DNA of 53,948 bases, taken from a virus (lineage: Duplodnaviria; Caudoviricetes). How positions within the stretch are numbered: position 1 is the first letter of the stretch; each line of letters starts with the position of its first letter. The translations under genes and the position numbers were made by a program. This document shows, in pieces, positions 1 to 53,948 of the stretch. The notes beneath the pieces are model-generated. The model was not told where the DNA came from. It was given only the letters and a program-made list of their open reading frames with translations, and did no database searches. Location of the stretch: IMG/VR virus record IMGVR_UViG_3300037722_000592, positions 1 through 53,948 of that record. One strand, written 5' to 3'.

Positions 1-29
1 GTTCCTACGGATAATGGGGGCGTAAATGT

Positions 30-38
30 TGCTACTAT
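30..38 (+). promoter_or_regulatory. Candidate extended -10 element (TGcTACTAT) of the late/packaging promoter
   Basis: TG-n-TACTAT at 30-38, ~70 nt upstream of the terS ATG; no clear -35. Confidence 0.4.
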
Positions 39-75
39 CCGAACAAACCATAAATTGGCCCAAGGTGCTCCGTGC

Positions 76-93
76 AGCCCTCGGGCTTTTTTT
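76..93 (+). terminator. Short intrinsic terminator-like hairpin upstream of terS
   Basis: AGCC-ctcg-GGCT followed by a T run. Confidence 0.5.
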
Positions 94-107
94 GTGCGAG
101 AACTGAT

Positions 108-776
108 ATGAGTGGTGCGCAACAAAGTACGCAAACCACCGGTACGCAACCCAGTGAAATCGATTGGGAGGCGATGGAACCGGAGTATCTCCGCAACATC
201 AAATCGCTCCGGCAACTAGCCGGTGAGTACGGGTGTAGTGACGGTGCTATCCGTAAGCATTTCAATAAGTTGGGCATCAAGCGCGACCCCAAAAAAAAGG
301 TCCGGGCAAAAGCCGAGCAAAAGGTACGCAGAGAAGAGGCGGTTCGCGCGGACAAGCGCAGAAAGCATCATTCTGACCGGAACGATATCGAAGTAGCGGC
401 AACGGTTCAGGCCGATGCGATCATGCGCCATCGGCATGGCGTTCGGGAGAGAATGCGGTTGGCGGACAAAATATTCCACCAGATCAATGATCTGGTCAGT
501 GATAAAACGCTTTTACCCCGCATCCTCGAAGCCCTGGAAAATAACGAGGCCAAGGCCTATGCCAAGCTGCTGGACAGAGTCTCTTCCCTGCCGGAAGCGG
601 TCAAGATGTTCGATAAGATGATGCAGTCCTATCGTGTCGGTGTGACCATGGAGCGAGAAGCGCTGGGGATCACTGACGAAGAGGGCGCCGAAAACCCGCT
701 GACCGTGTTCCTGACGAGTCTCAGCGGTAAAGCGCTGGTCCCGAAGACCGCGCAGCAAGACGAGGCCGACCAGTGA
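108..776 (+). CDS. terS: Terminase small subunit
   Basis: N-terminal HTH-like segment (IDWEAMEPEY...SLRQLAGEYGCSDGAIRKH); stop overlaps terL start; ATG108 preferred over GTG72. Confidence 0.75.
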   Translation: MSGAQQSTQTTGTQPSEIDWEAMEPEYLRNIKSLRQLAGEYGCSDGAIRKHFNKLGIKRDPKKKVRAKAEQKVRREEAVRADKRRKHHSDRNDIEVAATVQADAIMRHRHGVRERMRLADKIFHQINDLVSDKTLLPRILEALENNEAKAYAKLLDRVSSLPEAVKMFDKMMQSYRVGVTMEREALGITDEEGAENPLTVFLTSLSGKALVPKTAQQDEADQ

Positions 777-2368
777 GCGCGGCAAGCGTCCAGATTGTGC
801 GCGACCTGTCCGACCCGCTCTGGCGCCTTGCCAATCTGTACAAGATCATCACGAAGGATGAGCACGAAGACGCCGCCGGCAACATGAGCAAGGTGGTCCA
901 GTTTGTTCCGAACTGGGCGCAGGCCGATTTCAACGGCGCCATCCATTTCCGCAACCTGATCCTGAAGGCCCGGCAGCTGGGGTTTACAACCGACATCACC
1001 ATTATCTGGCTCGACCATGCCCTTTTTGTCGCAAACCAGCGCTGCGGGATCATCGCCCATGAGGCGGAGGCCGCCGAGGTGATTTTCCGCGACAAAGTGC
1101 GTTTTGCCTACGACAATTTGGACCGGACGTTGCGCGACGCGATGCCTCTCAAAAAACAGACCCAGAAAGAGCTGGTGTTTGGCCACAACAACTCGGGGAT
1201 CCGGGTAGCGACGTCAATGCGGTCTGGGACCATCGACCGCCTGCACATCAGCGAGTTCGGGAAGATCTGCAAGAAATACCCGGAAAAGGCTGTGGAGATC
1301 ATGACCGGCTCTATCCCGGCCGTACCGCTGGAAACCGGGATCCTGATCATCGAATCGACGGCGGAAGGGGACGAGGGTGATTTTTACAACCTGGTCAAGA
1401 GAGCGATGGACCAGAAAAAGCCGGATGAAGCCCTGACCAAGCGGGATTATAAACTGCATTTCTACCCCTGGTGGTCGGAGCCGACATACCGGATGCCGGC
1501 GCACAACGTGAGTATCACGTTTAAAGACCACGGTTATTTTGACGCGGTTGAGGGCGAAGCGGACACTGTTCTGGATATGGAACAGCGGGCTTGGTATGTC
1601 GCCACCCGGGACGCCGACTATCCGGACAATCCCGAGCGGATGTGGCAGGAATACCCCAGCACCGAGACCGAGGCGTTCCAGACCTCGTTTGATGGGAAAT
1701 ATTACGCCAAGCAAATTGCGACGATGCGGAAAGACGGCCGGGTCCTTGATATCCCGGTCCTCGATGTCCCGGTTAACACGTTTTGGGATATCGGGAACTC
1801 CGACGGCTGCGCAATCTGGTTTCATCAGCAGATCGGCATGGAAGATCGGTTCATCAACTACTATGAAGCCCACGGCGAAGACCTGCGCGAGTATGTCAAG
1901 CAGCTGAAGAAGACCGGGTTCCTGTTCAATAAACATTTCCTCCCGCACGACGCGGATCACCACCGGCTGTCCGACGATAACCGATCAACCGAGGAGATGT
2001 TGAACGACCTGGGTGTCACCGACACCGAGATCGTGCCCCGGATCGACAACCTGAATAACGGGATTTTATTGGTCCGCAAGCATCTAAAGAGCTGCTTTTT
2101 TGATAAAACCGGCTGCGACACCGAGCGGGAAGGGGACGGCGAGGGGCAACGGCCCGGCCTGGTCCGGCTGGCCAACTATAAAAAGACCTGGAACCCGCGC
2201 GACGGCCGCTGGCGCGAAGACCTGCCGAACAAACAGGATGGAAACAGCGAGGGAGCCGACGCCTTCCGGCAGTTCGCCCAGGCAAAAGAGGAAGGTTTGA
2301 TTACGATCAAGGGCAAAGCGGCTACCCGCCGGGGCACACGCGCCCCCGTGGATTGGAGAACGGGATGA
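773..2368 (+). CDS. terL: Terminase large subunit
   Basis: Walker A-like LKARQLGFTT, Walker B LHISE, coupling motif ESTAEG, nuclease WDIG and C-terminal GADAFR. Confidence 0.95.
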   Translation: MSAASVQIVRDLSDPLWRLANLYKIITKDEHEDAAGNMSKVVQFVPNWAQADFNGAIHFRNLILKARQLGFTTDITIIWLDHALFVANQRCGIIAHEAEAAEVIFRDKVRFAYDNLDRTLRDAMPLKKQTQKELVFGHNNSGIRVATSMRSGTIDRLHISEFGKICKKYPEKAVEIMTGSIPAVPLETGILIIESTAEGDEGDFYNLVKRAMDQKKPDEALTKRDYKLHFYPWWSEPTYRMPAHNVSITFKDHGYFDAVEGEADTVLDMEQRAWYVATRDADYPDNPERMWQEYPSTETEAFQTSFDGKYYAKQIATMRKDGRVLDIPVLDVPVNTFWDIGNSDGCAIWFHQQIGMEDRFINYYEAHGEDLREYVKQLKKTGFLFNKHFLPHDADHHRLSDDNRSTEEMLNDLGVTDTEIVPRIDNLNNGILLVRKHLKSCFFDKTGCDTEREGDGEGQRPGLVRLANYKKTWNPRDGRWREDLPNKQDGNSEGADAFRQFAQAKEEGLITIKGKAATRRGTRAPVDWRTG

Positions 2369-4524
2369 TCGAAGAAGTGCAGTTGATGGTCAGCCAGGAA
2401 GGGAAGGACGGCGGGAAGGACGGCGGCCTCGATCTCTACACCTTCACCCGACATCTGGACGAAATTAAGGAGCAGCCGCCGTTCCGCGCCAGAGCGGACC
2501 GGGAGATGGACTACTATGACGGCAACCAGCTGGATGCGGAAATCCTCCAGAAGCAGAGAGAGAAGGGGATCCCGCCTGCGGTAGAACCAATCATTGGGCC
2601 TACGATTGACAGTGTGTTGGGGTTAGAAGTCAAGACCAGGGCCGACTGGCGGGTTACCGCAATCGGGGGCCGGGACGGCGCCGACGATGTAGCGGAAGCC
2701 CTCAACGAAAAACTGAATTTGGCGGAAAAGGAAAGCCGGGCGGACCGGGCCTGCAGCGACGCATTTAAAACCCAGATCTGTGTCGGTATCGGCTGGGTGG
2801 AAGTGTCCCGCGAGCCAGACCCGTTTAAATTCCCGTACCGATGCAAAAGTGTCCATCGCAATGAAATATGGTGGGATTGGTCCTCGCGGGAGTCGGATCT
2901 GTCCGACGCACGGTACCTGATCAGACGGCGCTGGATGGATCGGGATATAGCGGTTTTGCTGTTTCCGCAGCACAGGGACCTGATAGAGCGCACGGTCTCG
3001 GGCTGGAACGGCTTCGACTTTGAAAGCCTCTCGCTGGATGGCGGGGATATGACCGGTCTGGCGATGCGGATGCACGAAGAACGCGGTTGGTCAATCGAGG
3101 AACAGGAATGGCGCGACATTACTAATCGCCGAGTCTGTATTTTCGAGGTCTGGTACCGGAGCTGGGAGCGGGTGCTGGTTATCCGGACCCCGGACGGCCG
3201 CATTGTGGAATACGACAACGACAATATGATGCATGTCGCCGCCGTGGTGCGGGGCGGGATCCAACCGGAACAGGCTATCGTCAGCAGGATGAACCGGGCC
3301 TACTACCTCGGCCCCCACAAACTACACGATGGCCCGTCACCCTACAGCCACAACAAATTCCCGTATGTGCCCTTTTTCGGCAAACTGGAAGACCGGACCC
3401 GGGTTCCCTACGCACTGATCCGGGGCATGATGTTTCTCCAGGACGAGGTTAATGCCCGGATCAGTAAAATGCACTGGGGCCTGGCCGCCACCCGGACAAT
3501 CAGAACGGATGGCGTGTATTTAGGCACTGACGAACAGCTACACGGCGAAGCTGGCCGGCTCGATGCCGATATCGTACTCGATCCGAAAGCAATGGCGAAG
3601 CAGGGAGCGATGTTCGAGATCGAGCGTGATTTCGAACTGAACGACCAGCAAGCAGCCCGCCTGATTGATGCGCGGGAGGGGATCCCGCGCTCAGCCGGAG
3701 TTACGGCTGCGTTTAAGGGCGAGAAGGAAGGGGATGTGTCAGGTGTGGCGTTTGACGGCTTGGTGTCACAGTCTACCCAGGCCCTGGCGGAGATCTACGA
3801 CAATTTCAAGGATGGCCGCGAGCAGGTCGGCGATTTGCTCGTCTCGATGATTGTCGAGGATATGGGCTCAGCCGAAGAGAAGGTTTTTATCCCCGGCAAC
3901 GGAGTGAAAGATGACCGGGCCGTGACGCTGAATGCCCCGACGTTCGATGAAAAGCTGGGGATTAAGTATCTGAACAACGACGTCCAGCGCACAAAACTAA
4001 AGGTCACGTTGTCCGATGTTGTGTCGACCGCCTCATTCCGAGCCCAACAACTGAACGCGCTGAGTGAGGCGGTAAAGGGTATGCCGGCTCAGTACCAGGC
4101 GATCATGCTGCCGCATATGTTCACGTTGATGGATATCCCCGATAAAAAGGAGATCATCCAAGCGATCAAGCAGGCAAACAGCCAGTACACCCCGGAACAG
4201 GTCGACAAAAAAGTCAAGGAGGCGGTGGTAAAAGCCCTGAAAGATGCGGGCGCCGAAGAAAAGCGGATCGCTGCCACGGCCGACGCACGGTACAAGGACG
4301 CGCAAACGGCCGGGAAAACCCTGGAGACGTTCCTCAAAGCCTTGGAAACTGCGGGGTTTGTGATCCAGTCGCCTGAGCAAATCGCCGTGGCGGATAATTT
4401 AATCGAGACGGCGCACAGTGTCGTGGCTCCGCCCCCCGCGCCGCCACAGGAAACAATTACTGGGATACCCGGGACCGGGCAGGTTGCGGATATGCCGGGA
4501 CCCGAAGGCGTCATCGAACAATAG
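2365..4524 (+). CDS. Portal protein (P22-like)
   Basis: ~720 aa directly after terL (ATGA overlap, GGAG RBS); DYYDGNQ, GIGWVEV, FPYVPF, QDEVN motifs typical of podoviral portals. Confidence 0.9.
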   Translation: MIEEVQLMVSQEGKDGGKDGGLDLYTFTRHLDEIKEQPPFRARADREMDYYDGNQLDAEILQKQREKGIPPAVEPIIGPTIDSVLGLEVKTRADWRVTAIGGRDGADDVAEALNEKLNLAEKESRADRACSDAFKTQICVGIGWVEVSREPDPFKFPYRCKSVHRNEIWWDWSSRESDLSDARYLIRRRWMDRDIAVLLFPQHRDLIERTVSGWNGFDFESLSLDGGDMTGLAMRMHEERGWSIEEQEWRDITNRRVCIFEVWYRSWERVLVIRTPDGRIVEYDNDNMMHVAAVVRGGIQPEQAIVSRMNRAYYLGPHKLHDGPSPYSHNKFPYVPFFGKLEDRTRVPYALIRGMMFLQDEVNARISKMHWGLAATRTIRTDGVYLGTDEQLHGEAGRLDADIVLDPKAMAKQGAMFEIERDFELNDQQAARLIDAREGIPRSAGVTAAFKGEKEGDVSGVAFDGLVSQSTQALAEIYDNFKDGREQVGDLLVSMIVEDMGSAEEKVFIPGNGVKDDRAVTLNAPTFDEKLGIKYLNNDVQRTKLKVTLSDVVSTASFRAQQLNALSEAVKGMPAQYQAIMLPHMFTLMDIPDKKEIIQAIKQANSQYTPEQVDKKVKEAVVKALKDAGAEEKRIAATADARYKDAQTAGKTLETFLKALETAGFVIQSPEQIAVADNLIETAHSVVAPPPAPPQETITGIPGTGQVADMPGPEGVIEQ

Positions 4525-4542
4525 AATCTAACGGAGAAGACC

Positions 4543-5148
4543 ATGCGAAAACGTGAATTGATTAAAAAAGGATATGACATGGTGGTTGCAAGCCTGACCG
4601 GACATGCTGCGAACGTAACCGGGGCAGCATGGACGGTCGCCACCAATCAGGCGGGAGATGGCCTGGCTCACCAGGTTACAATCAGAAACGATGCGGCTAC
4701 CGACCATTCCGGGAAGACCATTGCACTGACCGGCACGGACGCCAACGGCAACGCTCAAACCGAGACCGTGACCGGCCCCGAAGGATCAGCCACCGTTACC
4801 AGTACCAAGTTTTTTCTGAAACTGTTGACAGCAACGCCGTCGGCGACCATCGGCGCCGACACCATGGATATAGGCTGGCTCGCCGCCGGTGTTTCGCCGT
4901 GGTTTGAAATGCCGTGGCTCCAGTCGCCTCTTGACCCGGTAGCCGTTGCAGCCCACATCGCCAATACCATTGATTTTGATATCGAGCATACCTACGACGA
5001 TATGAATGCTGACGCAGTGGCGTTCAAGAATGCGTCGGCGACGGGCAAGACGGCGGATGTTGAGGTGGTTTACACCGCTCCGCCCCGGGCCGTTCGGGTG
5101 AATGTAAACAGTCACACGGACGGCGAAGTGACGTTGTATGTATTGTAG
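4543..5148 (+). CDS. Hypothetical virion protein (Thr/Ala-rich, beta-rich)
   Basis: GGAG RBS, position between portal and scaffold. Confidence 0.6.
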   Translation: MRKRELIKKGYDMVVASLTGHAANVTGAAWTVATNQAGDGLAHQVTIRNDAATDHSGKTIALTGTDANGNAQTETVTGPEGSATVTSTKFFLKLLTATPSATIGADTMDIGWLAAGVSPWFEMPWLQSPLDPVAVAAHIANTIDFDIEHTYDDMNADAVAFKNASATGKTADVEVVYTAPPRAVRVNVNSHTDGEVTLYVL

Positions 5149-5257
5149 TTTTGAAAACCTGGTCGGCAATCAGTCCGCCGCCCTTTTTTGTAGTTAATCC
5201 ATACCGCGTCGCGGCGATAAGCGGGGCAGCCAGTCGCTGCCATGGAGGTAGTAGAAG

Positions 5258-6295
5258 ATGGATCCAGTGAAAAACGAAGAGTATTTCATGGCAAACCTCG
5301 AAGAGTGGGGAAACCTGACCGACGAGCAGCGGAGTTCTATTCTTACCGGGGGGTTCGAAACCCTTGAGGCCGATAATCTGGAGAAGCTGGAAGGTGAAGA
5401 TGTCCACGCCGCAGCGTTACCGGATAACAGCGACGCGGCCGACGCTGACGGTGGAGAAGGCGATGAAGTTGGCGAAGGGCAGGGCGAGCCCGAGGGCGTC
5501 CTGGCTAAAGACGGTAAGAATATCATCCCGTTTGCGGAGCTGGAAAATACCAGGACCGAGCGGGATAAGTTTAAAGCCGATTTGGAAGCGCTCCGTGGGC
5601 AATTCACGGAAAACCAGGCAGCCATGACGGAATTGCAAGCCAACCTGGAAGCGGCGAAGCAGGCTGATCAGGATGCGGGCGGCGGCACCGAGGAGCAGGA
5701 AAAAATCCTTGAAGATTTCAAGGAGGATTACCCGCACATTGCCGAAGCCACCGAGGCCTTGTTCAACGGCAAGATGAAAACCCTTGAGGGCAGGATTAAT
5801 GCGTTAAGCGAACAACTTAACAACGATATCAAGCCCCTAAGGGAAAGGTCAGAGCGGAACGCTAACGATGAGCATGCCAACGCGATCAGGGAGGCACACA
5901 GCGATTACGCGCAGATAGCCAGCAGCGGGAAGCTGGCTGAATGGATCCAAGCACAACCGTCGTTCTTACAAGGGCGCTTCTTTGAGATCACCAAAACCGG
6001 TTCCACTGCGGAAGTGATCGAATTGTTCGACGCCTACAAGAAGGACAACCCTACCGCCGATGTGAGCGGCGACTTCGATGCCGCTACGGACAAAGCCAAG
6101 GCCGACGCCGCCGCCAAAGCCGCAACGGCAAGAGGGGAGGGAAAACCGCCAGTGAGTCTCAGCGACGCCGCTGGCGGGAAGCCGCATTCGGACGAAGGCG
6201 AGCGGTTGCGTTCGATGAATGGCGGGCAGCTGCTTTCGCAGTTTGAAGGCAAAACCCCCGATGAAATCGAGGCGATTATGTCGCGCATCGTCTAA
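5258..6295 (+). CDS. Capsid scaffolding protein
   Basis: Acidic coiled-coil protein immediately before the capsid gene; GGAGG RBS. Confidence 0.75.
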   Translation: MDPVKNEEYFMANLEEWGNLTDEQRSSILTGGFETLEADNLEKLEGEDVHAAALPDNSDAADADGGEGDEVGEGQGEPEGVLAKDGKNIIPFAELENTRTERDKFKADLEALRGQFTENQAAMTELQANLEAAKQADQDAGGGTEEQEKILEDFKEDYPHIAEATEALFNGKMKTLEGRINALSEQLNNDIKPLRERSERNANDEHANAIREAHSDYAQIASSGKLAEWIQAQPSFLQGRFFEITKTGSTAEVIELFDAYKKDNPTADVSGDFDAATDKAKADAAAKAATARGEGKPPVSLSDAAGGKPHSDEGERLRSMNGGQLLSQFEGKTPDEIEAIMSRIV

Positions 6296-6353
6296 ACCAA
6301 TTAACCGAGCCTGTCATTAGCCAGGCCTATTTATAAAAAGGAGTACCTGAAAA

Positions 6354-7631
6354 ATGGGACAGACACAAATTGCATACGGCGACCCCCAGGCCGTTCAGAT
6401 CCAGTCGGCGGGGCTTTTTACTGCTAACCAGCAGCGCCTGACGATGATGAACCGACTGACCGGGAAGCTGCCGCAACAGAAAGACGCAGAGGCCAAGCTT
6501 CGTAGCCAGTCCAAAAACGAAATGCCGATTGTCCGCTGCATGGATCTAACCAAGACCGCCGGCGACGAGGTGAATTTCGACCTGATCAACCCGATTGGCG
6601 GCAAGCCGATCATGGGCGAGAAGACTGCGGAAGGGATGGGTGATGCGATGAGCTGGTCGCAAGATTCCCTGCGGATCAACCAGACCCGTAAGCCGATCTC
6701 AGCCGGCGGTAAAATGACCCAGCAGCGGACCCCGCACCAACTCCGCAGCCTGGCCCGGAGTCTGGGCCAGAACTACATGGACCGCCTGGAAGATCAGCTT
6801 TGCCTGGTCCATATCGCCGGCGCCCGGGGCTTCGCCAACGATATTGAGTGGGCCGTCCCCTTGGCGTCCGATGCCGATTTCAGCGAGATCGTGGTCAACT
6901 CGGTGAAGGCGCCGACCAAAAACCGCCATTTCATGTCAACCGGGACGGGAATCGAAGGGATCAAGGCCGGCAGCAACGAAATTACCATCGCCACCACCGA
7001 CGTGATGAACGCTGATCTGGTCGATGCGCTGCGGACCAAGCTGGACGGAATGCCGTTGCCTCCGCCCCCAGTTAAGTTCCCGAACGATCAGGCCGCCAAC
7101 GATGCGCCCCTGCGGGTATTGCTGGTGTCGAGCGAGCAGTACACCAGCCTGGTTCAGTCCACCAACTTCCGGACCTACCAGTCCAACGCCATGGCGCGGG
7201 CCTCGATGGCCAAAAACAGCCCGCTGTTCATGGGCGAGGCCGGTCTCTGGAACGGGATTCTGATCGTCAAGATGCCGAAGCCGATCCGCTTCTTTGCCGG
7301 CGACTCGCTCAGATGGTGCGCCTCGGCAACCAGCGAGACCGAAACCGCTACCGATCTGGTCCCGTCCGGCTTCAGCACCACCCATGCAGTTGACCGGGCA
7401 CTTTTGCTCGGCGGGCAGGCGCTGGCTGAGGCCTACGGCAAGAACGTCAAGACCGGTAACCCCTATTTCTGGTCGGAAAAAGAGCTGGACCACGGCGATA
7501 AGCTGGAAGTCCTGATCGGGATGATCGCCGGCAAGAGTAAAATCCGGTTCCTGATCGACCACGGACCCCAGAAGGAATACACCGACTACGGCGTGATGGC
7601 GATTGACACCGCCGTCAAACTGTCGGCGTAA
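6354..7631 (+). CDS. Major capsid protein, N4-gp56/DUF4043 type
   Basis: 425 aa; DLTKTAGDEVNFDL, INQTRKPI, MTQQRT, GLWNGILI, RALLLGGQAL motifs; AAGGAG RBS. Confidence 0.9.
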   Translation: MGQTQIAYGDPQAVQIQSAGLFTANQQRLTMMNRLTGKLPQQKDAEAKLRSQSKNEMPIVRCMDLTKTAGDEVNFDLINPIGGKPIMGEKTAEGMGDAMSWSQDSLRINQTRKPISAGGKMTQQRTPHQLRSLARSLGQNYMDRLEDQLCLVHIAGARGFANDIEWAVPLASDADFSEIVVNSVKAPTKNRHFMSTGTGIEGIKAGSNEITIATTDVMNADLVDALRTKLDGMPLPPPPVKFPNDQAANDAPLRVLLVSSEQYTSLVQSTNFRTYQSNAMARASMAKNSPLFMGEAGLWNGILIVKMPKPIRFFAGDSLRWCASATSETETATDLVPSGFSTTHAVDRALLLGGQALAEAYGKNVKTGNPYFWSEKELDHGDKLEVLIGMIAGKSKIRFLIDHGPQKEYTDYGVMAIDTAVKLSA

Positions 7632-7665
7632 GCCAGCCAGGGTAACAACGGCATAAACCAATAAT

Positions 7666-7691
7666 GCGGCCGGGCTCCTTGGCCCGGCCGC
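7666..7691 (+). other. Perfect 10-bp GC hairpin after capsid gene (mRNA stabiliser or weak terminator)
   Basis: GCGGCCGGGC-tccttg-GCCCGGCCGC. Confidence 0.6.
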
Positions 7692-7713
7692 CCTTGAACA
7701 AGGAGATCCAGAG

Positions 7714-8184
7714 ATGAAGAAAGATTATGTTGATACGATCGCCCAATTTGGCGGCGTTGCCTACGGGAATAAAAGCTATCTGCGGTCGCGGTTCGCGACC
7801 AACGCTAGCGGCATTATGGTTGATAGCGATCTGGCGACTGCGGTGGTAGACACTACCGTCGTGAAGCTGCTCAAGCTGCCGGCCGGGATGGAGTTGATTG
7901 ATTTTCAGATGAAGATCTCGGACGCTTTCACTGCCGCCACTACCGCCAAGTTCGGGTTCGAGTACTGTGATGGCGTCGACGTCACCGCCGTGCCCGAGGA
8001 TGACGATTATTTCATGGCTGCCACGACCACCGCAGCGCTCGGTCTTTCCCGGATGGTACTGGGGAGCGCTCCGGTAGTTCTGCCCAAGGATGCCTACCTG
8101 ATCATGACGGTAGGTGGCGCGGACCATGCGTCCGTCGGTGTCATGGATGTGGTTGTTGAAGGAATCCTTCGCGGCCCCAAATAA
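7714..8184 (+). CDS. Capsid-associated (decoration/cement-like) protein
   Basis: AAGGAG RBS; small beta-rich protein after the capsid gene. Confidence 0.6.
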   Translation: MKKDYVDTIAQFGGVAYGNKSYLRSRFATNASGIMVDSDLATAVVDTTVVKLLKLPAGMELIDFQMKISDAFTAATTAKFGFEYCDGVDVTAVPEDDDYFMAATTTAALGLSRMVLGSAPVVLPKDAYLIMTVGGADHASVGVMDVVVEGILRGPK

Positions 8185-8186
8185 AC

Positions 8187-8256
8187 CGTAACGGCGGGGT
8201 GACCGCCGTTACGAACGACCGATGGCGGGCCGGGTGATCATGCCCGGCCCGCCATC
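8187..8256 (+). other. Two tandem perfect hairpins (11-bp and 14-bp stems)
   Basis: CGTAACGGCGG/CCGCCGTTACG (8187-8213) and GATGGCGGGCCGGG/CCCGGCCCGCCATC (8221-8256). Confidence 0.7.
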
Positions 8257-8271
8257 CTGGAGGAAGAGATA

Positions 8272-9114
8272 ATGGTTGGAAGATTGTTGATTGCGATGGT
8301 GGCACATGCAGTAATTCGCGCATATCGGTTGGCTACGGGCATCCCTGGCGACATGGGCGGCCCGCCTTTCCAGGCCTGGCAAGAAACCCCGCAAGAGTAC
8401 AAGGACCAGGTTGTCGCAGGCGTAGAGCAATATCTGGGGAACCCGAAGGCCAGCGCCAGGGATCTGCATGAAGAATGGGTCGCCAGCAAGAGATTGGAAG
8501 GATGGATTCACGGCGAGGTTCTTGACGAGGAGCTGAAACTCCATCCTCTCATGGTGCCATACGCCAGCTTGCCCGAAGAGACAAGGACCAAAGACCAGCT
8601 TTTCCAGGCGACGGTTTTGGCGATGGCAGAGCTGCCGGAGCAAAGCGCCAAGGTTGTTGACAGCAGCGTGGTCCCGGTCAAATACATCGGCCAGCGCCTG
8701 CGGTATACGGACGGTCTCTATAAAACCGGGCTGACCTGGGAGAAAGGCCAGACCTTGCCGGTTCCAAAAGCCAAGGCGGCGCAACTTCTCAATCACCCCG
8801 ACCAGTATGTCTTGGGAGATATGGCGGAAATGCCGACTGATACGGCCACCAGCCGCCAGACCGCGGGCGATGATATCCCGCTGCAGCACGAAGAGCCCGC
8901 ACTGTCCGAAAAGGAACAGAGCGAGCAAGACGAGATGGACGCCGACCGGCTTACCGATGCCGAGCAGTCTGTTCGGAATATGACCGATACCGCGACCGTG
9001 CGGGACTTCGTTTTTAAGAACTTTTCCGGCCAGAAGATGTCTCACAACATCGGCATTGAAAAAGCCAAGGAGAAAGCCATTAATCTGATCCACCAATTCG
9101 GGATCCCGGGTTAA
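8272..9114 (+). CDS. RyR-domain-containing phage protein
   Basis: HEEWVASKRLEGWIHGEVLDEELKLHPLMVPYASLPEETRTKD fits the RyR repeat consensus; GGAGG RBS. Confidence 0.75.
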   Translation: MVGRLLIAMVAHAVIRAYRLATGIPGDMGGPPFQAWQETPQEYKDQVVAGVEQYLGNPKASARDLHEEWVASKRLEGWIHGEVLDEELKLHPLMVPYASLPEETRTKDQLFQATVLAMAELPEQSAKVVDSSVVPVKYIGQRLRYTDGLYKTGLTWEKGQTLPVPKAKAAQLLNHPDQYVLGDMAEMPTDTATSRQTAGDDIPLQHEEPALSEKEQSEQDEMDADRLTDAEQSVRNMTDTATVRDFVFKNFSGQKMSHNIGIEKAKEKAINLIHQFGIPG

Positions 9115-9117
9115 GAC

Positions 9118-9807
9118 ATGCGCTACGGCAAACTCAGAACAACAGTCGCCGAATGGCTGGATAAGTCTAATCTGGACCACATGATCCCAACCTTTATCCG
9201 GTTCGGCCAGAATCTGCTGGAAGCTGAAATGAGGCTGGAATCCATGATTGCCACCCAGAACATAGCCCTGGCTATCGGGGCGCAGTCGTTCCTGGAGCCG
9301 AGCCTATTCTTGGAGCTTGATACCGTGCGGCTGATGTCGGCCGACGACAGCCATGTCAAATATAAACCGATGACCAAAAGGGAATGGCGATTCTTTGTGG
9401 AAAACCACCTGCCGAGCGTGGATCCCGGCCTGCCGGAATATTACGCCAGGGCGAATGTGGTGGAAACGACTGACGTGTCTCTGCCTGATACTGGAATCAC
9501 GGCCCTGACGGCCAGGTCGTTTGTTTTTGACCGGCCGGCAGATGTGGCCTATATCCTGGAATATTCGTTTTACCGGAAAGAGGCCGAACTGGTAGCGGAC
9601 AGTGATACCAATTGGTGGCTGACCAACGCCGAAGAGGCTCTACTGTACGCCGCCATGGCGAAGGCCGCCGTCTATTTGGCCGACGACGATCCGCGTATTA
9701 AAACCTGGCTGACCGGGTATGAGCTGGCCAAGGAAGCGCTGGTTTCCAACGACCGCAAAGCAAGGCGCGGGGGCAGTAAGCCCAGCGTAAATAGACCAGG
9801 GGATTAA
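9118..9807 (+). CDS. Head-tail adaptor protein
   Basis: Position; Y..L...VAEWL, IP.FI, G.P.YY and TNWWLT..E.ALLYA motifs. Confidence 0.7.
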   Translation: MRYGKLRTTVAEWLDKSNLDHMIPTFIRFGQNLLEAEMRLESMIATQNIALAIGAQSFLEPSLFLELDTVRLMSADDSHVKYKPMTKREWRFFVENHLPSVDPGLPEYYARANVVETTDVSLPDTGITALTARSFVFDRPADVAYILEYSFYRKEAELVADSDTNWWLTNAEEALLYAAMAKAAVYLADDDPRIKTWLTGYELAKEALVSNDRKARRGGSKPSVNRPGD

Positions 9808-9809
9808 TA

Positions 9810-10985
9810 ATGGCCGGACTTGACGATCTGAACGCAAGCATCCCGGACGGGAAATCGGCCCTGGGCCTGGGCGATAACGCCATCCGCCTGGTGATCACCA
9901 AGCTGCTGGAATATGCGGCCATCGAGCATGCCCTGACCGGCGAACATACCTTCGGGGTGGGGACCATCGCCCAGCGCCCGGCCGCCGGACACAAGGGCCG
10001 GTTTTATATCCTGACCACGGCCGGGGTCGCGGTCGAGCTGCAATACGATACCGGCAGCGGATGGGCGACGTTGACCAACAACCAGGCGGTGGTTAATTAC
10101 GCCGAGGGCCTGGCCTCCCATGCCAATGCCTCGGTGCTGGCTCATCCGGACGGCAGCGTGACCGCGGCGAAGATTAAGGCCGGGGCGATTCACAAGGGCC
10201 ACCTGAACGGCACCACCTCCGTGGAATCCATCGCCTCATTGGTTGGCGGCGCGGCCACCAGTCTGCATCATCACGATGCCGGCGAGGGCTCGAACGGCAT
10301 GACTACATTCAGCGCACCGGGGGCACATACCGTAACATTCCCGCCGGGAGTTTACCGGATGTTTTTCACCATAGCGGCGGGCGGCGGTGCGGGGGGGGCT
10401 GGTGACTACGGGTACGGTATGGCTAACCCCAGCGGCGGCGGCGGCGGCGGAGCCGGGGCGGAGATTAGAAGCTACCCCGTAACCCGCGACCCCGGCACGG
10501 TTCTCGATATATATGTCGGCCGGGGTGGGGTTGGTTTTAATGACCCCGATAGTGCCGGTGGAAACGGTGTTGATTCGTGGATAATCGGTCCTGGTCAGGT
10601 CTTCGCCCCTGGTGGGATTGGTGGCGGTGGCGGCAAAATCGGCGGTGGCGGCGGCGCATCCAGCAACGGTTTGCTCTATTGGCCGGCTGGCCACGGGGGT
10701 GGAAACGGCGGTACGGACGGCCTGGCCGCCCTTCCCGGTAGCGATACCTGTTGGTATGACGGCGGGGCTGGCGGCACATCTGACGGCGGCGCTATTAAAT
10801 ACGGCGGCGGCGGCGGAGCCGCATCATTCCAGGGCCTGGGAGGCAATGGCTCCGATCATTCGGACGGTGCAGTTCCAACGGCGGGTGGAGTTTCTGCAGG
10901 CGGCGGCGGCGGCGCGGGGAGGCATCAGGGTGAAGCAACCTTTGGCGGCGATGGCGGCGACGGATTAATCATTGTGACCTGGTGA
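9810..10985 (+). CDS. Tail fibre-like protein with glycine-rich C-terminal domain
   Basis: Extensive GGGG runs ending GGDGGDGLIIVTW. Confidence 0.7.
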   Translation: MAGLDDLNASIPDGKSALGLGDNAIRLVITKLLEYAAIEHALTGEHTFGVGTIAQRPAAGHKGRFYILTTAGVAVELQYDTGSGWATLTNNQAVVNYAEGLASHANASVLAHPDGSVTAAKIKAGAIHKGHLNGTTSVESIASLVGGAATSLHHHDAGEGSNGMTTFSAPGAHTVTFPPGVYRMFFTIAAGGGAGGAGDYGYGMANPSGGGGGGAGAEIRSYPVTRDPGTVLDIYVGRGGVGFNDPDSAGGNGVDSWIIGPGQVFAPGGIGGGGGKIGGGGGASSNGLLYWPAGHGGGNGGTDGLAALPGSDTCWYDGGAGGTSDGGAIKYGGGGGAASFQGLGGNGSDHSDGAVPTAGGVSAGGGGGAGRHQGEATFGGDGGDGLIIVTW

Positions 10986-10989
10986 GATT

Positions 10990-11619
10990 ATGGCGAACGC
11001 GAAGAAGATAAACATATCATGGTCGGCCACCGGGCTGACCGTTTACGCGATAATCAGCCGGGTGGCCGACGGATATTTACTGAACAGCGTGGGGGCGTTT
11101 GCCGACAGCCCCGTTACCCCCTACCTTGGTCTGAATGAAAATACGGTACTGAAAGGGCGTTACGAAGTAAGCGAATCCCGGAGTGTTTGGGATGACGGTT
11201 TCTATAATGTCCTGATCTACAAACAAAACGGCAGTTCCCCAGCACCCGGAGCCGATACGGTTATCGGCTCGGCCCGGTTTTATGTGCAGAACGATCTGGA
11301 AACGACGGAGCGCAATATAGCCGACCAGACAGACCGGCTCTTGTTCGACGGTGACGGCAACGTTAAGTCGACCCGGACCTACGAGGAAGGGGCGGTGGTT
11401 GAGGATGAAGAAAACAGCCATTACTCCGTGACAACCGATCTGGCCGAAACCATTGACGACTACTGGCTGGGGGCTTACGTGAAATTCACCACCGGCGCGG
11501 TCAACGGCCAGGTTAAAAAAATCAAGTCTTTCAACGCCACCACCAAGGTCCTGGCGTTTACCGCGCCTCTGACCGAAACTCCGGCGGCGGGCGATGTTTT
11601 CAAGATAATCAACGAGTGA
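10990..11619 (+). CDS. Hypothetical tail-associated protein
   Basis: Tightly packed operon ORF; DDYWLGAYVKFTTG...TPAAGDVF segment seen in tail proteins. Confidence 0.6.
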   Translation: MANAKKINISWSATGLTVYAIISRVADGYLLNSVGAFADSPVTPYLGLNENTVLKGRYEVSESRSVWDDGFYNVLIYKQNGSSPAPGADTVIGSARFYVQNDLETTERNIADQTDRLLFDGDGNVKSTRTYEEGAVVEDEENSHYSVTTDLAETIDDYWLGAYVKFTTGAVNGQVKKIKSFNATTKVLAFTAPLTETPAAGDVFKIINE

Positions 11620-11626
11620 GGCCGAA

Positions 11627-12127
11627 ATGAGCGCGATTGTGCCGAGCGAAATAACCTTTTACCTGACCCCGAACGGCAACGCCGAGCCCACCCTGTCGCT
11701 GGGCGGCTCGACCGGCACCATCCAGGTTGGGGCTGGGCTGCATAGCCTCTTCGATCTGGTCAGTTCCGGAGAAAGCGAGGATGGGGATGTCGAGTATCGG
11801 GCTATCGATGTGAAGAACACCAACCTGGTCGAGACCCTTTACAATGCGGTGGTCTATATCTCCCAGGCCACGACCGGGCCGGATGACTCGATTGAGATTG
11901 CCTATGATGCCACCGGGACCCAGGCCATCGACGACGAATCGACCCCGCCGGCCGATGTGGTCTTTTCGGCCCCGGTCAGCAAGGCGACCGGCATCGCCCT
12001 GGGCGATATCGCGTCCGGCGGCCGCCGGCGGATCTGGCTGAAGCGGACTATTGTCGCCGGGGCCAGCCCCGGGACCAGCGAGGGCGAACTGACCGTGGTC
12101 GGCGACACCTATGACAGCGGAGCCTGA
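11627..12127 (+). CDS. Hypothetical virion protein
   Basis: SLGG...LFD.VS..E..GDVEYR...IWLKR pattern; GAGG RBS. Confidence 0.6.
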   Translation: MSAIVPSEITFYLTPNGNAEPTLSLGGSTGTIQVGAGLHSLFDLVSSGESEDGDVEYRAIDVKNTNLVETLYNAVVYISQATTGPDDSIEIAYDATGTQAIDDESTPPADVVFSAPVSKATGIALGDIASGGRRRIWLKRTIVAGASPGTSEGELTVVGDTYDSGA

Positions 12128-12130
12128 TAG

Positions 12131-12451
12131 ATGAGCCTGATTCTGTTCGAGGATAATTACGACGTAGGCAGTCCGCGCAAGGTCAAGTGGGCGATGGTCG
12201 GCGATGTAGCCACCGGGTTCGCAACCTCATGGGCGCTTACCGCGGCGGTTGAGCAGGTTCAGCTGTTCAGCTGGCAGCTCTGGGGCAAGGTGGCGGCGAC
12301 GCTCACCTACTCATACGGGATTATGACGGCCATGAGCCGCAGCCTCGCCTATTCGTGGAAGATTATCGGGTTCCTGTCCGGCAAGGCCCGGCGCACCTTC
12401 TTGGTGGCCAAACAAGGGATTTATCTGATGTCAAGAGGGAGGCGGCGCTAA
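12131..12451 (+). CDS. Hypothetical protein
   Basis: Tightly packed operon ORF. Confidence 0.55.
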   Translation: MSLILFEDNYDVGSPRKVKWAMVGDVATGFATSWALTAAVEQVQLFSWQLWGKVAATLTYSYGIMTAMSRSLAYSWKIIGFLSGKARRTFLVAKQGIYLMSRGRRR

Positions 12452-12730
12452 ATGGTGGAATATTACGGGGTTGCGGTAGACACGGCGGCGGCGGTCGACC
12501 AGGTCACCGCTGACCGGATCAACGGCCTAACCGGCGGCATTGAAAACGAGATGAAGATGCACCGGCGCACGATCCGGGCCTTGGCCGCCCTGATGGCGCC
12601 CCGGCTCTATACCCAGGCCGAGATCACCCAGGCCAACAAAGCGGCCGACCAGGCCCAGCGGATCGACCGGATTATTGAGGGTATGGTTCTGGAAGGCAAG
12701 GAATTCAAGATAACGCACGGATTAGCGTAA
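12452..12730 (+). CDS. Hypothetical protein
   Basis: GGAGG RBS, abuts both neighbours. Confidence 0.6.
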   Translation: MVEYYGVAVDTAAAVDQVTADRINGLTGGIENEMKMHRRTIRALAALMAPRLYTQAEITQANKAADQAQRIDRIIEGMVLEGKEFKITHGLA

Positions 12731-14224
12731 ATGGACCGTCTGGTAAAGGCCCCGGAAGATCAGTTCAACTTCTCCATCTCCTTCGACCACGATCTGGAGA
12801 CCACGGAGACGATCACCGGCTATGCCGTTTACAGCGGCAACCGGGAGAGCGGCGAGGCCAGTACCGCCACGCTGATCGCCGCCACCGAGCTGACCGACCA
12901 GACCATCGAAGTAATGCTCCTTGGCGGGCAGACCCAGGGCGAACAGCACAAGATCACCGCCGTGGTCTATACCGATCTGAATAATGTCATCGAAAAGGAC
13001 GTGGCGATTGATGTGTTGGATATCGATATCGACCACTTCTATAAGCAGTCTGCCGAGGAATTCAAGATTGCCGTGGATTTCGGGCCGCTTCTGGACGAGG
13101 GCGAAAGTCTCGGCGCGGATTCTATCGTGATCTATGCCCTGCTTGAGGCCGATCTCTCCGATGTTACCGCCGCCACCACCGGCCCCAGCGGAATTGACGC
13201 CGATACCGGCCGGCAGGTCGAGCTGAAGGTCAAGGGCGGCAACCACGATGATTTCATTATGATCGGGGTGCAGGCGGACTGCGTTAACCAAATTCTGGCG
13301 ACCACCAAGCGGCTGCGGCGGATTGTCAATATGTCGATCATCGATGACGGCTATTACGGGACCATTGCCTGGGATTATGCGACCAGCGACGATAGCATTG
13401 CGGTTGACGGAACGGCGGTGGTGGCGATTGCCGGCAGCGGCGGGCCTTTCACCTGGGCGGTGACTGGGACTGGCTATACGCTGGCCGAATCGACCACAAC
13501 CGGCTTAACCAACCAGCTGAACGCCGCGAGTAACGCCTGCGGGGATGCCGAAATCACGGTGACCAATGCCTTTGGGGACAGCGCCACCGGCACGGTTGCC
13601 GGCCCGGTCAATGCGGTACTTTGGGATGATGATACCAGTGACGATACCGTGCTCCGGAACGGCTCGGCGGTAATTGCGATCAACGGGACCTGCGGGCCTT
13701 TCACCTGGGCGGTGACCGGGACAGGGTTCTCCATGGAAAATCCAACCACAACCGGCTTAACCAACCAGCTCAACGCCGATGGCACAGCTTGCGGAGTAGC
13801 CGAAATTACCGTGACCAATGCCCAGGGGTTAAGCGCAACCGGGTATGTGCGGGCGACCTATGGGAGCTGGGTGCAAATCGCTACCGGAGCCGGCGCAGTT
13901 GGGTATATAAGTGGGGTCGGCGCGTGCATAGCATTTTGCGGCAATCAGAGCGCAACTGGAGCATACGGCGGGACTTGGGAGTTGGTCGTTGGGAAATATA
14001 AGTTGCGGGAAAAATGGTCTTTCGTCGAGCTATCCTTAACATGCCCCGTGGCGAACGAGGTGGAGGTGGAGGTGGCACAGCCGACAGACTGCGGGACATT
14101 AGAGCCCGGTTGGGGCGGGCAAGGGATATTTCCCTGTTGCGTCCAAGGTGTGTATACACCAACAAGGTATGCCGCTTTTTACCTGAGAGAGGGCGATAAA
14201 ATACTCTACGAGTGGCAATGCTAA
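12731..14224 (+). CDS. Tail/adaptor protein with duplicated N-terminal adaptor-like and Ig-like domains
   Basis: Two K...(D/E).F...(S/D)F...L...E units; two 84-aa GPFTWAVTGTG...TTTGLTNQLNA...ACG.AEITVTNA units. Confidence 0.65.
   Translation: MDRLVKAPEDQFNFSISFDHDLETTETITGYAVYSGNRESGEASTATLIAATELTDQTIEVMLLGGQTQGEQHKITAVVYTDLNNVIEKDVAIDVLDIDIDHFYKQSAEEFKIAVDFGPLLDEGESLGADSIVIYALLEADLSDVTAATTGPSGIDADTGRQVELKVKGGNHDDFIMIGVQADCVNQILATTKRLRRIVNMSIIDDGYYGTIAWDYATSDDSIAVDGTAVVAIAGSGGPFTWAVTGTGYTLAESTTTGLTNQLNAASNACGDAEITVTNAFGDSATGTVAGPVNAVLWDDDTSDDTVLRNGSAVIAINGTCGPFTWAVTGTGFSMENPTTTGLTNQLNADGTACGVAEITVTNAQGLSATGYVRATYGSWVQIATGAGAVGYISGVGACIAFCGNQSATGAYGGTWELVVGKYKLREKWSFVELSLTCPVANEVEVEVAQPTDCGTLEPGWGGQGIFPCCVQGVYTPTRYAAFYLREGDKILYEWQC
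13441..13821 (+). repeat. Intragenic imperfect direct repeat, 252-bp period
   Basis: cgggcctttcacctgggcggtgac at 13441 and 13693; accacaaccggcttaaccaaccagct in both copies. Confidence 0.85.
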
Positions 14225-14557
14225 ATGAAACAACTAGCCGGGTTTTCAGCCAAAGACAAGCGCACAGCCGCCCGGATCTGGCGGGTTCTGGATGGGCACG
14301 GTCTGACCCTGGCCGACCTGGAGAGACACAATGAGCAGGCGGCTACGCACCCCGCTCCGGGTACCACTAAACCAGTAAACAGGCCGCAACCCCCGCCGTA
14401 CATGCGGCCCGGCGAAATTGCCACGGCCATTGGCCTGAAATGCGTCTGCGGCGGCACGTTTTATATCGAAGCGCTGTGCAGCAAAAATGCAGCTAAATTG
14501 AATTGCATTCGTTTGGCCCTCTGCGATAGTTGCGGCTTTGAGGTGAAGATCCGATGA
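14225..14557 (+). CDS. Small Cys-rich hypothetical protein
   Basis: CVC and CDSC motifs; stop overlaps next ATG. Confidence 0.6.
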   Translation: MKQLAGFSAKDKRTAARIWRVLDGHGLTLADLERHNEQAATHPAPGTTKPVNRPQPPPYMRPGEIATAIGLKCVCGGTFYIEALCSKNAAKLNCIRLALCDSCGFEVKIR

Positions 14558-16104
14558 AAATAAAATCCTTCCGCCAGGGCATCAAAAACCGGGGAATCAG
14601 GACCAACTACCCGACCGAGCTGGTGGACTGGTCTACCGGCCGCAATGTCCGCTTCTTTCCCGGCGGGGTGGCGAAGGACCTCGGCAAGACCCTGCTGGTT
14701 GCCGGGGTTGATCCGGTCCGGGAGTTTTTCACCTTCATGGGTCATGACGGGGTGGTGCGGACCGTGGTCTGCACCGATACGACGATCAAGGCCTATACCA
14801 ACGATTTTACCACGGTCGAGGATATTACCCCGACGGTGGCTCCGGCGGCGGCTAACGCCCGCTGGCAGTTCGCCCTGGTGGCGGGGTTGCTCCTGATCAC
14901 CAACGGGGTGGACGGGTTGTGGTCGTGGAGCGATTACGCCAATCCGGTCCAGCTGGAGACCATGGCCGGGTTCGGCGGCGATTTCGGGCGGATCGGGGTT
15001 TTAGGGAAATCGATGAACCGGCTGCTCCTGGCCGACTTTGTCGAGAACGGCGGGACCTGGAAGGCGCGGGCGCGGTGGGGGAATATCGCCAAGCCCCTGA
15101 CCATGGGCGAAGGGGTTACCGATACCAACGGCTATAAGGACCTGGTCGACCCGATGGAATCCGAGGAGGCCAGTGAGACTATCCTGGCCTATTCCAGTAT
15201 CGGGCGGCGGACCCTGGCTTTCACCAACCAGAATATCTGGTTCCTGGACCCGGCCGAGGCGCCGGAGGATTATACCGCCGTGATCGGCGCCGGGGGCTAC
15301 GGGCTCCTGGCGGCCGGGCTGGTGGTGAAGACCGATAAGCGGGCCATCCTCTTTGCCGGCAAGGACGATTTCTATCTGTTCGGCGGCAGTGAAGCGCCGA
15401 CCCCCATCGGCTTCGATATCCGCAACAGCTGCTTCCCGAACCTGAACAAGGCGGCCCTGGCCTCCTCGTTTGGCTACTACAAGCCGGCCACCAAGGAAGT
15501 TTATTTCTGCGTACCGACCGGCAGCAACACCAGCCCGGACACCGCCTTTGTCTATCAGCTCGAAACCAAGGCGTGGTCGATCAAGGACGTGGATTATACC
15601 TGTTTCGGACATGCCTACGACAACACGAACTTTACCTGGGACGATAACCCGTTCGGGGCCTGGGACTCGATCACCGACAGCCGCTGGGACGAGATGACCA
15701 AGAACGGGGTGATCCCCTACGGGATTGTCGGCGACGCGAGCGGCAATATCTATAAGGTCGATGTCGGTTACAACAACAACGGCGCACCGTTCCGGGGAGT
15801 GATCGAGACCGGCGATATGGTTTTCGGTTCGGAGCTGCACGACAAGCACATTACCGCCCTGTATCCGGCGATCAAGCCGCAGACCGAAGAGCGGCCGCTG
15901 ATGATTCAGGTCGGGGTGCGGGAGTCGTTGCACCACGATATCCAGTGGAGCTACCCGCAAGCGGTGGGGATCGGCTCCGGGGTCAAGGCGGATTTCCGCG
16001 CCCGGGGCAAGTATATCCGGTTCCGGTTTTTTACCGAGTTGAAGGATTCGCCCTTTATGATGGAAGGGCATACCACCAAATATTTCATGGGAGGAAGCAG
16101 ATGA
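14554..16104 (+). CDS. Tail hub/nozzle (P22 gp10-like DNA stabilisation protein)
   Basis: 516 aa beta-propeller-like; FRARGKYIRFRF C-terminus; position before ejection genes. Confidence 0.7.
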   Translation: MKIKSFRQGIKNRGIRTNYPTELVDWSTGRNVRFFPGGVAKDLGKTLLVAGVDPVREFFTFMGHDGVVRTVVCTDTTIKAYTNDFTTVEDITPTVAPAAANARWQFALVAGLLLITNGVDGLWSWSDYANPVQLETMAGFGGDFGRIGVLGKSMNRLLLADFVENGGTWKARARWGNIAKPLTMGEGVTDTNGYKDLVDPMESEEASETILAYSSIGRRTLAFTNQNIWFLDPAEAPEDYTAVIGAGGYGLLAAGLVVKTDKRAILFAGKDDFYLFGGSEAPTPIGFDIRNSCFPNLNKAALASSFGYYKPATKEVYFCVPTGSNTSPDTAFVYQLETKAWSIKDVDYTCFGHAYDNTNFTWDDNPFGAWDSITDSRWDEMTKNGVIPYGIVGDASGNIYKVDVGYNNNGAPFRGVIETGDMVFGSELHDKHITALYPAIKPQTEERPLMIQVGVRESLHHDIQWSYPQAVGIGSGVKADFRARGKYIRFRFFTELKDSPFMMEGHTTKYFMGGSR

Positions 16105-16709
16105 GCGACGGGAAGGGGCAGAATGCAGGGGCGGGAAAAGCCACGGGTGATGAAAAGATCGAGCCGGTCCTGATTATCGGGACCATCTCGCCGCTGTCGT
16201 CCTTGATGCACTCGGTTTGGGAGTTTTTGAAAGGCCCGGCCGAGCAGATAGCCAAGATGGCGCGGGGCGAATACGAGGCGTATGACGTTTTCCGGGCCGT
16301 CTACTTCGGCCATGCCTTCCTGTATGTGGGCTATATGTGCGACTCCAAGGCGGATGCCGAGTTTGCGGCCAAGAGCCCGGAGGCCGCCAACGTGGTGGTC
16401 GCCAAGTATGTCACCATGAAGCGGGAAAAGGATCTGGTCGGCTATACCGTAGTGCGGATGGACGAACGGGCGGCCCATATCTGGCAGGCCTACATGGCCG
16501 AAGGGTTCCGGGGGACCGAGAAGTTCGACCAATGCCTGGCCGTGATCGAGGAGGGCATGAAGAGCGTCGGGGTTCCGGCCGTGACCTTCTCCGCGATTCG
16601 GGCCGGGATGGGCGAACGGGTCAAGAAGGCGGGCTATCGGGAAGGGATGACCTTGTACCATAAGGTGCTGAAAGAGACCGAAGAGCAGAATATCGGGATG
16701 ATGGTGTAA
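16101..16709 (+). CDS. GNAT-fold-like virion assembly protein
   Basis: ATGA overlap with GGAGG RBS; LVGYTVV...HIWQAYM...GFRG...VTFSAIR.G pattern; syntenic position. Confidence 0.5.
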   Translation: MSDGKGQNAGAGKATGDEKIEPVLIIGTISPLSSLMHSVWEFLKGPAEQIAKMARGEYEAYDVFRAVYFGHAFLYVGYMCDSKADAEFAAKSPEAANVVVAKYVTMKREKDLVGYTVVRMDERAAHIWQAYMAEGFRGTEKFDQCLAVIEEGMKSVGVPAVTFSAIRAGMGERVKKAGYREGMTLYHKVLKETEEQNIGMMV

Positions 16710-16712
16710 GCG

Positions 16713-17582
16713 ATGGGCGGCGGCGGTGGCGGCGCAATGACGGTAAACGAGAATCCTTTGCCGGATTGGGCGCAGACATATGTCGAGCAATACCTGACCC
16801 GGGCCGAAACGGAGTCTCTGGCAGGATATATCCCGTACAAGAAAGCCACCTATGCCGTCCGCAACCAGAACGAGATTGACGGCATTGCCGCCCTGGCCGC
16901 CCGGGCGACGGCCGGCAGCATCGTCACCGAGCTCGGATCCACATTATTGATCGCCACTTTGAAGGGGGAACGGTTGAGCGGCTACCCCTCAAAAGACGCG
17001 GAATGGGCGGTGCGGGCCGATGAGGCCTATGACGATTTTATCTACAGTACCCTGCCGGAGATCGCCACCCGGGCCAATAATGTCGGGGGATTCGGCGGCA
17101 GCGGCCACGAAAAGACCAAGATCAGGGCGGCCCGGACCCTTTTCAATACCCTGGCCAACCTGGCCTATGAGATCTATGGGGCCGATTATTTCAGCGAACG
17201 CAAGTATATGAGCGATGCGATTGCCAACGCCGAAGCTTACGCCGAAAACAGCCTGAGGGAAATCGACGCCCTGCGGATGGCCGGTCTTTTCGAGCGGGAG
17301 TACCAGCAAGGCATCTTAGAAGATGCTTACCGGATCTGGCTGGACGAATTCGAAGGGGCGGTACGGCAGCTCAATATCATCGGCAACGCGATTCGGGCCA
17401 TGGTCGGTTCGTCAATCGAGAAGACCACCCCGTATTACCGGCCCGGGAAAATGGCGGAGATCGCCGGGGTTGCCCTGGCCGGGCTTAGTCTGTATGGGCA
17501 GGTCTCCAGGCAAAACACAACGGACGGGGCCGCTCCAGTTGAGCCGGGCGCCATTGCAGTCGGGAACAGCGGGGGAGAGTAA
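16713..17582 (+). CDS. DNA ejection/internal virion protein, paralog A
   Basis: MGGGGGG start, LPDWAQTY motif, hydrophobic Gly/Ala C-terminal segment. Confidence 0.65.
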   Translation: MGGGGGGAMTVNENPLPDWAQTYVEQYLTRAETESLAGYIPYKKATYAVRNQNEIDGIAALAARATAGSIVTELGSTLLIATLKGERLSGYPSKDAEWAVRADEAYDDFIYSTLPEIATRANNVGGFGGSGHEKTKIRAARTLFNTLANLAYEIYGADYFSERKYMSDAIANAEAYAENSLREIDALRMAGLFEREYQQGILEDAYRIWLDEFEGAVRQLNIIGNAIRAMVGSSIEKTTPYYRPGKMAEIAGVALAGLSLYGQVSRQNTTDGAAPVEPGAIAVGNSGGE

Positions 17583-18445
17583 TGAGCGGCAAAAGTTCAT
17601 CATCAACTACCACGATCAAAAAACTACCGGAATACGCACAGTTTTACGCCCAGCGCTATATGAAAAGCGCGCGGGACCTGTCCGAGAAAGATTACGAGGG
17701 GTACACGGACCCCACCATCGCGCCCCAGGATGACAACGAGATTGCGGCCCTGGTTGCCATGGCCAGCCGGGGACGGGATGGCGACCCGGTAATGAACGAG
17801 GCGGTAATCGTTATGGAGCTGATCCTGAACGGCTCCTTCCTGCCCGGGACCCGGCAGGCCTTTATTGATATGTGGAGTTCGGTGCAGAGCGCCTTCGCGA
17901 CCGAAAGGGCGGCGCTGACGGGCCTGCTGGCCGGCGACACCCTCTACCACGTCGGAGCGCCGATTACGGAAAACCGGAGCGGCGGGCCGCTGGCGGCATA
18001 CGGGACCAAGGTTATGGAGCGTTTGGAAAGCCGGCTTTACCGGGAAAACCATAAAATGGAGCGCGATGTGCAGAGCGGCGCGGCGAGTCTGGCGCCGGAG
18101 ATCGGCAAGCAGGGGATACGCGACGCCGAGATATTACGGGTCGCCGGTCTGCACCAGCGGGAATACGATCAATCGGTGTTGCACGACCTGTACCGGACCT
18201 GGACGGAAAACCAGGAGAGAAAGATTATTCGCCTGGAGATCTTGGGTAATTCGATCCGGACCATGGTCGGGACGCAGGTGGCTAAGACCAAACCGTACTA
18301 CCGGCCAAGCAAGGCCATCGCCGCCGCCGGTGGCGCCCTGGCCGGGGCGGCGGCGGGGGCGAAGGTAGGCGCTTCGGGTTCTTATTGGGGAATGGCGGTG
18401 GGCGCGGTCATCGGGGCGGTGGTCGGTATTGCCTCATCAGAATAA
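17582..18445 (+). CDS. DNA ejection/internal virion protein, paralog B
   Basis: MSGKSSSSTTT start, LPEYAQFY motif, Gly-zipper C-terminus; similar to the upstream gene. Confidence 0.65.
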   Translation: MSGKSSSSTTTIKKLPEYAQFYAQRYMKSARDLSEKDYEGYTDPTIAPQDDNEIAALVAMASRGRDGDPVMNEAVIVMELILNGSFLPGTRQAFIDMWSSVQSAFATERAALTGLLAGDTLYHVGAPITENRSGGPLAAYGTKVMERLESRLYRENHKMERDVQSGAASLAPEIGKQGIRDAEILRVAGLHQREYDQSVLHDLYRTWTENQERKIIRLEILGNSIRTMVGTQVAKTKPYYRPSKAIAAAGGALAGAAAGAKVGASGSYWGMAVGAVIGAVVGIASSE

Positions 18446-18458
18446 GGGAGATTGACGA

Positions 18459-19667
18459 ATGGCAACTTACGCAGCGGCGGCAAGCCTTGAAGAGGCGAAA
18501 AAGAAGAACGATGCAAAAAAGCAGGGTATGGGTGTACCGCCGGCAAAGTTCGGGGAAGGGGCGACTCTAGTGGATGTCCAGAAAGGGCAGGTGGCGAGGG
18601 ACGGGGGCCGGGGTCAGATGGCCCAGGCCCACACGCCAGGGCAGGGGATACCGCTGTCCTCTTATCCGGCGAGTATGCCGGAGGGGCCGGTAGCCACCCC
18701 CATTAGTCACGTTTCTGGTGGCTTCCCAGGCGACCCTAAGCCATTACCCATAGGGCTTGATGGCTTGATTAACTCGCCCACCCCCGCGCAACAGGGAGAC
18801 ATAGTCCCGCCCCGGGAAAGCACAGGCGGCGTACCGCCGCCGCCAGCGGCAGCCGGCCAGGGGCAAGGCCCAGGCCTTTATTCGCCCGAAGTTGCCCCCC
18901 AGGCCAATGGCTCGGCTGGAGTCCCCGGCGCTCCCGTTTCTCTCGGCGAAGCCCCCGGGGTTGATCGCAAGACGGCGCTCAATAAAGGCTTAATGGCTGC
19001 CGGGCTCACCATGCTTGACCGCGGTGGACGAAGCTATGACGCCCCGGTCTCGGCTGGTTCGATCATGGGCCAAGGTGGTTTGGTCGGGATGCAGGCCTAC
19101 GACCAGGACATCCAACGACAACAGGTCGAGAACCGCAATCAGCAGTCCCTCGAAAAAAGCGAGCTTGATATTGCCGGGGCCAAGCAGGATCTCGAAGACA
19201 AGCCGCTGGAGACCCAGCGCAAAAAGCTGGTCAATGAGAAACTGGAAGCGGCGATTGACGCCTACAGGGATGACAGCAAGCTTAACAAAATACTGGTTCA
19301 GGCCAAAACCGATTATGCCAACGAAAAAAATCCGGAGCAGCGCAAGCGGATCGAGGAGTTTATCCAGGCGTTTTCCGGGACCGGCGAAGACAAGGTTAAC
19401 CAGCCGTGGGTGCTTGGTACATACCCTGTGCCAAACGGCACCAATGAACTGACTGGCGAACCCGAATATATAGATATGCCCTACGCCTTCAACAAAATTA
19501 CCCAAGAGTCCCGGCCGATTTCCTATCCTGGAATGACAGCACCGCAAGGGGCACCGACTAAAGAGAAAATCCTTGACGACTCCACGGCCGCTAAAATACT
19601 CCGGGAGGTTGGTGGGGACAAAGAAAAAGCAATCGCGCGTGCTCAAGAATTAGGTTATACAAAGTAA
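18459..19667 (+). CDS. Internal virion/ejection protein
   Basis: Pro/Gly-rich N-terminus, GLMAAGLTML segment, coiled coil; position. Confidence 0.55.
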   Translation: MATYAAAASLEEAKKKNDAKKQGMGVPPAKFGEGATLVDVQKGQVARDGGRGQMAQAHTPGQGIPLSSYPASMPEGPVATPISHVSGGFPGDPKPLPIGLDGLINSPTPAQQGDIVPPRESTGGVPPPPAAAGQGQGPGLYSPEVAPQANGSAGVPGAPVSLGEAPGVDRKTALNKGLMAAGLTMLDRGGRSYDAPVSAGSIMGQGGLVGMQAYDQDIQRQQVENRNQQSLEKSELDIAGAKQDLEDKPLETQRKKLVNEKLEAAIDAYRDDSKLNKILVQAKTDYANEKNPEQRKRIEEFIQAFSGTGEDKVNQPWVLGTYPVPNGTNELTGEPEYIDMPYAFNKITQESRPISYPGMTAPQGAPTKEKILDDSTAAKILREVGGDKEKAIARAQELGYTK

Positions 19668-22600
19668 TGCGCGATACCTTTGATAGAGTAGCCAAGAAAG
19701 ACAAGGATTCCGCCGGTAAAGGCCTTGGTGAGGTTTTTGCCAGGGTAGCGCCGGAACGGACGATAGGCGATACCGCGACGGACATCGGGATCGATCTTTT
19801 AAAGGGCGCTATTTCTGTGCCTGAATCTTTCGTGGGCCTAGCCGATATACCAACCGGCGGCCGCGTCGGGAAAGGACTTGAGTCCATTGGTTACAAACCA
19901 GCCGAAGCCAAAGAGATCCTTTCCGACCAATACTCCCCAGCCAGAAAAGCAGCGGGCCAAAAAGTCAATGAAGCGCAGGGCTTAGTCGATACAGTGTCCG
20001 CTGCCATTCAAAACCCCTCAGTGATCGCCAGTGGGGCGCTTGAATCTTTGCCTTTGATGGGTGCTGGTGGTGTGGTAGGGCGCGGGCTTGGTATTCTCGG
20101 TAAAGCCGGGAAGATGTCGGGGGTCTTGCGCGGGGCCGTTGGCGAAGGCGCTGTGTCAGCCGGAATGACGGCCGAGCAGATCAGGGGAGAGACTGACGAT
20201 AAGCTTCTGTCCCCGTCACAATCAGCCCTTGCCGCTGCATCAGGCGCAGCGACGGCGCTCTTTGCGCAGCTGGGCGGCAAGCTGGCCCAGAAAGCTGGAA
20301 TTGGCGACGTAGACACATACCTCGCCCGGCTCCCCGGGGAAGAGGCTAAGAGGGTCAAGAAGAACCTAGTCCGCCGTGCTGTTGAGGGTTTTGTCTCTGA
20401 AGGCGTCTTCGAAGAGCTTCCGCAATCGGTCCAAGAGGAAATCGCCCAGAACGTGGCGCTTGGCAAGCCCGCCTTTGAGGGTGTTGATCAGGCGGCCGCC
20501 CTCGGCATGTTGTCCGGCGGCTTGATCGGCGGTGGCTTTAATGCCCTGAACTCTGCCGGGACGGACACCCCCGCCGACGAATCAACTCCCCCCGCCGATG
20601 TACCCGCGAAACCGCCCGGGCCGTTAGCAAACGCGGCGGCGGCAGGCGGGATCCCCGGCCTCGGCGACACCCTCCGCACTCATGCCTTTGTGCCGGATGA
20701 CCGGCGGGGACCAGAAGCGGCCAGGTTGCGAGCCCGTGACGAAACCAAGGCCCAGTTTGAAGACAACCTGGCGGGGCTTAACACTCGAAGCCGGGGTATC
20801 CCTTCCTCCGCATCCCAGTCAGCGGAAGTATTCGCCGCCGCCGGGCCAACCGAACTGGAAAAACAGGTGGCGCTCCGCACTCAACGCGAAGCCGAGCTTG
20901 AACAGACTTTTAGTTCCCTACAAACCGAAGAGCAGCAGACAGCCAATAGGGACAAGGCCAAGGATGAAGCCGGTCTGGACCCGATCCATAATCTCCGGAC
21001 TGAGATCAAGAAACGCGGCGGCCTGAACCTTGATAACCTCAAGGTTGACTACGACAACGAGACCACCAAGGCCTTAATCAAGAAACTGCCGGGTATCGTC
21101 AAGAGAGGCGGCGCAGTAGAGCTTGACGATATTGCCGATGAAATGCGGCATTATGGTTATAAATCAGCCGACGATCTTCTCCGCGCCTTAGTTGAATCGC
21201 CGACCAGACGCGAAGCCGAAGCTAGGGCGGTGAAGGGTATCGATGCGGGCTACGGCCACGATAACCGCTTGAATGAATCCGCTGACGAACTGGACAGCAA
21301 GGGCTTTGAACCGGTATTTGCGCAGCGCCCGGCCGTGGACCTTAACCTTGGCGACAAGGTAGTGACTGGGCAGGATGCCAATCTACCGGCCGATGAATAC
21401 GAGGTTAAGGGCGAAACCAGCGACGGCCGGATTATCCTAGAGGATGGGGTAAGGCGCGAAGTCGATGCCTTCGATGCCCTTAATATTGAAGGGATTAAGC
21501 GTTCCGGTAAACAAGGATTTGGTGTTCCTGGAGCTGTCGAACCCTCGGCGCCTGTCCGCCAACCTGGCTCCTCCTCCAGGGAAAGCAAGGGCGTCGGGGG
21601 GGATTCTTCCCCTGCCTCCACGGAACAAGTCACCAACCCGGCCTCCACGGCCCACGGCCAGGAAGTCAACACCTCGCCCTCCGAGCCGATGAAAAAGGCG
21701 GAAAACTACAAGAAGGCGCATGTCAATGTTGACGGCCACCAGATTAGTATTGAAAACCCGGTAGGCTCAATGCGGTCCGGCCAGGATGATGCGGGCAAAC
21801 GCTGGGAGCAGGAACTGAAGGCGGATTACGGCTACTTCAAGGGCACCGTTGGTTACGACAAGGATCACGTTGACACCTTCATCAAGCCTGGGTACAAGGG
21901 CGGCTCGGAAACGGTCCATATCGTTAACCAGCACAAGAAAGACGGCAGTTTCGATGAACACAAGGTAGTGATGGGCGCTGACTCCAGTGCTGATGCCCTG
22001 GCGGTTTACAACCAGAACTATGAAAGCGGCTGGACCGGCGGCAAGTCGGTTGTGGCTATGCCGGCGGTCCAGTTTGGCAAGTGGGTCAAGTCTGATGCCC
22101 CGAAGACCGGGGAGTTGTTGGACGGCGAAGCGCGGGGGCTGGCCACCATTGAGCAGATCAAGGCCCTGATCCCGGCCAAGAAACACAGCATGATTCGCGA
22201 GCAGCTGGCCGAAGTGGAAGAGCTCTTGGCCGAAGGCGCCCCGGGATACACTGTCGGGCAGTGGGCCGAAACCCTGGCCGACCTGGCCGATAACCAGGAA
22301 AAGTGGAAGTTTGGAGACAAGAACGCAGACCGGCCGGCGGCGGAAGCGATCATCGGGCAGGTGGACCCAGCCGGTCAGTATGGTATCTCCTATGATTTCA
22401 AGCAGCGCGGCGGCTGGGCCTTCACCATTCGCGACCTGAACGGCAGAGTCAACGGCGAACCGCTTGGCGAAAAGGATATGGACGGCACCTTTACCCGGAT
22501 ATCAAAATCAATATTCCGTTTAACGCCGAGTGAATTACTAAAGGAAATCGCCAAACAACAAGATGCCTTTGGCATAATTGATGGGGGTGCTACCAGTGAC

Positions 22601-25600
22601 AGTGAAGAAGACACCAATTCCCAAGACATCGGACCTCAAGCAGACCGTGATGCAAAGCGGGGCAAAACCGAGCCGGAAGCTGGCGCTTTTACACCTGATG
22701 AAAGCGAAGTACGGCCGCAAGAAGTAACTGGCGTAATCAAGGCGAAAGATGTCTACGGCAACACCCATTACATAAGCCAAGCGCAGCTGGATAGCGGCAA
22801 AACCCTGTTGCGCCGCTTGAACAAGAAAGGTGAGCCGCTTGAGGTTGAAAACACGCTTGTACATCGGGACAATATTGACCTGACCGGCGGAAAAACAACA
22901 GCCGCGCACAAAGGCGCTCTGTATATCGCAGGCAAGGAAGATAAGGGGTATGCCTCCCCTGCAATGGCCGAGCAAGGGATTAAGCGGCTGGGGCAAGACA
23001 TCGATGATTATACCATTGAAGAGGTGGGCGGGCGGTATGTGGCCATTCACAAGAAAGTTTCTGGTGGAAACCAAAAGGGAGCCAATGGAGATGTTCGCAC
23101 CGGTAAAAGCCAGCCTGATCAGGAGGTACAGGTTGCCGATGACGGCGACCAATCAGCAGATTCTGGACGCGATGGCCAGGGAAGACAGGCAGAACTCCGC
23201 ATCGAAGAGCTTTCCGAAAAGGCCATTATCATCAAGGGCAATACCCGTGAGCATAAAGACCGAATCAAGTCCGCCTCGCCAATCCGTGCTTTGTGGAATA
23301 AAGGCAAGGGTGGCTGGGTTTTTCCAAAGAATCGGGAGGCTGAGATCCGCGAGAGTTTGAAGGACCTTCTTGGAGAAGAAGCGAATACCCAGCCGAGCCA
23401 GCCCGGCGAATCGGCTGCTACGGATCGATCTGTGGACTACTCTTGGGCTATACGGGAACCCCCCCCGCAGGTATCGGCCCCTATGGTGATTGAGCCAAGG
23501 GTGACGGTATCATACCGGGGCAGAGAGTTGTCGGGTAAAGGCTACGCTGTCCCTGGAATCGAGGGCCTGGCTGTTAAGGTGGTCCCACCGAATGGCAGCA
23601 AGACTGACAGCACCAAAATGGGGTGGTCTGTTTGGGTGGGGGATGATCTTGTCTATGTGAATCCGCCAACCGTTCGTGCAACCGAACATTTGGACACCGC
23701 CCAAGAAGCGATCAAGGTTGCCACACCAAAACTGCGCCGGATATTTACGGCGATGCAGCAAGGCGGCTTTTCGGGGGTCGCACAGGCAACAGGTGATCAA
23801 CAGCAAGAGGCTGAAAAACAAACCCCGGACGCCTCTGACACAAGCGCACCATCTGGGGCCACTTCTTCCCCGAACCAACCCTTTGTTGACGCCATTGCCA
23901 CCAGAATAGAAGAGTGGGTCTCTACCGGGACAAACGGCGGGGCGCGAGCGCTTGACCGCCAGTGGGAGCGCGGGGCAGTCAAGCGCTTCTACGATTCCTA
24001 TCTAAAGGGGTCCTTCGCCGGTAGCAAAACTGGCGAGTGGGCAAGCGCCAAGGTTGCGGCAGGCAAAGCTGATAGCTTCGATGGGCTGAAAGCGGCTCTG
24101 GCAAAGTTGGTAGCCGTTAAGCCCGCGCCATCAACGCCAGTTATTCCGCAAAAAGAACCGTGGCAAATGACAAGAGCGGAGTATCTTGCGGCACCAAAGA
24201 CTGGAGATAAATACGACGGCGAAGCTTTCCGGTCCGGGAGACATTCTGAATCGGTAAGAAGGGCGATACAAAATAACGAATCGGTTCCAGTCGAAGTCCT
24301 GGCTGATTATCCAGGCCTGCAAGTAAAGGAAACCCCGGAATCTTTAACCAAGCAACCCGTTAAGGAAAAGGACACCCCGAAAGAACAAGAGGTTAAGCTG
24401 AAAGAACAGCTGAAGGGTTTCGGTGAGTCAAACAAAAAGTTTACCGCCGCCGACGCCGAAGAGGCTCGCCGCATCATGCGCGAGCAGCTGGGCCAGCTCA
24501 ACATGGGCCTTAACCCCGAGATGCTCAAGGCCGGGATTACCCTGGCCGGCTTTTATATCGAAGGCGGCGCCCGCTCTTTTTCGGACTATGCCAAGAAGAT
24601 GGTCGCGGATTTCGGCGACGCAATCAAGCCGCATCTCCGCCAGTTCTACGAAGCTATCCGCCAGGAGCCGGACTTTGACACCTCGGGGATGACCACCTAC
24701 GCCGAGTTGGAACTCCGGAAGGATGTGCCTGCGGTTGAGAGCACGCCAGATCCCAAGTCACTGGATGCGGTTGCCGACTATGAAGTGATCTTTGCCGATG
24801 AAAACCTGCGGTTTCAATTCCAGGACGAGCTTGACGACCTTTTCAACCACAAGATATTGGCGTTGGCCCGAGCATTAAGGGATCGCGGCTGGACGATGGA
24901 TCGTTCCATCGACAGGCTTTCCAAGGATGGGAAGCGGGCCGAAGTGGAGTTGACCCAGGTGGGTGCCGGGAAAAACGTGGTTGGCCTTTCAGTCAACGGT
25001 GTCCGGGTAGAACCAGGGGTGAATACGGCTGATACAGCCAATCGGATTGATGCGACCCTTGCGGCTGGATTTGACAAGGCGCAAGAGAAAGCCGATACTG
25101 AAAGCAAGGAGGCCCGCGATGATACAGAGCCACAGGGAAGCAATGAAGGCAATGGGGGCGCCATACGGTCACTCGCCCCTGCAACTTCGCAATCTGGCGA
25201 TCAAGCATTGGCAGGAATGGCTGCCGAAGATGGCGGCGACGCTGGCCAAGGAAAACAGGCTGATCTCTTCGGCGCTGGCCGCGGCCGAAAAAGTGCAACG
25301 CGGGATAAGCGAGCAGATGGCGGCCGGGATGCAGCACCACGAAGCAAAAGAGCTGATGCTGAAACGGTACATCCTCCTGGAGCCGGAGAGCGAAGTTTTG
25401 GAGAGCCTGGAACAGGAAGGGTAGAACCGGCCGCAATCCCCGGCAAAAACTTCAAAATCACCAAAGACCTAAAGCTTGGCGAAGGCAGTGAAGAGGTCAA
25501 GTTCCAGGATAACCTCGCCGCCATCTCCACTCTGAAACGGATTGAAGGCGAACAGCGCCGAGCTACCGCCGAAGAGCAACGCACCCTGGCCCGCTATGTC

Positions 25601-28600
25601 GGCTGGGGCGGCCTGGCCAACGCCTTCGCCAATCCGGTCACCGGCGATATCAGGGAAGGCTGGCAGGGCAGGGTTAAGGATCTGGCGGGACTGCTTACCG
25701 ACAACGAGCTTACCGTCGCTCGGAACAGCACAAAGGCGGCCCATTACACCAGCGAAGCCGTGGCCAGCCAGATGTGGGAGGCGGTTAAGCGTCTTGGCTT
25801 CAAACGCGGCAACGTCCTGGAGCCGTCAATGGGGATCGGCAACTTTATCGGCCTAACCCCGGAAGGCGTCACCGCCAACGTGATGGGAATCGAGTACGAC
25901 CCAATCACCGCCCGAATCGGCAAACTCCTGTACCCGCAAGCCACCGTAATCCATTCGGGCTTCCAGCAGGTACCGCTCCCGGAAGGCGTTTTTGACCTGG
26001 TAATCGGCAATCCGCCGTTCGGGCAAGAATCCCTGAACTTTCAACACTCCCCGCACTTGAACCGCCATTCCATCCACAATCAGTTCTTCCTGGCCGGGAT
26101 CGATGCCTTGCGGCCCGGCGGGATCCAGGCCATGGTGGTATCCAGGTACTTAATGGATTCCAAGGATTCCGGCGCTCGCGACGCTTTAGCCGCCGAGGCC
26201 AAGCTACTGGGCGTGGTCCGCCTACCCGAATCCGCCTTCAAGGAAAACGCCCGCACCGATGTGGTCACCGATATTATCTTTCTGCAGAAGAAGACCGAGG
26301 AGGAAATCGCCGCCACCGAGAAAGAAGAAGCGCCGGCCTGGACCAAGAGCACGGAAATTGAAGTCAACGGCGAACAGATTGCGGTTAATAAGTATTTCCA
26401 GAACAACCCCAGGGCCGTGATCGGCACAATGACCACAGCCAGTTCCCAGTTCAGCGGCGCATCATTGGTTGTGAAACTGGAAAAAGGCGCCGACCTTGCC
26501 AAGCTGATCAATGAGCGAACCGGCCAGATTCTGCCCGCCGGAGTCTTTACCCAGGAGAGCACCGCCGACCAAGCCCGAGACCATTTCGAAACCATGCGCG
26601 ACGGCATGGAGATCGCCCTGGCCGGACATGAAGACGCAAGTATCGCCTTTAACGACCTCGGCGAGTTGGTCCAGGTCCACGAGCGGGAGACGGAAGGCGG
26701 CGACTTTGTCCTTGCCAAGCGGGTTATTGGTGTTGGCTCGCCCTGGTCGCCGCATCTTGCCATGGACAAAGACGGCAACTGGTTCAGGGAAGTCGATAAA
26801 CTGGACGAAAAGGGCAACAAGATCAAGGTTGCCGACGAGAACGGCAAACTCACCAAGCGCAACGCCAAAAAACGGCAGGTCTTCAAAGACGTAGCCGAGA
26901 TTCCCCAAAGCATGACGATGAGCAAGCTCGATTACGGGCGGCTCAGGGATGCGGTCTCCTTGCTTGACGAACTGGTGGCGCAGGTCAATCTCGAAATCAG
27001 CGATGCCCCCAGCCTGGAGATCGAAGGAAATCGCAAGCAGCTCCGGCGGGCCTATGACGCCTTTGTCAAGAAACACGACCGGGTAAATGCCCCGGTCATC
27101 AATAAACTGATCAGTGACCTTCCGAACGGGCCGCTATTGATGGCCCTGGAGACTGTCTATAAGCCGCCTATCAGAAAGGACCGGGCCGAGAAGCTAAACA
27201 CCAAGCCACGGCCGGCCATTGTCAAGGAAGCGGCTATCCTGGATGAACGGGTGGTTTTCCCTTACGAGTCCCCGACTTCGGTCGAGTCAGCCAGCGATGC
27301 TTTGGCCGTGGTGCTGTCTGAATCGGGCCGAGTCGACCTTGGCCGGGTGGCGGATCTGCTCGGCCAAGGTCAAGATGAGGTTATCAAGGCCCTGCACCAT
27401 GAAGCCGAAACCCCGTTGATCTTCCTCGATCCTGAAACCCAGGAATGGGAAACCGCCGATGAATATTTGGGCGGCAACGTGGTAAAGAAGCTGGCGGCGG
27501 CCAAGGGGGACAGCGGCTATCCCAAGAACGTCGACGCCCTGGAGGCCGTGCAGCCGAAGGCATGGACCGCCGACCAGGTAACGCCCACCCTGGGCTCCAC
27601 CTGGATTCCCACCGATGTCTATGCCGGGTTTATTGCATCCCTGACCGGCAAGCCGGCGAAGGTGAATTTCTCGCCGCTGACCAATACCTACGCCGTTCAG
27701 GGCGAAGGCGGGACCCCAAAGGCCCAGAACTGGAATACCCCAAAGCGGAACGTGGTCGAGATTATCGAGGCGGTTCTGAACAGCCGGCCGATCCGGATCA
27801 CCGAGACTATCGGCTACGGCAGCGAGAAACGCACCGTTACCGACCAAGACAACACCGACCTTGCCAATGAAAAGGGCGAGGAAATTCGGGAAGCGTTTGA
27901 TGACTGGGTTTTCCAGGATGCCGGTAGACGCAAGCAGCTGGTGGATATCTTCAACCAAAAATTCAACGTCCGGGTTGTGAAGCAGCGGGACGGGCAGCAT
28001 CTCAAATTGCCGGGCAAAGTGCCGGATTCGGTAATCAAGATGCGGCGCCATCAGCTCAACGGGATCTGGCGCGGGATTGTCGACCGCTTTGTTCTCTATG
28101 ACCACGCAGTTGGCGCCGGCAAGACCTTTACCGGCATTGCCCGGGCCATGGAACGCCGCAGAATGGGGCTGTCCCGTAAGCCGCTGGTTGTGGTCCCGAA
28201 CCATCTGGTGGAGCAGTTCGCCGCCGATGCCTACAAGCTCTATCCTGGCGCCAAGGTGCTGGCGGCAGGCTCCAAGGATCTAAACCCGAAAAAACGCCGG
28301 CGGATGTTGGGCAAGATCGCCACCGGCGAATGGGACCTGGTGATTATGCCGCACTCTTCTTTTAAGTTTGTGGGGATTTCACCGGATACCGAAAGCCGTT
28401 TCCTGGAAGAGCAACTTCGTTTGGCGGAACAGGCCATTGCCGAGGCGCAGCAGCAGGCGGAGGAAGACGGCCTGGCCGGACACCGGAAACCGATCACGGT
28501 CAAGGAAGCCGAACGGCTCCGGGACACGATCCAAGGCCGGCTCGACAAACTCCGGACCAGGGGCAACAAGAAAGACCGGATGCTGAGTTTCGAACAGCTC

Positions 28601-31600
28601 GGGGTCGATGATCTGACTATCGATGAAGCGCACGAATTCAAAAACCTGTTCTACCACTCCAAGCTATCGGTCCGGGGGATGAACCCGAAAGAAGGCTCGG
28701 CCCGGGCCTACGATCTGTGGACCAAGGTGCGGGTGCTCCAGGAAAGCAAAACCGGCTCGGTTGCCTTTATGACCGGCACCCCGATCTCGAACAGCGCCGT
28801 CGAGATGTATGGCTTGATGCGTTATCTTGCGGCCGACGTGCTGGCGGATATGAACCTCGAACACTTTGACGCCTGGCGCTCTCAGTTCACCACGGTAACC
28901 ACCAAATATGAACCGACTGATAGCGGGCGCGGCCTCAAGGAAGTTAACCGGATCGGCCGGGACTGGTCGAATATGCGGGCCTTGATGGACGCCTACTACA
29001 CCTTTTCCGATTCGGTAAGCAACGGGGATATCCAGGCCTGGTACTCGGAAGACAACGACGGGGCCAGGTTCCCGATTCCCGAAGTAAAAGGCGGAGGCCG
29101 GCAGCAAGTCAATGTTGCCCCCACCGAAGCCCAGGAGCGGATCATTCAAGAGGTTGTAGCCAGGTACGAAGGCCTTGACGGGATCAAGGATGTCAAGGAG
29201 CGCAATAAAGAGCGCCTGCGCCTGATGGACCGGGCACGGAAGGTTTCCCTCGATGTCCGGGTAGTTGACCCTGCGACCGATTCAAAAGAAAGAGGGGGCA
29301 AGCTTGACGCCGTAGCCCGGCAGGTCCACCAGATATACCACGAGTGGCGCGAAGACAAGGGCACTCAGCTGGTCTTCCTCGACCGCAGCGTCCCAAAAGC
29401 CAAGGGTGATGCCGGGAAGATCCAGAAGTACGATGCTTTGCTCCGTGATCTGGAGGCTGCCGAGCGCAAGGGCGATGACGATAAGGCCCGGGCGGTGATC
29501 GGCAAGTTGGAGAAATACGACTACAACGAGATGCAAGAGCTGAAGATAGCGCAGACCGGGAGCTGGAACGCTTACCGGCAGATCAAAGAAAACTTGGTCG
29601 GCCTGGGAATCCCGGAAAACGAAATCAGATTTATTCAGGAAGCCAATACCGACGAACAGAAGAAGACCATGTTCGACGAAGTGAACGCCGGCCAGATCCG
29701 GGTCTTAATCGGGTCTACCCCACGGCTGGGCGCCGGCACCAACGTCCAGGAACGGCTGGTGGCCCTGCACCACGTTGACGTTACCTGGAAGCCATCCGAT
29801 ATCGAACAGCGCGAAGGGCGGATTATCCGGCAGGGCAACAGCCTGTTCGCCAAGTACGGCGAATCCTTCAAGGTCATCATTAACGCCTACACCACCGACA
29901 CTACCGTTGACCAGCGGCTCTGGGATCTCAACGCCACCAAGATGAGAATGATCAACGGGATCCGGAAATACAACGGCGACTTCAACATGGAGTTTGTAGA
30001 CGAGGACAGCGTGAGCATGGCGGAAATCGCAGCCCATGCCTCCGGCAACCCCCTGCAACTTGAACGGGTCCAGCTGGCCGCCGAGATCGATCGCCTGAAC
30101 CGGTCAAAACGCTCATTCGCCCGGCAGCAATGGGGGCAGAAAGACGCCTTGGAAGAGGCTGAAGCCAATATCAAAATCTTGCCGGAGACCATCAAGGCCC
30201 TGGCGCCGGAGGCGGAGAAGATAGCGGCGGAGATTGCCATGGTCGCGGAAGAGGTTAAGAGCCGGACGGTCACCATCGACGGCAAGGAATATGACCGCGG
30301 TCCTTGGGGTTCTAATGCCCACGATGCTTTGGCCGAGAAACGGGACCAGGCCAAAAAGAAGAAAGAGAAGTTTGAAGCCGATATCAACGGCAAGGTCTTT
30401 ACCTCTTTCCAGGACGCCAGCGCCGCGATTGATGATGTAATGGGAGACGGCGCCAACTTCGACGTGGAACTGGACGGCGAGAAATTCATCCGCCATCGCC
30501 GGGCCATAGGGAAGGTGGTCGAGCTTGCCAACGCGGTGATCGACAAGGAAGGTAAGGGGGCGGAGGTTGACTACACGCCGCTGGCCAAGATGCGAGCCTA
30601 CGGGGTCGATATCGATTTGGCCATACAGGTTGTCGACGACGGCAAGGGCCGCACCATCGAATTCCATTTCACCGGCAAGAAAGAGGCCAACGGTCAGCCC
30701 TTAACCTTGGTCCGCAGTATTTACGAAGCCAACCTTGGCGTTGACTATTACGCCCACAGCGCAATGTACGGCATGTTCAGCCGGCCGCTGAACGATGTAA
30801 CTTCGATCCCGAACCGGCTGAAGCAATCGCGCAAGAGGTTGGCGGAAGCCAAGGAGATGGCGCCGGAGCTGCGCAAGCTGGTCGATAAGCCATACCCCAA
30901 AGAACAGGAGCTGAGCGACAAAAAAGACCGGCTCAATGCGGTGGAGCAAGAGCTATCGAATTCGGCCGCCCCGAGCAAAGGTAAAACCACCGACGACGGC
31001 GAGGTCAAATTATCGCAATCATCCTCCCCCAGATCGGGCCAGCTGTCGACCGCGAGAACCCTGCAATCCATCGTGGACAGCTATCTGACCAGCAGCGGCC
31101 GGCGCGACCTGCAAGTGTCTGTGGTGCAGACCGTCGACCAGTTGCGGGCCGGCCTGGTTTTATCCGAAGGGGTAAGCGGCAACGTGGAGGGGGCCTTTGA
31201 TCCCCAGAGCGGCAAGGTCTTTCTGGTGGCTGACAATATCGCCACCACGGAGGCATGGGGCCGCATCCTGCATGAGATCACCCATAAAACCAGAGCCGAA
31301 CAGGGCTGGGGCGGGGTGTTCGGACGCGAAGCCGAGACCATCCTGAACGAAATCGACAAGCGCCTCGCCGCCGGGGCAACGGCCTGGAAGAAAGCCGAGC
31401 AACAAGCCAGGCAAGCCAGAACCTCCGCCGAGAACCTGCGGGAAGAAACTATTACCTACTTCCTGGCCGAACAGGCCAACAGCAACCAATCATTATGGCG
31501 CCGGATCGTCAATGCCATTCGGGCCTGGGCGGTGCGAGTCGGCCTGAAGCGCAAGGTCTCCGATGCGGATATCGTGGCCCTGGCGGAGAATTCGGTGCAG

Positions 31601-34600
31601 AGCCGGGCGCGGTCAACTGTTTCCGAAATGGAAAGTGCTGGCGATACCGTCCCGGCCTTCTCCGAGTCCAACGACATTCGGTACAGCCAGGCCGAGCTTG
31701 CCGCGGCAGCCAAGGCGTTCTTCTCCAAAAAAAACCCCTTCCTGGCCGATAAAGCCAACGAATGGCTGGATAAAGCCGATCCGAAATGGCGGGACCGCTG
31801 GGAGAATATTGTTTATATGGTGGCGGACAAGGATGATCCTAAACGCCTAATCCAAAACCGCTACGGTGAGCAGAGCGAAGAAACCGACTACCTGATGGCC
31901 GAGCGGCTCAGGGGGAAACAGACCGCCGCCGAGGTGGAAAAACTAGCCAGGGAAGAGGTTAACCCGCTGCTGGAGTTTCTGGCCAAAAGCAAGCTGGAAA
32001 TCGCCGACCTGGAAGAATATGCCATGGTCAAGCATGTCCCCGAACGCAACGCGCAAATGCGCCGGATCAACGCTAAACAGTATCTCGGCAACATGACAGC
32101 GCTGTTCACCGGAAAAAAAGAAGAAGAACTGCGGTATGAGATCGGCAATGCGGCGGCCGAGATTGACCGCGAGGACCGGCGCGACAGCTACCTTGACCTG
32201 TTGGCCAAGGAGTTCGCCGGCCTGGACGATTACGGCGACAAGGTGCGGGCGGGAAGGGAGAAACTTGAGGCCCGAGAGTTCACCGCCGAAGAGATAGATA
32301 AGGGAACCCCAGAGCGATTGGAGCGCAACCAGCGGGCCGCCGAGCGCCGTGTTGACCAGTTGTTGAAGCTCCGGGGCCAATGGGGAGACCGCAGTCTTCG
32401 GTTTGCCGGGATGACCGACGCGGAAGCGGCAGAGATTCTTGATAAATGGGAAGCTGACCGACGCTACCCCGAGGTTGAGCAGGCCAGGAAGCAGCTTGCC
32501 AAGATAAACGATGGCCGCCTGGTGGCATTGATTGAAGGTGGTGAGATCACCAAAGACCAGGCCAACCAGATCCGCTCTACATATAAATATTATGTGCCCT
32601 TCAACCGGGAAGGCTTTTCGGATGGCAAGCCCGCTACCGGTAGAAGCACCGGGCCGCTTGGCAAGGCGATCAAAGGTGCCTCTGGGTCACTTCGCCGGGT
32701 GGTGGACATTCTCGCCCATAGCGTGGCGAATCGCCAGGCGGCAATCAGCCGAAAGCACAAGGCTTTGGTTGGCCGGAAACTCTACAACCTGGTCCGGGAG
32801 AATCCCGATCCGGACAACTGGTGGATAGAAGAGCAGCCCAAGGAGGCCGGCCACGATCAAGATGGCAACGTCACCTTCCACAACCAGTTTAAAGAACCGG
32901 CCAACGGGGTCCCCCTGAAACTGGATGGCAAGATATACACGGTCATGGTCAACCGCGAAGACAACACCATGATGCGGATGGTCGAGTCGATAAAGAATAT
33001 GGATGTCGGGATGGGACCGTTTATCCGGGCGCTGTCCAAGATAAACCGGCTGCTCGCCGCCCTGAACACCTCCTTTTCGCCAGAGTTTATTCTTACCAAC
33101 CTACTGCGGGATATGCAGACGGCCGGGATTAACCTTGAAGATTCGGAAGGGAGGGGTGCTCAGAAGCAGATTTTTAAGAATATGCTTACGGCAATCAAGG
33201 GTATCTATAAGGCGGAACGCGGCACCGACAGCGAATGGGGCAAGAAGTACCGGGATTTTGAGAAGAACGGCGGCAAGATCGGCTGGATGCAGTCATACGA
33301 CACCATTGAAGATCTGGCCAGCGGTCTCGGTGAAGAGATGAAGCTTTACCAGGAAGGCCACACCGCCAAAAAAACGGTGCGGAAACTTCACGACCTCCTG
33401 AAAACATCCAACACCGCCATTGAAAACGGAGTGCGGTTGGCAACCTATGATTATCTGGTGAATACCAAGGGGCTTAATAAGCGCAAGGCGGCGCTGATCG
33501 CCAGCAACCTGACGGTTGACTTTACCCGGCGGGGCGCGGCCGGGCCGAATATCAACGCCCTTTATATGTTTGCGAATGCGGGAATTCAGGGGAATATCCG
33601 GATGATTAAGGCCGCCGTGCGAAGCGGGCGGGTGCGAACCATGCTTGGGGCTATTGTCGGCACCGGTTTTATAATGCACTTGCTCGCCCTGGCGACCGGC
33701 GGCGATGACGATGACGGTATGGCTTTCTACGACAAAGTGCCGGACAGCATGAAAGAGCGCAATATGATCGTCATGCTCCAGGACGGCAAACGGGTTACCG
33801 TGCCGATGCCATACGGCTATAACATCTTTTTCAATCTTGGCGATGAACTGGCCGAGATGATGGTGGCGGCCATGGCGGGCCGGGAATACAAGCAGACCAA
33901 AGGGGTGGCCCGGATGTTCTCGGTGTTCTCGAACACCTTCAACCCGATGTCATCAGCTACTTTGCTCCAGACAGTGCTGCCGACCGCACTGGACCCGGTT
34001 GGCTATATTGCGGAAAACAAGACTTGGTTTGGCGGGGACTTGATGCCGTCCGGGAACCCTTTTGCCACAGTGCCCGAGCCTAATTCGCAACGGTTCTGGA
34101 AATCGGTATCGCCGATCAGTAAGGCGGTTGCTCAATCCTTGAACCGCCTTACTGGCGGCGACGCGGTGAAGCCGGGCCTGATCGATGTCTCCCCGGAAGT
34201 CCTTGACTTGATTATTGACACCTACTCCGGTTCGGCCGGCCGGTTTGTCAAAGACACTATGATGTTACCGGTCCGGGCCGCAACCGGGCAGCTGGAGGCG
34301 AATAAAACGCCGATAGCCAGGCGCTTCTACGGCGAACAGTTTGAGGGGGTTAATTCCGGGATATACCGGGAACAGGTCAGGGAAGTAATGACCGTCCACA
34401 ACCAATACCTGGCGGAACCGGACCGCGCCCGGCGCCAGGAGATCAAGGGAAAGGAACTTTTCGGGCTCATCCCGCTGGTTAAGGAATCTGAAAAGGTGAT
34501 CGGAAAACTACGGAAGATTAAAAAGATTCGGGAAGGGAGGGGTGACGACACGACCTTGCTGGAGGATCAGATCGAGAGAATACAAAAGAAGGTTATTGCG

Positions 34601-34621
34601 AGATATCGGCAAACCTTGTAA
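19667..34621 (+). CDS. Giant 4984-aa polyvalent virion protein: InPase-like (~21.7-22.1 kb), N6-adenine methyltransferase (~25.4-26.3 kb), SF2/SNF2 helicase (~28.0-30.0 kb, DarB-like), zincin-like peptidase (~31.2-31.5 kb), LPD38 (~33.7-34.3 kb)
   Basis: ISIENP.GS.RSG...YGY.KGT.G.D.DHVD...FDEHK; LEPSMGIG and IGNPPF; HAVGAGKT, IDEAH, TGTP, GTNVQ, EQREGRIIRQGN; LHEITH...EE; YDKVP...KERN...VPMPYGY...ENKTWFG. Confidence 0.9.
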   Translation: MRDTFDRVAKKDKDSAGKGLGEVFARVAPERTIGDTATDIGIDLLKGAISVPESFVGLADIPTGGRVGKGLESIGYKPAEAKEILSDQYSPARKAAGQKVNEAQGLVDTVSAAIQNPSVIASGALESLPLMGAGGVVGRGLGILGKAGKMSGVLRGAVGEGAVSAGMTAEQIRGETDDKLLSPSQSALAAASGAATALFAQLGGKLAQKAGIGDVDTYLARLPGEEAKRVKKNLVRRAVEGFVSEGVFEELPQSVQEEIAQNVALGKPAFEGVDQAAALGMLSGGLIGGGFNALNSAGTDTPADESTPPADVPAKPPGPLANAAAAGGIPGLGDTLRTHAFVPDDRRGPEAARLRARDETKAQFEDNLAGLNTRSRGIPSSASQSAEVFAAAGPTELEKQVALRTQREAELEQTFSSLQTEEQQTANRDKAKDEAGLDPIHNLRTEIKKRGGLNLDNLKVDYDNETTKALIKKLPGIVKRGGAVELDDIADEMRHYGYKSADDLLRALVESPTRREAEARAVKGIDAGYGHDNRLNESADELDSKGFEPVFAQRPAVDLNLGDKVVTGQDANLPADEYEVKGETSDGRIILEDGVRREVDAFDALNIEGIKRSGKQGFGVPGAVEPSAPVRQPGSSSRESKGVGGDSSPASTEQVTNPASTAHGQEVNTSPSEPMKKAENYKKAHVNVDGHQISIENPVGSMRSGQDDAGKRWEQELKADYGYFKGTVGYDKDHVDTFIKPGYKGGSETVHIVNQHKKDGSFDEHKVVMGADSSADALAVYNQNYESGWTGGKSVVAMPAVQFGKWVKSDAPKTGELLDGEARGLATIEQIKALIPAKKHSMIREQLAEVEELLAEGAPGYTVGQWAETLADLADNQEKWKFGDKNADRPAAEAIIGQVDPAGQYGISYDFKQRGGWAFTIRDLNGRVNGEPLGEKDMDGTFTRISKSIFRLTPSELLKEIAKQQDAFGIIDGGATSDSEEDTNSQDIGPQADRDAKRGKTEPEAGAFTPDESEVRPQEVTGVIKAKDVYGNTHYISQAQLDSGKTLLRRLNKKGEPLEVENTLVHRDNIDLTGGKTTAAHKGALYIAGKEDKGYASPAMAEQGIKRLGQDIDDYTIEEVGGRYVAIHKKVSGGNQKGANGDVRTGKSQPDQEVQVADDGDQSADSGRDGQGRQAELRIEELSEKAIIIKGNTREHKDRIKSASPIRALWNKGKGGWVFPKNREAEIRESLKDLLGEEANTQPSQPGESAATDRSVDYSWAIREPPPQVSAPMVIEPRVTVSYRGRELSGKGYAVPGIEGLAVKVVPPNGSKTDSTKMGWSVWVGDDLVYVNPPTVRATEHLDTAQEAIKVATPKLRRIFTAMQQGGFSGVAQATGDQQQEAEKQTPDASDTSAPSGATSSPNQPFVDAIATRIEEWVSTGTNGGARALDRQWERGAVKRFYDSYLKGSFAGSKTGEWASAKVAAGKADSFDGLKAALAKLVAVKPAPSTPVIPQKEPWQMTRAEYLAAPKTGDKYDGEAFRSGRHSESVRRAIQNNESVPVEVLADYPGLQVKETPESLTKQPVKEKDTPKEQEVKLKEQLKGFGESNKKFTAADAEEARRIMREQLGQLNMGLNPEMLKAGITLAGFYIEGGARSFSDYAKKMVADFGDAIKPHLRQFYEAIRQEPDFDTSGMTTYAELELRKDVPAVESTPDPKSLDAVADYEVIFADENLRFQFQDELDDLFNHKILALARALRDRGWTMDRSIDRLSKDGKRAEVELTQVGAGKNVVGLSVNGVRVEPGVNTADTANRIDATLAAGFDKAQEKADTESKEARDDTEPQGSNEGNGGAIRSLAPATSQSGDQALAGMAAEDGGDAGQGKQADLFGAGRGRKSATRDKRADGGRDAAPRSKRADAETVHPPGAGERSFGEPGTGRVEPAAIPGKNFKITKDLKLGEGSEEVKFQDNLAAISTLKRIEGEQRRATAEEQRTLARYVGWGGLANAFANPVTGDIREGWQGRVKDLAGLLTDNELTVARNSTKAAHYTSEAVASQMWEAVKRLGFKRGNVLEPSMGIGNFIGLTPEGVTANVMGIEYDPITARIGKLLYPQATVIHSGFQQVPLPEGVFDLVIGNPPFGQESLNFQHSPHLNRHSIHNQFFLAGIDALRPGGIQAMVVSRYLMDSKDSGARDALAAEAKLLGVVRLPESAFKENARTDVVTDIIFLQKKTEEEIAATEKEEAPAWTKSTEIEVNGEQIAVNKYFQNNPRAVIGTMTTASSQFSGASLVVKLEKGADLAKLINERTGQILPAGVFTQESTADQARDHFETMRDGMEIALAGHEDASIAFNDLGELVQVHERETEGGDFVLAKRVIGVGSPWSPHLAMDKDGNWFREVDKLDEKGNKIKVADENGKLTKRNAKKRQVFKDVAEIPQSMTMSKLDYGRLRDAVSLLDELVAQVNLEISDAPSLEIEGNRKQLRRAYDAFVKKHDRVNAPVINKLISDLPNGPLLMALETVYKPPIRKDRAEKLNTKPRPAIVKEAAILDERVVFPYESPTSVESASDALAVVLSESGRVDLGRVADLLGQGQDEVIKALHHEAETPLIFLDPETQEWETADEYLGGNVVKKLAAAKGDSGYPKNVDALEAVQPKAWTADQVTPTLGSTWIPTDVYAGFIASLTGKPAKVNFSPLTNTYAVQGEGGTPKAQNWNTPKRNVVEIIEAVLNSRPIRITETIGYGSEKRTVTDQDNTDLANEKGEEIREAFDDWVFQDAGRRKQLVDIFNQKFNVRVVKQRDGQHLKLPGKVPDSVIKMRRHQLNGIWRGIVDRFVLYDHAVGAGKTFTGIARAMERRRMGLSRKPLVVVPNHLVEQFAADAYKLYPGAKVLAAGSKDLNPKKRRRMLGKIATGEWDLVIMPHSSFKFVGISPDTESRFLEEQLRLAEQAIAEAQQQAEEDGLAGHRKPITVKEAERLRDTIQGRLDKLRTRGNKKDRMLSFEQLGVDDLTIDEAHEFKNLFYHSKLSVRGMNPKEGSARAYDLWTKVRVLQESKTGSVAFMTGTPISNSAVEMYGLMRYLAADVLADMNLEHFDAWRSQFTTVTTKYEPTDSGRGLKEVNRIGRDWSNMRALMDAYYTFSDSVSNGDIQAWYSEDNDGARFPIPEVKGGGRQQVNVAPTEAQERIIQEVVARYEGLDGIKDVKERNKERLRLMDRARKVSLDVRVVDPATDSKERGGKLDAVARQVHQIYHEWREDKGTQLVFLDRSVPKAKGDAGKIQKYDALLRDLEAAERKGDDDKARAVIGKLEKYDYNEMQELKIAQTGSWNAYRQIKENLVGLGIPENEIRFIQEANTDEQKKTMFDEVNAGQIRVLIGSTPRLGAGTNVQERLVALHHVDVTWKPSDIEQREGRIIRQGNSLFAKYGESFKVIINAYTTDTTVDQRLWDLNATKMRMINGIRKYNGDFNMEFVDEDSVSMAEIAAHASGNPLQLERVQLAAEIDRLNRSKRSFARQQWGQKDALEEAEANIKILPETIKALAPEAEKIAAEIAMVAEEVKSRTVTIDGKEYDRGPWGSNAHDALAEKRDQAKKKKEKFEADINGKVFTSFQDASAAIDDVMGDGANFDVELDGEKFIRHRRAIGKVVELANAVIDKEGKGAEVDYTPLAKMRAYGVDIDLAIQVVDDGKGRTIEFHFTGKKEANGQPLTLVRSIYEANLGVDYYAHSAMYGMFSRPLNDVTSIPNRLKQSRKRLAEAKEMAPELRKLVDKPYPKEQELSDKKDRLNAVEQELSNSAAPSKGKTTDDGEVKLSQSSSPRSGQLSTARTLQSIVDSYLTSSGRRDLQVSVVQTVDQLRAGLVLSEGVSGNVEGAFDPQSGKVFLVADNIATTEAWGRILHEITHKTRAEQGWGGVFGREAETILNEIDKRLAAGATAWKKAEQQARQARTSAENLREETITYFLAEQANSNQSLWRRIVNAIRAWAVRVGLKRKVSDADIVALAENSVQSRARSTVSEMESAGDTVPAFSESNDIRYSQAELAAAAKAFFSKKNPFLADKANEWLDKADPKWRDRWENIVYMVADKDDPKRLIQNRYGEQSEETDYLMAERLRGKQTAAEVEKLAREEVNPLLEFLAKSKLEIADLEEYAMVKHVPERNAQMRRINAKQYLGNMTALFTGKKEEELRYEIGNAAAEIDREDRRDSYLDLLAKEFAGLDDYGDKVRAGREKLEAREFTAEEIDKGTPERLERNQRAAERRVDQLLKLRGQWGDRSLRFAGMTDAEAAEILDKWEADRRYPEVEQARKQLAKINDGRLVALIEGGEITKDQANQIRSTYKYYVPFNREGFSDGKPATGRSTGPLGKAIKGASGSLRRVVDILAHSVANRQAAISRKHKALVGRKLYNLVRENPDPDNWWIEEQPKEAGHDQDGNVTFHNQFKEPANGVPLKLDGKIYTVMVNREDNTMMRMVESIKNMDVGMGPFIRALSKINRLLAALNTSFSPEFILTNLLRDMQTAGINLEDSEGRGAQKQIFKNMLTAIKGIYKAERGTDSEWGKKYRDFEKNGGKIGWMQSYDTIEDLASGLGEEMKLYQEGHTAKKTVRKLHDLLKTSNTAIENGVRLATYDYLVNTKGLNKRKAALIASNLTVDFTRRGAAGPNINALYMFANAGIQGNIRMIKAAVRSGRVRTMLGAIVGTGFIMHLLALATGGDDDDGMAFYDKVPDSMKERNMIVMLQDGKRVTVPMPYGYNIFFNLGDELAEMMVAAMAGREYKQTKGVARMFSVFSNTFNPMSSATLLQTVLPTALDPVGYIAENKTWFGGDLMPSGNPFATVPEPNSQRFWKSVSPISKAVAQSLNRLTGGDAVKPGLIDVSPEVLDLIIDTYSGSAGRFVKDTMMLPVRAATGQLEANKTPIARRFYGEQFEGVNSGIYREQVREVMTVHNQYLAEPDRARRQEIKGKELFGLIPLVKESEKVIGKLRKIKKIREGRGDDTTLLEDQIERIQKKVIARYRQTL
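25071..25112 (+). promoter_or_regulatory. Internal sigma70-type promoter and RBS inside the giant gene
   Basis: TTGACA (25071-76), 17-nt spacer, GATACT (25094-99); AAGGAGG at 25106-12. Confidence 0.65.
25119..25424 (+). CDS. Overprinted (+1 frame) 101-aa helical protein, distantly TnpV-like
   Basis: Perfect SD 6 nt before ATG25119; AIKHWQEWLPKM...HEAKELMLKRYILLEPE; host frame is a low-complexity linker here. Confidence 0.65.
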   Translation: MIQSHREAMKAMGAPYGHSPLQLRNLAIKHWQEWLPKMAATLAKENRLISSALAAAEKVQRGISEQMAAGMQHHEAKELMLKRYILLEPESEVLESLEQEG

Positions 34622-34646
34622 CCCTTAATGAAACGGAGTGTTTACC

Positions 34647-34802
34647 ATGGAAGCAACCCCGGTACCGGAACATAAGATAGGAGAACCGCAATCCCTGCCG
34701 ACCATGACCATCCCGGCGGGAAAGACCCTGCTGCTGTCCGGTGACGTGACCACCCCGGCGGGCAGCACGGTAACCATTAACGGCACATTGCGAATAATCT
34801 AA
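34647..34802 (+). CDS. Small 51-aa virion protein (not in ORF track)
   Basis: GGAG RBS; MEATPVPEH...TIPAGKTLLLSGDVTTPAGSTVTINGTLRII; fills the intergenic gap. Confidence 0.6.
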   Translation: MEATPVPEHKIGEPQSLPTMTIPAGKTLLLSGDVTTPAGSTVTINGTLRII

Positions 34803-34811
34803 GGAGAAACC

Positions 34812-35489
34812 ATGGGTAAGCACATTGTAGACGACATTGACCTGGGCGGCCGGATCAACCATTTCCGGGGCGATGACATAGCCTCGGCGGCCACCATCGA
34901 CCTGAACGCGGCGACCGGCAACCTGGTCTATATTACCGGCAATACCGATATCACCGATATCGCCGACGCCGATCAGGCCGGGGTAGACCGGATCTGCGTT
35001 TTCGCCGATCGGTTGAAGATCACCCACGACGCGGCCAAGATCAAGCTGCCTTATGGCGAGGATCTGGTGGTCGAGGCCGGTGACGTGGTGGTCTTCCAGG
35101 CCGAGACCGCGGAGATCTGGAAGGTCACCCTGGTGTCGCGGGCGCCCCTGAAGGCAAAAGCCGAAGTCGATCTGGCCGATACCGATGCCTCCACCCTGAC
35201 CGCCGCCCAGCTGCTGGACAGCGGGATCTTCAAGGCGACCCCCACCACGGCCCGGTCCCATACCACCGACACCGCCGCCAATATCGTCGCCGCTCTGCCC
35301 GGCGCCAAGGCCGGGGCCTGGTTCGATTTCGCCTTTATCTGCACGGCGGCCTTCGCTGAAACGATCCAGGCCGGGGCCGGGGTAACCCTGGTCGGCGATA
35401 TGGTCCTGAACGACAACTCCGGCAGCTTCCGCGCCCTGATCACCGACGCCGGCAGCGGCACCGAAGCCGTAACCATTTACCGGGTATAA
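34812..35489 (+). CDS. Tail fibre/virion protein
   Basis: AAGGAG RBS; GDDIASAATIDL.AATGN.V.ITG motif. Confidence 0.65.
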   Translation: MGKHIVDDIDLGGRINHFRGDDIASAATIDLNAATGNLVYITGNTDITDIADADQAGVDRICVFADRLKITHDAAKIKLPYGEDLVVEAGDVVVFQAETAEIWKVTLVSRAPLKAKAEVDLADTDASTLTAAQLLDSGIFKATPTTARSHTTDTAANIVAALPGAKAGAWFDFAFICTAAFAETIQAGAGVTLVGDMVLNDNSGSFRALITDAGSGTEAVTIYRV

Positions 35490-35492
35490 AAT

Positions 35493-35990
35493 ATGCATCT
35501 CCCTAAATATCTATCGTTTGACTCGATCAGGCGGGCGCTACTGGCCCATCTCGCCGCCTTTACCCATAGCGACATTGCCCACGCCAACCGCGCGGCCCTG
35601 GATCTGGTCGAGAATATCAACACCGGCGATCAGGATTTATCGGGGCTCCAGCCCATCCCCACCCTCAATGCCCACCCGGCCATCCCCGACAACACCGACA
35701 ACGAGGCCGACCGGACCTTCTCTGCTACCTACCCTACCCACACCGCGTCAATCGGCGGTGACTGCACGCTGATCGTTACTGACCTATCGACTGAGCGTCA
35801 GGGTATGGTTTGGTTCCTGACCACGACCGCCGCCGTCGCTGTAGCCTTGTCCGGGCCGTCGTTTAAAACGCACCCCACTGCTACCTCGCTGGACAGTCTG
35901 GCGAGCGGCTACACCTACCCGGTAGTGATTAAAACCCCCGACAACGGGACTACTGCCCATATCTGGGTTGGCGCTGGGGTGGCGGTATGA
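35493..35990 (+). CDS. Tail fibre-associated protein
   Basis: NTGDQDLSGL motif; operon packing. Confidence 0.55.
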   Translation: MHLPKYLSFDSIRRALLAHLAAFTHSDIAHANRAALDLVENINTGDQDLSGLQPIPTLNAHPAIPDNTDNEADRTFSATYPTHTASIGGDCTLIVTDLSTERQGMVWFLTTTAAVAVALSGPSFKTHPTATSLDSLASGYTYPVVIKTPDNGTTAHIWVGAGVAV

Positions 35991-36910
35991 GCATCGGCGA
36001 TGATGTTTTGACAGGGATACTGACGGAGGAGGTTTTGGCAACAATAGCTATCGGCGGGAGCGTAACCCAGACTGTGCGGAAATTAGACACAACTAATTTA
36101 TCGTTGCTGGCCGAGTCCGCTAATTATGGCGGGGCGATATTGGCCATAGCTACCGATGAGGAATATTATTATATCGGCGGGGCCGTAACCCAGACTGTAC
36201 AAAAACGTCGAAAATCAGATTTCGGACTAGTCGCCGAGTCCGCAAGCTATGGCGGTGGCATATGGGCGATAGTAGTCGATAGCGATAATGTTTATGTGGC
36301 TGGAGATACCACCAGAAAAGTCCGAAAACTTAATTTAGCAGACCTGACGTTTGTTGCTGATTCCGCTGGGTACGGAGACGATATACGAACAATGACCGGG
36401 GACTCTGACAATATTTATATCGGTGGGAAGGCACTGACAGGTACAGTACAGAAAATCAGGAAAAGTGACTTGGTTAAGGTCGCGGAATCGGCTGTATATT
36501 ATGCAGTTGACAGCATCGCCGCCAATAGTACCCACATTTTCGTCGGCGGCTATAATGTGGGGACAGTCCACAAAATATGGAAACTCAGGATTGACGATCT
36601 GGTCAAGGTGGCCGAGTCCACTGTTGGGTATGGCGGGGGGATTTGGGCGCTCACATTAGATAGTACCGATGTTTTTGTGGGGGGGGAAACTACCCAAAAA
36701 GTACAAAAATTCCGGCAGACGGATTTACAGTTTTTGGGAGAATCGGCTAGTTATGGCGGGACAATCCGGGCATTGGCGGTGGTGGGTAACGCTATCTTTG
36801 TCGGGGGGTTAACCACCCAGACTGTGCGGAAATTAGACACAACTAATTTATCGTTGCTGGCCGAGTCCGCTAATTACGGCGGTAGCATACTTGCTATCCA
36901 GGAGGGGTAA
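35987..36910 (+). CDS. Beta-propeller repeat protein (candidate receptor-binding module)
   Basis: About seven ~42-aa repeats GG.TTQTV(R/Q)K....L..(V/L)AESA.YGG.I.A; visibly more AT-rich than flanks. Confidence 0.75.
   Translation: MSIGDDVLTGILTEEVLATIAIGGSVTQTVRKLDTTNLSLLAESANYGGAILAIATDEEYYYIGGAVTQTVQKRRKSDFGLVAESASYGGGIWAIVVDSDNVYVAGDTTRKVRKLNLADLTFVADSAGYGDDIRTMTGDSDNIYIGGKALTGTVQKIRKSDLVKVAESAVYYAVDSIAANSTHIFVGGYNVGTVHKIWKLRIDDLVKVAESTVGYGGGIWALTLDSTDVFVGGETTQKVQKFRQTDLQFLGESASYGGTIRALAVVGNAIFVGGLTTQTVRKLDTTNLSLLAESANYGGSILAIQEG
36065..36876 (+). repeat. 62-bp perfect direct repeat (36065-36126 and 36815-36876)
   Basis: acccagactgtgcggaaattagacacaactaatttatcgttgctggccgagtccgctaatta twice, 750 bp apart. 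Confidence 0.9.
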
Positions 36911-37617
36911 TGACCAAAATAACCTACGCAATCCGCACCAACCCGGCCCAATCCGGCGACTATGAATTTTACACGTCTGGCACCCCGCGCAACTGGCCGT
37001 GGGGGCTATACACCGGCAACCCCACCCCGGAGCAGATGGCCTCTATCGGCTATATGCCTGTGGTCAGCCGTGACTACAACCCCGACACCCACCGGACTAC
37101 CGGGGCTTACACCGATGACGGAGCGGAGGTTTACCCAGAAACGGTGGAGCTGACTGCCGAGGAGCTGGCGGAACGATTAACGCAAACCCGTCTAGCGGCC
37201 AAGGATGAGGTGAAAATGACCCGGCATAGTTCTCTTGCGAAACTAGTAGCATGCGCCGGGATCCTCGGGGTCTACGATATCAATTTCGAAGCGGCCAAAC
37301 TTGTGACGTCCGGGCAGGGTGGAACGGTGTTATTCGACACGATCACCGCCACGCAATTTGCCACCGACGCCGGGGCAGGGCTGGGGATGGATGCCGCGAC
37401 ATGGTCAGCTTTTATCGTCAGTGAAAATGGCCGGGAAAAGCGCAAGGGCAAGCGAATTGAGGAAGGCTATTTGCACTATTTTTACACCGCCCTGGCCGCC
37501 GCCAGTACGATCACAGAGATCAACGAAACAACGGCAAATTACCAATCGTTTTGTGACTCGCTGGTAGCCGCTGCCGACATTCCGGCGATTGAAAATATCG
37601 TAAACCCTTGGGGGTAA
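36910..37617 (+). CDS. Tail fibre assembly chaperone-like protein
   Basis: Follows fibre genes; LTAEELAERL and C-terminal I.NPW patterns; GGAGG RBS. Confidence 0.55.
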   Translation: MTKITYAIRTNPAQSGDYEFYTSGTPRNWPWGLYTGNPTPEQMASIGYMPVVSRDYNPDTHRTTGAYTDDGAEVYPETVELTAEELAERLTQTRLAAKDEVKMTRHSSLAKLVACAGILGVYDINFEAAKLVTSGQGGTVLFDTITATQFATDAGAGLGMDAATWSAFIVSENGREKRKGKRIEEGYLHYFYTALAAASTITEINETTANYQSFCDSLVAAADIPAIENIVNPWG

Positions 37618-37620
37618 TTC

Positions 37621-38067
37621 ATGGCAAGAATCTACCAACGTTTCTCAGCAAAACGAAACCCGGTCAGCTGGTATATCCGGTTCCGCTCCGGGCCAGGCAC
37701 TCGCCATTCGCATGTGGAATTTCTACACCCGGCGGAGAGCTGGGTCCTGGGGTCACGGATGATCGGCGGGGTTAAATACCGGCAGCCTAGCAAACATGAT
37801 ATCAACGTCGATATTGTGGCGGTGGAAGTGCCCTGCACAGTTGAGGAGTTCTTCGCTCATGCGGAAAAGTTCATCGGCTGCGGATATGACTTTGGCTGGG
37901 CCAGCAGTTGGGTAATGCCGTTCCGGGCCGACTCAACAAAACGGTTTGGCTGCTCGGAATACGATACACAGATGCTACGAGACATGGGGTGCGAGAAGGT
38001 TAAGGATACCGGGGGCTGGTTATCGCCTCGGGATCTATGGCTTTTACTGAAAAACGGAGAGGTCTAA
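37621..38067 (+). CDS. Permuted papain-like (NlpC/P60, YiiX-like) enzyme
   Basis: SHVE...IGCGYD...FGCSE...SPRDL, catalytic His before Cys. Confidence 0.75.
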   Translation: MARIYQRFSAKRNPVSWYIRFRSGPGTRHSHVEFLHPAESWVLGSRMIGGVKYRQPSKHDINVDIVAVEVPCTVEEFFAHAEKFIGCGYDFGWASSWVMPFRADSTKRFGCSEYDTQMLRDMGCEKVKDTGGWLSPRDLWLLLKNGEV

Positions 38068-38080
38068 AAGGGGGCTCAAG

Positions 38081-38389
38081 GTGGGGGAATATTGCGCGGA
38101 TTGCATAAGAGACGCGGTGCTCGAAATGCAAGGGGAGTCTAAAGCTAAAACGGTTGTCCTTTTCTTGCTGCTCACTTTCGCATTATCCAGTGGTTTAGGT
38201 GCGGCGGGCGTGGTGTTGATGCAGTCGAACGCCACCGCATCACAAGGTGAACAAGTGGCCCTACATGAAGCGGCTATAATCGAGCTACGCGCCATGGTCA
38301 AGGAAAACAAACGGGCTGTGGCGAAAATGTCCGATCAACAGGAGGTCAGCACTCAACAGATTCTAACCGCAATCAGGGGGATAAAATGA
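38081..38389 (+). CDS. Single-TM coiled-coil protein (lysis region)
   Basis: Hydrophobic stretch followed by coiled coil. Confidence 0.55.
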   Translation: MGEYCADCIRDAVLEMQGESKAKTVVLFLLLTFALSSGLGAAGVVLMQSNATASQGEQVALHEAAIIELRAMVKENKRAVAKMSDQQEVSTQQILTAIRGIK

Positions 38390-38505
38390 GTGCCATCTCG
38401 TATTACTATCACTGCCCTGGCTGCCAGGACCAGCAGGTCCACGGCCGTGGCGATCTCTTAGTGATCTGTCCGCGCTGTAAATCCCAACTCGTGAGGATTG
38501 CCTGA
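38386..38505 (+). CDS. 39-aa zinc-ribbon protein (not in ORF track)
   Basis: MSAISYYYHCPGC-x14-CPRCKSQLVRIA; start and stop overlap both neighbours. Confidence 0.6.
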   Translation: MSAISYYYHCPGCQDQQVHGRGDLLVICPRCKSQLVRIA

Positions 38506-38804
38506 TGCAAATATTCTCGACTTTAAAGCATCTGCTGATGCTGCGGATGTTCCCCGGCCTGGCTATTGCCGGGCTTTACCTGGCGCTGTATCTCTCGCCG
38601 TTTTACCGGCGGATGCCGCCCGACCTCCAGCTTTTCGTCACCAAGCTGTTCCTGCCCGTCCTCGGGGTGGTAGTGGCTCACTGGCTCGGCAAGGCCCTGC
38701 TGCCCACCGTTGAAAACTGGTCCGACCGGAACCAGCAATATATCAAAATCGCGAGGATAGCGCTCTATGTGGCGATTCCTGTTGCTATTGCCCTGGGCGG
38801 TTAG
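38505..38804 (+). CDS. Holin
   Basis: 99 aa, three hydrophobic segments, directly before endolysin. Confidence 0.65.
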   Translation: MQIFSTLKHLLMLRMFPGLAIAGLYLALYLSPFYRRMPPDLQLFVTKLFLPVLGVVVAHWLGKALLPTVENWSDRNQQYIKIARIALYVAIPVAIALGG

Positions 38805-39363
38805 CCTGCTCCCGGTCGCGGCCGCCCAGGCCTTGCCGCGCTGCCGGCAGTACGCCCGGGAGGTCCGAGTCGCTCATTTCAAAGAATTCGGCACGGCCTT
38901 CCCGTGGTGGTATGGGGTTGCGCAGCTGGAAGAAGAGAGCGCCTGCCGGGCCGGGGTTACCAGTAATGACGGGGTGGGCTCAATCGGTTTATCGCAAGTC
39001 ACCTGGTCGTTCTGGGGGCCGCATCTGATCAAGGCGGGGATCCCCGACCTTAAAACGCCACGCAACCAGATCCGCGCCCAGGCCTACATCATGCGCGACG
39101 CCCACCGCCACCGGCATTATCAGCTATGGGTCAGTTATCAGATTTACAACGGCGGCCGCTTGGTTCTAGAAGAGATCGAACGGGCCGGGCTGGGGCCGAA
39201 CTGGCTGGCGGCCCGGAAGGTGGCGAAGCGCAAGGATATCACGTTTTCAAACGGCCAGGTTATAAACGCCGCCGAGATCAATTATCGATACTCGCTCCGG
39301 GTTTACGAACACGGCCAAAAGTACCGGATCGGCGGTGATCCGGAAAGATACCCTTTTTGGTGA
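38767..39363 (+). CDS. Endolysin, SLT lytic transglycosylase with N-terminal signal peptide
   Basis: EES, GLSQ and YNGG motifs; hydrophobic N-terminus ending AAAQA. Confidence 0.85.
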   Translation: MWRFLLLLPWAVSLLPVAAAQALPRCRQYAREVRVAHFKEFGTAFPWWYGVAQLEEESACRAGVTSNDGVGSIGLSQVTWSFWGPHLIKAGIPDLKTPRNQIRAQAYIMRDAHRHRHYQLWVSYQIYNGGRLVLEEIERAGLGPNWLAARKVAKRKDITFSNGQVINAAEINYRYSLRVYEHGQKYRIGGDPERYPFW

Positions 39364-39372
39364 AGGTGGTTT

Positions 39373-39789
39373 ATGTGGTGGACGATAGCGTTACGACTTA
39401 TTGGCTCGAAGGCGGGGATCGCGGTGCTGGCTGTAATCGCCCTGCTCGGGCTGATCGGCTGGCATAAGATCGAGGTTGCGGCCCTGGAGCATAAGATCGC
39501 GACCCTGGAGACCGATATGCAACAGGTTGAAGGGCGGGTTATTGAGGAATTACATCTTAAAAAGGCGTGTCAGTATAGTTTAAGTGATCTCCGGAACACC
39601 GTTACCCGGCAAAACCAGGCAATCGCGACTCTGAAGCAGGAAGCGGCCGCCCTGGAACAAGCCGCCGCGCAAAGGGTCCGGGTGGCGCTAACCCCTTCGG
39701 AAGAAATCGAACGGCGGATTCAGGGGCCGCCCGGCAACGAGGCAATGAATCTCTTTATGTCCGAACTGGCGGGGAGGTTGGGCCGATGA
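39373..39789 (+). CDS. Inner-membrane spanin (Rz-like)
   Basis: N-terminal TM plus coiled coil after endolysin. Confidence 0.75.
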   Translation: MWWTIALRLIGSKAGIAVLAVIALLGLIGWHKIEVAALEHKIATLETDMQQVEGRVIEELHLKKACQYSLSDLRNTVTRQNQAIATLKQEAAALEQAAAQRVRVALTPSEEIERRIQGPPGNEAMNLFMSELAGRLGR

Positions 39790-40100
39790 GGTTGCAGGAT
39801 ATCTACTGGCTGGCGTTATTGCTGCTGCTGATCGGGGCTTTGTCCGTTACCCCCGGTTGCGCACAGAAAGAGCCAATTGTCAAATATGAGACCATCGAAG
39901 TCAGGGTGCCGGTCCAGGTCATCCCCGAGCCGCCCCCCGAACTTCTGGCGCCAATCAAGGCGCCGCTACCTGAGTTTGTCCCGCCCGACGATCCGGCTGC
40001 AAGTTCCGCCCTGACGAGCGAGGGGGAACAGCGCCTGAAGAGGCTGTTGGTCATCCTCCATGGCCGGTCACTGGCGTGGGAAGCATGGGTTGGGAAGTAA
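39786..40100 (+). CDS. Outer-membrane spanin lipoprotein (Rz1-like)
   Basis: Signal peptide with lipobox-like TPGC; Pro-rich mature part. Confidence 0.75.
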   Translation: MRLQDIYWLALLLLLIGALSVTPGCAQKEPIVKYETIEVRVPVQVIPEPPPELLAPIKAPLPEFVPPDDPAASSALTSEGEQRLKRLLVILHGRSLAWEAWVGK

Positions 40101-40269
40101 TATCTCGGCTGGGTACCTCCCTCCATTTTTCATACCATCCCCCGCCGTGCATGGCATACTGTTTCTTGCACCACTTATCTCGCTCCCGGCTGCATTTTGC
40201 CGAGTTACACCAGGGCAGTGAGTCGGGAGCCAGTGGGGTATAGGTGCGGCCGCAGTGCCGGCAGGTCAT
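40051..40269 (-). CDS. Small Cys-rich hypothetical protein
   Basis: MTCRHCG start overlaps upstream stop (ATGA); 3' end overlaps the convergent spanin gene. Confidence 0.45.
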   Translation of the reverse strand: MTCRHCGRTYTPLAPDSLPWCNSAKCSRERDKWCKKQYAMHGGGWYEKWREVPSRDITSQPMLPTPVTGHGG

Positions 40270-40856
40270 ATCCGCTTGAACTCGACCACCCAAACGTACG
40301 GGTTTTTATCCCAAGATCCAGGGCCATTTATTAATTCCCATAAATTTCTAAAGTGGCTCCTGGCGGCGGTTGCTGGCGTTTCGCAGCCCTCGGCGTGTGC
40401 ATCCACATCGCTGATCTTTTGCAACCGCTCCACTCGAACGCCGGTGATCTCCAGCGTAATCCTAGAGGCAGCGCGCGGCATGTGGATGGATGGTTTCCAT
40501 CGACAGACCTTGCCTTCCACCGGGTCGTACAAATCCGGCCCAGTAGCCCGATAATGGATTTCGCCGAATGGATCATCGAGCCATGTCTCTCTCACCCATA
40601 ACATCTCGCCAAGCTTTCCGTACGGGCACTTGACCCACAATGGGTCTTCAATGTTTTGAGGGATAGAATCTTGAAATCTTACATGAAGGCGTCCATCATT
40701 GCATTCCAGTAAAGATACGCGGCGCTCATACCCTCGCAACGCTTCCCAATGATGTGCAGGCGGTTGCGGCTTTATAATCCTCCGCGTCTGCGTTTTCCGC
40801 CCCACCAAAATCGCCTGGACCATCGGCCCGCTGAATAATATCGGTCGCTCTTTCAT
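40266..40856 (-). CDS. ASCH/PUA-like conserved phage protein
   Basis: MKERPILFSGPMVQAIL.GRKTQTRR, LWVRET, WKPSIHMPR, NPYVWVVEF. Confidence 0.85.
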   Translation of the reverse strand: MKERPILFSGPMVQAILVGRKTQTRRIIKPQPPAHHWEALRGYERRVSLLECNDGRLHVRFQDSIPQNIEDPLWVKCPYGKLGEMLWVRETWLDDPFGEIHYRATGPDLYDPVEGKVCRWKPSIHMPRAASRITLEITGVRVERLQKISDVDAHAEGCETPATAARSHFRNLWELINGPGSWDKNPYVWVVEFKRI

Positions 40857-41698
40857 TCCGGCGCCTCCATGTATTCCTTGCCGTCCAGTAAGCGGCCGGC
40901 GGCTTTCTTGCCCATTCTTGCCATGGAAAAAGGGTTGCTCAACCCATGAGAAGAAGGGTTTTGAGTTTTACCGTCACCTCCTAACCAAGTGAACTTCTCG
41001 CCGGTCACCGGCATACAGCTACCGGTAACGCCATATTCTCTGGTAGCGGGGCACCACTCGCCCCACTGCTTGAACATAAACGGCACCCCGCCCGCCGCGC
41101 ACTGGTCCCGAAGAGACCGCACCCAGTCGGGATGGACCGGGCGCGCGTTCGGGCCGCTCTCGCCGCCGCAGATCAGCCAATCAATCCAAATCTCGCCGTC
41201 GAAATTAAGCCATACTCTGTCAAGATCCACCGGCCCCAACATCGGCTCGACCGAGACAAACCTTTTTACCGCCTCGATCCCCAGCAGGATCGGGATCCGT
41301 TTATCGGCCTGTTCCTGATTCTCGACGGTCACCCCCAGCCAGACATTAGGCAGCGGCCAATCAGCCGGCAGCCGGTCCTTGACATTCTCCGGCCGCTTTG
41401 TAAGCAGCAAATAGGTAAGGTGTGGAGTCCGGCGCATAATCTCCCACGCCTCATCCCGCCAACAGTCGGCCTCTTCGATAAAGAAATCACTCTGGGGGCA
41501 GACAAAGACCTTCCCCGGCTCTTTCCACGACAGCGGCTTATCGAAGCCCTTCGTTTTTCGGACCTTATGGAAATCCTGCCCGAACCGCTCAACCATCTTT
41601 TTTGCATAGCAATTTGCGCATCCCGGTGATACCTGCCGGCACCCGACCCAAAATCCATGTGAATAATCAGCCCAAGACACCCCGCTGTTCTTTCCCAT
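40853..41698 (-). CDS. Phage Gp37/Gp68 family (DUF5131) radical-SAM-like protein
   Basis: GC..VSPGCANCYA, LLTKRP, WLGVTVENQ, SVEPML, GGESG, FKQWG. Confidence 0.9.
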   Translation of the reverse strand: MGKNSGVSWADYSHGFWVGCRQVSPGCANCYAKKMVERFGQDFHKVRKTKGFDKPLSWKEPGKVFVCPQSDFFIEEADCWRDEAWEIMRRTPHLTYLLLTKRPENVKDRLPADWPLPNVWLGVTVENQEQADKRIPILLGIEAVKRFVSVEPMLGPVDLDRVWLNFDGEIWIDWLICGGESGPNARPVHPDWVRSLRDQCAAGGVPFMFKQWGEWCPATREYGVTGSCMPVTGEKFTWLGGDGKTQNPSSHGLSNPFSMARMGKKAAGRLLDGKEYMEAPE

Positions 41699-42084
41699 CA
41701 GAATACCCCTTTTATCTCAATTTCAACCCTGGGCTGCCCTTTATCCACCGCCCAGCCGTAGCCTTCCGATTTCCTGGTAATCACCGGGATAACGTGGTTC
41801 ATGCTGTCATCAACTAAAACCCCGGCTTTTTGCAGGACATCCTGAACCCCTTCGATCATGTTGGACAGATCGAATTTCCGTTTTGTTTCCCGGTAAAAAA
41901 ACAGGTGTAGCTCGACCGGGTATGCCTTTACTAATTCGGGCCGGATATAAAGCAGGTGTGCGAGGGCGGTCTTCTCCCATGCCTCATATGCCTTGCTTGT
42001 CCGAATCGAGGCCCGGCGCCCAAGCCGAATAACCCTCTGACTGTTCTTCTTAGCCCGGATATCGCCGGGGATTGTGATTTTCAT
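41698..42084 (-). CDS. rusA: RusA-like Holliday junction resolvase
   Basis: KKNS, DLSN....DVL...G...DD, PRVEIEI. Confidence 0.8.
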   Translation of the reverse strand: MKITIPGDIRAKKNSQRVIRLGRRASIRTSKAYEAWEKTALAHLLYIRPELVKAYPVELHLFFYRETKRKFDLSNMIEGVQDVLQKAGVLVDDSMNHVIPVITRKSEGYGWAVDKGQPRVEIEIKGVF

Positions 42085-42695
42085 GCACTCTCCCCCGGGT
42101 GATAACCAATAGCCTTCTCGGGCCGCTGTGACCCAACCAGAATCATTTTCGCCTTCGCTTGATCGCCAATTAAAACCGGCTCCCCGGTGGCCTTAAATCC
42201 GTGCAGCCTATTGTAATCATCGCACGCGCCTATCAACCTTGGCGCATGTTCTGGTTTTCCAGTTCTTGCCGCGTATCCGCGGTATCGCTGCATAAACTCC
42301 TTACCCTTGAATTCCCATTCCTTTTCGGTGATATTCCCGAAACCGATCCAACCGCCCATATCGGTTATTACCCTGTGGATAATCGGGTCATCGAAAACCA
42401 CGGTTTTGTAGTCCCCCACCATCCGCACCGCTTTGTCGACGCTAGTCCAGGCCAGTAACGCCTGGTCTGCTGTTGATCCCCGCAGCGCCTTAATAATATC
42501 CGCCGGCTTCGGCTTAAACCCTCCGGTATCAGGGTTTTTCATGTGCTCGAAAACCGCTTTTGAAACCTCATTTATTTGAAAATCAGCCAAGGCCTTAAAC
42601 CAAACCTCAGCCAATAGTTTAGAAAATTCCATTTCGTAGACTTCGGACATGGCCATCAGAATTTCAGCAAATCGTTCCCTGTCGGTTTCAGTCAC
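42081..42695 (-). CDS. DUF6475-like replication-associated protein
   Basis: F.PKPADII, AW..V..A...VG.Y..V.FDDP.IH..I..MGGW; follows the initiator. Confidence 0.75.
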   Translation of the reverse strand: MTETDRERFAEILMAMSEVYEMEFSKLLAEVWFKALADFQINEVSKAVFEHMKNPDTGGFKPKPADIIKALRGSTADQALLAWTSVDKAVRMVGDYKTVVFDDPIIHRVITDMGGWIGFGNITEKEWEFKGKEFMQRYRGYAARTGKPEHAPRLIGACDDYNRLHGFKATGEPVLIGDQAKAKMILVGSQRPEKAIGYHPGESA

Positions 42696-43446
42696 TTCGC
42701 CCCCCCTTTATCCAGCTTTCTAACACGGATTTATTACCCATCCCCTTTTTAGTCAAAGCGGCCCGCATGTTCTTTTCGGTCGCTATCTTGATAAACGAAT
42801 CCAAATGTTTTGCATCCCGGCAGATCAACTCGATATCGTCGTATTTCGTTTTCCGGTCGTTTTGGCCCTGATGGTACGGGGAGATGGAACAGCCGATCAC
42901 CGCCTTTTTAATATCATCGCTGCTGTACCCGAGTTCTAATACCGCCTTGATATTCTTTTTCCTTTTTCCGTCAAGCTTCGCTTTCGGGTGATCCAAGGTC
43001 TCTTTCCAAAAAGTGAAAATACCCTCGACATCGGGGTGGAAAATCTTCTGATTTTCGACAGTGCTGTTGTCCTTATTAGGATTAGTTTTAGTATTAGTAT
43101 TACAAGTAGTGTTCCGCTTGTGTTCCGCTAGTGTTCCGCTAGTGTTCCGCTTATGTTCCGTTAATACCCCGGAGCTACCGGAAACAAAGCGAATAAGTGT
43201 TCCGCCACTGTTCCCCTTCCGTTCCACTAGTGTTTCGCTAGTGTTCCGTAAGGGTTCGATAAATCTCAGCACTTTTCCGACCGACCAACCCCACAATTTA
43301 GAATAGCCACGCAAGGTATTTTCGTGGCCGGAATCCCGATCCATTGAATACGAAAACATAGCCTCAATAACCGAAAAAGGACGGTCTATATTACCCATGG
43401 TTTTAACTAGGGCTTTATCCATTGGTATCCAATTGCCTTTCTTCAC
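42688..43446 (-). CDS. Replication initiator (lambda O-like)
   Basis: GNWIPM N-terminus, HTH-like LRGYSKLWGWS, internal iterons, C-terminal IFTFWK...DIELICR domain. Confidence 0.75.
   Translation of the reverse strand: MKKGNWIPMDKALVKTMGNIDRPFSVIEAMFSYSMDRDSGHENTLRGYSKLWGWSVGKVLRFIEPLRNTSETLVERKGNSGGTLIRFVSGSSGVLTEHKRNTSGTLAEHKRNTTCNTNTKTNPNKDNSTVENQKIFHPDVEGIFTFWKETLDHPKAKLDGKRKKNIKAVLELGYSSDDIKKAVIGCSISPYHQGQNDRKTKYDDIELICRDAKHLDSFIKIATEKNMRAALTKKGMGNKSVLESWIKGGRSD
43073..43249. repeat. Replication origin: two clusters of five 11-bp iterons (TAGTGTTCCGC consensus) next to an AT-rich tract
   Basis: Units at 43107, 43118, 43129, 43140, 43151 and, in the same phase, 43195-43249; AT-rich segment 43073-43106. 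Confidence 0.8.
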
Positions 43447-43461
43447 AGAGACACTTCAGGG

Positions 43462-43561
43462 AAAAAACAAATCACCGTGGTCCCGCTACACTGACAAATC
43501 CGCCAAAGAGAAAAGCGGAAAGCCGAAGCGCCCGGGCGCAACTCGGGACCACGGTGATTTG
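43462..43561 (-). terminator. Long-stem attenuator/terminator in the leader of the initiator gene
   Basis: Perfect 18-bp inverted repeat (43468-85 / 43544-61), 58-nt loop, T-tract after the stem on the - strand. Confidence 0.65.
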
Positions 43562-43700
43562 AACTTAGTTTTTTAAAATTGGATTTAAGCATTCAGGCTC
43601 TCTTTTGCTTTGCGATTCCCGATTGTGTGGTTCGGTAGTCATCAGGGACGCTACACCAGAAGGATTAGCTTGTAAATCAAAAAGATTAGGACGAGGTGTT

Positions 43701-43895
43701 TTAGTCAGCCGCGCGGCCATCGACCTGAGCTAGTAAATTCAATAGGCCTTGATAATCTCGGGCGGTAAAACTGCCACCGTCGGCCCGGTAGCTTGTTTCA
43801 ATGAAGGATTGGAGTATTTGAATTTTCTTGACTGCGCGGATGTGTTTGGCGGTTTGCCGGTCTATCAGGCGTGTGAGGTCGTGAAAATTTGGCAT
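43701..43895 (-). CDS. Hypothetical protein
   Basis: GGGGA RBS-like site, operon orientation. Confidence 0.5.
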   Translation of the reverse strand: MPNFHDLTRLIDRQTAKHIRAVKKIQILQSFIETSYRADGGSFTARDYQGLLNLLAQVDGRAAD

Positions 43896-43990
43896 CTTGA
43901 TTCCCCGTAATTACGTTAACCTTTATTAATCTTTCACATAGCCAGCCGCTCGGCATCAACACCTAAATCTCGGCGTCTTCGGTCAAAATA

Positions 43991-44434
43991 TCAGCACCTA
44001 TAGCAATCCATCCCGCCGTTTTCCTCGAACAACCACCGCCGCCCAGCCGTTTCCCGATCCATGCAATGCAGTATATTCCCACACGGCCCCTGAAAGGCTG
44101 CGAGCCCATCCAGGCCCTGCCCGCAACAGACTATTTCCCGGTATTTTTCCGCAATATCACCCCGGCGTTTCCTGCGGTATTTCTTCTGGCTATTCCACAG
44201 CGCACATTGGTGGATATCGAAAAATTTCCGGGTCCTGCCCCGGCTGGTGTCGATAAAACTTCGCCCACAGCCACATTCACAGAGGCGCGGCGAACGGTCC
44301 ACCTTGTCGTTTTTCTCCCTGGGGTTATGGCCAGCCAGAAAGCAGCGGTTCCGGCCGATTGCGCCGGGACCAACAGGGAAGGTGCCGCCGCAACCGCATT
44401 CACATAAGGTCGGCACTGCGTACGATTTAGGCAT
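43991..44434 (-). CDS. Cys-rich protein with two CECGCG motifs
   Basis: LCECGCG twice; AAGGAGG RBS. Confidence 0.65.
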   Translation of the reverse strand: MPKSYAVPTLCECGCGGTFPVGPGAIGRNRCFLAGHNPREKNDKVDRSPRLCECGCGRSFIDTSRGRTRKFFDIHQCALWNSQKKYRRKRRGDIAEKYREIVCCGQGLDGLAAFQGPCGNILHCMDRETAGRRWLFEENGGMDCYRC

Positions 44435-44774
44435 TCAATTCCTCCTTTAGTTTTTTTTCCAGTTCCAATTCGGAGCCGTGCAGTTTCTTGAATAATGCGG
44501 GGGAGCCGTGCAACGAGACATCCCCACCCCTTTCGCCTTCATGGTGATCGTAACAGAGGGGTAGGATTCGCCAATGGTCAACTTTCTGGCCCATTCCCAG
44601 CACACCCTCCCTAATGTGGTGGATCTGCGGAGAACGGCCGCATAGTAGGCAGCCAAGCGCCCTGGCCTGGTTATGGTAATCCTGTTGCGCGGCGGTAGGT
44701 TTACTCCGGCCCCGGCGTTCCATCGGCTTTTTAGGCCGGAGCGGGGTCCGCCGCTTTAAGGGGGGGCGTTTCAT
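44427..44774 (-). CDS. Ref/DUF968-like HNH-type nuclease
   Basis: GCLLCG...IHHIR.G..GMGQK...LPLC..HH...SLH. Confidence 0.75.
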   Translation of the reverse strand: MKRPPLKRRTPLRPKKPMERRGRSKPTAAQQDYHNQARALGCLLCGRSPQIHHIREGVLGMGQKVDHWRILPLCYDHHEGERGGDVSLHGSPALFKKLHGSELELEKKLKEELNA

Positions 44775-44968
44775 TTACGCCACTTGCCAATCAAATATTC
44801 ATGGACCTCGCGGTCGGACGGCGTGGTGATCGAGATACCTTTCAAGCGCAACCTCTCCTGAATGAACTTTGGGAGGTGGTACTGGCCCCCCTTCTTTTCC
44901 CTCGGGATCAGCTCCCTAATCTCCAAGCCGTCGACCACGAGCTTTATGAAAGCGGCATAAGGTTTCAT
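44771..44968 (-). CDS. Hypothetical protein
   Basis: ATGA overlaps on both sides. Confidence 0.55.
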   Translation of the reverse strand: MKPYAAFIKLVVDGLEIRELIPREKKGGQYHLPKFIQERLRLKGISITTPSDREVHEYLIGKWRK

Positions 44969-45501
44969 AAAGCCTGTTTAATCCACCGGTTAATATTAAA
45001 GGCGATCTTCCCCCATATTTCAGGGTGCAGACGTTTTGCGAGGAACATCGAAAACAAGCCATCAATAGTGTGATGTAACTCCTCATACAAGCCAAGGATG
45101 TCCAGAGCCTGCCCGGCCATAGCCAGTTCGTCCTGCTGGTCGGCCCCGGAGATTTTGGGTAAATGGACGCCCCGGTATTCAAATGTGCTACCGGTCAAAG
45201 TTACCCAAAACTCCTTATCGTCTTTTATTATATGGAGCCGGGCTTGCTCAATCTTCTTGCCGGCCAACAACCCGGTGCGGGCTTCCAGTAACTCGCTGTG
45301 CAAGCCGGAACAAGTGATCCGGTCAAGGGTTTCGCCTTCTCCTGACTCCAACACTATGTGCCGTTCAACCGCCGCTGTGACTAAGGAGCCGCCCGGCAAC
45401 AGAAGTGGCCCACCCTGCTCTTCACTGACAAACCAGAGCCAGATCAAGAATTCCTGGCCGAGAAAGGCCTTTCCCGCCATGATATCGACTACTAAATCCA
45501 T
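44965..45501 (-). CDS. RdgC-related protein, second gene of a split pair
   Basis: FLGQEFLIWLWF..E and EARTGLLAGKK motifs; AAGGAG RBS. Confidence 0.65.
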   Translation of the reverse strand: MDLVVDIMAGKAFLGQEFLIWLWFVSEEQGGPLLLPGGSLVTAAVERHIVLESGEGETLDRITCSGLHSELLEARTGLLAGKKIEQARLHIIKDDKEFWVTLTGSTFEYRGVHLPKISGADQQDELAMAGQALDILGLYEELHHTIDGLFSMFLAKRLHPEIWGKIAFNINRWIKQAL

Positions 45502-45516
45502 AACTTTTTTCTCCTT

Positions 45517-46131
45517 TTAGATAAAATTTGAAGGGGTCAGGGAGGCGACAAGATCTTCCTCTGTGGGCGCGAAACGCTGCGCCAACAGATATGGCACCTG
45601 TTGGACAATATGTACCCCGAATGTTTGGTGGAATATCTGTTCCAGGGCGGACAAAGGATTAGCGCTGGTCGAGAAGAACAGCAGAATCCCGCTATTAAGA
45701 TCCCAGGCCATGTCGTAAACCGCCGGCTGCGGCACCGCCCTTTTAAGCAGGTTGAGGCGCACCATTTCCTTAATCTCGTTCTGGTGATCACGGCTCAGTC
45801 GGGGGATTTGGCGTTCCCTTTGGATCCGTTTGGTTTCTTTGAGTACCAGTTTTTTTAGGGTCGCTGCCGGGACCTTGCGCTCGTCGACACGAAGGGAGAG
45901 CAGTAGATAATCACCAACCCGCCACGAATCGTTATCGAACTCGCCATCCAACATATCGTTGACCGATACCCAGCCGGCCGATATCTCATCATAATTGTCA
46001 TCAATATCCCTAAAGGCATGGTTTCTGATGGCCTCCTCGGCAAAGCCGTAGAAATCCCCCGACGGCAACACACGGTGATCCCCGACTTTAAACTTAATAA
46101 AAGCAGTCCCCTTGCCATTTAATAAACCCAT
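45517..46131 (-). CDS. rdgC: Recombination-associated RdgC-like protein (N-terminal half)
   Basis: AFRDID...SAGWV...LSLRVDERKVPAATLK...LLKRAVP.P; AGGAGG RBS before ATG46131. Confidence 0.7.
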   Translation of the reverse strand: MGLLNGKGTAFIKFKVGDHRVLPSGDFYGFAEEAIRNHAFRDIDDNYDEISAGWVSVNDMLDGEFDNDSWRVGDYLLLSLRVDERKVPAATLKKLVLKETKRIQRERQIPRLSRDHQNEIKEMVRLNLLKRAVPQPAVYDMAWDLNSGILLFFSTSANPLSALEQIFHQTFGVHIVQQVPYLLAQRFAPTEEDLVASLTPSNFI

Positions 46132-46132
46132 T

Positions 46133-46696
46133 TCACTCCTCCTTTTGGTCTTTAGGCATATCCGCAAAGGCGGCATGCCGGTAGTGGTGAATATCGTCCG
46201 GCAGCGGGACATGATACTCGGCATAGTCCCACCAGAAGTGGATGATATCGTTTAGGTACTGGATGCCCTCTTCAATCGACATCATGGTGGTGCTGTCTTC
46301 CGGCGCCCGTTTGGCCACATGGTCGCCGTAAAACATGGCGATAAATTGATCATGTAGCCATTCGCGGGTGTAACCGGTGTATTCAGAGAGATCCCGCAGG
46401 AGAACCCCCCAGTAGTAACGGCGCTGGTTGCCGGTCCAGTTCCGGAAAATCGGCCCGAGCAGTAAAAAGACTTCCTCGCGCTCCGGTAACTCGGCGATAA
46501 AGCGTTCATAGGCGGCCCGGTTAACGACATGCAACCCGTCAGCCAGCTTGACTGCAAAGAACCGCGTTGAACCGAGCACCAGTTGCAACCTGGTTTCGTC
46601 TTGGATCCCAGCCACATAGCTATCGAAGCCCGTCTGGTCGGGCAGGAGCAGGGCGCCATCCGCCTGTTTAATTGCGACGAATCGCGGGGTGATCAT
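46133..46696 (-). CDS. NinB-like recombination protein
   Basis: QRRYYWG...LS..TGY....LH...STT.MS.EE...YL..I. Confidence 0.65.
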   Translation of the reverse strand: MITPRFVAIKQADGALLLPDQTGFDSYVAGIQDETRLQLVLGSTRFFAVKLADGLHVVNRAAYERFIAELPEREEVFLLLGPIFRNWTGNQRRYYWGVLLRDLSEYTGYTREWLHDQFIAMFYGDHVAKRAPEDSTTMMSIEEGIQYLNDIIHFWWDYAEYHVPLPDDIHHYRHAAFADMPKDQKEE

Positions 46697-46911
46697 ATAA
46701 TCCCTTTTTCGTAAGCCAGCCATTCCGGTAGATAGATAACCAGGTCGGCCGGCCGCGGGCCGGGAAGTTCGGTTTCGTGGATCTGCGACCTTGGGATCCA
46801 GTATTCCTTGGTGCCGTCGGTGACCAGGATTGCAAAAGTGGTTTCCGCTTCCAGTTCGCAGGCGAATTCAACAAGGTTGCCATCGGGTGACCTTAATAGC
46901 TTTGGCATCAT
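46693..46911 (-). CDS. Hypothetical protein
   Basis: ET..AILV.DG...WIPRSQI...PEWLAYEKG; coupled to neighbours. Confidence 0.65.
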   Translation of the reverse strand: MMPKLLRSPDGNLVEFACELEAETTFAILVTDGTKEYWIPRSQIHETELPGPRPADLVIYLPEWLAYEKGII

Positions 46912-47612
46912 TTCTCCTTAGCAATATAAACGGGCCGGCCGGTTGCGGCCATGACCGCCCTTTTCATCGTAGCAGCATCCGAGTTGCCGGCCGACAAGTG
47001 TAGCAGGTGAATCTCCCGAACCTGGCTTAGATCCTGGTTGGCCAGAAACTGCAAGGTGTTACCCAGCGAGGAATGGCTGAACAGCAGCCGCTCCTTCTGC
47101 GCCATGGTAACTTCGCCGCTGGCGACGTTCCGGGCCAGGATATCCACCTGGTAGTTACATTCGATCATCAGGTGGGTCAGATTCGGGAACTTATAGGGCA
47201 GAAAAGCGGTGTCCGTGGCGAACAGCAGCTTTGCCCCGCCGCTGGCAATCAAAAAGCCCAGCGGTTCGGCGGCGTCATGGATGGTCTCGAACGGCATAAC
47301 CTGGAACGGGCCGATCTGAACTGTTTGACGAGCCTTGATCGTGTGAACCCGGTGGCCGGTTAATCCGAGCGCGTCAATGGTCCCCTGGCTGGTATAGAGG
47401 TCAACCCCGGCCGCCGCAACATCCTTGGCGGCCTTGGCGTGGTCGCCGTGGTTGTGGCTGCATAAGCAGCCGACCGCCGAGGACAGGGTGAAGCCCATTG
47501 CTTGCTTGATCTTCTTGACCGGGATGCCGCATTCGATCAGCAAGACCTCGCGGCCGTTGCTGATCGAATAACAGTTACCCACAGAAGAGGAGGCGAAAAC
47601 CTCAATCTTCAT
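46908..47612 (-). CDS. MBL-fold metallo-hydrolase (YycJ-like nuclease)
   Basis: SSS.GNCY, SHNHGDH, HDA, TDT, ECNY, HLS..N. Confidence 0.9.
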   Translation of the reverse strand: MKIEVFASSSVGNCYSISNGREVLLIECGIPVKKIKQAMGFTLSSAVGCLCSHNHGDHAKAAKDVAAAGVDLYTSQGTIDALGLTGHRVHTIKARQTVQIGPFQVMPFETIHDAAEPLGFLIASGGAKLLFATDTAFLPYKFPNLTHLMIECNYQVDILARNVASGEVTMAQKERLLFSHSSLGNTLQFLANQDLSQVREIHLLHLSAGNSDAATMKRAVMAATGRPVYIAKEK

Positions 47613-47820
47613 TGTCCATCCGCATCCCGGAGTCCAATATACCCATCTGCCGCAGGTGGCGCCCGGGGCTCTCCGCCCCCACCAGGGCCGCAGCGTCTTC
47701 CGCCGAAACGTCTTTGTAAATGTACGACCGACCGGCCCCGAAGGTGATCTTTAGGGTATTGGTTTCCGGGTCGTGGCCGACTGCCGAGATGTGGCTTGAC
47801 TTTACTGTGTGCATTTTCAT
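47602..47820 (-). CDS. KTSC domain protein
   Basis: VKSSHISAVGHDP....L.ITF..G..Y.Y.DV......LVGAESPG. Confidence 0.85.
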   Translation of the reverse strand: MKMHTVKSSHISAVGHDPETNTLKITFGAGRSYIYKDVSAEDAAALVGAESPGRHLRQMGILDSGMRMDNED

Positions 47821-47831
47821 GGTCACTCTCC

Positions 47832-48812
47832 TTAAAACATTTTTTGGACGCAGCCAACTGCTTGGTTTTTGGCTTCCGGTTTAGGGGCCGAGGCGGGGGT
47901 ATCGTCTTCCCAGGCTGGGCAGCCCGCCCGTTTTTCGCACTGCTGGTTACAGAAAGAATCGAACATGGATGACCCGTCTTCATGGCGCGGACACTTGCGG
48001 CTGGCTTCGGCTTCCTGCTCTTCCTCTTTACCGGCGGGAATAACAATGATTTCATGGCCGGCCTCGCTGATCTGCTCGGCTAGATGCCTCTCCGGGGTCT
48101 GCTCGTCGGCCTCCAGAGCCTTGGAGATGGCGCCGGACTGTTCAATCGACACTACTCCGTAGGTGCCGAGGAGCTGGAGGAGCATGGTTTTGATCGCCAT
48201 TTTGTCGGGTTCCGTGGTCCATGGCGATTTATTGCTACCGTAGGATTTACTGTATTTTTCGGCGTGGGCCACAACCTCAGCCGTCGAACCATATACGGTT
48301 TTTTTGAAGCCGGTGGCGGTTTCCATGTGCGCGAAATAACCAATAATCACGTCGCTTTTCCGCTTCCCGGACAGGTCGATCTCGCCGGTCAGTTTATCCT
48401 GGGATACCAGTTCGCCTTCATAGACAATATCGGCGTTCAGATAGCGGTAGAGGCCGGTCCTGATCGCCAGCTGAATCCAGCCCTTGTAACCGATCTGAAA
48501 CGTGGGGACCATTTTGCTTTCCCATTTATTACCGACCTTTTTGTTCTCCTTGTACGGCACAATCCAAGCAAAACCCAAAGATTTGTTGATCGGTAGCTTT
48601 AGGGTGGCGGCGCTTAGGGCCACCGCCACCACCTCGGAGGGGTCGCATTCTTGGAGGGCCTGGTTCGACCGGTACAAATCGAGAATGCTGCTGACGAACA
48701 GATCCGAGTGTTTATTTAGGGCTTTCTGAAACTGAGCCCGGACAATAGGGTTGTCGGTGAGCCGGGCCATCTTCTGGACCGGGGTTAACTGCATGTCCTT
48801 TTGGTCTGCCAT
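47832..48812 (-). CDS. recT: RecT-family single-strand annealing protein
   Basis: AATLKLP....LG.AWIVPY, FQIGYKG.IQLA.RTG, VYEGE, SPW.....MA.KT. Confidence 0.92.
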   Translation of the reverse strand: MADQKDMQLTPVQKMARLTDNPIVRAQFQKALNKHSDLFVSSILDLYRSNQALQECDPSEVVAVALSAATLKLPINKSLGFAWIVPYKENKKVGNKWESKMVPTFQIGYKGWIQLAIRTGLYRYLNADIVYEGELVSQDKLTGEIDLSGKRKSDVIIGYFAHMETATGFKKTVYGSTAEVVAHAEKYSKSYGSNKSPWTTEPDKMAIKTMLLQLLGTYGVVSIEQSGAISKALEADEQTPERHLAEQISEAGHEIIVIPAGKEEEQEAEASRKCPRHEDGSSMFDSFCNQQCEKRAGCPAWEDDTPASAPKPEAKNQAVGCVQKMF

Positions 48813-48816
48813 GGCA

Positions 48817-50763
48817 TTATCCTTTACTGAAAGTTAATTTTTTGTCCTTGCTGACCACCAGCTTGATCAGCTGGGTGTTCGGCGAGGCCAGTTGGTTGAC
48901 GCTTTCGGCCCGGTCAACGATGACCGGTAGCCGGACCCCGTAATATTCGGACAGGGTGCGGATAATCTGTAGCCCGGTATTAATTCTGGCGGCGGTGTTG
49001 GCGCTCTCGTAGGGTACGCCGGTGATCAGGACATCGCAACAGGGCACCAGGCCGCCGTTGATGTTCTCCTTGAACAGCTTGAATTTAATCCCCGGGAATC
49101 TTTGCTGAATACTCTCGTCGAGCATAGCCACCTTGGCCCGCACAAATTCTTCCATCAGGAAAATATCAGCCTCGGCCGCTTCAACCTCTTGGGCCAGCCG
49201 CTTCTCTTCCTCCCGGAGTTCATCGTTTCGGGTGTTGAGCTTGTGGTGCTCGTCGACCAGATCCATGCTTGCCTGCAATCCGCTCTTCTCGGCCCGCAGC
49301 GCTTCCAGTTCGTCGGTCAGCTTCTGGCGAAGCGCAGAGTTGTCGCCGCCCGCCTCGGCCGCTTCGATCTCGGCCATGAGCTTGGCACGTTCCGCAACCG
49401 CTTCAACGTAGCCCGCAATATCTTCCGGCTTGGCGGCGGCCCCCAGCATAGCGGAGATCTCTTGGGACGCTGCTTCAATTTTCTGGCTGAACCCGTCAAC
49501 CTCAACCTGCGCGGCCCTCAGCCCTTCTTCCAGGCCTTTAAGTTCCAGGTCAATTTTGGAGAGACGGGTCTTCATTTCGACCCCGGCCTCGTTGATCTCC
49601 TGGAGACTCCGGCTGCGCTGGCTCTCGAAAACCGAGATTTGGAGTTCGTCTGGGATAACCTGGGTGCAGCTGTCGCAGGTCAAGCCGGAGGTTACCCCCC
49701 GCGGTATCGAAGAAAGCGTATCGAAATCCTGGCTGAGCTGAGCCCGCTTGTTTTGCAGAGTGCCTTGCTCGGCGAGCAGGCCGTCTCGCTGGCTTCCCAA
49801 TCCACTTTGCCGGTTTGTCGCGGTCTGTAAGTCGAACAGCAAGTTAGCTTTGCGGGTGCCCTTGGCGCGGATCGTATTGGCGCGAGCATCCTCGGCTTGG
49901 CGTTTAAACCCGGCGATCTTGTCATCAACCGCGGATAAATCGCTTTTGAGCGCGAAAGCGGCGCCGCCGGAATCGAGGCCGGCCACGGTCTGCCGCTTCC
50001 CGGCGACTTGGTTGTCGATTGCCACCATCGCCTGTGCGGTTTTTTTGGCATCGATTCCGGAGATGTCCGGCATCCGGCGGGAATTCTCGTCAATCCTGGT
50101 GGGAATCTCGTCAAGTTTTTCGTTGGTCTTGGTCCGCTCGCTCTTGCGGATCGCCATGAAGTCCTCCACCGCCTTGCCGTTCAGGATTGAGGGCAACCGG
50201 GCCAAGGCGCGGTTGGTTGCGATCACCTGGTCGTCGGAAACATTCTCGATTATGTCCAGTAAAACCTCCCGGCGCTTCTCCCACTTGACCCCTTCGGCGA
50301 AGTAGTCCGGCACGGTCAGCAACCGGAAAGTCTCTTCGCTGGCAATTTCGGCGATCTGCGCCTTGAATTTACCCGCCGTTGTGCCGACGCCGTTAATAAA
50401 GTATTCGGTGGTGTGGCCGGTGAAAACCTTCTGGGCCGCCCCACGTTTGCGGGTATGGATTTCCTTGTAAATTTTCTTCAGGACCAGTTCCGTCCCGTTC
50501 AAGAGGAAAACTCCCTCAACGGAATGGTCCAGGTGCCCGAGTTCATTTCCCTCGGCGTCCAGGGTTTTCAGTGCAAACTTGGCATCGCTGCGGCCTTGCA
50601 TATCTTTCCCGAACAACAGCCAGGTGATGCCGTCGCCGCAGGTGGTTTTACCTAGGCGATTGTCGCCGGCGATGGTGAAGTCCTCGCCTTCAGGCGTGAT
50701 CGTAATGGCTTTGAGACCCCGAAAATTTTCCAGGGTCAGTTTCTGTAATCTAAGCTGCTGCAT
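48817..50763 (-). CDS. SbcC/Rad50-like coiled-coil ATPase
   Basis: LENFRG, Walker A GDNRLGKTT, central CxxC hook, coiled coils, IVDRAES. Confidence 0.85.
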   Translation of the reverse strand: MQQLRLQKLTLENFRGLKAITITPEGEDFTIAGDNRLGKTTCGDGITWLLFGKDMQGRSDAKFALKTLDAEGNELGHLDHSVEGVFLLNGTELVLKKIYKEIHTRKRGAAQKVFTGHTTEYFINGVGTTAGKFKAQIAEIASEETFRLLTVPDYFAEGVKWEKRREVLLDIIENVSDDQVIATNRALARLPSILNGKAVEDFMAIRKSERTKTNEKLDEIPTRIDENSRRMPDISGIDAKKTAQAMVAIDNQVAGKRQTVAGLDSGGAAFALKSDLSAVDDKIAGFKRQAEDARANTIRAKGTRKANLLFDLQTATNRQSGLGSQRDGLLAEQGTLQNKRAQLSQDFDTLSSIPRGVTSGLTCDSCTQVIPDELQISVFESQRSRSLQEINEAGVEMKTRLSKIDLELKGLEEGLRAAQVEVDGFSQKIEAASQEISAMLGAAAKPEDIAGYVEAVAERAKLMAEIEAAEAGGDNSALRQKLTDELEALRAEKSGLQASMDLVDEHHKLNTRNDELREEEKRLAQEVEAAEADIFLMEEFVRAKVAMLDESIQQRFPGIKFKLFKENINGGLVPCCDVLITGVPYESANTAARINTGLQIIRTLSEYYGVRLPVIVDRAESVNQLASPNTQLIKLVVSKDKKLTFSKG

Positions 50764-50783
50764 GTTTTCCTCCTCGTCGAGAG

Positions 50784-50957
50784 TTACCGGATTTTCCCGG
50801 TGTGATACATTTTCCCTACAGCCTCGGCCCGCTGGGCGCTTTCGGCCAATAACGCCTGGCAGCAGCCGATAAAGCCGCCGACTACGATTAGGCCGAAACA
50901 GAGCCAGCAGATGATATCAAGAATGTGGTCAGTCAGATCCCGGTTTTTTCCTCCCAT
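50784..50957 (-). CDS. Small membrane protein
   Basis: AAGGAG RBS, one TM segment. Confidence 0.5.
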   Translation of the reverse strand: MGGKNRDLTDHILDIICWLCFGLIVVGGFIGCCQALLAESAQRAEAVGKMYHTGKIR

Positions 50958-51189
50958 GACACGCCTCTCCTTTTTTTTGCGCAGGTTCAACCCAGAACCC
51001 ATCTTTCTTGAGCTGTTGCACGATCCGGCCCGATTCCCCGAGGCCCGCCGGGCCGTAGATGTTCCCGCCAGTCCCGGCCGTGATATGACACGTGGTCTGG
51101 TAGTTGAACCCGTGTTTCTTCGCCCAGTACCGCAGGGTAAACCCGGAGCGGCGGATCTTTTTGCTGATCGGACTCAACGACCGGCTCAT
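50929..51189 (-). CDS. Ner/Cro-like HTH DNA-binding protein
   Basis: IRRSGFTLRYWAKKHGFNYQT; second gene of the leftward operon. Confidence 0.6.
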   Translation of the reverse strand: MSRSLSPISKKIRRSGFTLRYWAKKHGFNYQTTCHITAGTGGNIYGPAGLGESGRIVQQLKKDGFWVEPAQKKGEACHGRKKPGSD

Positions 51190-51190
51190 C

Positions 51191-51394
51191 TCAGCACCCC
51201 ACCCGATAGAAAAAGTTACATTTATCGCACCTGTATTCTAGATACGACGTCTCAGGGCGGGTTATTCTGAGCCGGTGCCCCTTCTTCTTGATGCAGTCCG
51301 TTACGAGCGGGGGGACATCTTCGCCCCAATCCGCCGAATCTCCTAAATCGATCTTCCTTTCCGGCTGTGTAGCCGGAGATGGTGTTTGTGGCAT
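51191..51394 (-). CDS. Small Cys-containing hypothetical protein
   Basis: GGAGG RBS; first gene after the leftward promoter. Confidence 0.6.
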   Translation of the reverse strand: MPQTPSPATQPERKIDLGDSADWGEDVPPLVTDCIKKKGHRLRITRPETSYLEYRCDKCNFFYRVGC

Positions 51395-51430
51395 AAGGCA
51401 CCTCCCGTAGAGTTTTAATAGATTGTGGGG

Positions 51431-51461
51431 TATTCTTACATAAAGAATAGGATGGTGTCAA
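51431..51461 (-). promoter_or_regulatory. Leftward sigma70 promoter overlapped by a palindromic operator candidate
   Basis: TTGACA (51461-56), 17 nt, TAAGAA(T); TATTCTT-n5-AAGAATA at 51431-49. Confidence 0.65.
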
Positions 51462-51483
51462 GCGACAATGCTAAATAAAGCTA

Positions 51484-51511
51484 TTTACATTTATCGCTGG
51501 TGTGGTAAGCT
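51484..51511 (+). promoter_or_regulatory. Rightward promoter driving the cassette array
   Basis: TTTACA (51484-89), 16 nt, TAAGCT (51506-11) with extended -10 TG. Confidence 0.6.
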
Positions 51512-51512
51512 G

Positions 51513-51643
51513 GCATTACGATAAAACTCAGAGGAAGCGGGAGAACTTGAAATGAGTGGAGTAGAAGTAGCAACGGGCGAACTGGTAAAAGATAAGATTG
51601 GTGGCGGAACGGCCCCGCTTTCCGCTGAAGTGACGGGTTGTGC
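51513..51643 (-). repeat. attC-like site 0 (131 bp, degenerate outer box)
   Basis: + strand GCATTAC-gataaa-ACT-CAGAGG-AAGCGGG...CCCGCTT-[T]-CCGCTG-[A]-AGT-gacgg-GTTGTGC. Confidence 0.7.
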
Positions 51644-51926
51644 CCTCCGGTGCTTGGCCGCATTGGGGCATGTCGAAGTGGCTAATCAAAGATGCGGGGC
51701 GAGATATAAAGACGGCCCACGGGTGCCTGGCCCTCAAAATCCGCCCGTATGGTGCGACCTCACCGCCGGGCACGACGGCCCGCATCGACACGCCAGCGGC
51801 CATCATTGGGTGACAATGGATCGCCTAGACCTGATAGAGGTGAAGCCGATACCAGCCCTCTGCGCTAAATGCGGGGTTCGGTGGCCATGCGCTGACGCGG
51901 AGAAGGTTTTTAATGCCCTTATTTAA
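51552..51926 (+). CDS. Cassette 0 gene, Cys/His-rich hypothetical protein
   Basis: GGGAG RBS and ATG inside attC0; C...GHDGPH and CAKCGVRWPC motifs. Confidence 0.65.
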   Translation: MSGVEVATGELVKDKIGGGTAPLSAEVTGCALRCLAALGHVEVANQRCGARYKDGPRVPGPQNPPVWCDLTAGHDGPHRHASGHHWVTMDRLDLIEVKPIPALCAKCGVRWPCADAEKVFNALI

Positions 51927-51927
51927 G

Positions 51928-52010
51928 GCATAACGGCCAGCCTAACCGGGCGGCCCAAGATTAATTTTTGCCGGATGCGTTGCTCGCTCCGGTTGAGGTA
52001 CTGGTTATGT
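51928..52010 (-). repeat. attC-like site 1 (83 bp)
   Basis: + strand GCATAAC-ggccag-CCT-AACCGG-GCG...CGC-[T]-CCGGTT-[G]-AGG-tactg-GTTATGT. Confidence 0.88.
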
Positions 52011-52228
52011 GGAAATTTTTCAAATGGGGGGCGAAAAACCACCCTGGAAATCCGATCTACTTGCTGGCGTTTGTTGGAGTGTGGCTGGCCGCCATGAAAA
52101 ATGCTGACATTAAAAGCGGTATTATTGCGGGCATTGTTGCTACGTGTATTTTGGTGTGCGCGTATGTCTTAACTAGTATTTCTGTTGGGAAGGCTAACAG
52201 AGGGTTGGTTGATGATTATTACACATAA
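52007..52228 (+). CDS. Cassette 1 gene, small two-TM membrane protein
   Basis: ATG within GTTATGT box (alternative in-frame TTG51968 in the attC loop); stop is the TAA of ACATAAC. Confidence 0.7.
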   Translation: MWKFFKWGAKNHPGNPIYLLAFVGVWLAAMKNADIKSGIIAGIVATCILVCAYVLTSISVGKANRGLVDDYYT

Positions 52229-52309
52229 CGACAGCAATAAGCCGCCCATATACGGCGGTGGATTAAGGCCGGATGCGTGGTAGGTCGGCCTTAATTGGCC
52301 TTGTTATGC
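52223..52309 (-). repeat. attC-like site 2 (87 bp)
   Basis: + strand ACATAAC-gacag-CAAT-AAG-CCG-CC...GG-[T]-CGG-[C]-CTT-[A]-ATTG-gcctt-GTTATGC. Confidence 0.85.
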
Positions 52310-52334
52310 CTTTAAATCAAATGAGGAGGCGGCT

Positions 52335-52583
52335 ATGTTTGGGAAGGTAAGCGAAGGGGTAAAGATGCTGGCGCAACATATGGTCGACCATCCTGAAGAT
52401 TGGATACAAGGCCAGTACCATTACTCAAATACCAAATCACGAGATATTAATATTTGGACTGCAAACGGTGATAGCCATATTGCTTTTGAAGGGAACAAAT
52501 GCCTGAACAAAGCAGAGCAGAAATACTTGGCAAATGCTATCAAAAAATCAATAGCCAAACGAGCTATAGCGGCTACAGCATAA
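52335..52583 (+). CDS. Cassette 2 gene, hypothetical protein
   Basis: GAGGAGG RBS; stop is the TAA of GCATAAC; AT-rich. Confidence 0.75.
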   Translation: MFGKVSEGVKMLAQHMVDHPEDWIQGQYHYSNTKSRDINIWTANGDSHIAFEGNKCLNKAEQKYLANAIKKSIAKRAIAATA

Positions 52584-52668
52584 CGGCTGGCATAACCAGC
52601 CGCGCCAATGAAGTGAAACCTGTATGCCGCCAGCGTTCTTGCGGTCTGCGTTAATGCCCTGGTTGGGC
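52578..52668 (-). repeat. attC-like site 3 (91 bp)
   Basis: + strand GCATAAC-ggctg-GCAT-AAC-CAG-CCGC...GCGG-[T]-CTG-[C]-GTT-[A]-ATGC-cctg-GTTGGGC. Confidence 0.88.
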
Positions 52669-52689
52669 TTTTAAATTAGGAGGAATAAA

Positions 52690-52872
52690 ATGTTCGGAAT
52701 CCTTAAAAACGTGACTAAGGCCATTGTTGGTGTCGCAACCATTCCGCTTGATGTTGCCGCCGATGTAGTGACCCTTGGCGGTGCTTGTAACGATAAGAAG
52801 AGGCCCTACACCGCTGAGAAAATTTCTTCCATTATGGAGAATTTGGGAAAGGCTGTTGACCCTGACGAATGA
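52690..52872 (+). CDS. Cassette 3 gene, small hypothetical protein
   Basis: AGGAGG RBS; MFGILK...P.DVAADVVTLGG. Confidence 0.75.
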   Translation: MFGILKNVTKAIVGVATIPLDVAADVVTLGGACNDKKRPYTAEKISSIMENLGKAVDPDE

Positions 52873-53945
52873 AACAGCCCAACGACCAGCATCACCGGAC
52901 GCGGCAACTGAACATGATGAAAAAAATCCCAAGCTTCCCGCGTTCCGGTGAATGCGCTTGTTACACGGTCCTTGACCTGTTCTCGGGGATAGGTGGGTTT
53001 TCTTTGGGCCTGACGAGGGCCGGATTCCGCACCACGGCGTTTTGCGAGATTGAAGAATACCCAAGGTCGATACTGCGTAAACACTGGCCGGATGTCCCGA
53101 TTTTTGAAGACGTGAGGAAACTACATGCCGCAGACCTGCCAGAGCCAGTTACCGTTATTTGCGGAGGCTACCCTTGCCAGCCGTTCAGTCTTGCCGGGCA
53201 GCGAAAGGGCAAGGACGATGACCGCCACCTCTGGCCGGAGATTGTGCGAATTATACGAGAACTGGATGCCACCACAGGAAAGCCCACTTGGTGCATTTTC
53301 GAGAATGTTGCTGGCCACGTCAGTATGGGCCTCGACCAGGTGCTTATTGACCTGGAAGCTGAAGGTTACGCCGCGTGGCCGTTTATTGTTCCAGCTTGCG
53401 CCGTCAATGCCCCCCACCGCAGAGACCGGGTGTGGATTGTTGCCCACCATGCGGGCCGGACTGACCGGCGACATAACCCCGGAGAGGTGCAACGACAAGA
53501 ACCGCAACCTGGAAAAGGCATTGGCGTTGATGTTGTTTCCGCCTCCACACGCCAGTTGCTCGACCGGGGCCGGGACTTCCGGGCGGCAGGGCGGAATGAA
53601 CTTGCAGACTGCCGTTGCTTTGTTGCCGACTCCGACGCAAAGCATGGTGACGTTCCAGGACTTCGAGCAGGCCAAATACCACAGCAGCAAGAGGCCGGAA
53701 TACAGCAAGATTCTTTTGCCGACCCCCAAAGCGAACAAGCCAGAAGGGTATTCGAGCCCTGGTTTTCGGCCAACCCTGAATCAGGTAGTGACCTGCGAGG
53801 ACAAGCCGGTGAGTGGATCACTCTGCCCGGAGTTCGTGCGCGAAATGATGGGCTACCCGGAAGGGTGGCTAGATTAAAGGCTTTGGGGAATGCCGTTGTC
53901 CCGCAAATCCCGGAGCTAATCGGACGGTGCATAAGGGCCGTGTAA
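52869..53945 (+). CDS. Cassette 4 gene, C5-cytosine DNA methyltransferase alpha chain (start 52869 or 52914/52917)
   Basis: Motifs I DLFSGIGG, IV GGYPCQ, VI FENV, VIII HRRDRVW, X LKALGNAV; no motif IX in this frame. Confidence 0.9.
   Translation: MKQPNDQHHRTRQLNMMKKIPSFPRSGECACYTVLDLFSGIGGFSLGLTRAGFRTTAFCEIEEYPRSILRKHWPDVPIFEDVRKLHAADLPEPVTVICGGYPCQPFSLAGQRKGKDDDRHLWPEIVRIIRELDATTGKPTWCIFENVAGHVSMGLDQVLIDLEAEGYAAWPFIVPACAVNAPHRRDRVWIVAHHAGRTDRRHNPGEVQRQEPQPGKGIGVDVVSASTRQLLDRGRDFRAAGRNELADCRCFVADSDAKHGDVPGLRAGQIPQQQEAGIQQDSFADPQSEQARRVFEPWFSANPESGSDLRGQAGEWITLPGVRARNDGLPGRVARLKALGNAVVPQIPELIGRCIRAV
52877..52966 (-). repeat. attC-like site 4 (90 bp)
   Basis: + strand GCCCAAC-gacca-GCAT-CACCGG-ACGCGG...CCGCGT-[T]-CCGGTG-[A]-ATGC-gctt-GTTACAC. 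Confidence 0.9.
53125..53877 (+). CDS. Nested +1-frame methyltransferase beta chain carrying motif IX
   Basis: GAGGA RBS at 53114-18; LLPTP repeats; C-terminal LCPEFVREMMGYPEGW. Confidence 0.75.
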   Translation: MPQTCQSQLPLFAEATLASRSVLPGSERARTMTATSGRRLCELYENWMPPQESPLGAFSRMLLATSVWASTRCLLTWKLKVTPRGRLLFQLAPSMPPTAETGCGLLPTMRAGLTGDITPERCNDKNRNLEKALALMLFPPPHASCSTGAGTSGRQGGMNLQTAVALLPTPTQSMVTFQDFEQAKYHSSKRPEYSKILLPTPKANKPEGYSSPGFRPTLNQVVTCEDKPVSGSLCPEFVREMMGYPEGWLD

Positions 53946-53948
53946 CGC
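53940..53948 (-). repeat. Start of attC-like site 5 (truncated by window end)
   Basis: GTGTAAC, exact complement of GTTACAC at 52960; contains the methyltransferase stop codon. Confidence 0.7.

Follow-up and report, generated by a model that had tools for sequence, protein, structure and literature searches.

An array of integron-type cassettes at the end of a phage contig, probably inverted relative to its genes and with predicted start signals inside some attC sites

Clusters of attC sites without an integrase, called CALINs, have been described in phages by Qi et al. (2023, Front Microbiol, PMC9892861). In the text of that paper, such clusters place several attCs between small ORFs, have no integrase, and include DNA methyltransferase cassettes, and the right end of the phage contig analyzed here shares these features. 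The window is that whole stretch of DNA, with a length of 53,948 nt; two further arrays, in the viral contigs L082 and L055, are compared with it. The systems differ in orientation, in that every site is inverted in the window, L082, and L055, whereas the typical array in the paper's text, that of phage TJE1, is canonical. One site of the published phage P12002L (30005-30059, + strand) is, according to our model match, likewise inverted between two methyltransferase genes on the - strand. The text of Qi et al. 2023 (PMC9892861) contains neither "start codon" nor "translation," and its supplements may already show the P12002L inversion. The array is thus a variation on known integron biology and not a new system.

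Start signals have also been described inside integron recombination sites. According to a review (PMC8876359), ORF-11, ORF-17, and ORF-18 provide attI1 with a Shine-Dalgarno site and an ATG, and their translation runs across the crossover point and supports cassettes lacking start signals, which are about 20% of cassettes. As in the window, the start signals are carried by the recombination site itself; unlike in the window, the site is attI and the products are short peptides acting by coupling, whereas attC-encoded residues of the window are predicted to be fused to the cassette protein. The same review cites Jacquier 2009 for an attC containing a short ORF whose translation overcomes the obstruction by the hairpin and so aids the following gene. 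As summarized there, that case matches an idea from an earlier, sequence-only reading of this DNA, in which two of the attCs (attC2 and attC3) start leader ORFs; however, the attC in that case is of the canonical kind, being part of the preceding cassette, and the leader ORFs of the window are at chance level.

Two other systems invite comparison. Chromosomal integrons contain cassettes with an ORF opposite to the attC, such as toxin-antitoxin cassettes, which are scattered singles with their own promoters. They share with the window an ORF on the attC bottom strand, but here entire arrays are inverted and are apparently read from outside. T4-type phages carry promoter-early stem-loop modules between small genes, which are similar in being repeated intergenic stem-loops next to small accessory genes within a variable early region; these modules have no attC geometry and are not known to be integrase substrates.

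The right end of the contig (51513-53948) contains five complete attC sites, attC0 to attC4, and the first box of a sixth. As expected of a CALIN (at least two close attC sites with no nearby integrase), the five sites lie within 1.45 kb, and a TIGR02249 search of the full 53,948-base record returned 0 IntI candidates, the record being 89% complete by CheckV and its end cutting the array. The intI gene of a complete integron, which would lie with attI beside the array, was not found in this record, which stops at 53948, and the L082 record (59% complete by CheckV) likewise yielded no integrase. Judging from these sequences, we consider it likely that the contig end is an array of at least five integron-type cassettes without an integrase, with attCs inverted relative to the genes and start signals inside the attC in a subset of cassettes. 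The sixth attC (53940..53948, - strand) is cut off after box GTGTAAC and the letters GC, and one contig from metagenome run X1 extends 309 nt beyond the window end.

The reference for attC geometry was the aadA1 attC of R100 on its coding strand, which reads R''-5 nt-L'' (3 bp, extra base, 6 bp, extra base)...L'-6 nt-R'. A strict scan of the window for this geometry gave just two matches of at least 12/13, attC4 with 13/13 and attC1 with 12/13, on the - strand in each case, compared with 0.10 such matches per 54 kb in shuffles; these two scores equal those of aadA1, aadA2, catB8, aadB, orfF, orfA, and dfrA12. The geometry of attC0, attC2, and attC3 was fitted by hand, with one mismatch or extra bulge. 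Inverted 7-nt boxes with AAC and GTT frame attC1 to attC4, while attC0 has TAC in one box, which is also present in the run X5 copy of this site. A second box pair, spacers of 5 nt versus 6 nt, and two to three extrahelical bases, all on one strand and at set positions, were found as well.

Two covariance models, whose E values are rough, were used in addition: R1, trained on seven class 1 integron attCs only, and R2, trained on 11 phage sites in an alignment fitted by R1. In 54 kb, R1 gives its three highest scores to attC1, attC2, and attC4, each on the - strand, and the same search misses attC0 and attC3. Over 706 kb, R2 returned 13 matches and no others, namely 12 class 1 attCs and one TJE1 attC, all on the coding strand; among them are attCs outside the R1 training set (dfrA12, dfrA14, and three L085 sites). 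All five sites of the window lie on the - strand, and their boxes are given here as read on the + strand. attC0 (51513..51643, 131 nt) scores 21.1 bits with R2 (E = 0.0036, outside the training set) and 12/13 in the geometry fitted by hand. attC1 (51928..52010, 83 nt, GCATAAC / GTTATGT) has 25.6 bits with R1 (E = 1.5e-4), and attC2 (52223..52309, 87 nt, ACATAAC / GTTATGC), which has GCCGGATGCGT in common with attC1 (repeat family D1), has 19.9 bits (E = 6e-3). attC3 (52578..52668, 91 nt, GCATAAC / GTTGGGC) was found by R2 from outside its training set (40.5 bits, E = 8e-9). attC4 (52877..52966, 90 nt, GCCCAAC / GTTACAC) carries ATGATG (52914-19) in its loop; its 13/13 geometry was reached by 0/100 shuffles, its R1 score is 12.3 bits (E = 0.82), and its - strand DNA fold has z = -2.95. 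The strict scan, R1 (attC1, attC2, and attC4), and R2 (attC3 and attC0) therefore agree with the sequence-only reading that these hairpins are attC sites.

Copies of the sites recur elsewhere. Near-identical copies of attC1 with other flanks are present in runs X1 and X5, with a partial copy in X2; run X3 has a copy of attC3 with other flanks; and both arms of attC0 recur in a run X5 contig that omits the intervening 65 nt. The flanks of these attC0, attC1, and attC3 copies in other metagenome runs are unrelated. Folding gave a modest signal: fold z-scores of the hairpins range from -1.3 to -2.95, and RNA minimum-energy folds did not form the long-range stems of attC0 and attC3. An Rfam search returned no attC family and only three irrelevant weak matches.

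The attC top strand is opposite to the ORFs at 18/18 sites of the three arrays (seven in L082 and six in L055), which is not the arrangement of canonical cassettes, whose ORF lies on the attC top strand and upstream of its attC, in a sample biased by the discovery of L082 via an attC motif and of L055 via the methyltransferase. The motif GCATAACGGCYRGCMTAAC had one viral contig as its only result; a chance occurrence inside coding sequence was rejected when the match turned out to be an attC of the second array. That the sites are inverted relative to the genes, as the sequence-only reading had it, is borne out by spacer asymmetry, extra-base positions, and both covariance models, with the class 1 and TJE1 controls on the coding strand (8/8 strict matches of at least 12 in class 1 arrays). 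Because all five top strands in the window oppose the genes, each attC forms the 5' leader for the next gene, and start signals can therefore lie within the attC.

Could the sites nevertheless be canonical in function, each belonging to its upstream ORF, with crossover at the downstream G|TT and with the starts inside attCs being context-dependent fusions to a neighboring cassette? A stop codon lies within the first box for 14/18 ORFs of the three arrays, as is common in canonical cassettes, so gene layout alone cannot separate the two orientations, and the homology of ORF1, the methyltransferase, and a 118-aa protein of L055 begins right at the downstream box, as it would if that box were where the cassette starts. 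We nevertheless consider canonical function unlikely, given the opposite top strand at 18/18 sites by spacers, extra bases, and both models, the fact that the same tools assign the coding strand to class 1 and TJE1 sites, and a run X3 similarity to attC3 that continues 13 nt beyond the canonical crossover G.

As described by Nivina 2016 (PMC5027507), the location of extrahelical bases sets strand selectivity. The strand carrying these bases, which integron integrases recombine, would here be the coding strand, and this would put the crossover at A|C of the box adjoining the upstream stop codon. In the sense of the genes, a cassette would then read C, attC, leader, ORF, ...TAA, and the predicted cassettes (+ coordinates) span 51519-51933, 51934-52228, 52229-52583, 52584-52882, and 52883-53945. 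With crossover beside the upstream stop, attC, start signals, and ORF would move as a single cassette.

From their predicted reading frames, three genes, ORF1, ORF2, and the methyltransferase, must start inside or upstream of their own attC, at start codons that are probable choices. ORF1 (51552..51926, + strand) encodes 124 aa rich in Cys and His, and its best start is ATG51552 in the attC0 loop (Shine-Dalgarno duplex, -7.4 kcal/mol). On the + strand, attC0 consists of box GCATTAC (51513-19), an arm (51526-41), GGGAG (51539-43) and ATG51552 at the stem top and in the loop, a 3' arm (51614-31) with extra bases T51621 and A51628, and box GTTGTGC (51637-43); the 124-codon ORF crosses the 3' arm, just as the earlier reading had claimed. 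A homologue, P0002, is 73% identical to ORF1, whose residue 31 aligns to residue 5 of P0002, and GTG51630, inside attC0, corresponds to the start position of the homologues. The homologue at viral locus L089 begins MKDPA and has no attC upstream; searches of metagenome and genome contigs did not recover the neighborhood of the P0002 gene. Downstream of attC0, TTG51654 and GTG51678 are weak start candidates.

ORF2 (52007..52228, + strand, 73 aa) would start at the ATG inside the GTTATGT box of attC1, with GAGGT (51995-99) in the 3' arm as its Shine-Dalgarno site (duplex, -6.9). This ATG and an in-frame TTG51968, both pointed out in the earlier reading, are present; an alternative ATG at 52094 has a duplex of -6.8. 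ORF2 stops at the TAA inside ACATAAC, probably encodes a membrane protein, and has a weak match to phrog_30424 (residues 9-55 to profile 8-54, E = 0.0016).

The next two genes have start signals of their own downstream of the attC. ORF3 (52335..52583, + strand, 82 aa), with a GAGGAGG site and an ATG 26 nt downstream of attC2 (duplex, -12.3), stops at the TAA inside GCATAAC and had no family match in Pfam and PHROG profile searches. ORF4 (52690..52872, + strand, 60 aa), with an AGGAGG site and an ATG 22 nt downstream of attC3 (duplex, -10.2), matches phrog_33676 (residues 1-58 to profile 1-58, E = 5e-15). No ORF4 relatives were found in viral contigs, and two metagenome loci with relatives have an attC on neither side. 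In a run X2 contig, 36 unlike letters follow ORF4. The proposed leader ORFs are where the earlier reading placed them, in attC2 (ATG52273, 25 codons, ending at 52350) and attC3 (ATG52624, 16 codons, ending at 52674), but their significance did not hold up: an ATG anywhere in the attC occurs in 14/18 sites versus 13.5 expected, so an ATG merely present in an attC is at chance level and these leader ORFs carry no signal.

The last gene encodes a C5 DNA methyltransferase (52869..53945, + strand) of 358 aa from ATG52869, which overlaps the ORF4 stop (ATGA), or of 342-343 aa from ATG52914/52917; whichever of these is used, the attC4 3' arm and box are predicted to be translated in frame. Matches to Pfam DNA_methylase PF00145 (3e-39, residues 32-200) and phrog_363 (3e-77, residues 32-356) accompany motifs I, IV, VI, VIII, and X within a single open frame (LDLFSGIGG, PCQ, ENV, RRDRVWIV, and GNAVVP), and the stop is the TAA inside a GTGTAAC box. 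Among 517 viral relatives, most match from residue 34. The start nearest to LDLF is at most 8 codons before it in 73/74 homologue loci and 18 codons before it in the window, and 79 other methyltransferase loci have no attC; by homologue comparison, the extra N termini of ORF1 and the methyltransferase are unique to the window. As the sequence-only reading observed, no in-frame ATG, GTG, or TTG lies between ATG52917 and motif I, the next being TTG53004, after motif I. The start at ATG52869, if used, is not portable because it sits in the preceding cassette.

It could be argued that ORF calling has created the starts inside attCs artificially and that translation truly begins at unusual codons or farther downstream, the attCs serving as untranslated leaders or barriers. 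The methyltransferase ATGs do have weak Shine-Dalgarno sites (-3.0 to -3.7), and the candidates at ORF2 ATG 52094 and ORF1 TTG51654 and GTG51678 point the same way. This explanation is nonetheless improbable: a TTG53004 start would delete motif I, the methyltransferase frame is intact across 358 codons with all motifs kept, the start of the ORF1 homologue maps to 51630, within attC0, and a Lar-like protein of L082 fits its Pfam family from residue 3 when counted from an ATG in the attC 3' arm.

Counts across the three arrays likewise favor starts inside attCs in some cassettes. Such starts are found for 8/16 genes, more than in shuffles, four of the eight lying in sites backed by R2 alone (E from 3e-4 to 0.05). 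An in-frame ATG open to the attC end occurs in 11/16 cases versus 3.3 in shuffles, and in combination with a Shine-Dalgarno site in 6/16 versus 0.8, relative to a shuffle null that destroys the arms and with gene frames chosen with the ORFs known. The enrichment of in-frame starts in homologous arrays, which the earlier reading proposed as a test, is thus present with L082 and L055 included. In L055, the phrog_625 match of the 118-aa ORF begins at residue 30, the end of its attC. Genes with their own strong Shine-Dalgarno site and ATG downstream of the attC comprise ORF3, ORF4, and 6/11 genes in L082 and L055. The proposal that each inverted attC is a portable expression module therefore stands for a subset of cassettes, not for each. 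Similarly, attC0 and attC4 do cross the GTT box at the same codon offset, as proposed, but this is not general, since three other cases in L055 and L082 differ.

Translation of the array may be initiated in several ways. ORF1 would use the Shine-Dalgarno site and ATG in the attC0 loop, ORF2 the ATG in the GTT box with the Shine-Dalgarno site in the 3' arm, and the methyltransferase either a loop ATG or reinitiation at the upstream ATGA overlap. When translation ends in the 5' box or at it, the ribosome might melt the hairpin base and free start signals in the 3' arm, a form of translational coupling. The array appears to lie immediately right of a divergent regulatory region, to be read rightward, and probably to be cotranscribed as a whole. 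A possible rightward promoter, read by eye (51484..51511, + strand; TTTACA-16 nt-TAAGCT, with TG preceding the second hexamer), failed a promoter scan. A 13-nt repeat is present at 51216-51228 and again at 51485-51497, where it overlaps this stretch. No relatives of the array were found in GenBank phages, where matches were methyltransferase segments only, covering at most 11% of the query; for the SbcC-like ATPase upstream of the array, a single distant locus without attC was found.

That the hairpins merely resemble attC and are in fact intergenic regulatory stem-loops belonging to the phage (terminators, attenuators, or shuffling modules) would suit the absent integrase, the typical phage early genes, the modest fold z-scores, and the lack of an Rfam match, yet it is very improbable when a model built from class 1 sites only finds the window sites and the phage-site model finds class 1 attCs, no T run follows the stems on the + strand, and, as described in the text of Qi 2023 (PMC9892861), IntI1 recombines other attCs of this type from phages.

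Phage CALINs (since 2023) and start signals inside attI1 were already known. What the array adds is that entire phage arrays are inverted, so that the mRNA leader includes the attC and, in several cassettes, the protein is predicted to include part of it as well. Gene callers may misplace starts beside attC sites, which should serve as a warning for annotation. If integrases move such units, phages could swap anti-restriction genes together with their start signals. In three genes, homology starts precisely at the attC box, which could bear on how cassettes originate. Tentatively, we propose that inverted-attC cassettes may be a distinct, phage-adapted class, in which the attC, serving as 5' leader, is able to provide the start codon with its ribosome-binding site as well as the first 20-30 codons. 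In this view, attCs fused directly to the 5' ends of ordinary early and anti-restriction genes of phages (methyltransferase, Lar, and MazG) would have made them cassettes, and host integrases would shuffle the units between phages. The units would be expressed only where a phage promoter reads them in the direction opposite to normal integron transcription. If this proposal is true, the abutment of homology and attC box in three genes would be the footprint of cassette making.

The window spans an entire linear IMG/VR virus entry (53,948 bases; CheckV completeness, 89%), and its gene content is phage-like, including one 4,984-codon ORF, a single ORF at 19667-34621 on the plus strand. The array at its right end is preceded by minus-strand genes for an SbcC-like ATPase and a small helix-turn-helix protein and by a noncoding stretch (51190-51512) with a 13-nt repeat and a leftward promoter-like site. 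The repeat is direct and exact (51216-51228 and 51485-51497); it flanks the divergent regulatory region beside the helix-turn-helix gene, and its copies may form an operator pair. From 51552 to the contig end, every supported gene runs rightward: ORF1 (124 aa), ORF2 (73 aa), ORF3 (82 aa), ORF4 (60 aa), and, last in the array, a C5 DNA methyltransferase (52869-53945), all on the plus strand. At attC1 and attC3 (window 51910-51994 and 52590-52674), contigs from what is probably the source run are interrupted, and summed depth doubles because other contigs share both sites. Such interruption at shared attCs may be the reason that the record stops partway through an attC.

Because Rfam has no attC family, we built our own tests. 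The reference geometry was the aadA1 attC of plasmid R100, which reads on the coding strand as box, 5 nt, 3 bp, extra base, 6 bp, extra base, stem, and, after the closing stem, 6 nt and box. A strict scan for exactly this geometry, scored out of 13 on both strands of the 54-kb window, gave two matches of at least 12, attC4 (13/13) and attC1 (12/13), both on the minus strand; dinucleotide shuffles gave 0.10 such matches and reached 13 in 0 of 100. On class 1 integron arrays from four plasmids, R100 and R388 among them, all 8 matches of at least 12 lay on the cassette coding strand, and several real attCs were missed. A covariance model trained solely on seven class 1 attCs (R1) ranked attC1 (25.6 bits; E = 1.5e-4), attC2 (19.9 bits; E = 6e-3), and attC4 (12.3 bits; E = 0.82) highest in the window, these E values, like those below, being rough. 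All three are full-length matches on the minus strand whose coordinates agree with those read by eye; R1 noise begins at 11.8 bits, directly below attC4. A second model (R2), trained on 11 phage sites detected by R1 in the window and in two other viral contigs with attC arrays, L082 and L055, and so partly dependent on R1, added attC3 (40.5 bits; E = 8e-9) and attC0 (21.1 bits; E = 0.0036), both outside its training set, with noise from 14.2 bits. In a reciprocal check of 706 kb, all 13 R2 matches at E of 0.01 or below were class 1 attCs, including some absent from R1 training, or an attC of the published phage TJE1, on the coding strand. Contigs from other sediment and soil runs carry copies of attC1, attC3, and both attC0 arms between unrelated flanks. 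We conclude from these sequence comparisons that the window sites are attC-type sites. The attC 5' motif YAACGRCYRGC has a fourth exact match (51175-51185, plus strand) within the 5' end of the helix-turn-helix gene; by eye, a 9-bp partner was seen at 51270-78. Neither covariance model matched this stretch, which may be a decayed site or a chance occurrence.

The top strand of attC0 to attC4 is the minus strand in five of five cases, opposite to the genes. Likewise, L082 has 7 sites on the plus strand and genes on the minus strand, and L055, whose genes include a homologous methyltransferase, has 6 sites on the minus strand and genes on the plus strand. Phage TJE1 is canonical, with three sites on the coding strand, and phage P12002L has one inverted site between two methyltransferase genes. 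According to Nivina 2016, the location of extrahelical bases decides the strand used by the integrase, so the coding strand would be the one recombined in the window array. We infer a crossover in the box adjoining the upstream stop codon, in which case each attC would belong to its downstream gene. Of the 18 ORFs in the three arrays, 14 terminate at the TAA of a ...TAAC box (52226-28, 52581-83, and 53943-45 in the window); given the inverted reading, a cassette would end exactly at its stop codon.

Similar boxes occur elsewhere. Behind three L055 genes (4760-4812, 5122-5160, and 3613-3672), ...TAAC boxes with partial or no hairpins, called by neither R1 nor R2, look like eroded attCs within an otherwise intact array. 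In L089, a viral locus with an ORF1 homologue and no attCs, GCATAAC directly follows two genes (6405-6440 and 6733-6800); the first gene terminates at the box's own TAA, the second at a TAG just ahead of the box, and no hairpin follows either. The two L089 boxes may be remnants of earlier attCs or have arisen by coincidence.

The sequence-only reading held that attC loops supply translation starts. The sequence of ORF1 fits this reading, as ATG51552 lies inside the attC0 loop with a good Shine-Dalgarno (-7.4). The only ORF1 homologues found, protein P0002 (73% identical) and that of L089, become alignable at ORF1 residue 31; their starts lie four residues before this point and correspond to GTG51630, still within attC0. 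The first 26 to 30 ORF1 residues are thus unique to the window and attC-encoded. ORF2 has ATG52007 within its GTTATGT box and GAGGT in the 3' arm, a start that agrees with a weak PHROG alignment. ORF3 and ORF4 have strong Shine-Dalgarnos (-12.3 and -10.2) and ATGs 26 and 22 nt beyond the attC, and the ORF4 family profile begins at residue 1. The methyltransferase, as the same reading had noted, lacks an ATG between its GTTACAC box and motif I (LDLF); no in-frame ATG, GTG, or TTG lies between 52917 and this motif. Its start-to-LDLF distance is 18, 19, or 34 codons. Among 80 homologous loci, 74 have the motif and a start in open frame, and in 73 of these the start is at most 8 codons from LDLF; of the other six, three lack an open-frame start, one runs off the locus end, and two lack the motif by the pattern used. 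The L055 homologue has its own GGAGG and TTG 44 nt beyond its attC. Also in L055, a 118-aa protein starts within a 123-nt attC, and its PHROG match begins only at residue 30, the end of that attC; in L082, a Lar-like protein has its ATG in an attC 3' arm, and its Pfam match begins at residue 3.

Over the three arrays, the best start is inside the attC in 8 of 16 attC-gene pairs, four of which depend on weaker attC calls, and downstream in the other 8. The proposal that each attC is an expression module therefore fits half the pairs and fails for the rest, ORF3 and ORF4 included. An ATG anywhere in the attC is at shuffle level (14 of 18 sites versus 13.5; 33 ATGs in total versus 24.7 ± 4.5), so the short ORFs from ATG52273 in attC2 and ATG52624 in attC3, earlier read as leaders, are no evidence. 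Since GCCGGATGCGT is common to attC1 and attC2, their ATG may be merely inherited. An ATG in the downstream frame and open to the attC end occurs in 11 of 16 pairs versus 3.3 ± 1.6 in shuffles, an enrichment of the kind that the sequence-only reading proposed to look for in homologous arrays; when a Shine-Dalgarno duplex at least as stable as -5.5 kcal/mol is also required, the count is 6 of 16 versus 0.8 ± 0.9. Neither count was reached in 300 shuffles, a crude null.

The array is probably one transcript; a rightward promoter candidate read by eye did not pass the promoter scan. A terminating ribosome would open the hairpin base and free the 3' arm. For ORF2, the Shine-Dalgarno and ATG in the 3' arm would pair with the 5' arm until freed by a ribosome terminating upstream. 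For the methyltransferase, we give re-initiation at the ATGA overlap (52869) about an even chance, and use of the ATGs in the unpaired, A-rich attC4 loop a somewhat smaller one.

Nested in the methyltransferase gene (52869-53945), in the +1 frame, is an ORF of 250 codons (53125-53877, plus strand) that matches phrog_1008, "DNA methyltransferase" (3e-27). The same frame is open for 158 to 400 codons in 80 of 80 homologous loci and matches the nested protein in all of them (tblastn E, 1e-11 to 1e-41); its overlap with the main-frame match is 278 to 872 nt. A comparable nested pair is already annotated in GenBank for Paenibacillus phage Likha, and the gene looks like a conserved dual-coding one.

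Qi et al. 2023 (PMC9892861) described phage CALINs (attC clusters lacking an integrase), in some of which methyltransferase cassettes occur, and reported that IntI1 recombines phage attCs. A review (PMC8876359) covers both the start signals of attI1 (ORF-11, ORF-17, and ORF-18) and the case of a short ORF located within an attC. In the literature searched, including passages of Qi 2023, we found no statement of whole-array inversion in phages or of attC loops encoding protein N-termini. Phage CALINs are already known, and the apparent addition here is the inversion of whole arrays together with attC-encoded N-termini.

Follow-up and report, generated by a model that had tools for sequence, protein, structure and literature searches.

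Segment 51934–53945 of the DNA studied here probably comprises four gene cassettes of integron type, arranged in an array that has no integrase of its own (a CALIN, cluster of attC sites lacking an integron-integrase) and that resides on a phage. This reading is based on the anatomy of the sites, on their likeness to attC, on the structural conservation of the site family, and on the different cargo that accompanies such sites in two further contigs. The window, i.e. the whole stretch analysed, is an IMG/VR virus record of 53,948 bp with a completeness estimate of 89% and a GC content of 56.8%. It encodes TerS, TerL, a portal, a major head protein, RecT and an SbcC-like ATPase, which mark it as a phage record. 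The early rightward operon of this uncultivated tailed sediment phage ends with the array. A CALIN has been defined as two or more attC sites that share a strand, are separated by less than 4 kb and have no intI nearby (Cury et al. 2016, PMC4889954). The window contains four same-strand sites within 1.04 kb, and there is no intI in the record.

Architecture of the operon end

Upstream of the array, the 13-mer TTACATTTATCGC occurs in two exact copies; two matches were found in none of 100 shuffles. The second copy overlaps an element of a putative rightward promoter, which would drive gene 1 and the array. This promoter was read by eye and was not called by the consensus scan. The sole PHROG match of gene 1 (phrog_20343) is weak, and the 3' end of this gene provides the left junction box of the array, AAGGCATAA/C. 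In the following list, a slash within AA/C or in front of a final C marks the predicted crossover, and hairpin coordinates run from 7-nt box to 7-nt box.

51216–51228, + strand: 13-mer TTACATTTATCGC, first copy; divergent control region, operator-like, phage backbone outside the array
51485–51497, + strand: 13-mer TTACATTTATCGC, second copy; overlaps TTTACA, a putative -35 element of the rightward promoter
51552–51926, + strand: gene 1; 124 aa, Cys/His-rich, GC 58%; backbone gene, not a cassette
51928–52010 (83 nt), + strand = bottom (recombinogenic) strand: predicted attC site H1; predicted crossover 51933/51934 (AA/C)
51934–52228, + strand: cassette 2 (H1 and gene 2); boxes GTTATGTG and CACATAAC complementary over 8 bp
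52223–52309 (87 nt), + strand = bottom strand: predicted attC site H2; covariance-model matches on the - strand with identical coordinates
52229–52583, + strand: cassette 3 (H2 and gene 3); boxes complementary over 7 bp
52578–52668 (91 nt), + strand = bottom strand: predicted attC site H3, from geometry, family alignment, covariation and homologues in contigs L022 and L037
52584–52882, + strand: cassette 4 (H3 and gene 4); boxes complementary over 8 bp
52877–52966 (90 nt), + strand = bottom strand: predicted attC site H4, from geometry and homology to L037; score of model R3 within noise
52883–53945, + strand: cassette 5 (H4 and methylase gene); boxes GTTACACGG and CCGTGTAAC complementary over 9 bp
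53125–53877, + strand, +1 frame inside the methylase gene: nested ORF; 250 aa, preceded by GAGGA; phrog_1008, E 3.4e-27
53938–53946, + strand: terminal box CCGTGTAA/C, lone box CCGTGTAAC; right-hand limit of the array, after which the record continues for two bases

The original prediction had postulated hairpins of 83–131 bp between the genes of the operon. Four AAC...GTT hairpins of 83, 87, 91 and 90 nt were recovered, and a length of 131 bp was not reproduced. The lengths of attC sites range roughly from 55 to 140 nt, and all four hairpins are inside this range. The predicted bulged bases and unpaired spacer are indeed present: in H1 the bulged bases are a T and a G, both on the 3' arm, and H3 has three bulged bases on the 3' arm. 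Both the AAC and the GTT triplet occur in all four hairpins. The strict consensus RYYYAAC / GTTRRRY is matched by one of the four AAC boxes (GCCCAAC) and one of the four GTT boxes (GTTGGGC); the remaining boxes are of the CATAAC/GTTATG type, which is also found in proven Shewanella sites. The claim that the hairpins have their architecture in common and not their sequence is too strong, as 24 of the 96 columns of the H1–H4 alignment are invariant and the mean column identity is 70%. Judged from this alignment, H1–H4 form one sequence family.

The boxes pair more extensively across a gene than within a hairpin. Uninterrupted pairing of a GTT box with the AAC box beyond the downstream gene extends over 8, 7, 8 and 9 bp, compared to 6, 6, 3 and 3 bp when the partner is the AAC box in the same hairpin; the H2 GTT box additionally pairs over 10 bp with the box that ends gene 1. 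Thus, four of the five complementary pairs listed in the original prediction stand. The fifth is not a junction: its GTTGTGC (51637–51643) lies inside the gene 1 ORF, with neither a hairpin nor a model match upstream. For the same reason the proposed cassette 51519–51933, which contains gene 1, is not supported, and four of the five proposed cassettes, those with correct AA/C junctions on the + strand, are retained. Complementarity across genes had further been interpreted as a footprint of shuffling. However, it belongs to the ordinary anatomy of every cassette array, because the crossover falls inside the R box, and it is no mark of recent shuffling.

Gene 2 (52007–52228) encodes 73 aa with two hydrophobic segments (GC 44%; weak match to phrog_30424), gene 3 (52335–52583) encodes 82 aa (GC 41%), and gene 4 (52690–52872) encodes 60 aa (GC 47.5%; full-length match to phrog_33676, E 4.9e-15). 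With 41–47.5%, the GC content of genes 2–4 is below the 56.8% of the window, and this foreign composition was counted in favor of cassettes. Phage contig L003 has a homologue of gene 3 that is 53% identical and lacks flanking hairpins. The last gene (52914–53945, 343 aa, GC 57%) codes for a C5 cytosine DNA methyltransferase, which matches PF00145 (E 2.8e-39, residues 17–185), phrog_363 (E 3.4e-77) and TIGR00675 (99.7 bits). The ORF nested in it has a motif-IX-like MMGYPEGW. The same nested pair of ORFs is annotated in Paenibacillus phage Likha, with both frames conserved.

The translation signals indicate how the units are to be delimited. The only in-frame start codons of the methylase gene (ATGATG, 52914–52919) are located in the loop of H4, and the GAGG ahead of gene 2, its ribosome-binding site, is part of the 3' arm of H1. 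A hairpin plus its downstream gene is therefore a complete unit, whereas a gene plus its downstream hairpin is incomplete. The AAC boxes carry embedded stop codons. If the window start is taken as the continuation of the record, no hairpin was seen by eye after the terminal box.

Likeness to attC sites and conservation of the stem

An attC covariance model run on both strands had been put forward as a check. Three surrogate models (R1–R3) were trained solely on the attC sites that Shewanella phage M16-3 carries in its integron and its CALIN, with the window excluded. R3, which is based on 15 Shewanella phage sites, was run unfiltered on 88,150 bases (the window plus contigs L003 and L004) and gave six matches at E<=10. 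Three of these are H2, H1 and H4, all on the - strand and with the exact hairpin coordinates. H2 scored 24.9 bits with R3 (E 0.0015), 25.1 bits with R2 and 19.3 bits with R1, and H1 scored 17.5 bits with R3 (E 0.11) and 16.2 bits with R2. H4 (R3, 10.2 bits, E 7.1; R2, 10.0 bits) is within noise by score alone, and H3 was missed by R2 and R3 at E<=10. For comparison, the highest R3 score on control phage DNA was 14.2 bits and that of R2 was 12.3 bits; on the AT-rich phage P12002L, noise rose to 16.1 bits. Applied to the CALIN of Tetrasphaera phage TJE1, R3 yielded 24.1, 22.9 and 10.6 bits, and a site adjoining an intI pseudogene in Acidovorax sp. NB1 scored 19.9 bits. With these surrogate models, the check gave matches to H2 and H1.

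The geometry of all four hairpins corresponds to that of the reference sites. Read on the gene strand, 12 of the 15 proven attC sites have their extra bases in the 5' arm, and the first extra base is most often the ninth base after AAC. When the window hairpins are read on the - strand, this arrangement is seen in four of four sites, and the first extra base is the ninth in three of them. Each site has two to three extra bases on one arm versus one in the spacer of the other arm, and in all four sites the extra bases are on the 3' arm of the coding strand. The arrangement of attC sites given by Nivina et al. (2016, PMC5027507) is that of the + strand of the window.

For the analysis of covariation, ten sites from three phage contigs were aligned. 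In 86.6% of the cells the bases pair, compared to 71.0% in shuffles, and both sides have changed in 12 of the 19 stem pairs, compared to a shuffle mean of 6.8; either value was reached by 0 of 500 shuffles. When the partner columns were slid, pairing fell to 32–44%. The AAC and GTT ends are intact in nine of the ten sites. Since the + strand contains eight G-T wobble cells and no A-C cells, it is considered the folding strand. Folded alone, none of the hairpins was better than shuffles (z -1.2 to -2.5). The excess over chance rests on the box matrix, the model matches, the covariation among the ten sites, and the recurrence in other phage contigs. The central claim of the original prediction, namely that integron-type attC sites are present on a phage, is supported.

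It is quite improbable that the hairpins are intergenic repeats of the phage that are unrelated to integrons, i.e. an RNA element of the polycistronic transcript that affects its processing, its stability or the coupling of translation, or a site at which another enzyme acts on single-stranded DNA, with a convergent likeness to attC. Such an origin would be in line with a folding strand that is also the transcribed one (eight G-T wobbles on the + strand, none on the - strand), with hairpins that overlap a ribosome-binding site and a start codon, and with the lack of significance of H3 and H4 in the attC model; moreover, covariation does not distinguish RNA from DNA. However, an RNA element leaves unexplained why boxes are complementary across genes and mismatched within their own hairpin, why the AAC/GTT ends are invariant in nine of ten sites, why spacer length and bulge position match those of proven attC sites, and why a model trained on a Shewanella integron finds them. 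In contig L037, co-oriented sites flank ORFs on both strands, and the sites are therefore not tied to one transcript. A search of Rfam gave no match at all, which is neutral, as it neither supports nor excludes a new RNA. Intrinsic terminators or REP-like intergenic hairpins, with a G+C-rich stem and a subsequent T run on the transcribed strand, do not fit either: none of the four terminator-like sites on the + strand coincides with H1–H4, and no T run is found 3' of the hairpins. The consensus scan detected no promoter within them.

Recurrence in other phage contigs

The proposed comparison with other phage contigs proved informative, as the same hairpins were found with different cargo in two of them. 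L022 (G002) is a contig of 38,137 bp with 43% GC that is 79% complete. Its only similarity to the window over its whole length is H1 (84.4% over 90 nt, E 2.5e-17, L022 5135–5224), and tblastx of the window versus L022 gave no match. A homologue of H3 is located at 5802–5889 of L022. In L037 (G003, 27% complete), an H4-like site (2247–2329, 84.5% over 84 nt) has homology that spans the region from AAC to GTT, and an H3-like site is found at 48–86 (89.7% over 39 nt). The L037 array comprises four R3 matches on one strand (26.4, 18.4, 17.2 and 8.5 bits), with box complementarity across the units of 8, 8, 9 and 6 bp, and is situated approximately 2 kb upstream of a TerS that belongs to the same PHROG as the TerS of the window. 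Apart from these sites, L022 and L037 have no relationship, or only a distant one, to the window phage. In contigs from sequencing runs X1–X4, hairpin-sized pieces occur with unlike flanks; the flank in X2 equals L022 5108–5137. The homology between phage contigs is limited to the hairpins and no whole cassette is common to them; therefore, a transfer of intact cassettes is not demonstrated. Searches with the H1 arms gave no matches in genome_contigs and metagenome_contigs, and no bacterial array of this family was found there.

These contigs also bear on the notion that a bacterial cassette array was erroneously joined to a phage contig via a repeated attC sequence during assembly. The array does lie at the very end of the record, and H1 and H3 are break points when the probable source run is assembled independently, as those words recur on other contigs. 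However, the three resulting pieces have similar depths (91.8, 79.9 and 86), the first spans phage genes into H1, and the last extends 309 letters past the window end. Furthermore, the array of L022 is internal, between a phage primase and an ORF of 1481 aa, that of L037 precedes TerS and TerL in one and the same contig, and the cargo is of phage type. An artefact of this kind is consequently regarded as highly improbable.

A fossil array deserves somewhat more consideration, although it is still rather unlikely. The sites would then be true attC sites. Either the array was acquired in one piece from the chromosomal integron of a bacterium, through illegitimate or homologous recombination, or its cassettes stem from old insertions, and it would now persist only as an ordinary operon without exchange. 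In the L022 site resembling H1, AAC is replaced by TAT, and at least some sites are therefore decaying. IntI is absent from all three records, the translation signals embedded in the hairpins suggest domestication, and Qi et al. (2023, PMC9892861) report fragments of chromosomal integrons in Vibrio phages. The X1–X4 contigs, which drop rare variants, contained no joint at an AA/C junction, no excision product and no variant of the array. In contrast, AAC, GTT, stem and bulges have been kept in all four window sites, and the compensatory changes in 12 of 19 pairs indicate that the structure is still under selection. The cargo is of phage and not of bacterial type (phrog_33676, the L003 homologue of gene 3, phrog_363), one site family is combined with different cargo on three phage contigs, and the 10-bp match between the box ending gene 1 and the H2 GTT box fits the insertion of a single cassette at AA/C inside the phage. 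An array of cassettes that may be exchangeable to this day is therefore preferred.

Possible exchange and comparison with known systems

No match to TIGR02249 (integron integrase) or PF00589 (tyrosine recombinases of any kind) was detected in the 53,948-bp window, L022 or L037, records that are 89%, 79% and 27% complete. A complete integron, with intI, adjacent attI and Pc, is not seen in the window record; the array adjoins the record end, which canonically is the attI-proximal end. As a CALIN, it would depend on a host IntI. The polarity is unusual as well: the model matches are on the - strand and all four ORFs on the + strand. The recombinogenic bottom strand is thus the coding strand, and this placement gives the ORFs an orientation opposite to that in canonical cassettes. 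In a bacterial integron, they would be antisense to Pc.

The following mechanism is plausible. Each unit is made up of an attC hairpin and the gene downstream of it, and extends over the initial six bases of the AAC box that comes next. On the + strand, a site reads 5'-AAC box, unpaired spacer, L stem with two to three extrahelical bases opposite the AAC arm, variable loop, and GTT box. An integron integrase would cut where A adjoins C in each AAC box of the + strand, because this strand has bottom-strand geometry, and would move the units 51934–52228, 52229–52583, 52584–52882 and 52883–53945. The observed pattern of box complementarity, in the window and in L037, is the trace expected from recombination at AA/C of the bottom strand. 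The enzyme would be a host-encoded IntI that acts in trans on phage DNA while the latter is single-stranded in replication or recombination. Cassette 2 may be the latest insertion. The cassette genes would be transcribed together, starting at the phage promoter that precedes gene 1, and their products, an orphan C5 methylase along with three small proteins of phage type, may aid infection, e.g. by protection from restriction.

It is possible, albeit doubtful, that sediment phages have a cassette pool of their own, marked by a single attC family, with host integrases that swap the cassettes among phages without relationship to one another and with many cassettes polarised for phage use. If so, ORFs on the bottom strand and translation signals within the sites would allow expression from a phage promoter and keep the cassettes silent and free of cost during a stay in a bacterial integron. 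In that case, the gene exchange provided by integrons would extend to the counter-defence genes of phages, in addition to the defence genes of bacteria.

Contrary to the novelty assumed in the original prediction, phage-borne CALINs with methylase cargo are rare but already published. Among 10,705 phage genomes from NCBI, Qi, Rajabal, Ghaly, Tetu and Gillings (2023, Front Microbiol, PMC9892861) report three complete integrons, one In0 and 17 CALINs, and methyltransferases are among the cargo, as in the window. In their assays, IntI1 recombined five of six phage attC sites, among them two of TJE1, whose coordinates could not be aligned with the R3 matches. TJE1 and the window have co-oriented attC sites between small ORFs of a tailed phage, the absence of intI, and R3 scores in the same range (24.1, 22.9 and 10.6 versus 24.9, 17.5 and 10.2 bits) in common. 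However, the TJE1 sites follow the canonical polarity and share the strand of the genes, whereas the four ORFs of the window are on the bottom-strand side. The window, an uncultivated IMG/VR record, is outside the NCBI genomes surveyed by Qi et al. (2023, PMC9892861), and a site family present on three phage contigs was not found described in the parts of that study covered here.

With canonical integrons (Shewanella phage M16-3, MZ568829; Nivina et al. 2016, PMC5027507), the window shares AAC/GTT R boxes and an unpaired central spacer. Also alike are the L stem with two to three extrahelical bases on one arm, the variable loop, the length, the R box halves of neighbouring cassettes, and the stop codons in the AAC box. 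Differences are the lack of intI, attI and Pc in the record, the reversed ORFs, and the start codon and ribosome-binding site inside the sites. The first extrahelical base of attC is usually G; in the window it is A in three of four sites and G in H1.

The PeSL (promoter-early stem-loop) modules of T4-type phages undergo homologous recombination between near-identical promoter-bearing repeats. They resemble the window in that stem-loops recur on either side of small accessory genes, within a plastic phage region, and are associated with gene shuffling. Unlike PeSL, the window sites have no promoter consensus, are divergent in sequence, and display the AAC/GTT boxes and bulge geometry of attC. 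In the VCR arrays of Vibrio, which are sedentary chromosomal integrons, one homogeneous attC family accompanies unrelated cargo. Likewise, the window has one site family on unrelated ORFs, and homology ends at the site edges. The VCR family is confined to one chromosome, whereas the family described here appears to be spread over unrelated or mosaically related phage genomes.

Hairpins and boxes at the end of the phage record

The record is linear, comprises 53,948 bases and has an estimated completeness of 89%. Its genes code for TerS, TerL, a portal protein, a major head protein, a virion structural protein, a RecT-like annealing protein, and an SbcC-like ATPase; the structural region contains one ORF of 4984 aa (19667-34621, + strand). 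A terminator-like stem was seen by eye at approximately 75-97 and is absent from the calls of the terminator scan. The leftward early genes stop near 50763-51394. They are followed by a divergent early control region, and a rightward operon extends from gene 1 (51552-51926) to the record end. Within the control region, the 13-mer TTACATTTATCGC occurs in two exact copies, a number found in none of 100 shuffled sequences; the pair probably represents the operators of an early switch.

Features at the end of the record. H1-H4 are attC-like hairpins, read on the + strand.
50929-51189: gene of a small HTH protein (phrog_925), adjoining the TTACATTTATCGC copies
51216-51228: TTACATTTATCGC, first exact copy
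51485-51497: TTACATTTATCGC, second exact copy
51928-52010: H1, AAC box at start, GTT box at end
52223-52309: H2, AAC box at start, GTT box at end
52578-52668: H3, AAC box at start, GTT box at end
52877-52966: H4, AAC box at start, GTT box at end
53938-53946: fifth AAC box, standing alone near the record end

H1-H4 have lengths of 83-91 nt, and the upper value of 131 nt given in the original prediction does not hold. Complementarity of the boxes was counted outward from the conserved triplet, and only uninterrupted pairs were considered. The GTT boxes of H1-H4 are complementary over 8, 7, 8, and 9 bp to the AAC box beyond the downstream gene, but over just 6, 6, 3, and 3 bp to the AAC box of their own hairpin. 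This confirms the predicted pattern of complementary boxes flanking each gene and mismatched boxes within each hairpin; the complementarity around a gene is a consequence of the crossover falling within the R box (Nivina et al., 2016). An alignment of the four hairpins contains 24 invariant columns out of 96 and has a mean column identity of 70%, which contradicts the view that they share architecture but not sequence. Gene 1, taken earlier for the first cassette, had to be removed from the array: its GTTGTGC falls within the gene 1 ORF, and an upstream hairpin is absent. The folding energies of the single hairpins were no better than those of shuffled sequences (z -1.2 to -2.5) and were therefore dropped as evidence. 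Base skews of the hairpins were uninformative, and Rfam gave no match in the window at gathering thresholds.

Surrogate attC models and stem geometry

Surrogate attC covariance models were trained on proven sites of Shewanella phage M16-3 (MZ568829), a phage with two arrays, one of which is a cassette array that goes with an annotated integron integrase. R1 was built from three well-aligned sites, R2 from 8, and R3 from 15, all from MZ568829; the window sequence was kept out of training throughout. Applied unfiltered to the window, R2 yielded 25.1 bits for H2 (E 9e-4), 16.2 for H1, and 10.0 for H4; the corresponding R3 values are 24.9, 17.5, and 10.2 bits. The R2 matches are on the - strand, and their coordinates are identical to those derived by eye. 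H3 was not among the matches of R2 or R3.

These values were compared with scores from other sequences. The remaining R3 matches in 88,150 bases (the window and the contigs L003 and L004) were short palindromes (12.2-14.2 bits, two control loci). The R3 maximum in 58 kb of other phage or prophage DNA was 12.9 bits, and the R2 maximum over a further 63 kb was 12.3 bits; in the AT-rich phage P12002L, R3 noise reached 16.1 bits. In this Polaribacter phage, the sole intergenic match between the methylase genes (12.1 bits) lies under the genome noise. Four weak hits (11.4-12.9 bits) clustered at locus L011 were dismissed, as they sit within tightly packed coding sequence. Using R3, we obtained 19.9 bits for a site next to a broken intI in Acidovorax sp. 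NB1, and 24.1, 22.9, and 10.6 bits for the CALIN, a cluster of attC sites lacking an integron integrase, of Tetrasphaera phage TJE1. Qi et al. (2023) report that two TJE1 attC sites were recombined by IntI1; their coordinates were not matched to the R3 hits. On surrogate-model score by itself, H2 stands out clearly and H1 is a marginal case; H4 and H3 fall short of significance. The surrogate-model search of both strands, the kind of check suggested originally, gave hits at H2 and H1; H3 was not listed and H4 stayed within the noise.

In order to compare geometries, the 5' arm of each hairpin was aligned to the reverse complement of its 3' arm. When each reference site is read on its cassette-gene strand, the 5' arm contains the extra bases in 12 of the 15. 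The first of these is usually the 9th base after AAC, following a 3-nt spacer and five paired positions. Read on the - strand, H1-H4 all follow this layout, and in three of the four the 9th base is again the first extra one; with regard to the coding + strand, all four carry their extra bases on the 3' arm. The bulged bases of H1 are T and G, 6 bp apart, as in attCaadA7. According to Nivina et al. (2016), the integrase cleaves the attC bottom strand within its 5'-AAC-3', and the extrahelical bases of this strand are found on the arm that faces the AAC triplet. The matching placement indicates that the + strand of the window has bottom-strand geometry. The predicted crossover is therefore at AA|C on the + strand, in agreement with the original prediction.

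The site family in other phage contigs and in sequencing runs

By means of a 20-mer from an arm of H1, the phage contig L022 (G002) was found, which has 38,137 bp, a GC content of 43%, and a completeness of 79%. H1 is the sole similarity between the window and the whole of L022 (84.4% over 90 nt, E 2.5e-17); tblastx gave no match between the two. An H3-like site (5802-5889) is located 3' of the H1-like site. The L022 array is internal, with a phage primase on one side and a 1481-aa ORF on the other, and its genes differ from those of the window. A pattern from an H3 arm identified the phage contig L037 (G003; 15,870 bp, GC 48%). It contains an H4-like site (84.5% identity over 84 nt), the homology of which is bounded exactly by AAC and GTT, and an H3-like site (89.7% identity over 39 nt). 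R3 detected four L037 sites on one strand (26.4, 18.4, 17.2, and 8.5 bits), and the boxes are complementary over 8, 8, 9, and 6 bp across units versus 3-5 bp within hairpins. The array lies approximately 2 kb upstream of TerS, which belongs to the same PHROG as TerS of the window. Unusually for phage cargo, one L037 cassette (110-496) codes for a 128-aa protein in which a prepilin-type N-terminal methylation motif was detected (PF07963, E 7e-7). A tyrosine recombinase was found neither in L022 nor in L037.

The exact pattern of both H1 arms had no match in viral_contigs, metagenome_contigs, and genome_contigs, nor did the scan with an H3 24-mer give any. H1-arm scans of genome_contigs and metagenome_contigs revealed no bacterial array with this attC family. 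A looser H3 pattern matched 12 loci, 11 of which were chance matches in coding DNA, L022 being the only real one; L036, among three loci of an H3-arm pattern scan, was a chance match as well.

The alignment of 10 sites from the three contigs describes a stem, with three unpaired positions in the 3' arm, that compensatory change has preserved. Paired bases occupy 86.6% of the cells compared to 71.0% in shuffles, and 12 of 19 pairs are changed on both sides (shuffle mean 6.8); none of 500 shuffles reached either value. When the partner columns were slid by one to three places, pairing fell to 32-44%. The wobble cells comprise eight G-T on the + strand and no A-C, which agrees with the + strand being the folding strand.

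Two further observations were made by eye in L022. Left of the H1 crossover (51911-51933) and at L022 5125-5146, both contigs contain ATGCCCTT, a short gap, and AGGCAT. The two genes concerned are unrelated, and the reading frame differs between them. The conserved element thus extends about 20 nt past AA|C, a feature not foreseen by a simple cassette model. The box TGTGTAAC at 6128-6137 is followed 310 nt on (6439-6454) by TATATAAC, 5 nt, and GTTACACA. The arrangement suggests a short perfect palindrome into which one unit was inserted at AA|C, and is similar to the inverted GTTRRRY motifs noted at CALIN borders by Qi et al. (2023).

Six sediment or soil runs contain part of the window, and four of them (X1-X4), in the form of contig assemblies, were compared with it. 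Contigs of the probable source run break within H1 and H3, where the words are common to other contigs, and the depth is 305 at 51955 versus 92 for the phage. All four runs contain hairpin-sized pieces on contigs with unlike flanks; for example, one contig of 1774 nt matches just 51932-52009, and one of 286 nt just 52582-52675. In run X2, the free end next to H1 matches L022 5108-5137 exactly; the other context is therefore an L022-like phage. A joint at the AA|C junction was not listed in the four runs, and contigs would miss rare excision products. Depths of 79.9 and 86 for cassette contigs versus 91.8 for the backbone were not taken as a sign of cassette-less genomes, as contig depths cannot be ranked. 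The record stops two bases past an AAC box, and the L037 contig begins inside one (1-7); an independent assembly of the source run continues for 309 letters past 53948. Recurrence of the same words elsewhere appears to be what makes assemblies break at these sites. Consequently, surveys of assembled viral contigs would tend to undercount such arrays.

Cargo, origin and comparison with known phage cassettes

No integrase, attI, or Pc was found in the window, the record being 89% complete. By the canonical orientation, the record stops on the side of the array that would be proximal to attI. An integrase could thus be located beyond it; a simple wrap-around past the record end seems more likely, given that the L037 array is upstream of terS and that the window itself starts at terS. 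By eye, a GTT box or stem of the family is absent from the first 150 bases of the window.

Searches with the ATPase, gene 1, TerL, and blastn revealed no close phage relative with a comparable locus. ATPase relatives in viral_contigs and metagenome_contigs reach only 30-34% and are from low-GC phages without the hairpins; the gene 1 search found none. In isolated phages, blastn hits (74 records) were confined to the conserved core of the methylase, and none of them covered 80%. The TerL relatives are one at 54% in an Acidovorax prophage and two at 37%, none with an array beside it. The former is a weak hint at a proteobacterial host. The genome with this closest TerL relative, Acidovorax sp. 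NB1, contains an intI that stop codons have split into two pieces (L020, G001 contig 23, 3000-6429). The pieces score 184.5 and 103.4 bits at a cut-off of 265; the attC-like site of 19.9 bits is upstream of intI on the opposite strand, and a second one has 9.0 bits. The locus looks like a decaying chromosomal integron.

Gene 4 matches phrog_33676 (E 4.9e-15), the methylase matches PF00145 and phrog_363, and a homologue of gene 3 (53%) is present in phage contig L003 without flanking hairpins. These matches indicate that the cassette ORFs are real. Genes 1-4 and a nested ORF gave no match in Pfam, NCBIfam, and PDB sequence searches. The GC content of genes 2-4 is 41-47.5% versus 56.8% for the window, which fits an outside origin. 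Between the GTT box of H2 and the box at the gene 1 end, complementarity extends over 10 bp, with four further bases beyond one bulge (by eye). Insertion of cassette 2 at AA|C of a former gene 1-gene 3 hairpin would leave such a match.

The C5 methylase gene (52914-53945) is open in two frames, and the nested +1 ORF (53125-53877, 250 aa) is preceded by GAGGA. The main frame contains motifs I-VIII and a final GNAVVP motif; the nested ORF, which matches phrog_1008, has the motif-IX-like MMGYPEGW. Paenibacillus phage Likha is annotated with the same nested pair (LIKHA_51/52), and conservation between the window and Likha extends to both frames, the middle of the main frame excepted. A two-subunit or a frameshifted methylase is possible; a Paenibacillus genome paper does not mention the pair.

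All four cassette ORFs of the window are on the bottom-strand side, whereas canonical cassettes have the reverse polarity, as does TJE1 under R3. In L037, the ORFs between the co-oriented sites are on either strand (+ in two units, - in three), which means that the attC family also includes canonical cassettes. The only in-frame starts of the methylase (52914-52919) are inside the H4 loop, and the homologous loop of L037 has stop codons at this position; the GAGG preceding gene 2 lies within the 3' arm of H1. The uniform polarity in the window is best read as selection for expression from a phage promoter.

We consider it probable that the window carries a genuine integron-type cassette array, a CALIN, on a phage. 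That it belongs to a phage-polarised cassette pool exchanged via host integrases is a tentative and rather unlikely extension. The sites of the window are direct test material for whether a host IntI acts on replicating phage DNA. According to two 2024 preprints, integron cassettes store bacterial anti-phage defence systems; phage cassettes with an orphan cytosine methylase and small phage-family proteins would mean that bacteria and phages share one exchange mechanism in their arms race.

The original prediction described integrons as known mainly from chromosomes, plasmids, and transposons; phage-borne integron cassettes were reported in 2023. Using IntegronFinder and HattCI, Qi et al. (2023, PMC9892861) found three complete integrons, one In0, and 17 CALINs in 10,705 NCBI phage genomes; IntI1 recombined five of six phage attC sites, and the cargo included five methyltransferases. 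This kind of array is therefore already known. Among titles and abstracts, no survey of attC sites in viral metagenomes was found. Compared to the 2023 report on cultured phages, three aspects are new: an uncultivated phage as the source; one attC family that recurs, with different cargo, in three phage contigs having no or only a mosaic relationship otherwise; and the location of every ORF on the bottom-strand side, with probable reading from a phage promoter and with translation signals inside the sites.

Follow-up and report, generated by a model that had tools for sequence, protein, structure and literature searches.

A probable integrase-less attC cluster with mirror-image cassettes at the end of a phage operon

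Results

The end of a rightward operon in the phage record IMGVR_UViG_3300037722_000592 (53,948 nt; the whole record is called the window below) most likely carries a genuine cluster of attC sites lacking an integrase (CALIN). The + strand, which is also the coding strand, would be the one that folds and is cut, and the cassettes would be mirror images of the usual ones.

Four attC sites at the end of a phage operon

The array region contains the following features.

51552..51926, + strand: ORF1 (124 aa), from the ORF list; weak match to phrog_20343 (E 5.8e-5)
51928-52010, + strand (bottom strand): attC site A; boxes GCATAAC / GTTATGT; extrahelical G16 and T23
52007..52228, + strand: ORF2 (73 aa), from the ORF list; weak match to phrog_30424 (E 1.6e-3)
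52223-52309, + strand: attC site B; three extrahelical bases, T-C-A, on the 3' arm, one position farther out
52335..52583, + strand: ORF3 (82 aa), from the ORF list; GAGGAGG ribosome site ahead
52578-52668, + strand: attC site C; extrahelical A16, C20 and T24 on the 3' arm
52690..52872, + strand: ORF4 (60 aa); AGGAGG ribosome site; full-length match to phrog_33676 (E 4.9e-15)
52877-52966, + strand: attC site D; extrahelical A16 and T24 on the 3' arm
52914..53945, + strand: C5 cytosine DNA methyltransferase (PF00145, E 2.8e-39; phrog_363, E 3.4e-77)
53939..53948, + strand: probable left box of another site, either an attC or an attI junction, truncated where the record stops

All four complete hairpins are of the attC type, with AAC...GTT boxes on the + strand. 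The initial annotation had counted five; the fifth is only a left box cut at the record end, where a further site probably begins at the methyltransferase stop. With filters off, the sole additional + strand candidate was a weak 10.8-bit match at 51604-51643, inside ORF1. A CALIN is defined by at least two co-oriented attC sites with no integrase nearby, and here four co-oriented sites fall within 1.04 kb. No TIGR02249 (IntI) candidate, as expected of a complete integron, was found anywhere in the record. Since the record is 89% complete and ends 3 nt past the last crossover motif, with about 11% of the phage missing, this absence of intI holds for the record only.

Genes and sites are tightly interlocked. 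The ORF2 ATG lies inside the right box of site A and its TAA inside the left box of site B, the ORF3 TAA lies inside the left box of site C, and the methyltransferase TAA lies inside a left-box-like GTGTAAC. The only usable in-frame starts of the methyltransferase are in the loop of site D or farther upstream. The earlier observation that TAA falls exactly before the left-box C in three of five genes is borne out for ORF2 (52226-52228), ORF3 (52581-52583) and the methyltransferase (53943-53945); ORF1 and ORF4 have no TAA abutting that C. ORF1 precedes the first crossover point, its stop codon being 5 nt ahead of the site A left box; it could belong to the backbone or be the tail of an older cassette. 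Two membrane helices were predicted by eye in ORF2.

Pfam and PHROG matches, together with the ribosome sites, identify + as the coding strand in the window. Compositional rules were less dependable. GC by codon position worked on the window backbone (35,964 versus 237 bp), failed on the window cassettes, where the antisense of the methyltransferase was called coding, and mis-called three Novipirellula loci. The longest-ORF rule failed in high-GC loci (1 versus 6 in viral contig L080, though PHROG matches show +). Because such calls are unreliable in places, our claims rest on loci with homology, indel or substitution evidence. GC skew in the window simply tracks gene direction. For a rightward fork, as from the putative origin that the initial annotation placed at 43.1 kb, the geometry with the + strand as lagging-strand template is correct, and it might favour hairpin folding as that annotation suggested.

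The hairpins have attC anatomy

In the available text of Nivina 2016, the attC bottom strand carries AAC on one arm and extrahelical bases on the opposite arm at positions 16, 23/24 and, optionally, 20; the window sites fit these rules, including spacers of 4-6 nt. Inverted R boxes with 5'-AAC...GTT-3' bound all four sites, and none of the 45 aligned family members departs from these triplets. Site lengths of 83-91 nt fall within the 57-141 nt typical of attC sites with variable terminal structure.

Extrahelical bases occupy one arm, opposite the AAC arm and at about the canonical positions, in 4/4 sites. Direct reading of the sequence places them on the 3' arm of the + strand every time, as initially described; the alignment script agrees for A, C and D, and for site B it finds three bulges on the 3' arm and one on the 5' arm. 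The first extrahelical base is A, not the usual G, in three of the four sites. A 6-bp stem separates G16 from T23 in site A, the inner part of site B is branched with two local hairpins, and site C ends in a small GC hairpin followed by a T run. The script gave unpaired spacers of 5/4, 5/5, 5/4 and 5/4 nt for A to D, site A becoming 6/5 when a G:T pair is left open. A 5' spacer one base longer, previously reported for four of five hairpins, is thus seen in three of four and fails for site B.

Across the 45 family members, 95.8% of cells were paired versus 81.9% in shuffles, and changes on both sides occurred at 15 of 21 pairs; none of 500 shuffles reached these values, in an alignment that was model-fitted and so favours structure. 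Slid controls of the same alignment were at most 36% paired. Single-site folding energy was only modestly better than that of shuffles (z -0.9 to -2.3) with neither strand favoured, the minus strand being slightly better on average, and G:T pairs (5 on + versus 4 on -) and purine fraction (0.48-0.54) were likewise strand-neutral.

Hairpins placed between cistrons on the transcribed strand might instead work mainly at the level of RNA or transcription, as intercistronic stabilisers, attenuators or processing sites that merely resemble attC. The pairing of the ORF2 start codon in site A and the GC hairpin with T run of site C would suit such a role. Even so, we consider it highly improbable: a terminator scan called none of the four sites as a + strand terminator, an RNA role leaves the invariant AAC/GTT, the unpaired spacers and the bulges at 16/20/24 unexplained, and the same attC family fills a chromosomal integron beside intI.

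The coding strand has bottom-strand polarity

Two covariance models were used to assign polarity. R1 was built from the + strand of sites A, C and D, with B left out of training; R2 was built from canonical bottom strands only, as a stand-in for the curated IntegronFinder model attc_4. R1 scored 82.1 bits on + versus 9.4 on - for site A, 91.4 versus 18.2 for D, and 94.4 on + for C; untrained site B scored 24.0 versus 5.9. When both strands were scored with the bottom-strand model R2, as the initial annotation had suggested, the whole window gave two matches only, D at 11.4 and A at 11.3 bits, both on + and both weak (E about 3.5 over the whole window); sites B and C were not detected by R2. 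An Rfam scan of the window, with a release that holds no attC family, returned no matches.

Reference sites of known polarity agree with this call. R2 detected all 12 canonical sites outside its training set, each on the bottom strand, which is also the strand on which R1 matches canonical sites. In 72 viral intI loci, 19 of 20 R1 matches lay on the intI-coding strand, upstream of intI, and R2 gave 36/36 matches on that strand in 14 viral loci. The bulge script placed extrahelical bases on the 3' arm of the bottom strand in the integrons of Vibrio phage p16 and Shewanella M16-3 and in the class 1 cassettes of MH445380.

Judged from sequence, the + strand is the recombining bottom strand of sites A-D. 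The earlier proposal that the coding strand has bottom-strand geometry is upheld by the reference integrons, by R1 and R2, by the position of intI in same-family integrons and by natural cassette indels. It follows that ORF2-4 and the C5 methyltransferase are antisense to the canonical cassette layout: where a canonical cassette has a top-strand ORF followed by attC, 4/4 of these genes are on the bottom strand.

Could the sites be canonical and their polarity misread, so that + is the top strand and every gene precedes the attC that belongs to it? A hairpin does follow each of ORF1-4, TAA inside the 5' box is also common in canonical cassettes (as in L005 and L008), and folding energies and G:T counts do not favour +. 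This reading is already largely refuted and keeps only a very small probability. In none of the four sites do the extrahelical bases occupy the arm expected of a top strand, both models and the intI-anchored polarity in the same family make + the bottom strand, and indel junctions in relatives lie at the left box. It would also part the methyltransferase from its own start codon; with the start inside site D, the two remain joined only if D is assigned to the gene that follows it.

The reversed layout recurs in related viral contigs

Several IMG/VR viral contigs with the same or related attC families share the reversed layout (L012, L014, L116/L117 and L143), and the set includes a complete 47-kb temperate phage with its own IntI. 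In related phages intI lies directly downstream of the array. L116 and L117 have 99%-identical flanks and differ by three cassette-sized indels; read on the intI strand, 6/6 junctions fall in the left box, at AAC|G (AA|C). The crossover initially predicted at AA|C of the left box thus coincides with every junction of the natural indels in related viral contigs. Each inserted unit opens with attC, after which come a ribosome site and ATG. In the 3313-region of L116 the start codon lies inside attC, as in ORF2 and the methyltransferase, and both features sustain the earlier view of a cassette as attC and then gene.

Homologous methyltransferase cassettes occur on the intI strand in L143, L116/L118, L128, L111 and L012. 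In L012 the methyltransferase (37-774) is followed by a full attC (763-817); in L143 the next element is an attC with the methyltransferase TAA in its left box.

A different history would have the ORFs as ordinary operon backbone genes, into which gene-less attC elements were inserted later by integrase-mediated recombination between attC and genomic sites; the cassette-like units would then neither have originated nor moved as cassettes. An ORF3 homologue, 53% identical, sits in viral contig L009 as a normal gene of a packed phage operon with no attC nearby, and ORF4, like the L014 genes, falls into phage protein families. The preprint of Loot et al. (10.1101/2022.09.11.507474) documents cassettes inserting either way round at short genomic GWT sites. 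Site D has close counterparts in L012, L015 and the chromosomal integrons of Planctomycetota. In L012 and L015 the likeness ends precisely at the AAC and GTT boxes, with no attC-gene linkage visible, so a travelling neighbour gene is not identifiable from the alignment. We nevertheless regard late insertion as unlikely, since L116 and L117 gain or lose whole attC-plus-ORF units exactly at AA|C, start codons lie within attC (ORF2, the methyltransferase and the L116 3313-region), stops fall at TAA|C as expected for units selected to move together, and several viral integrons share a unit of attC and then a C5 methyltransferase.

Protein searches revealed no close relative of the phage itself, its SbcC-like ATPase finding one 30%-identical locus. 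ORF4 gave no related locus and ORF3 only the attC-free L009, the window TerL had no match in genomes G001-G003, and two exact-word scans of metagenome contigs, based on the end of the record and on the site C 5' arm, returned nothing. Cassette turnover is therefore seen only in other viral contigs. A first degenerate-pattern search yielded three viral loci, none with real attC sites; among candidates, L002 was rejected as an attC locus and has instead a short repeated AAC..GTT motif at gene ends.

Same-family chromosomal integrons are canonical

The same attC family is present in the Planctomycetota MAGs SMAG_U12054 and MGR_bin356, with sites nearly identical to site D; for Novipirellula sp. 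SH528 the link consists of two single pattern matches only. In a Planctomycetota MAG integron (intI 472 bits), same-family attC sites lie on the intI strand. These chromosomal integrons share the attC sequence family and the attC-intI geometry with the phage arrays. Unlike in the window, their ORFs occupy the top strand: of 18 segments, 17 have the longer ORF there, and a longest-ORF count gave 83 top-strand versus 14 bottom-strand ORFs.

The idea of a phage-specific design therefore holds in part. The reversed layout recurs in L012, L014, L116/L117 and L143, and same-family Planctomycetota chromosomes are canonical, but the design is not phage-wide: TJE1 has a canonical array, both strands of L015 bear real genes, and some viral IntI loci, such as L134, look canonical.

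Discussion

In the integron model, strand selection by the integrase serves to place promoterless genes correctly for the Pc promoter. [quoted passage not shown] With the cut at AA|C, the mobile unit would run from attC through the ribosome site to the ORF, often ending in a TAA that abuts the next crossover, and would mirror the textbook cassette of a top-strand ORF followed by its own attC. Since the reversed genes could not be read from Pc, we infer that a phage promoter at the array's far end drives their transcription by read-through. If the four sites are active, their integrase might come from the host or from a phage-borne intI, which the missing 11% or so of the record could hold. A host integrase is a candidate because the attC family is that of Planctomycetota chromosomal integrons, which would also point to the presumable host.

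Taken jointly, the observations tip slightly towards a phage-borne integron lineage with mirror-image cassettes and its own cassette pool. Some members would carry IntI as the last gene of the early operon, and others, like the window, would have lost it. The attC, ribosome site, ORF and TAA|C would all be on the recombinogenic strand, with a phage promoter replacing Pc, and new cassettes would enter at the 3' end of the operon beside intI. The cassette pool, including methyltransferases, would be distinct from that of host chromosomes despite the shared attC family.

Reverse-oriented cassettes are known from Vibrio superintegrons, where they mostly encode toxin-antitoxin systems with their own promoters and form a minority scattered among canonical cassettes. 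They share with the window an ORF antisense to attC polarity. In the window, by contrast, all units are reversed and tightly packed, with no room for promoters.

Phage arrays have precedents. The accessible part of Qi et al. 2023 (PMC9892861) reports recombination of phage attC sites by IntI1 and, as in the window, intI-less attC arrays in phages with DNA methyltransferases among the cassette genes. The TJE1 and PH101 arrays are presented there as organised like ordinary bacterial ones, unlike the window with every gene on the bottom strand. In the "inverted integrase" integrons of the Treponema type, as outlined in Cury 2016 and the IntegronFinder description, intI is flipped relative to attC, and genes and intI point the same way, a feature shared with the reversed layout. 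In L014, L116/L117 and L143, unlike that type, the intI-attC geometry is regular and the ORFs are flipped; intI is on the attC bottom strand in these contigs, in keeping with the R1 matches on the intI strand. The accessible text of Loot et al. (10.1101/2022.09.11.507474) shows through genomic attG insertion, SALINs and small CALINs that attC units can enter a genome without attI; this could be a path into phages, and that text is silent on gene orientation within the cassette. No published description of the reversed layout was found in the literature surveyed; the 14 further phage CALINs of Qi et al. 2023 may include reversed arrays.

If this model is true, the same recombination machinery would support a second mode of expression, in which transcription reads through from a phage promoter upstream. 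The idea lends itself to direct testing, since sites, strands and a candidate phage integrase sequence are all known. It would have consequences for calling cassette genes in viral metagenomes and for counting them, and mirror-image cassettes would give phages a route for exchanging small accessory genes, including anti-restriction methyltransferases.

Hairpin sites at the right end of the window

The window record (53,948 bp, linear, 89% complete according to CheckV) carries rightward genes from 1 to ~40 kb, leftward genes from 40 to 51.4 kb, where RecT and an SbcC-like ATPase are encoded, and a short rightward block from 51.5 kb. This block comprises ORF1 to ORF4 followed by a C5 cytosine methyltransferase gene, and ends 3 nt short of the record end. 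Four imperfect hairpins of 83–91 nt lie between its genes (unpaired bases are numbered from the + strand 3′ end):

51928-52010, + strand: site A, G16 and T23 unpaired with six pairs between them
52223-52309, + strand: site B, three unpaired bases, one position further out
52578-52668, + strand: site C, A16, C20 and T24 unpaired
52877-52966, + strand: site D, A16 and T24 unpaired

Each site has inverted boxes with conserved AAC and GTT triplets, an unpaired spacer of 4–6 nt and a helix whose unpaired bases all lie on a single arm. The initial annotation had counted five complete hairpins; four were found, and the best additional candidate, within ORF1, scores 10.8 bits. A left-box motif, GTGTAAC, contains the methyltransferase stop and probably belongs to a further site, cut by the record end. 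R1, an attC covariance model built from sites A, C and D, scored site B, which was not in its training set, at 24.0 bits on the + strand versus 5.9 on the - strand. A model-fitted alignment covered 45 family members, taken from the window, from viral contigs and from one chromosomal integron. In it, 95.8% of the cells are paired versus 81.9% in shuffles, 15 of the 21 pairs vary on both sides, and the observed values were attained by none of 500 shuffles. Folding energies of single sites show only a modest advantage over shuffles.

Coding strand of the cassette genes

The + strand is the coding strand of the window cassette genes. On this strand the methyltransferase matches PF00145 (E 2.8e-39) and ORF4 matches phrog_33676 (E 4.9e-15), and a homologue of ORF3, 53% identical, is present in the viral contig L009. 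Ribosome sites precede ORF1, ORF3 and ORF4, and a weaker GAGG precedes ORF2. The first ATG of the methyltransferase falls within the loop of site D and no usable start codon lies downstream of D; only an attC-then-gene reading keeps this gene and its start together.

A second, same-strand long open frame (53125-53877, +) overlaps the methyltransferase frame (52914-53945). Comparable second frames overlap the C5 methyltransferases of the retrieved loci L012 (41-700) and L143 (1841-2551), making three diverged homologues in all. Both PHROG families matched, phrog_363 by the main frame and phrog_1008 by the second, are labelled DNA methyltransferase, and the Pfam match covers the N-terminal half alone, in the main frame. 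Recoding, dual coding or a database artefact could each account for the overlap. Elsewhere, the structural region contains a single ORF of 4,984 codons (19667-34621, +), an unusual length for a phage of 54 kb.

Polarity of the sites

In a canonical cassette, attC follows an ORF carried on the top strand, and it is the bottom strand of attC that folds and recombines. According to Nivina et al. 2016, the extrahelical bases of the bottom strand sit opposite the AAC arm, with G16 and T23 in the attC-aadA7 type and positions 16, 20 and 24 in the VCR2 and oxa2 type; the unpaired positions in A, C and D agree with these bottom-strand positions. As controls we used the Vibrio phage p16 integron, the Shewanella M16-3 integron and the class 1 cassettes in MH445380, whose polarity is set by the integron integrase gene (intI) and annotated genes. 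An alignment script placed the bulges of all three on the top-strand 5′ arm and the bottom-strand 3′ arm. In the aadA1 site, G and T are unpaired on the 3′ arm and the spacers measure 6/5, a pattern identical in site A.

R2, a covariance model built only from canonical bottom strands, recovered all 12 canonical sites outside its training set, each on the bottom strand. Over the whole window it gave two weak matches only, D (11.4 bits) and A (11.3 bits), both on the + strand, and missed B and C. At sites A–D, the two strands are not distinguished by G:T pairs, purine content or folding energy.

A degenerate 5′-arm pattern revealed the same attC family in the viral contigs L012, L014 and L015 and also hit 63 genome stretches; the four stretches with at least two matches all come from Planctomycetota MAGs. 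In one, SMAG_U12054, whose sites are near-identical to site D, intI (472 bits) and the R1 matches share a strand and the array lies on the expected side. With the L014 IntI as query, 72 viral loci were retrieved; of the 20 R1 matches in these loci, 19 are located upstream of intI and share its strand. R2 placed 36/36 matches on the intI strand across viral intI loci (14 loci). This polarity, anchored by intI of the same family, indicates that the window + strand is the bottom strand. The bulge rule with its controls, the R2 matches and the intI geometry together support the proposal that the coding strand is the recombining strand.

Since the + strand is both coding and bottom, every window gene downstream of a site is antisense to the canonical layout, and the inversion of attC relative to these genes holds throughout. 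Chromosomal integrons of the same attC family are canonical: the top strand carries the longer ORF in 17 of 18 segments, and the longest-ORF rule assigns 83 ORFs to the top strand versus 14 to the bottom, in 7/7 loci.

In the SMAG_U12054 integron, R1 confirmed at least 18 sites on a single 56-kb contig (L016, L056); L040 is on a second contig. Integron integrases (E <= 1e-60) occur in 28 of 151 sampled Planctomycetota genomes, 27 of the 28 above the curated cut-off.

Crossover point

Two viral contigs, L116 and L117, have flanks that are 99% identical and differ by three cassette-sized indels:

L116 3306-3738: indel
L117 2317-2850: indel
L117 4700-5383: indel

At all six junctions, identity runs through the left-box AAC and one G before divergence begins. 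The inserted units start with C and attC, continue with a ribosome site and a same-strand ATG, and end in ...AA; one has its ATG within the right box, the arrangement of window ORF2. These junctions, observed in relatives and not in the window, match the predicted AA|C crossover, and the indels provide evidence of recent integrase activity in viral integrons.

Proposed mechanism and expression

We propose that an integron integrase, host- or phage-derived, would fold the + strand of consecutive sites and cut at AA|C, excising or inserting attC-plus-gene units. No integron integrase candidate was found in the window record. Since the genes point towards intI, the Pc promoter would be unusable and the cassette genes would have to be transcribed from upstream. 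A promoter scan found no + strand promoter for the rightward block; a TTTACA...TAAGCT pair at 51485-51511 can be read as a candidate. As geometry, the lagging-strand argument holds for a rightward fork from the putative origin, and GC skew tracks gene direction in the window.

The 13-mer TTACATTTATCGC occurs twice, at 51217-51229 and 51487-51499, ~270 nt apart, the second copy within an imperfect palindrome (hairpin 51461-51498) between the leftward and rightward blocks. The repeat looks like a shared operator/promoter element of a putative divergent control region. A -35/-10-like pair lies on the - strand at 51461-51432.

Recurrence in viral integrons

L014 (contig positions 15420-27424) is part of a 47-kb complete tailed temperate phage contig (IMG/VR ..3300048839_000431) with genes for portal, large terminase, major head protein, protease, tape measure, tail protein, helicase and phage integrase. 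The array is directly followed by intI (L014 7023-8084), which shares its strand with the R1 and R2 matches and encodes a true integron integrase, scoring 426 bits where the cut-off is 265. PHROG matches were obtained for four of six + strand ORFs of the array (one weak, E 0.007) and for none of three - strand ORFs, and composition-selected ORFs are on + in 5/5 cases. The locus has at least six attC sites, array genes co-directional with intI and the phage integrase immediately downstream; two array genes are paralogues (phrog_5086), both terminating in ...GCCCAA|C.

In L143, a ParB-methyltransferase, attC, a C5 methyltransferase (TAA|C), attC, a small ORF (TAA|C), ~75 nt and intI follow one another, all genes and sites on one strand. 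L012 has four + strand sites among + strand genes, one of them after a homologue of the window methyltransferase. Upstream of viral intI, substitutions at codon positions 1/2/3 number 298/228/619 in + strand ORFs and 472/316/300 in - strand ORFs; of 19 aligned pairs, 15 favour +, one favours - and three are flat. ORF counts across these loci vary with the rule: 43 +, 21 -, 57 undecided and 8 skipped by ORF fill, 66 + versus 61 - by longest ORF, and 114 versus 16 by composition, a rule that fails elsewhere.

In the viral contig L002 (- strand; near 73, 378, 873 and 1163), a short CCAAC-GGCTTGC-GTTAC-type motif recurs where small genes preceding the terminase genes end. It resembles attC R boxes without L boxes and was not matched as attC by R1.

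Phage CALINs (attC arrays without integrase), methyltransferase cassettes included, are described by Qi et al. 2023 (PMC9892861). Cassette insertion at genome sites is described by Loot et al. (preprint 10.1101/2022.09.11.507474), and an 'inverted integrase' integron type by Cury et al. Full-text searches of main articles yielded no arrays described with all genes on the bottom strand and no phage integrons with genes co-directional with an intI of regular geometry.

L015, whose PHROG-supported genes lie on both strands, has real-looking top-strand (canonical) genes at 847-1452, 1640-2217 and 2699-3208 (-) in an otherwise rightward phage array, one of its - strand genes matching phrog_1244 (E 4e-37). 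They may represent cassettes from the host pool that bring their own promoters.

The suggestion of a phage-specific design thus stands in part: the reversed layout recurs in L014, L143 and L012, but the TJE1 phage array is canonical and L015 is mixed, with phage nature confirmed for one intI-bearing contig only. Together, our results indicate that the reversed cassette design is recurrent, not universal, in phages.
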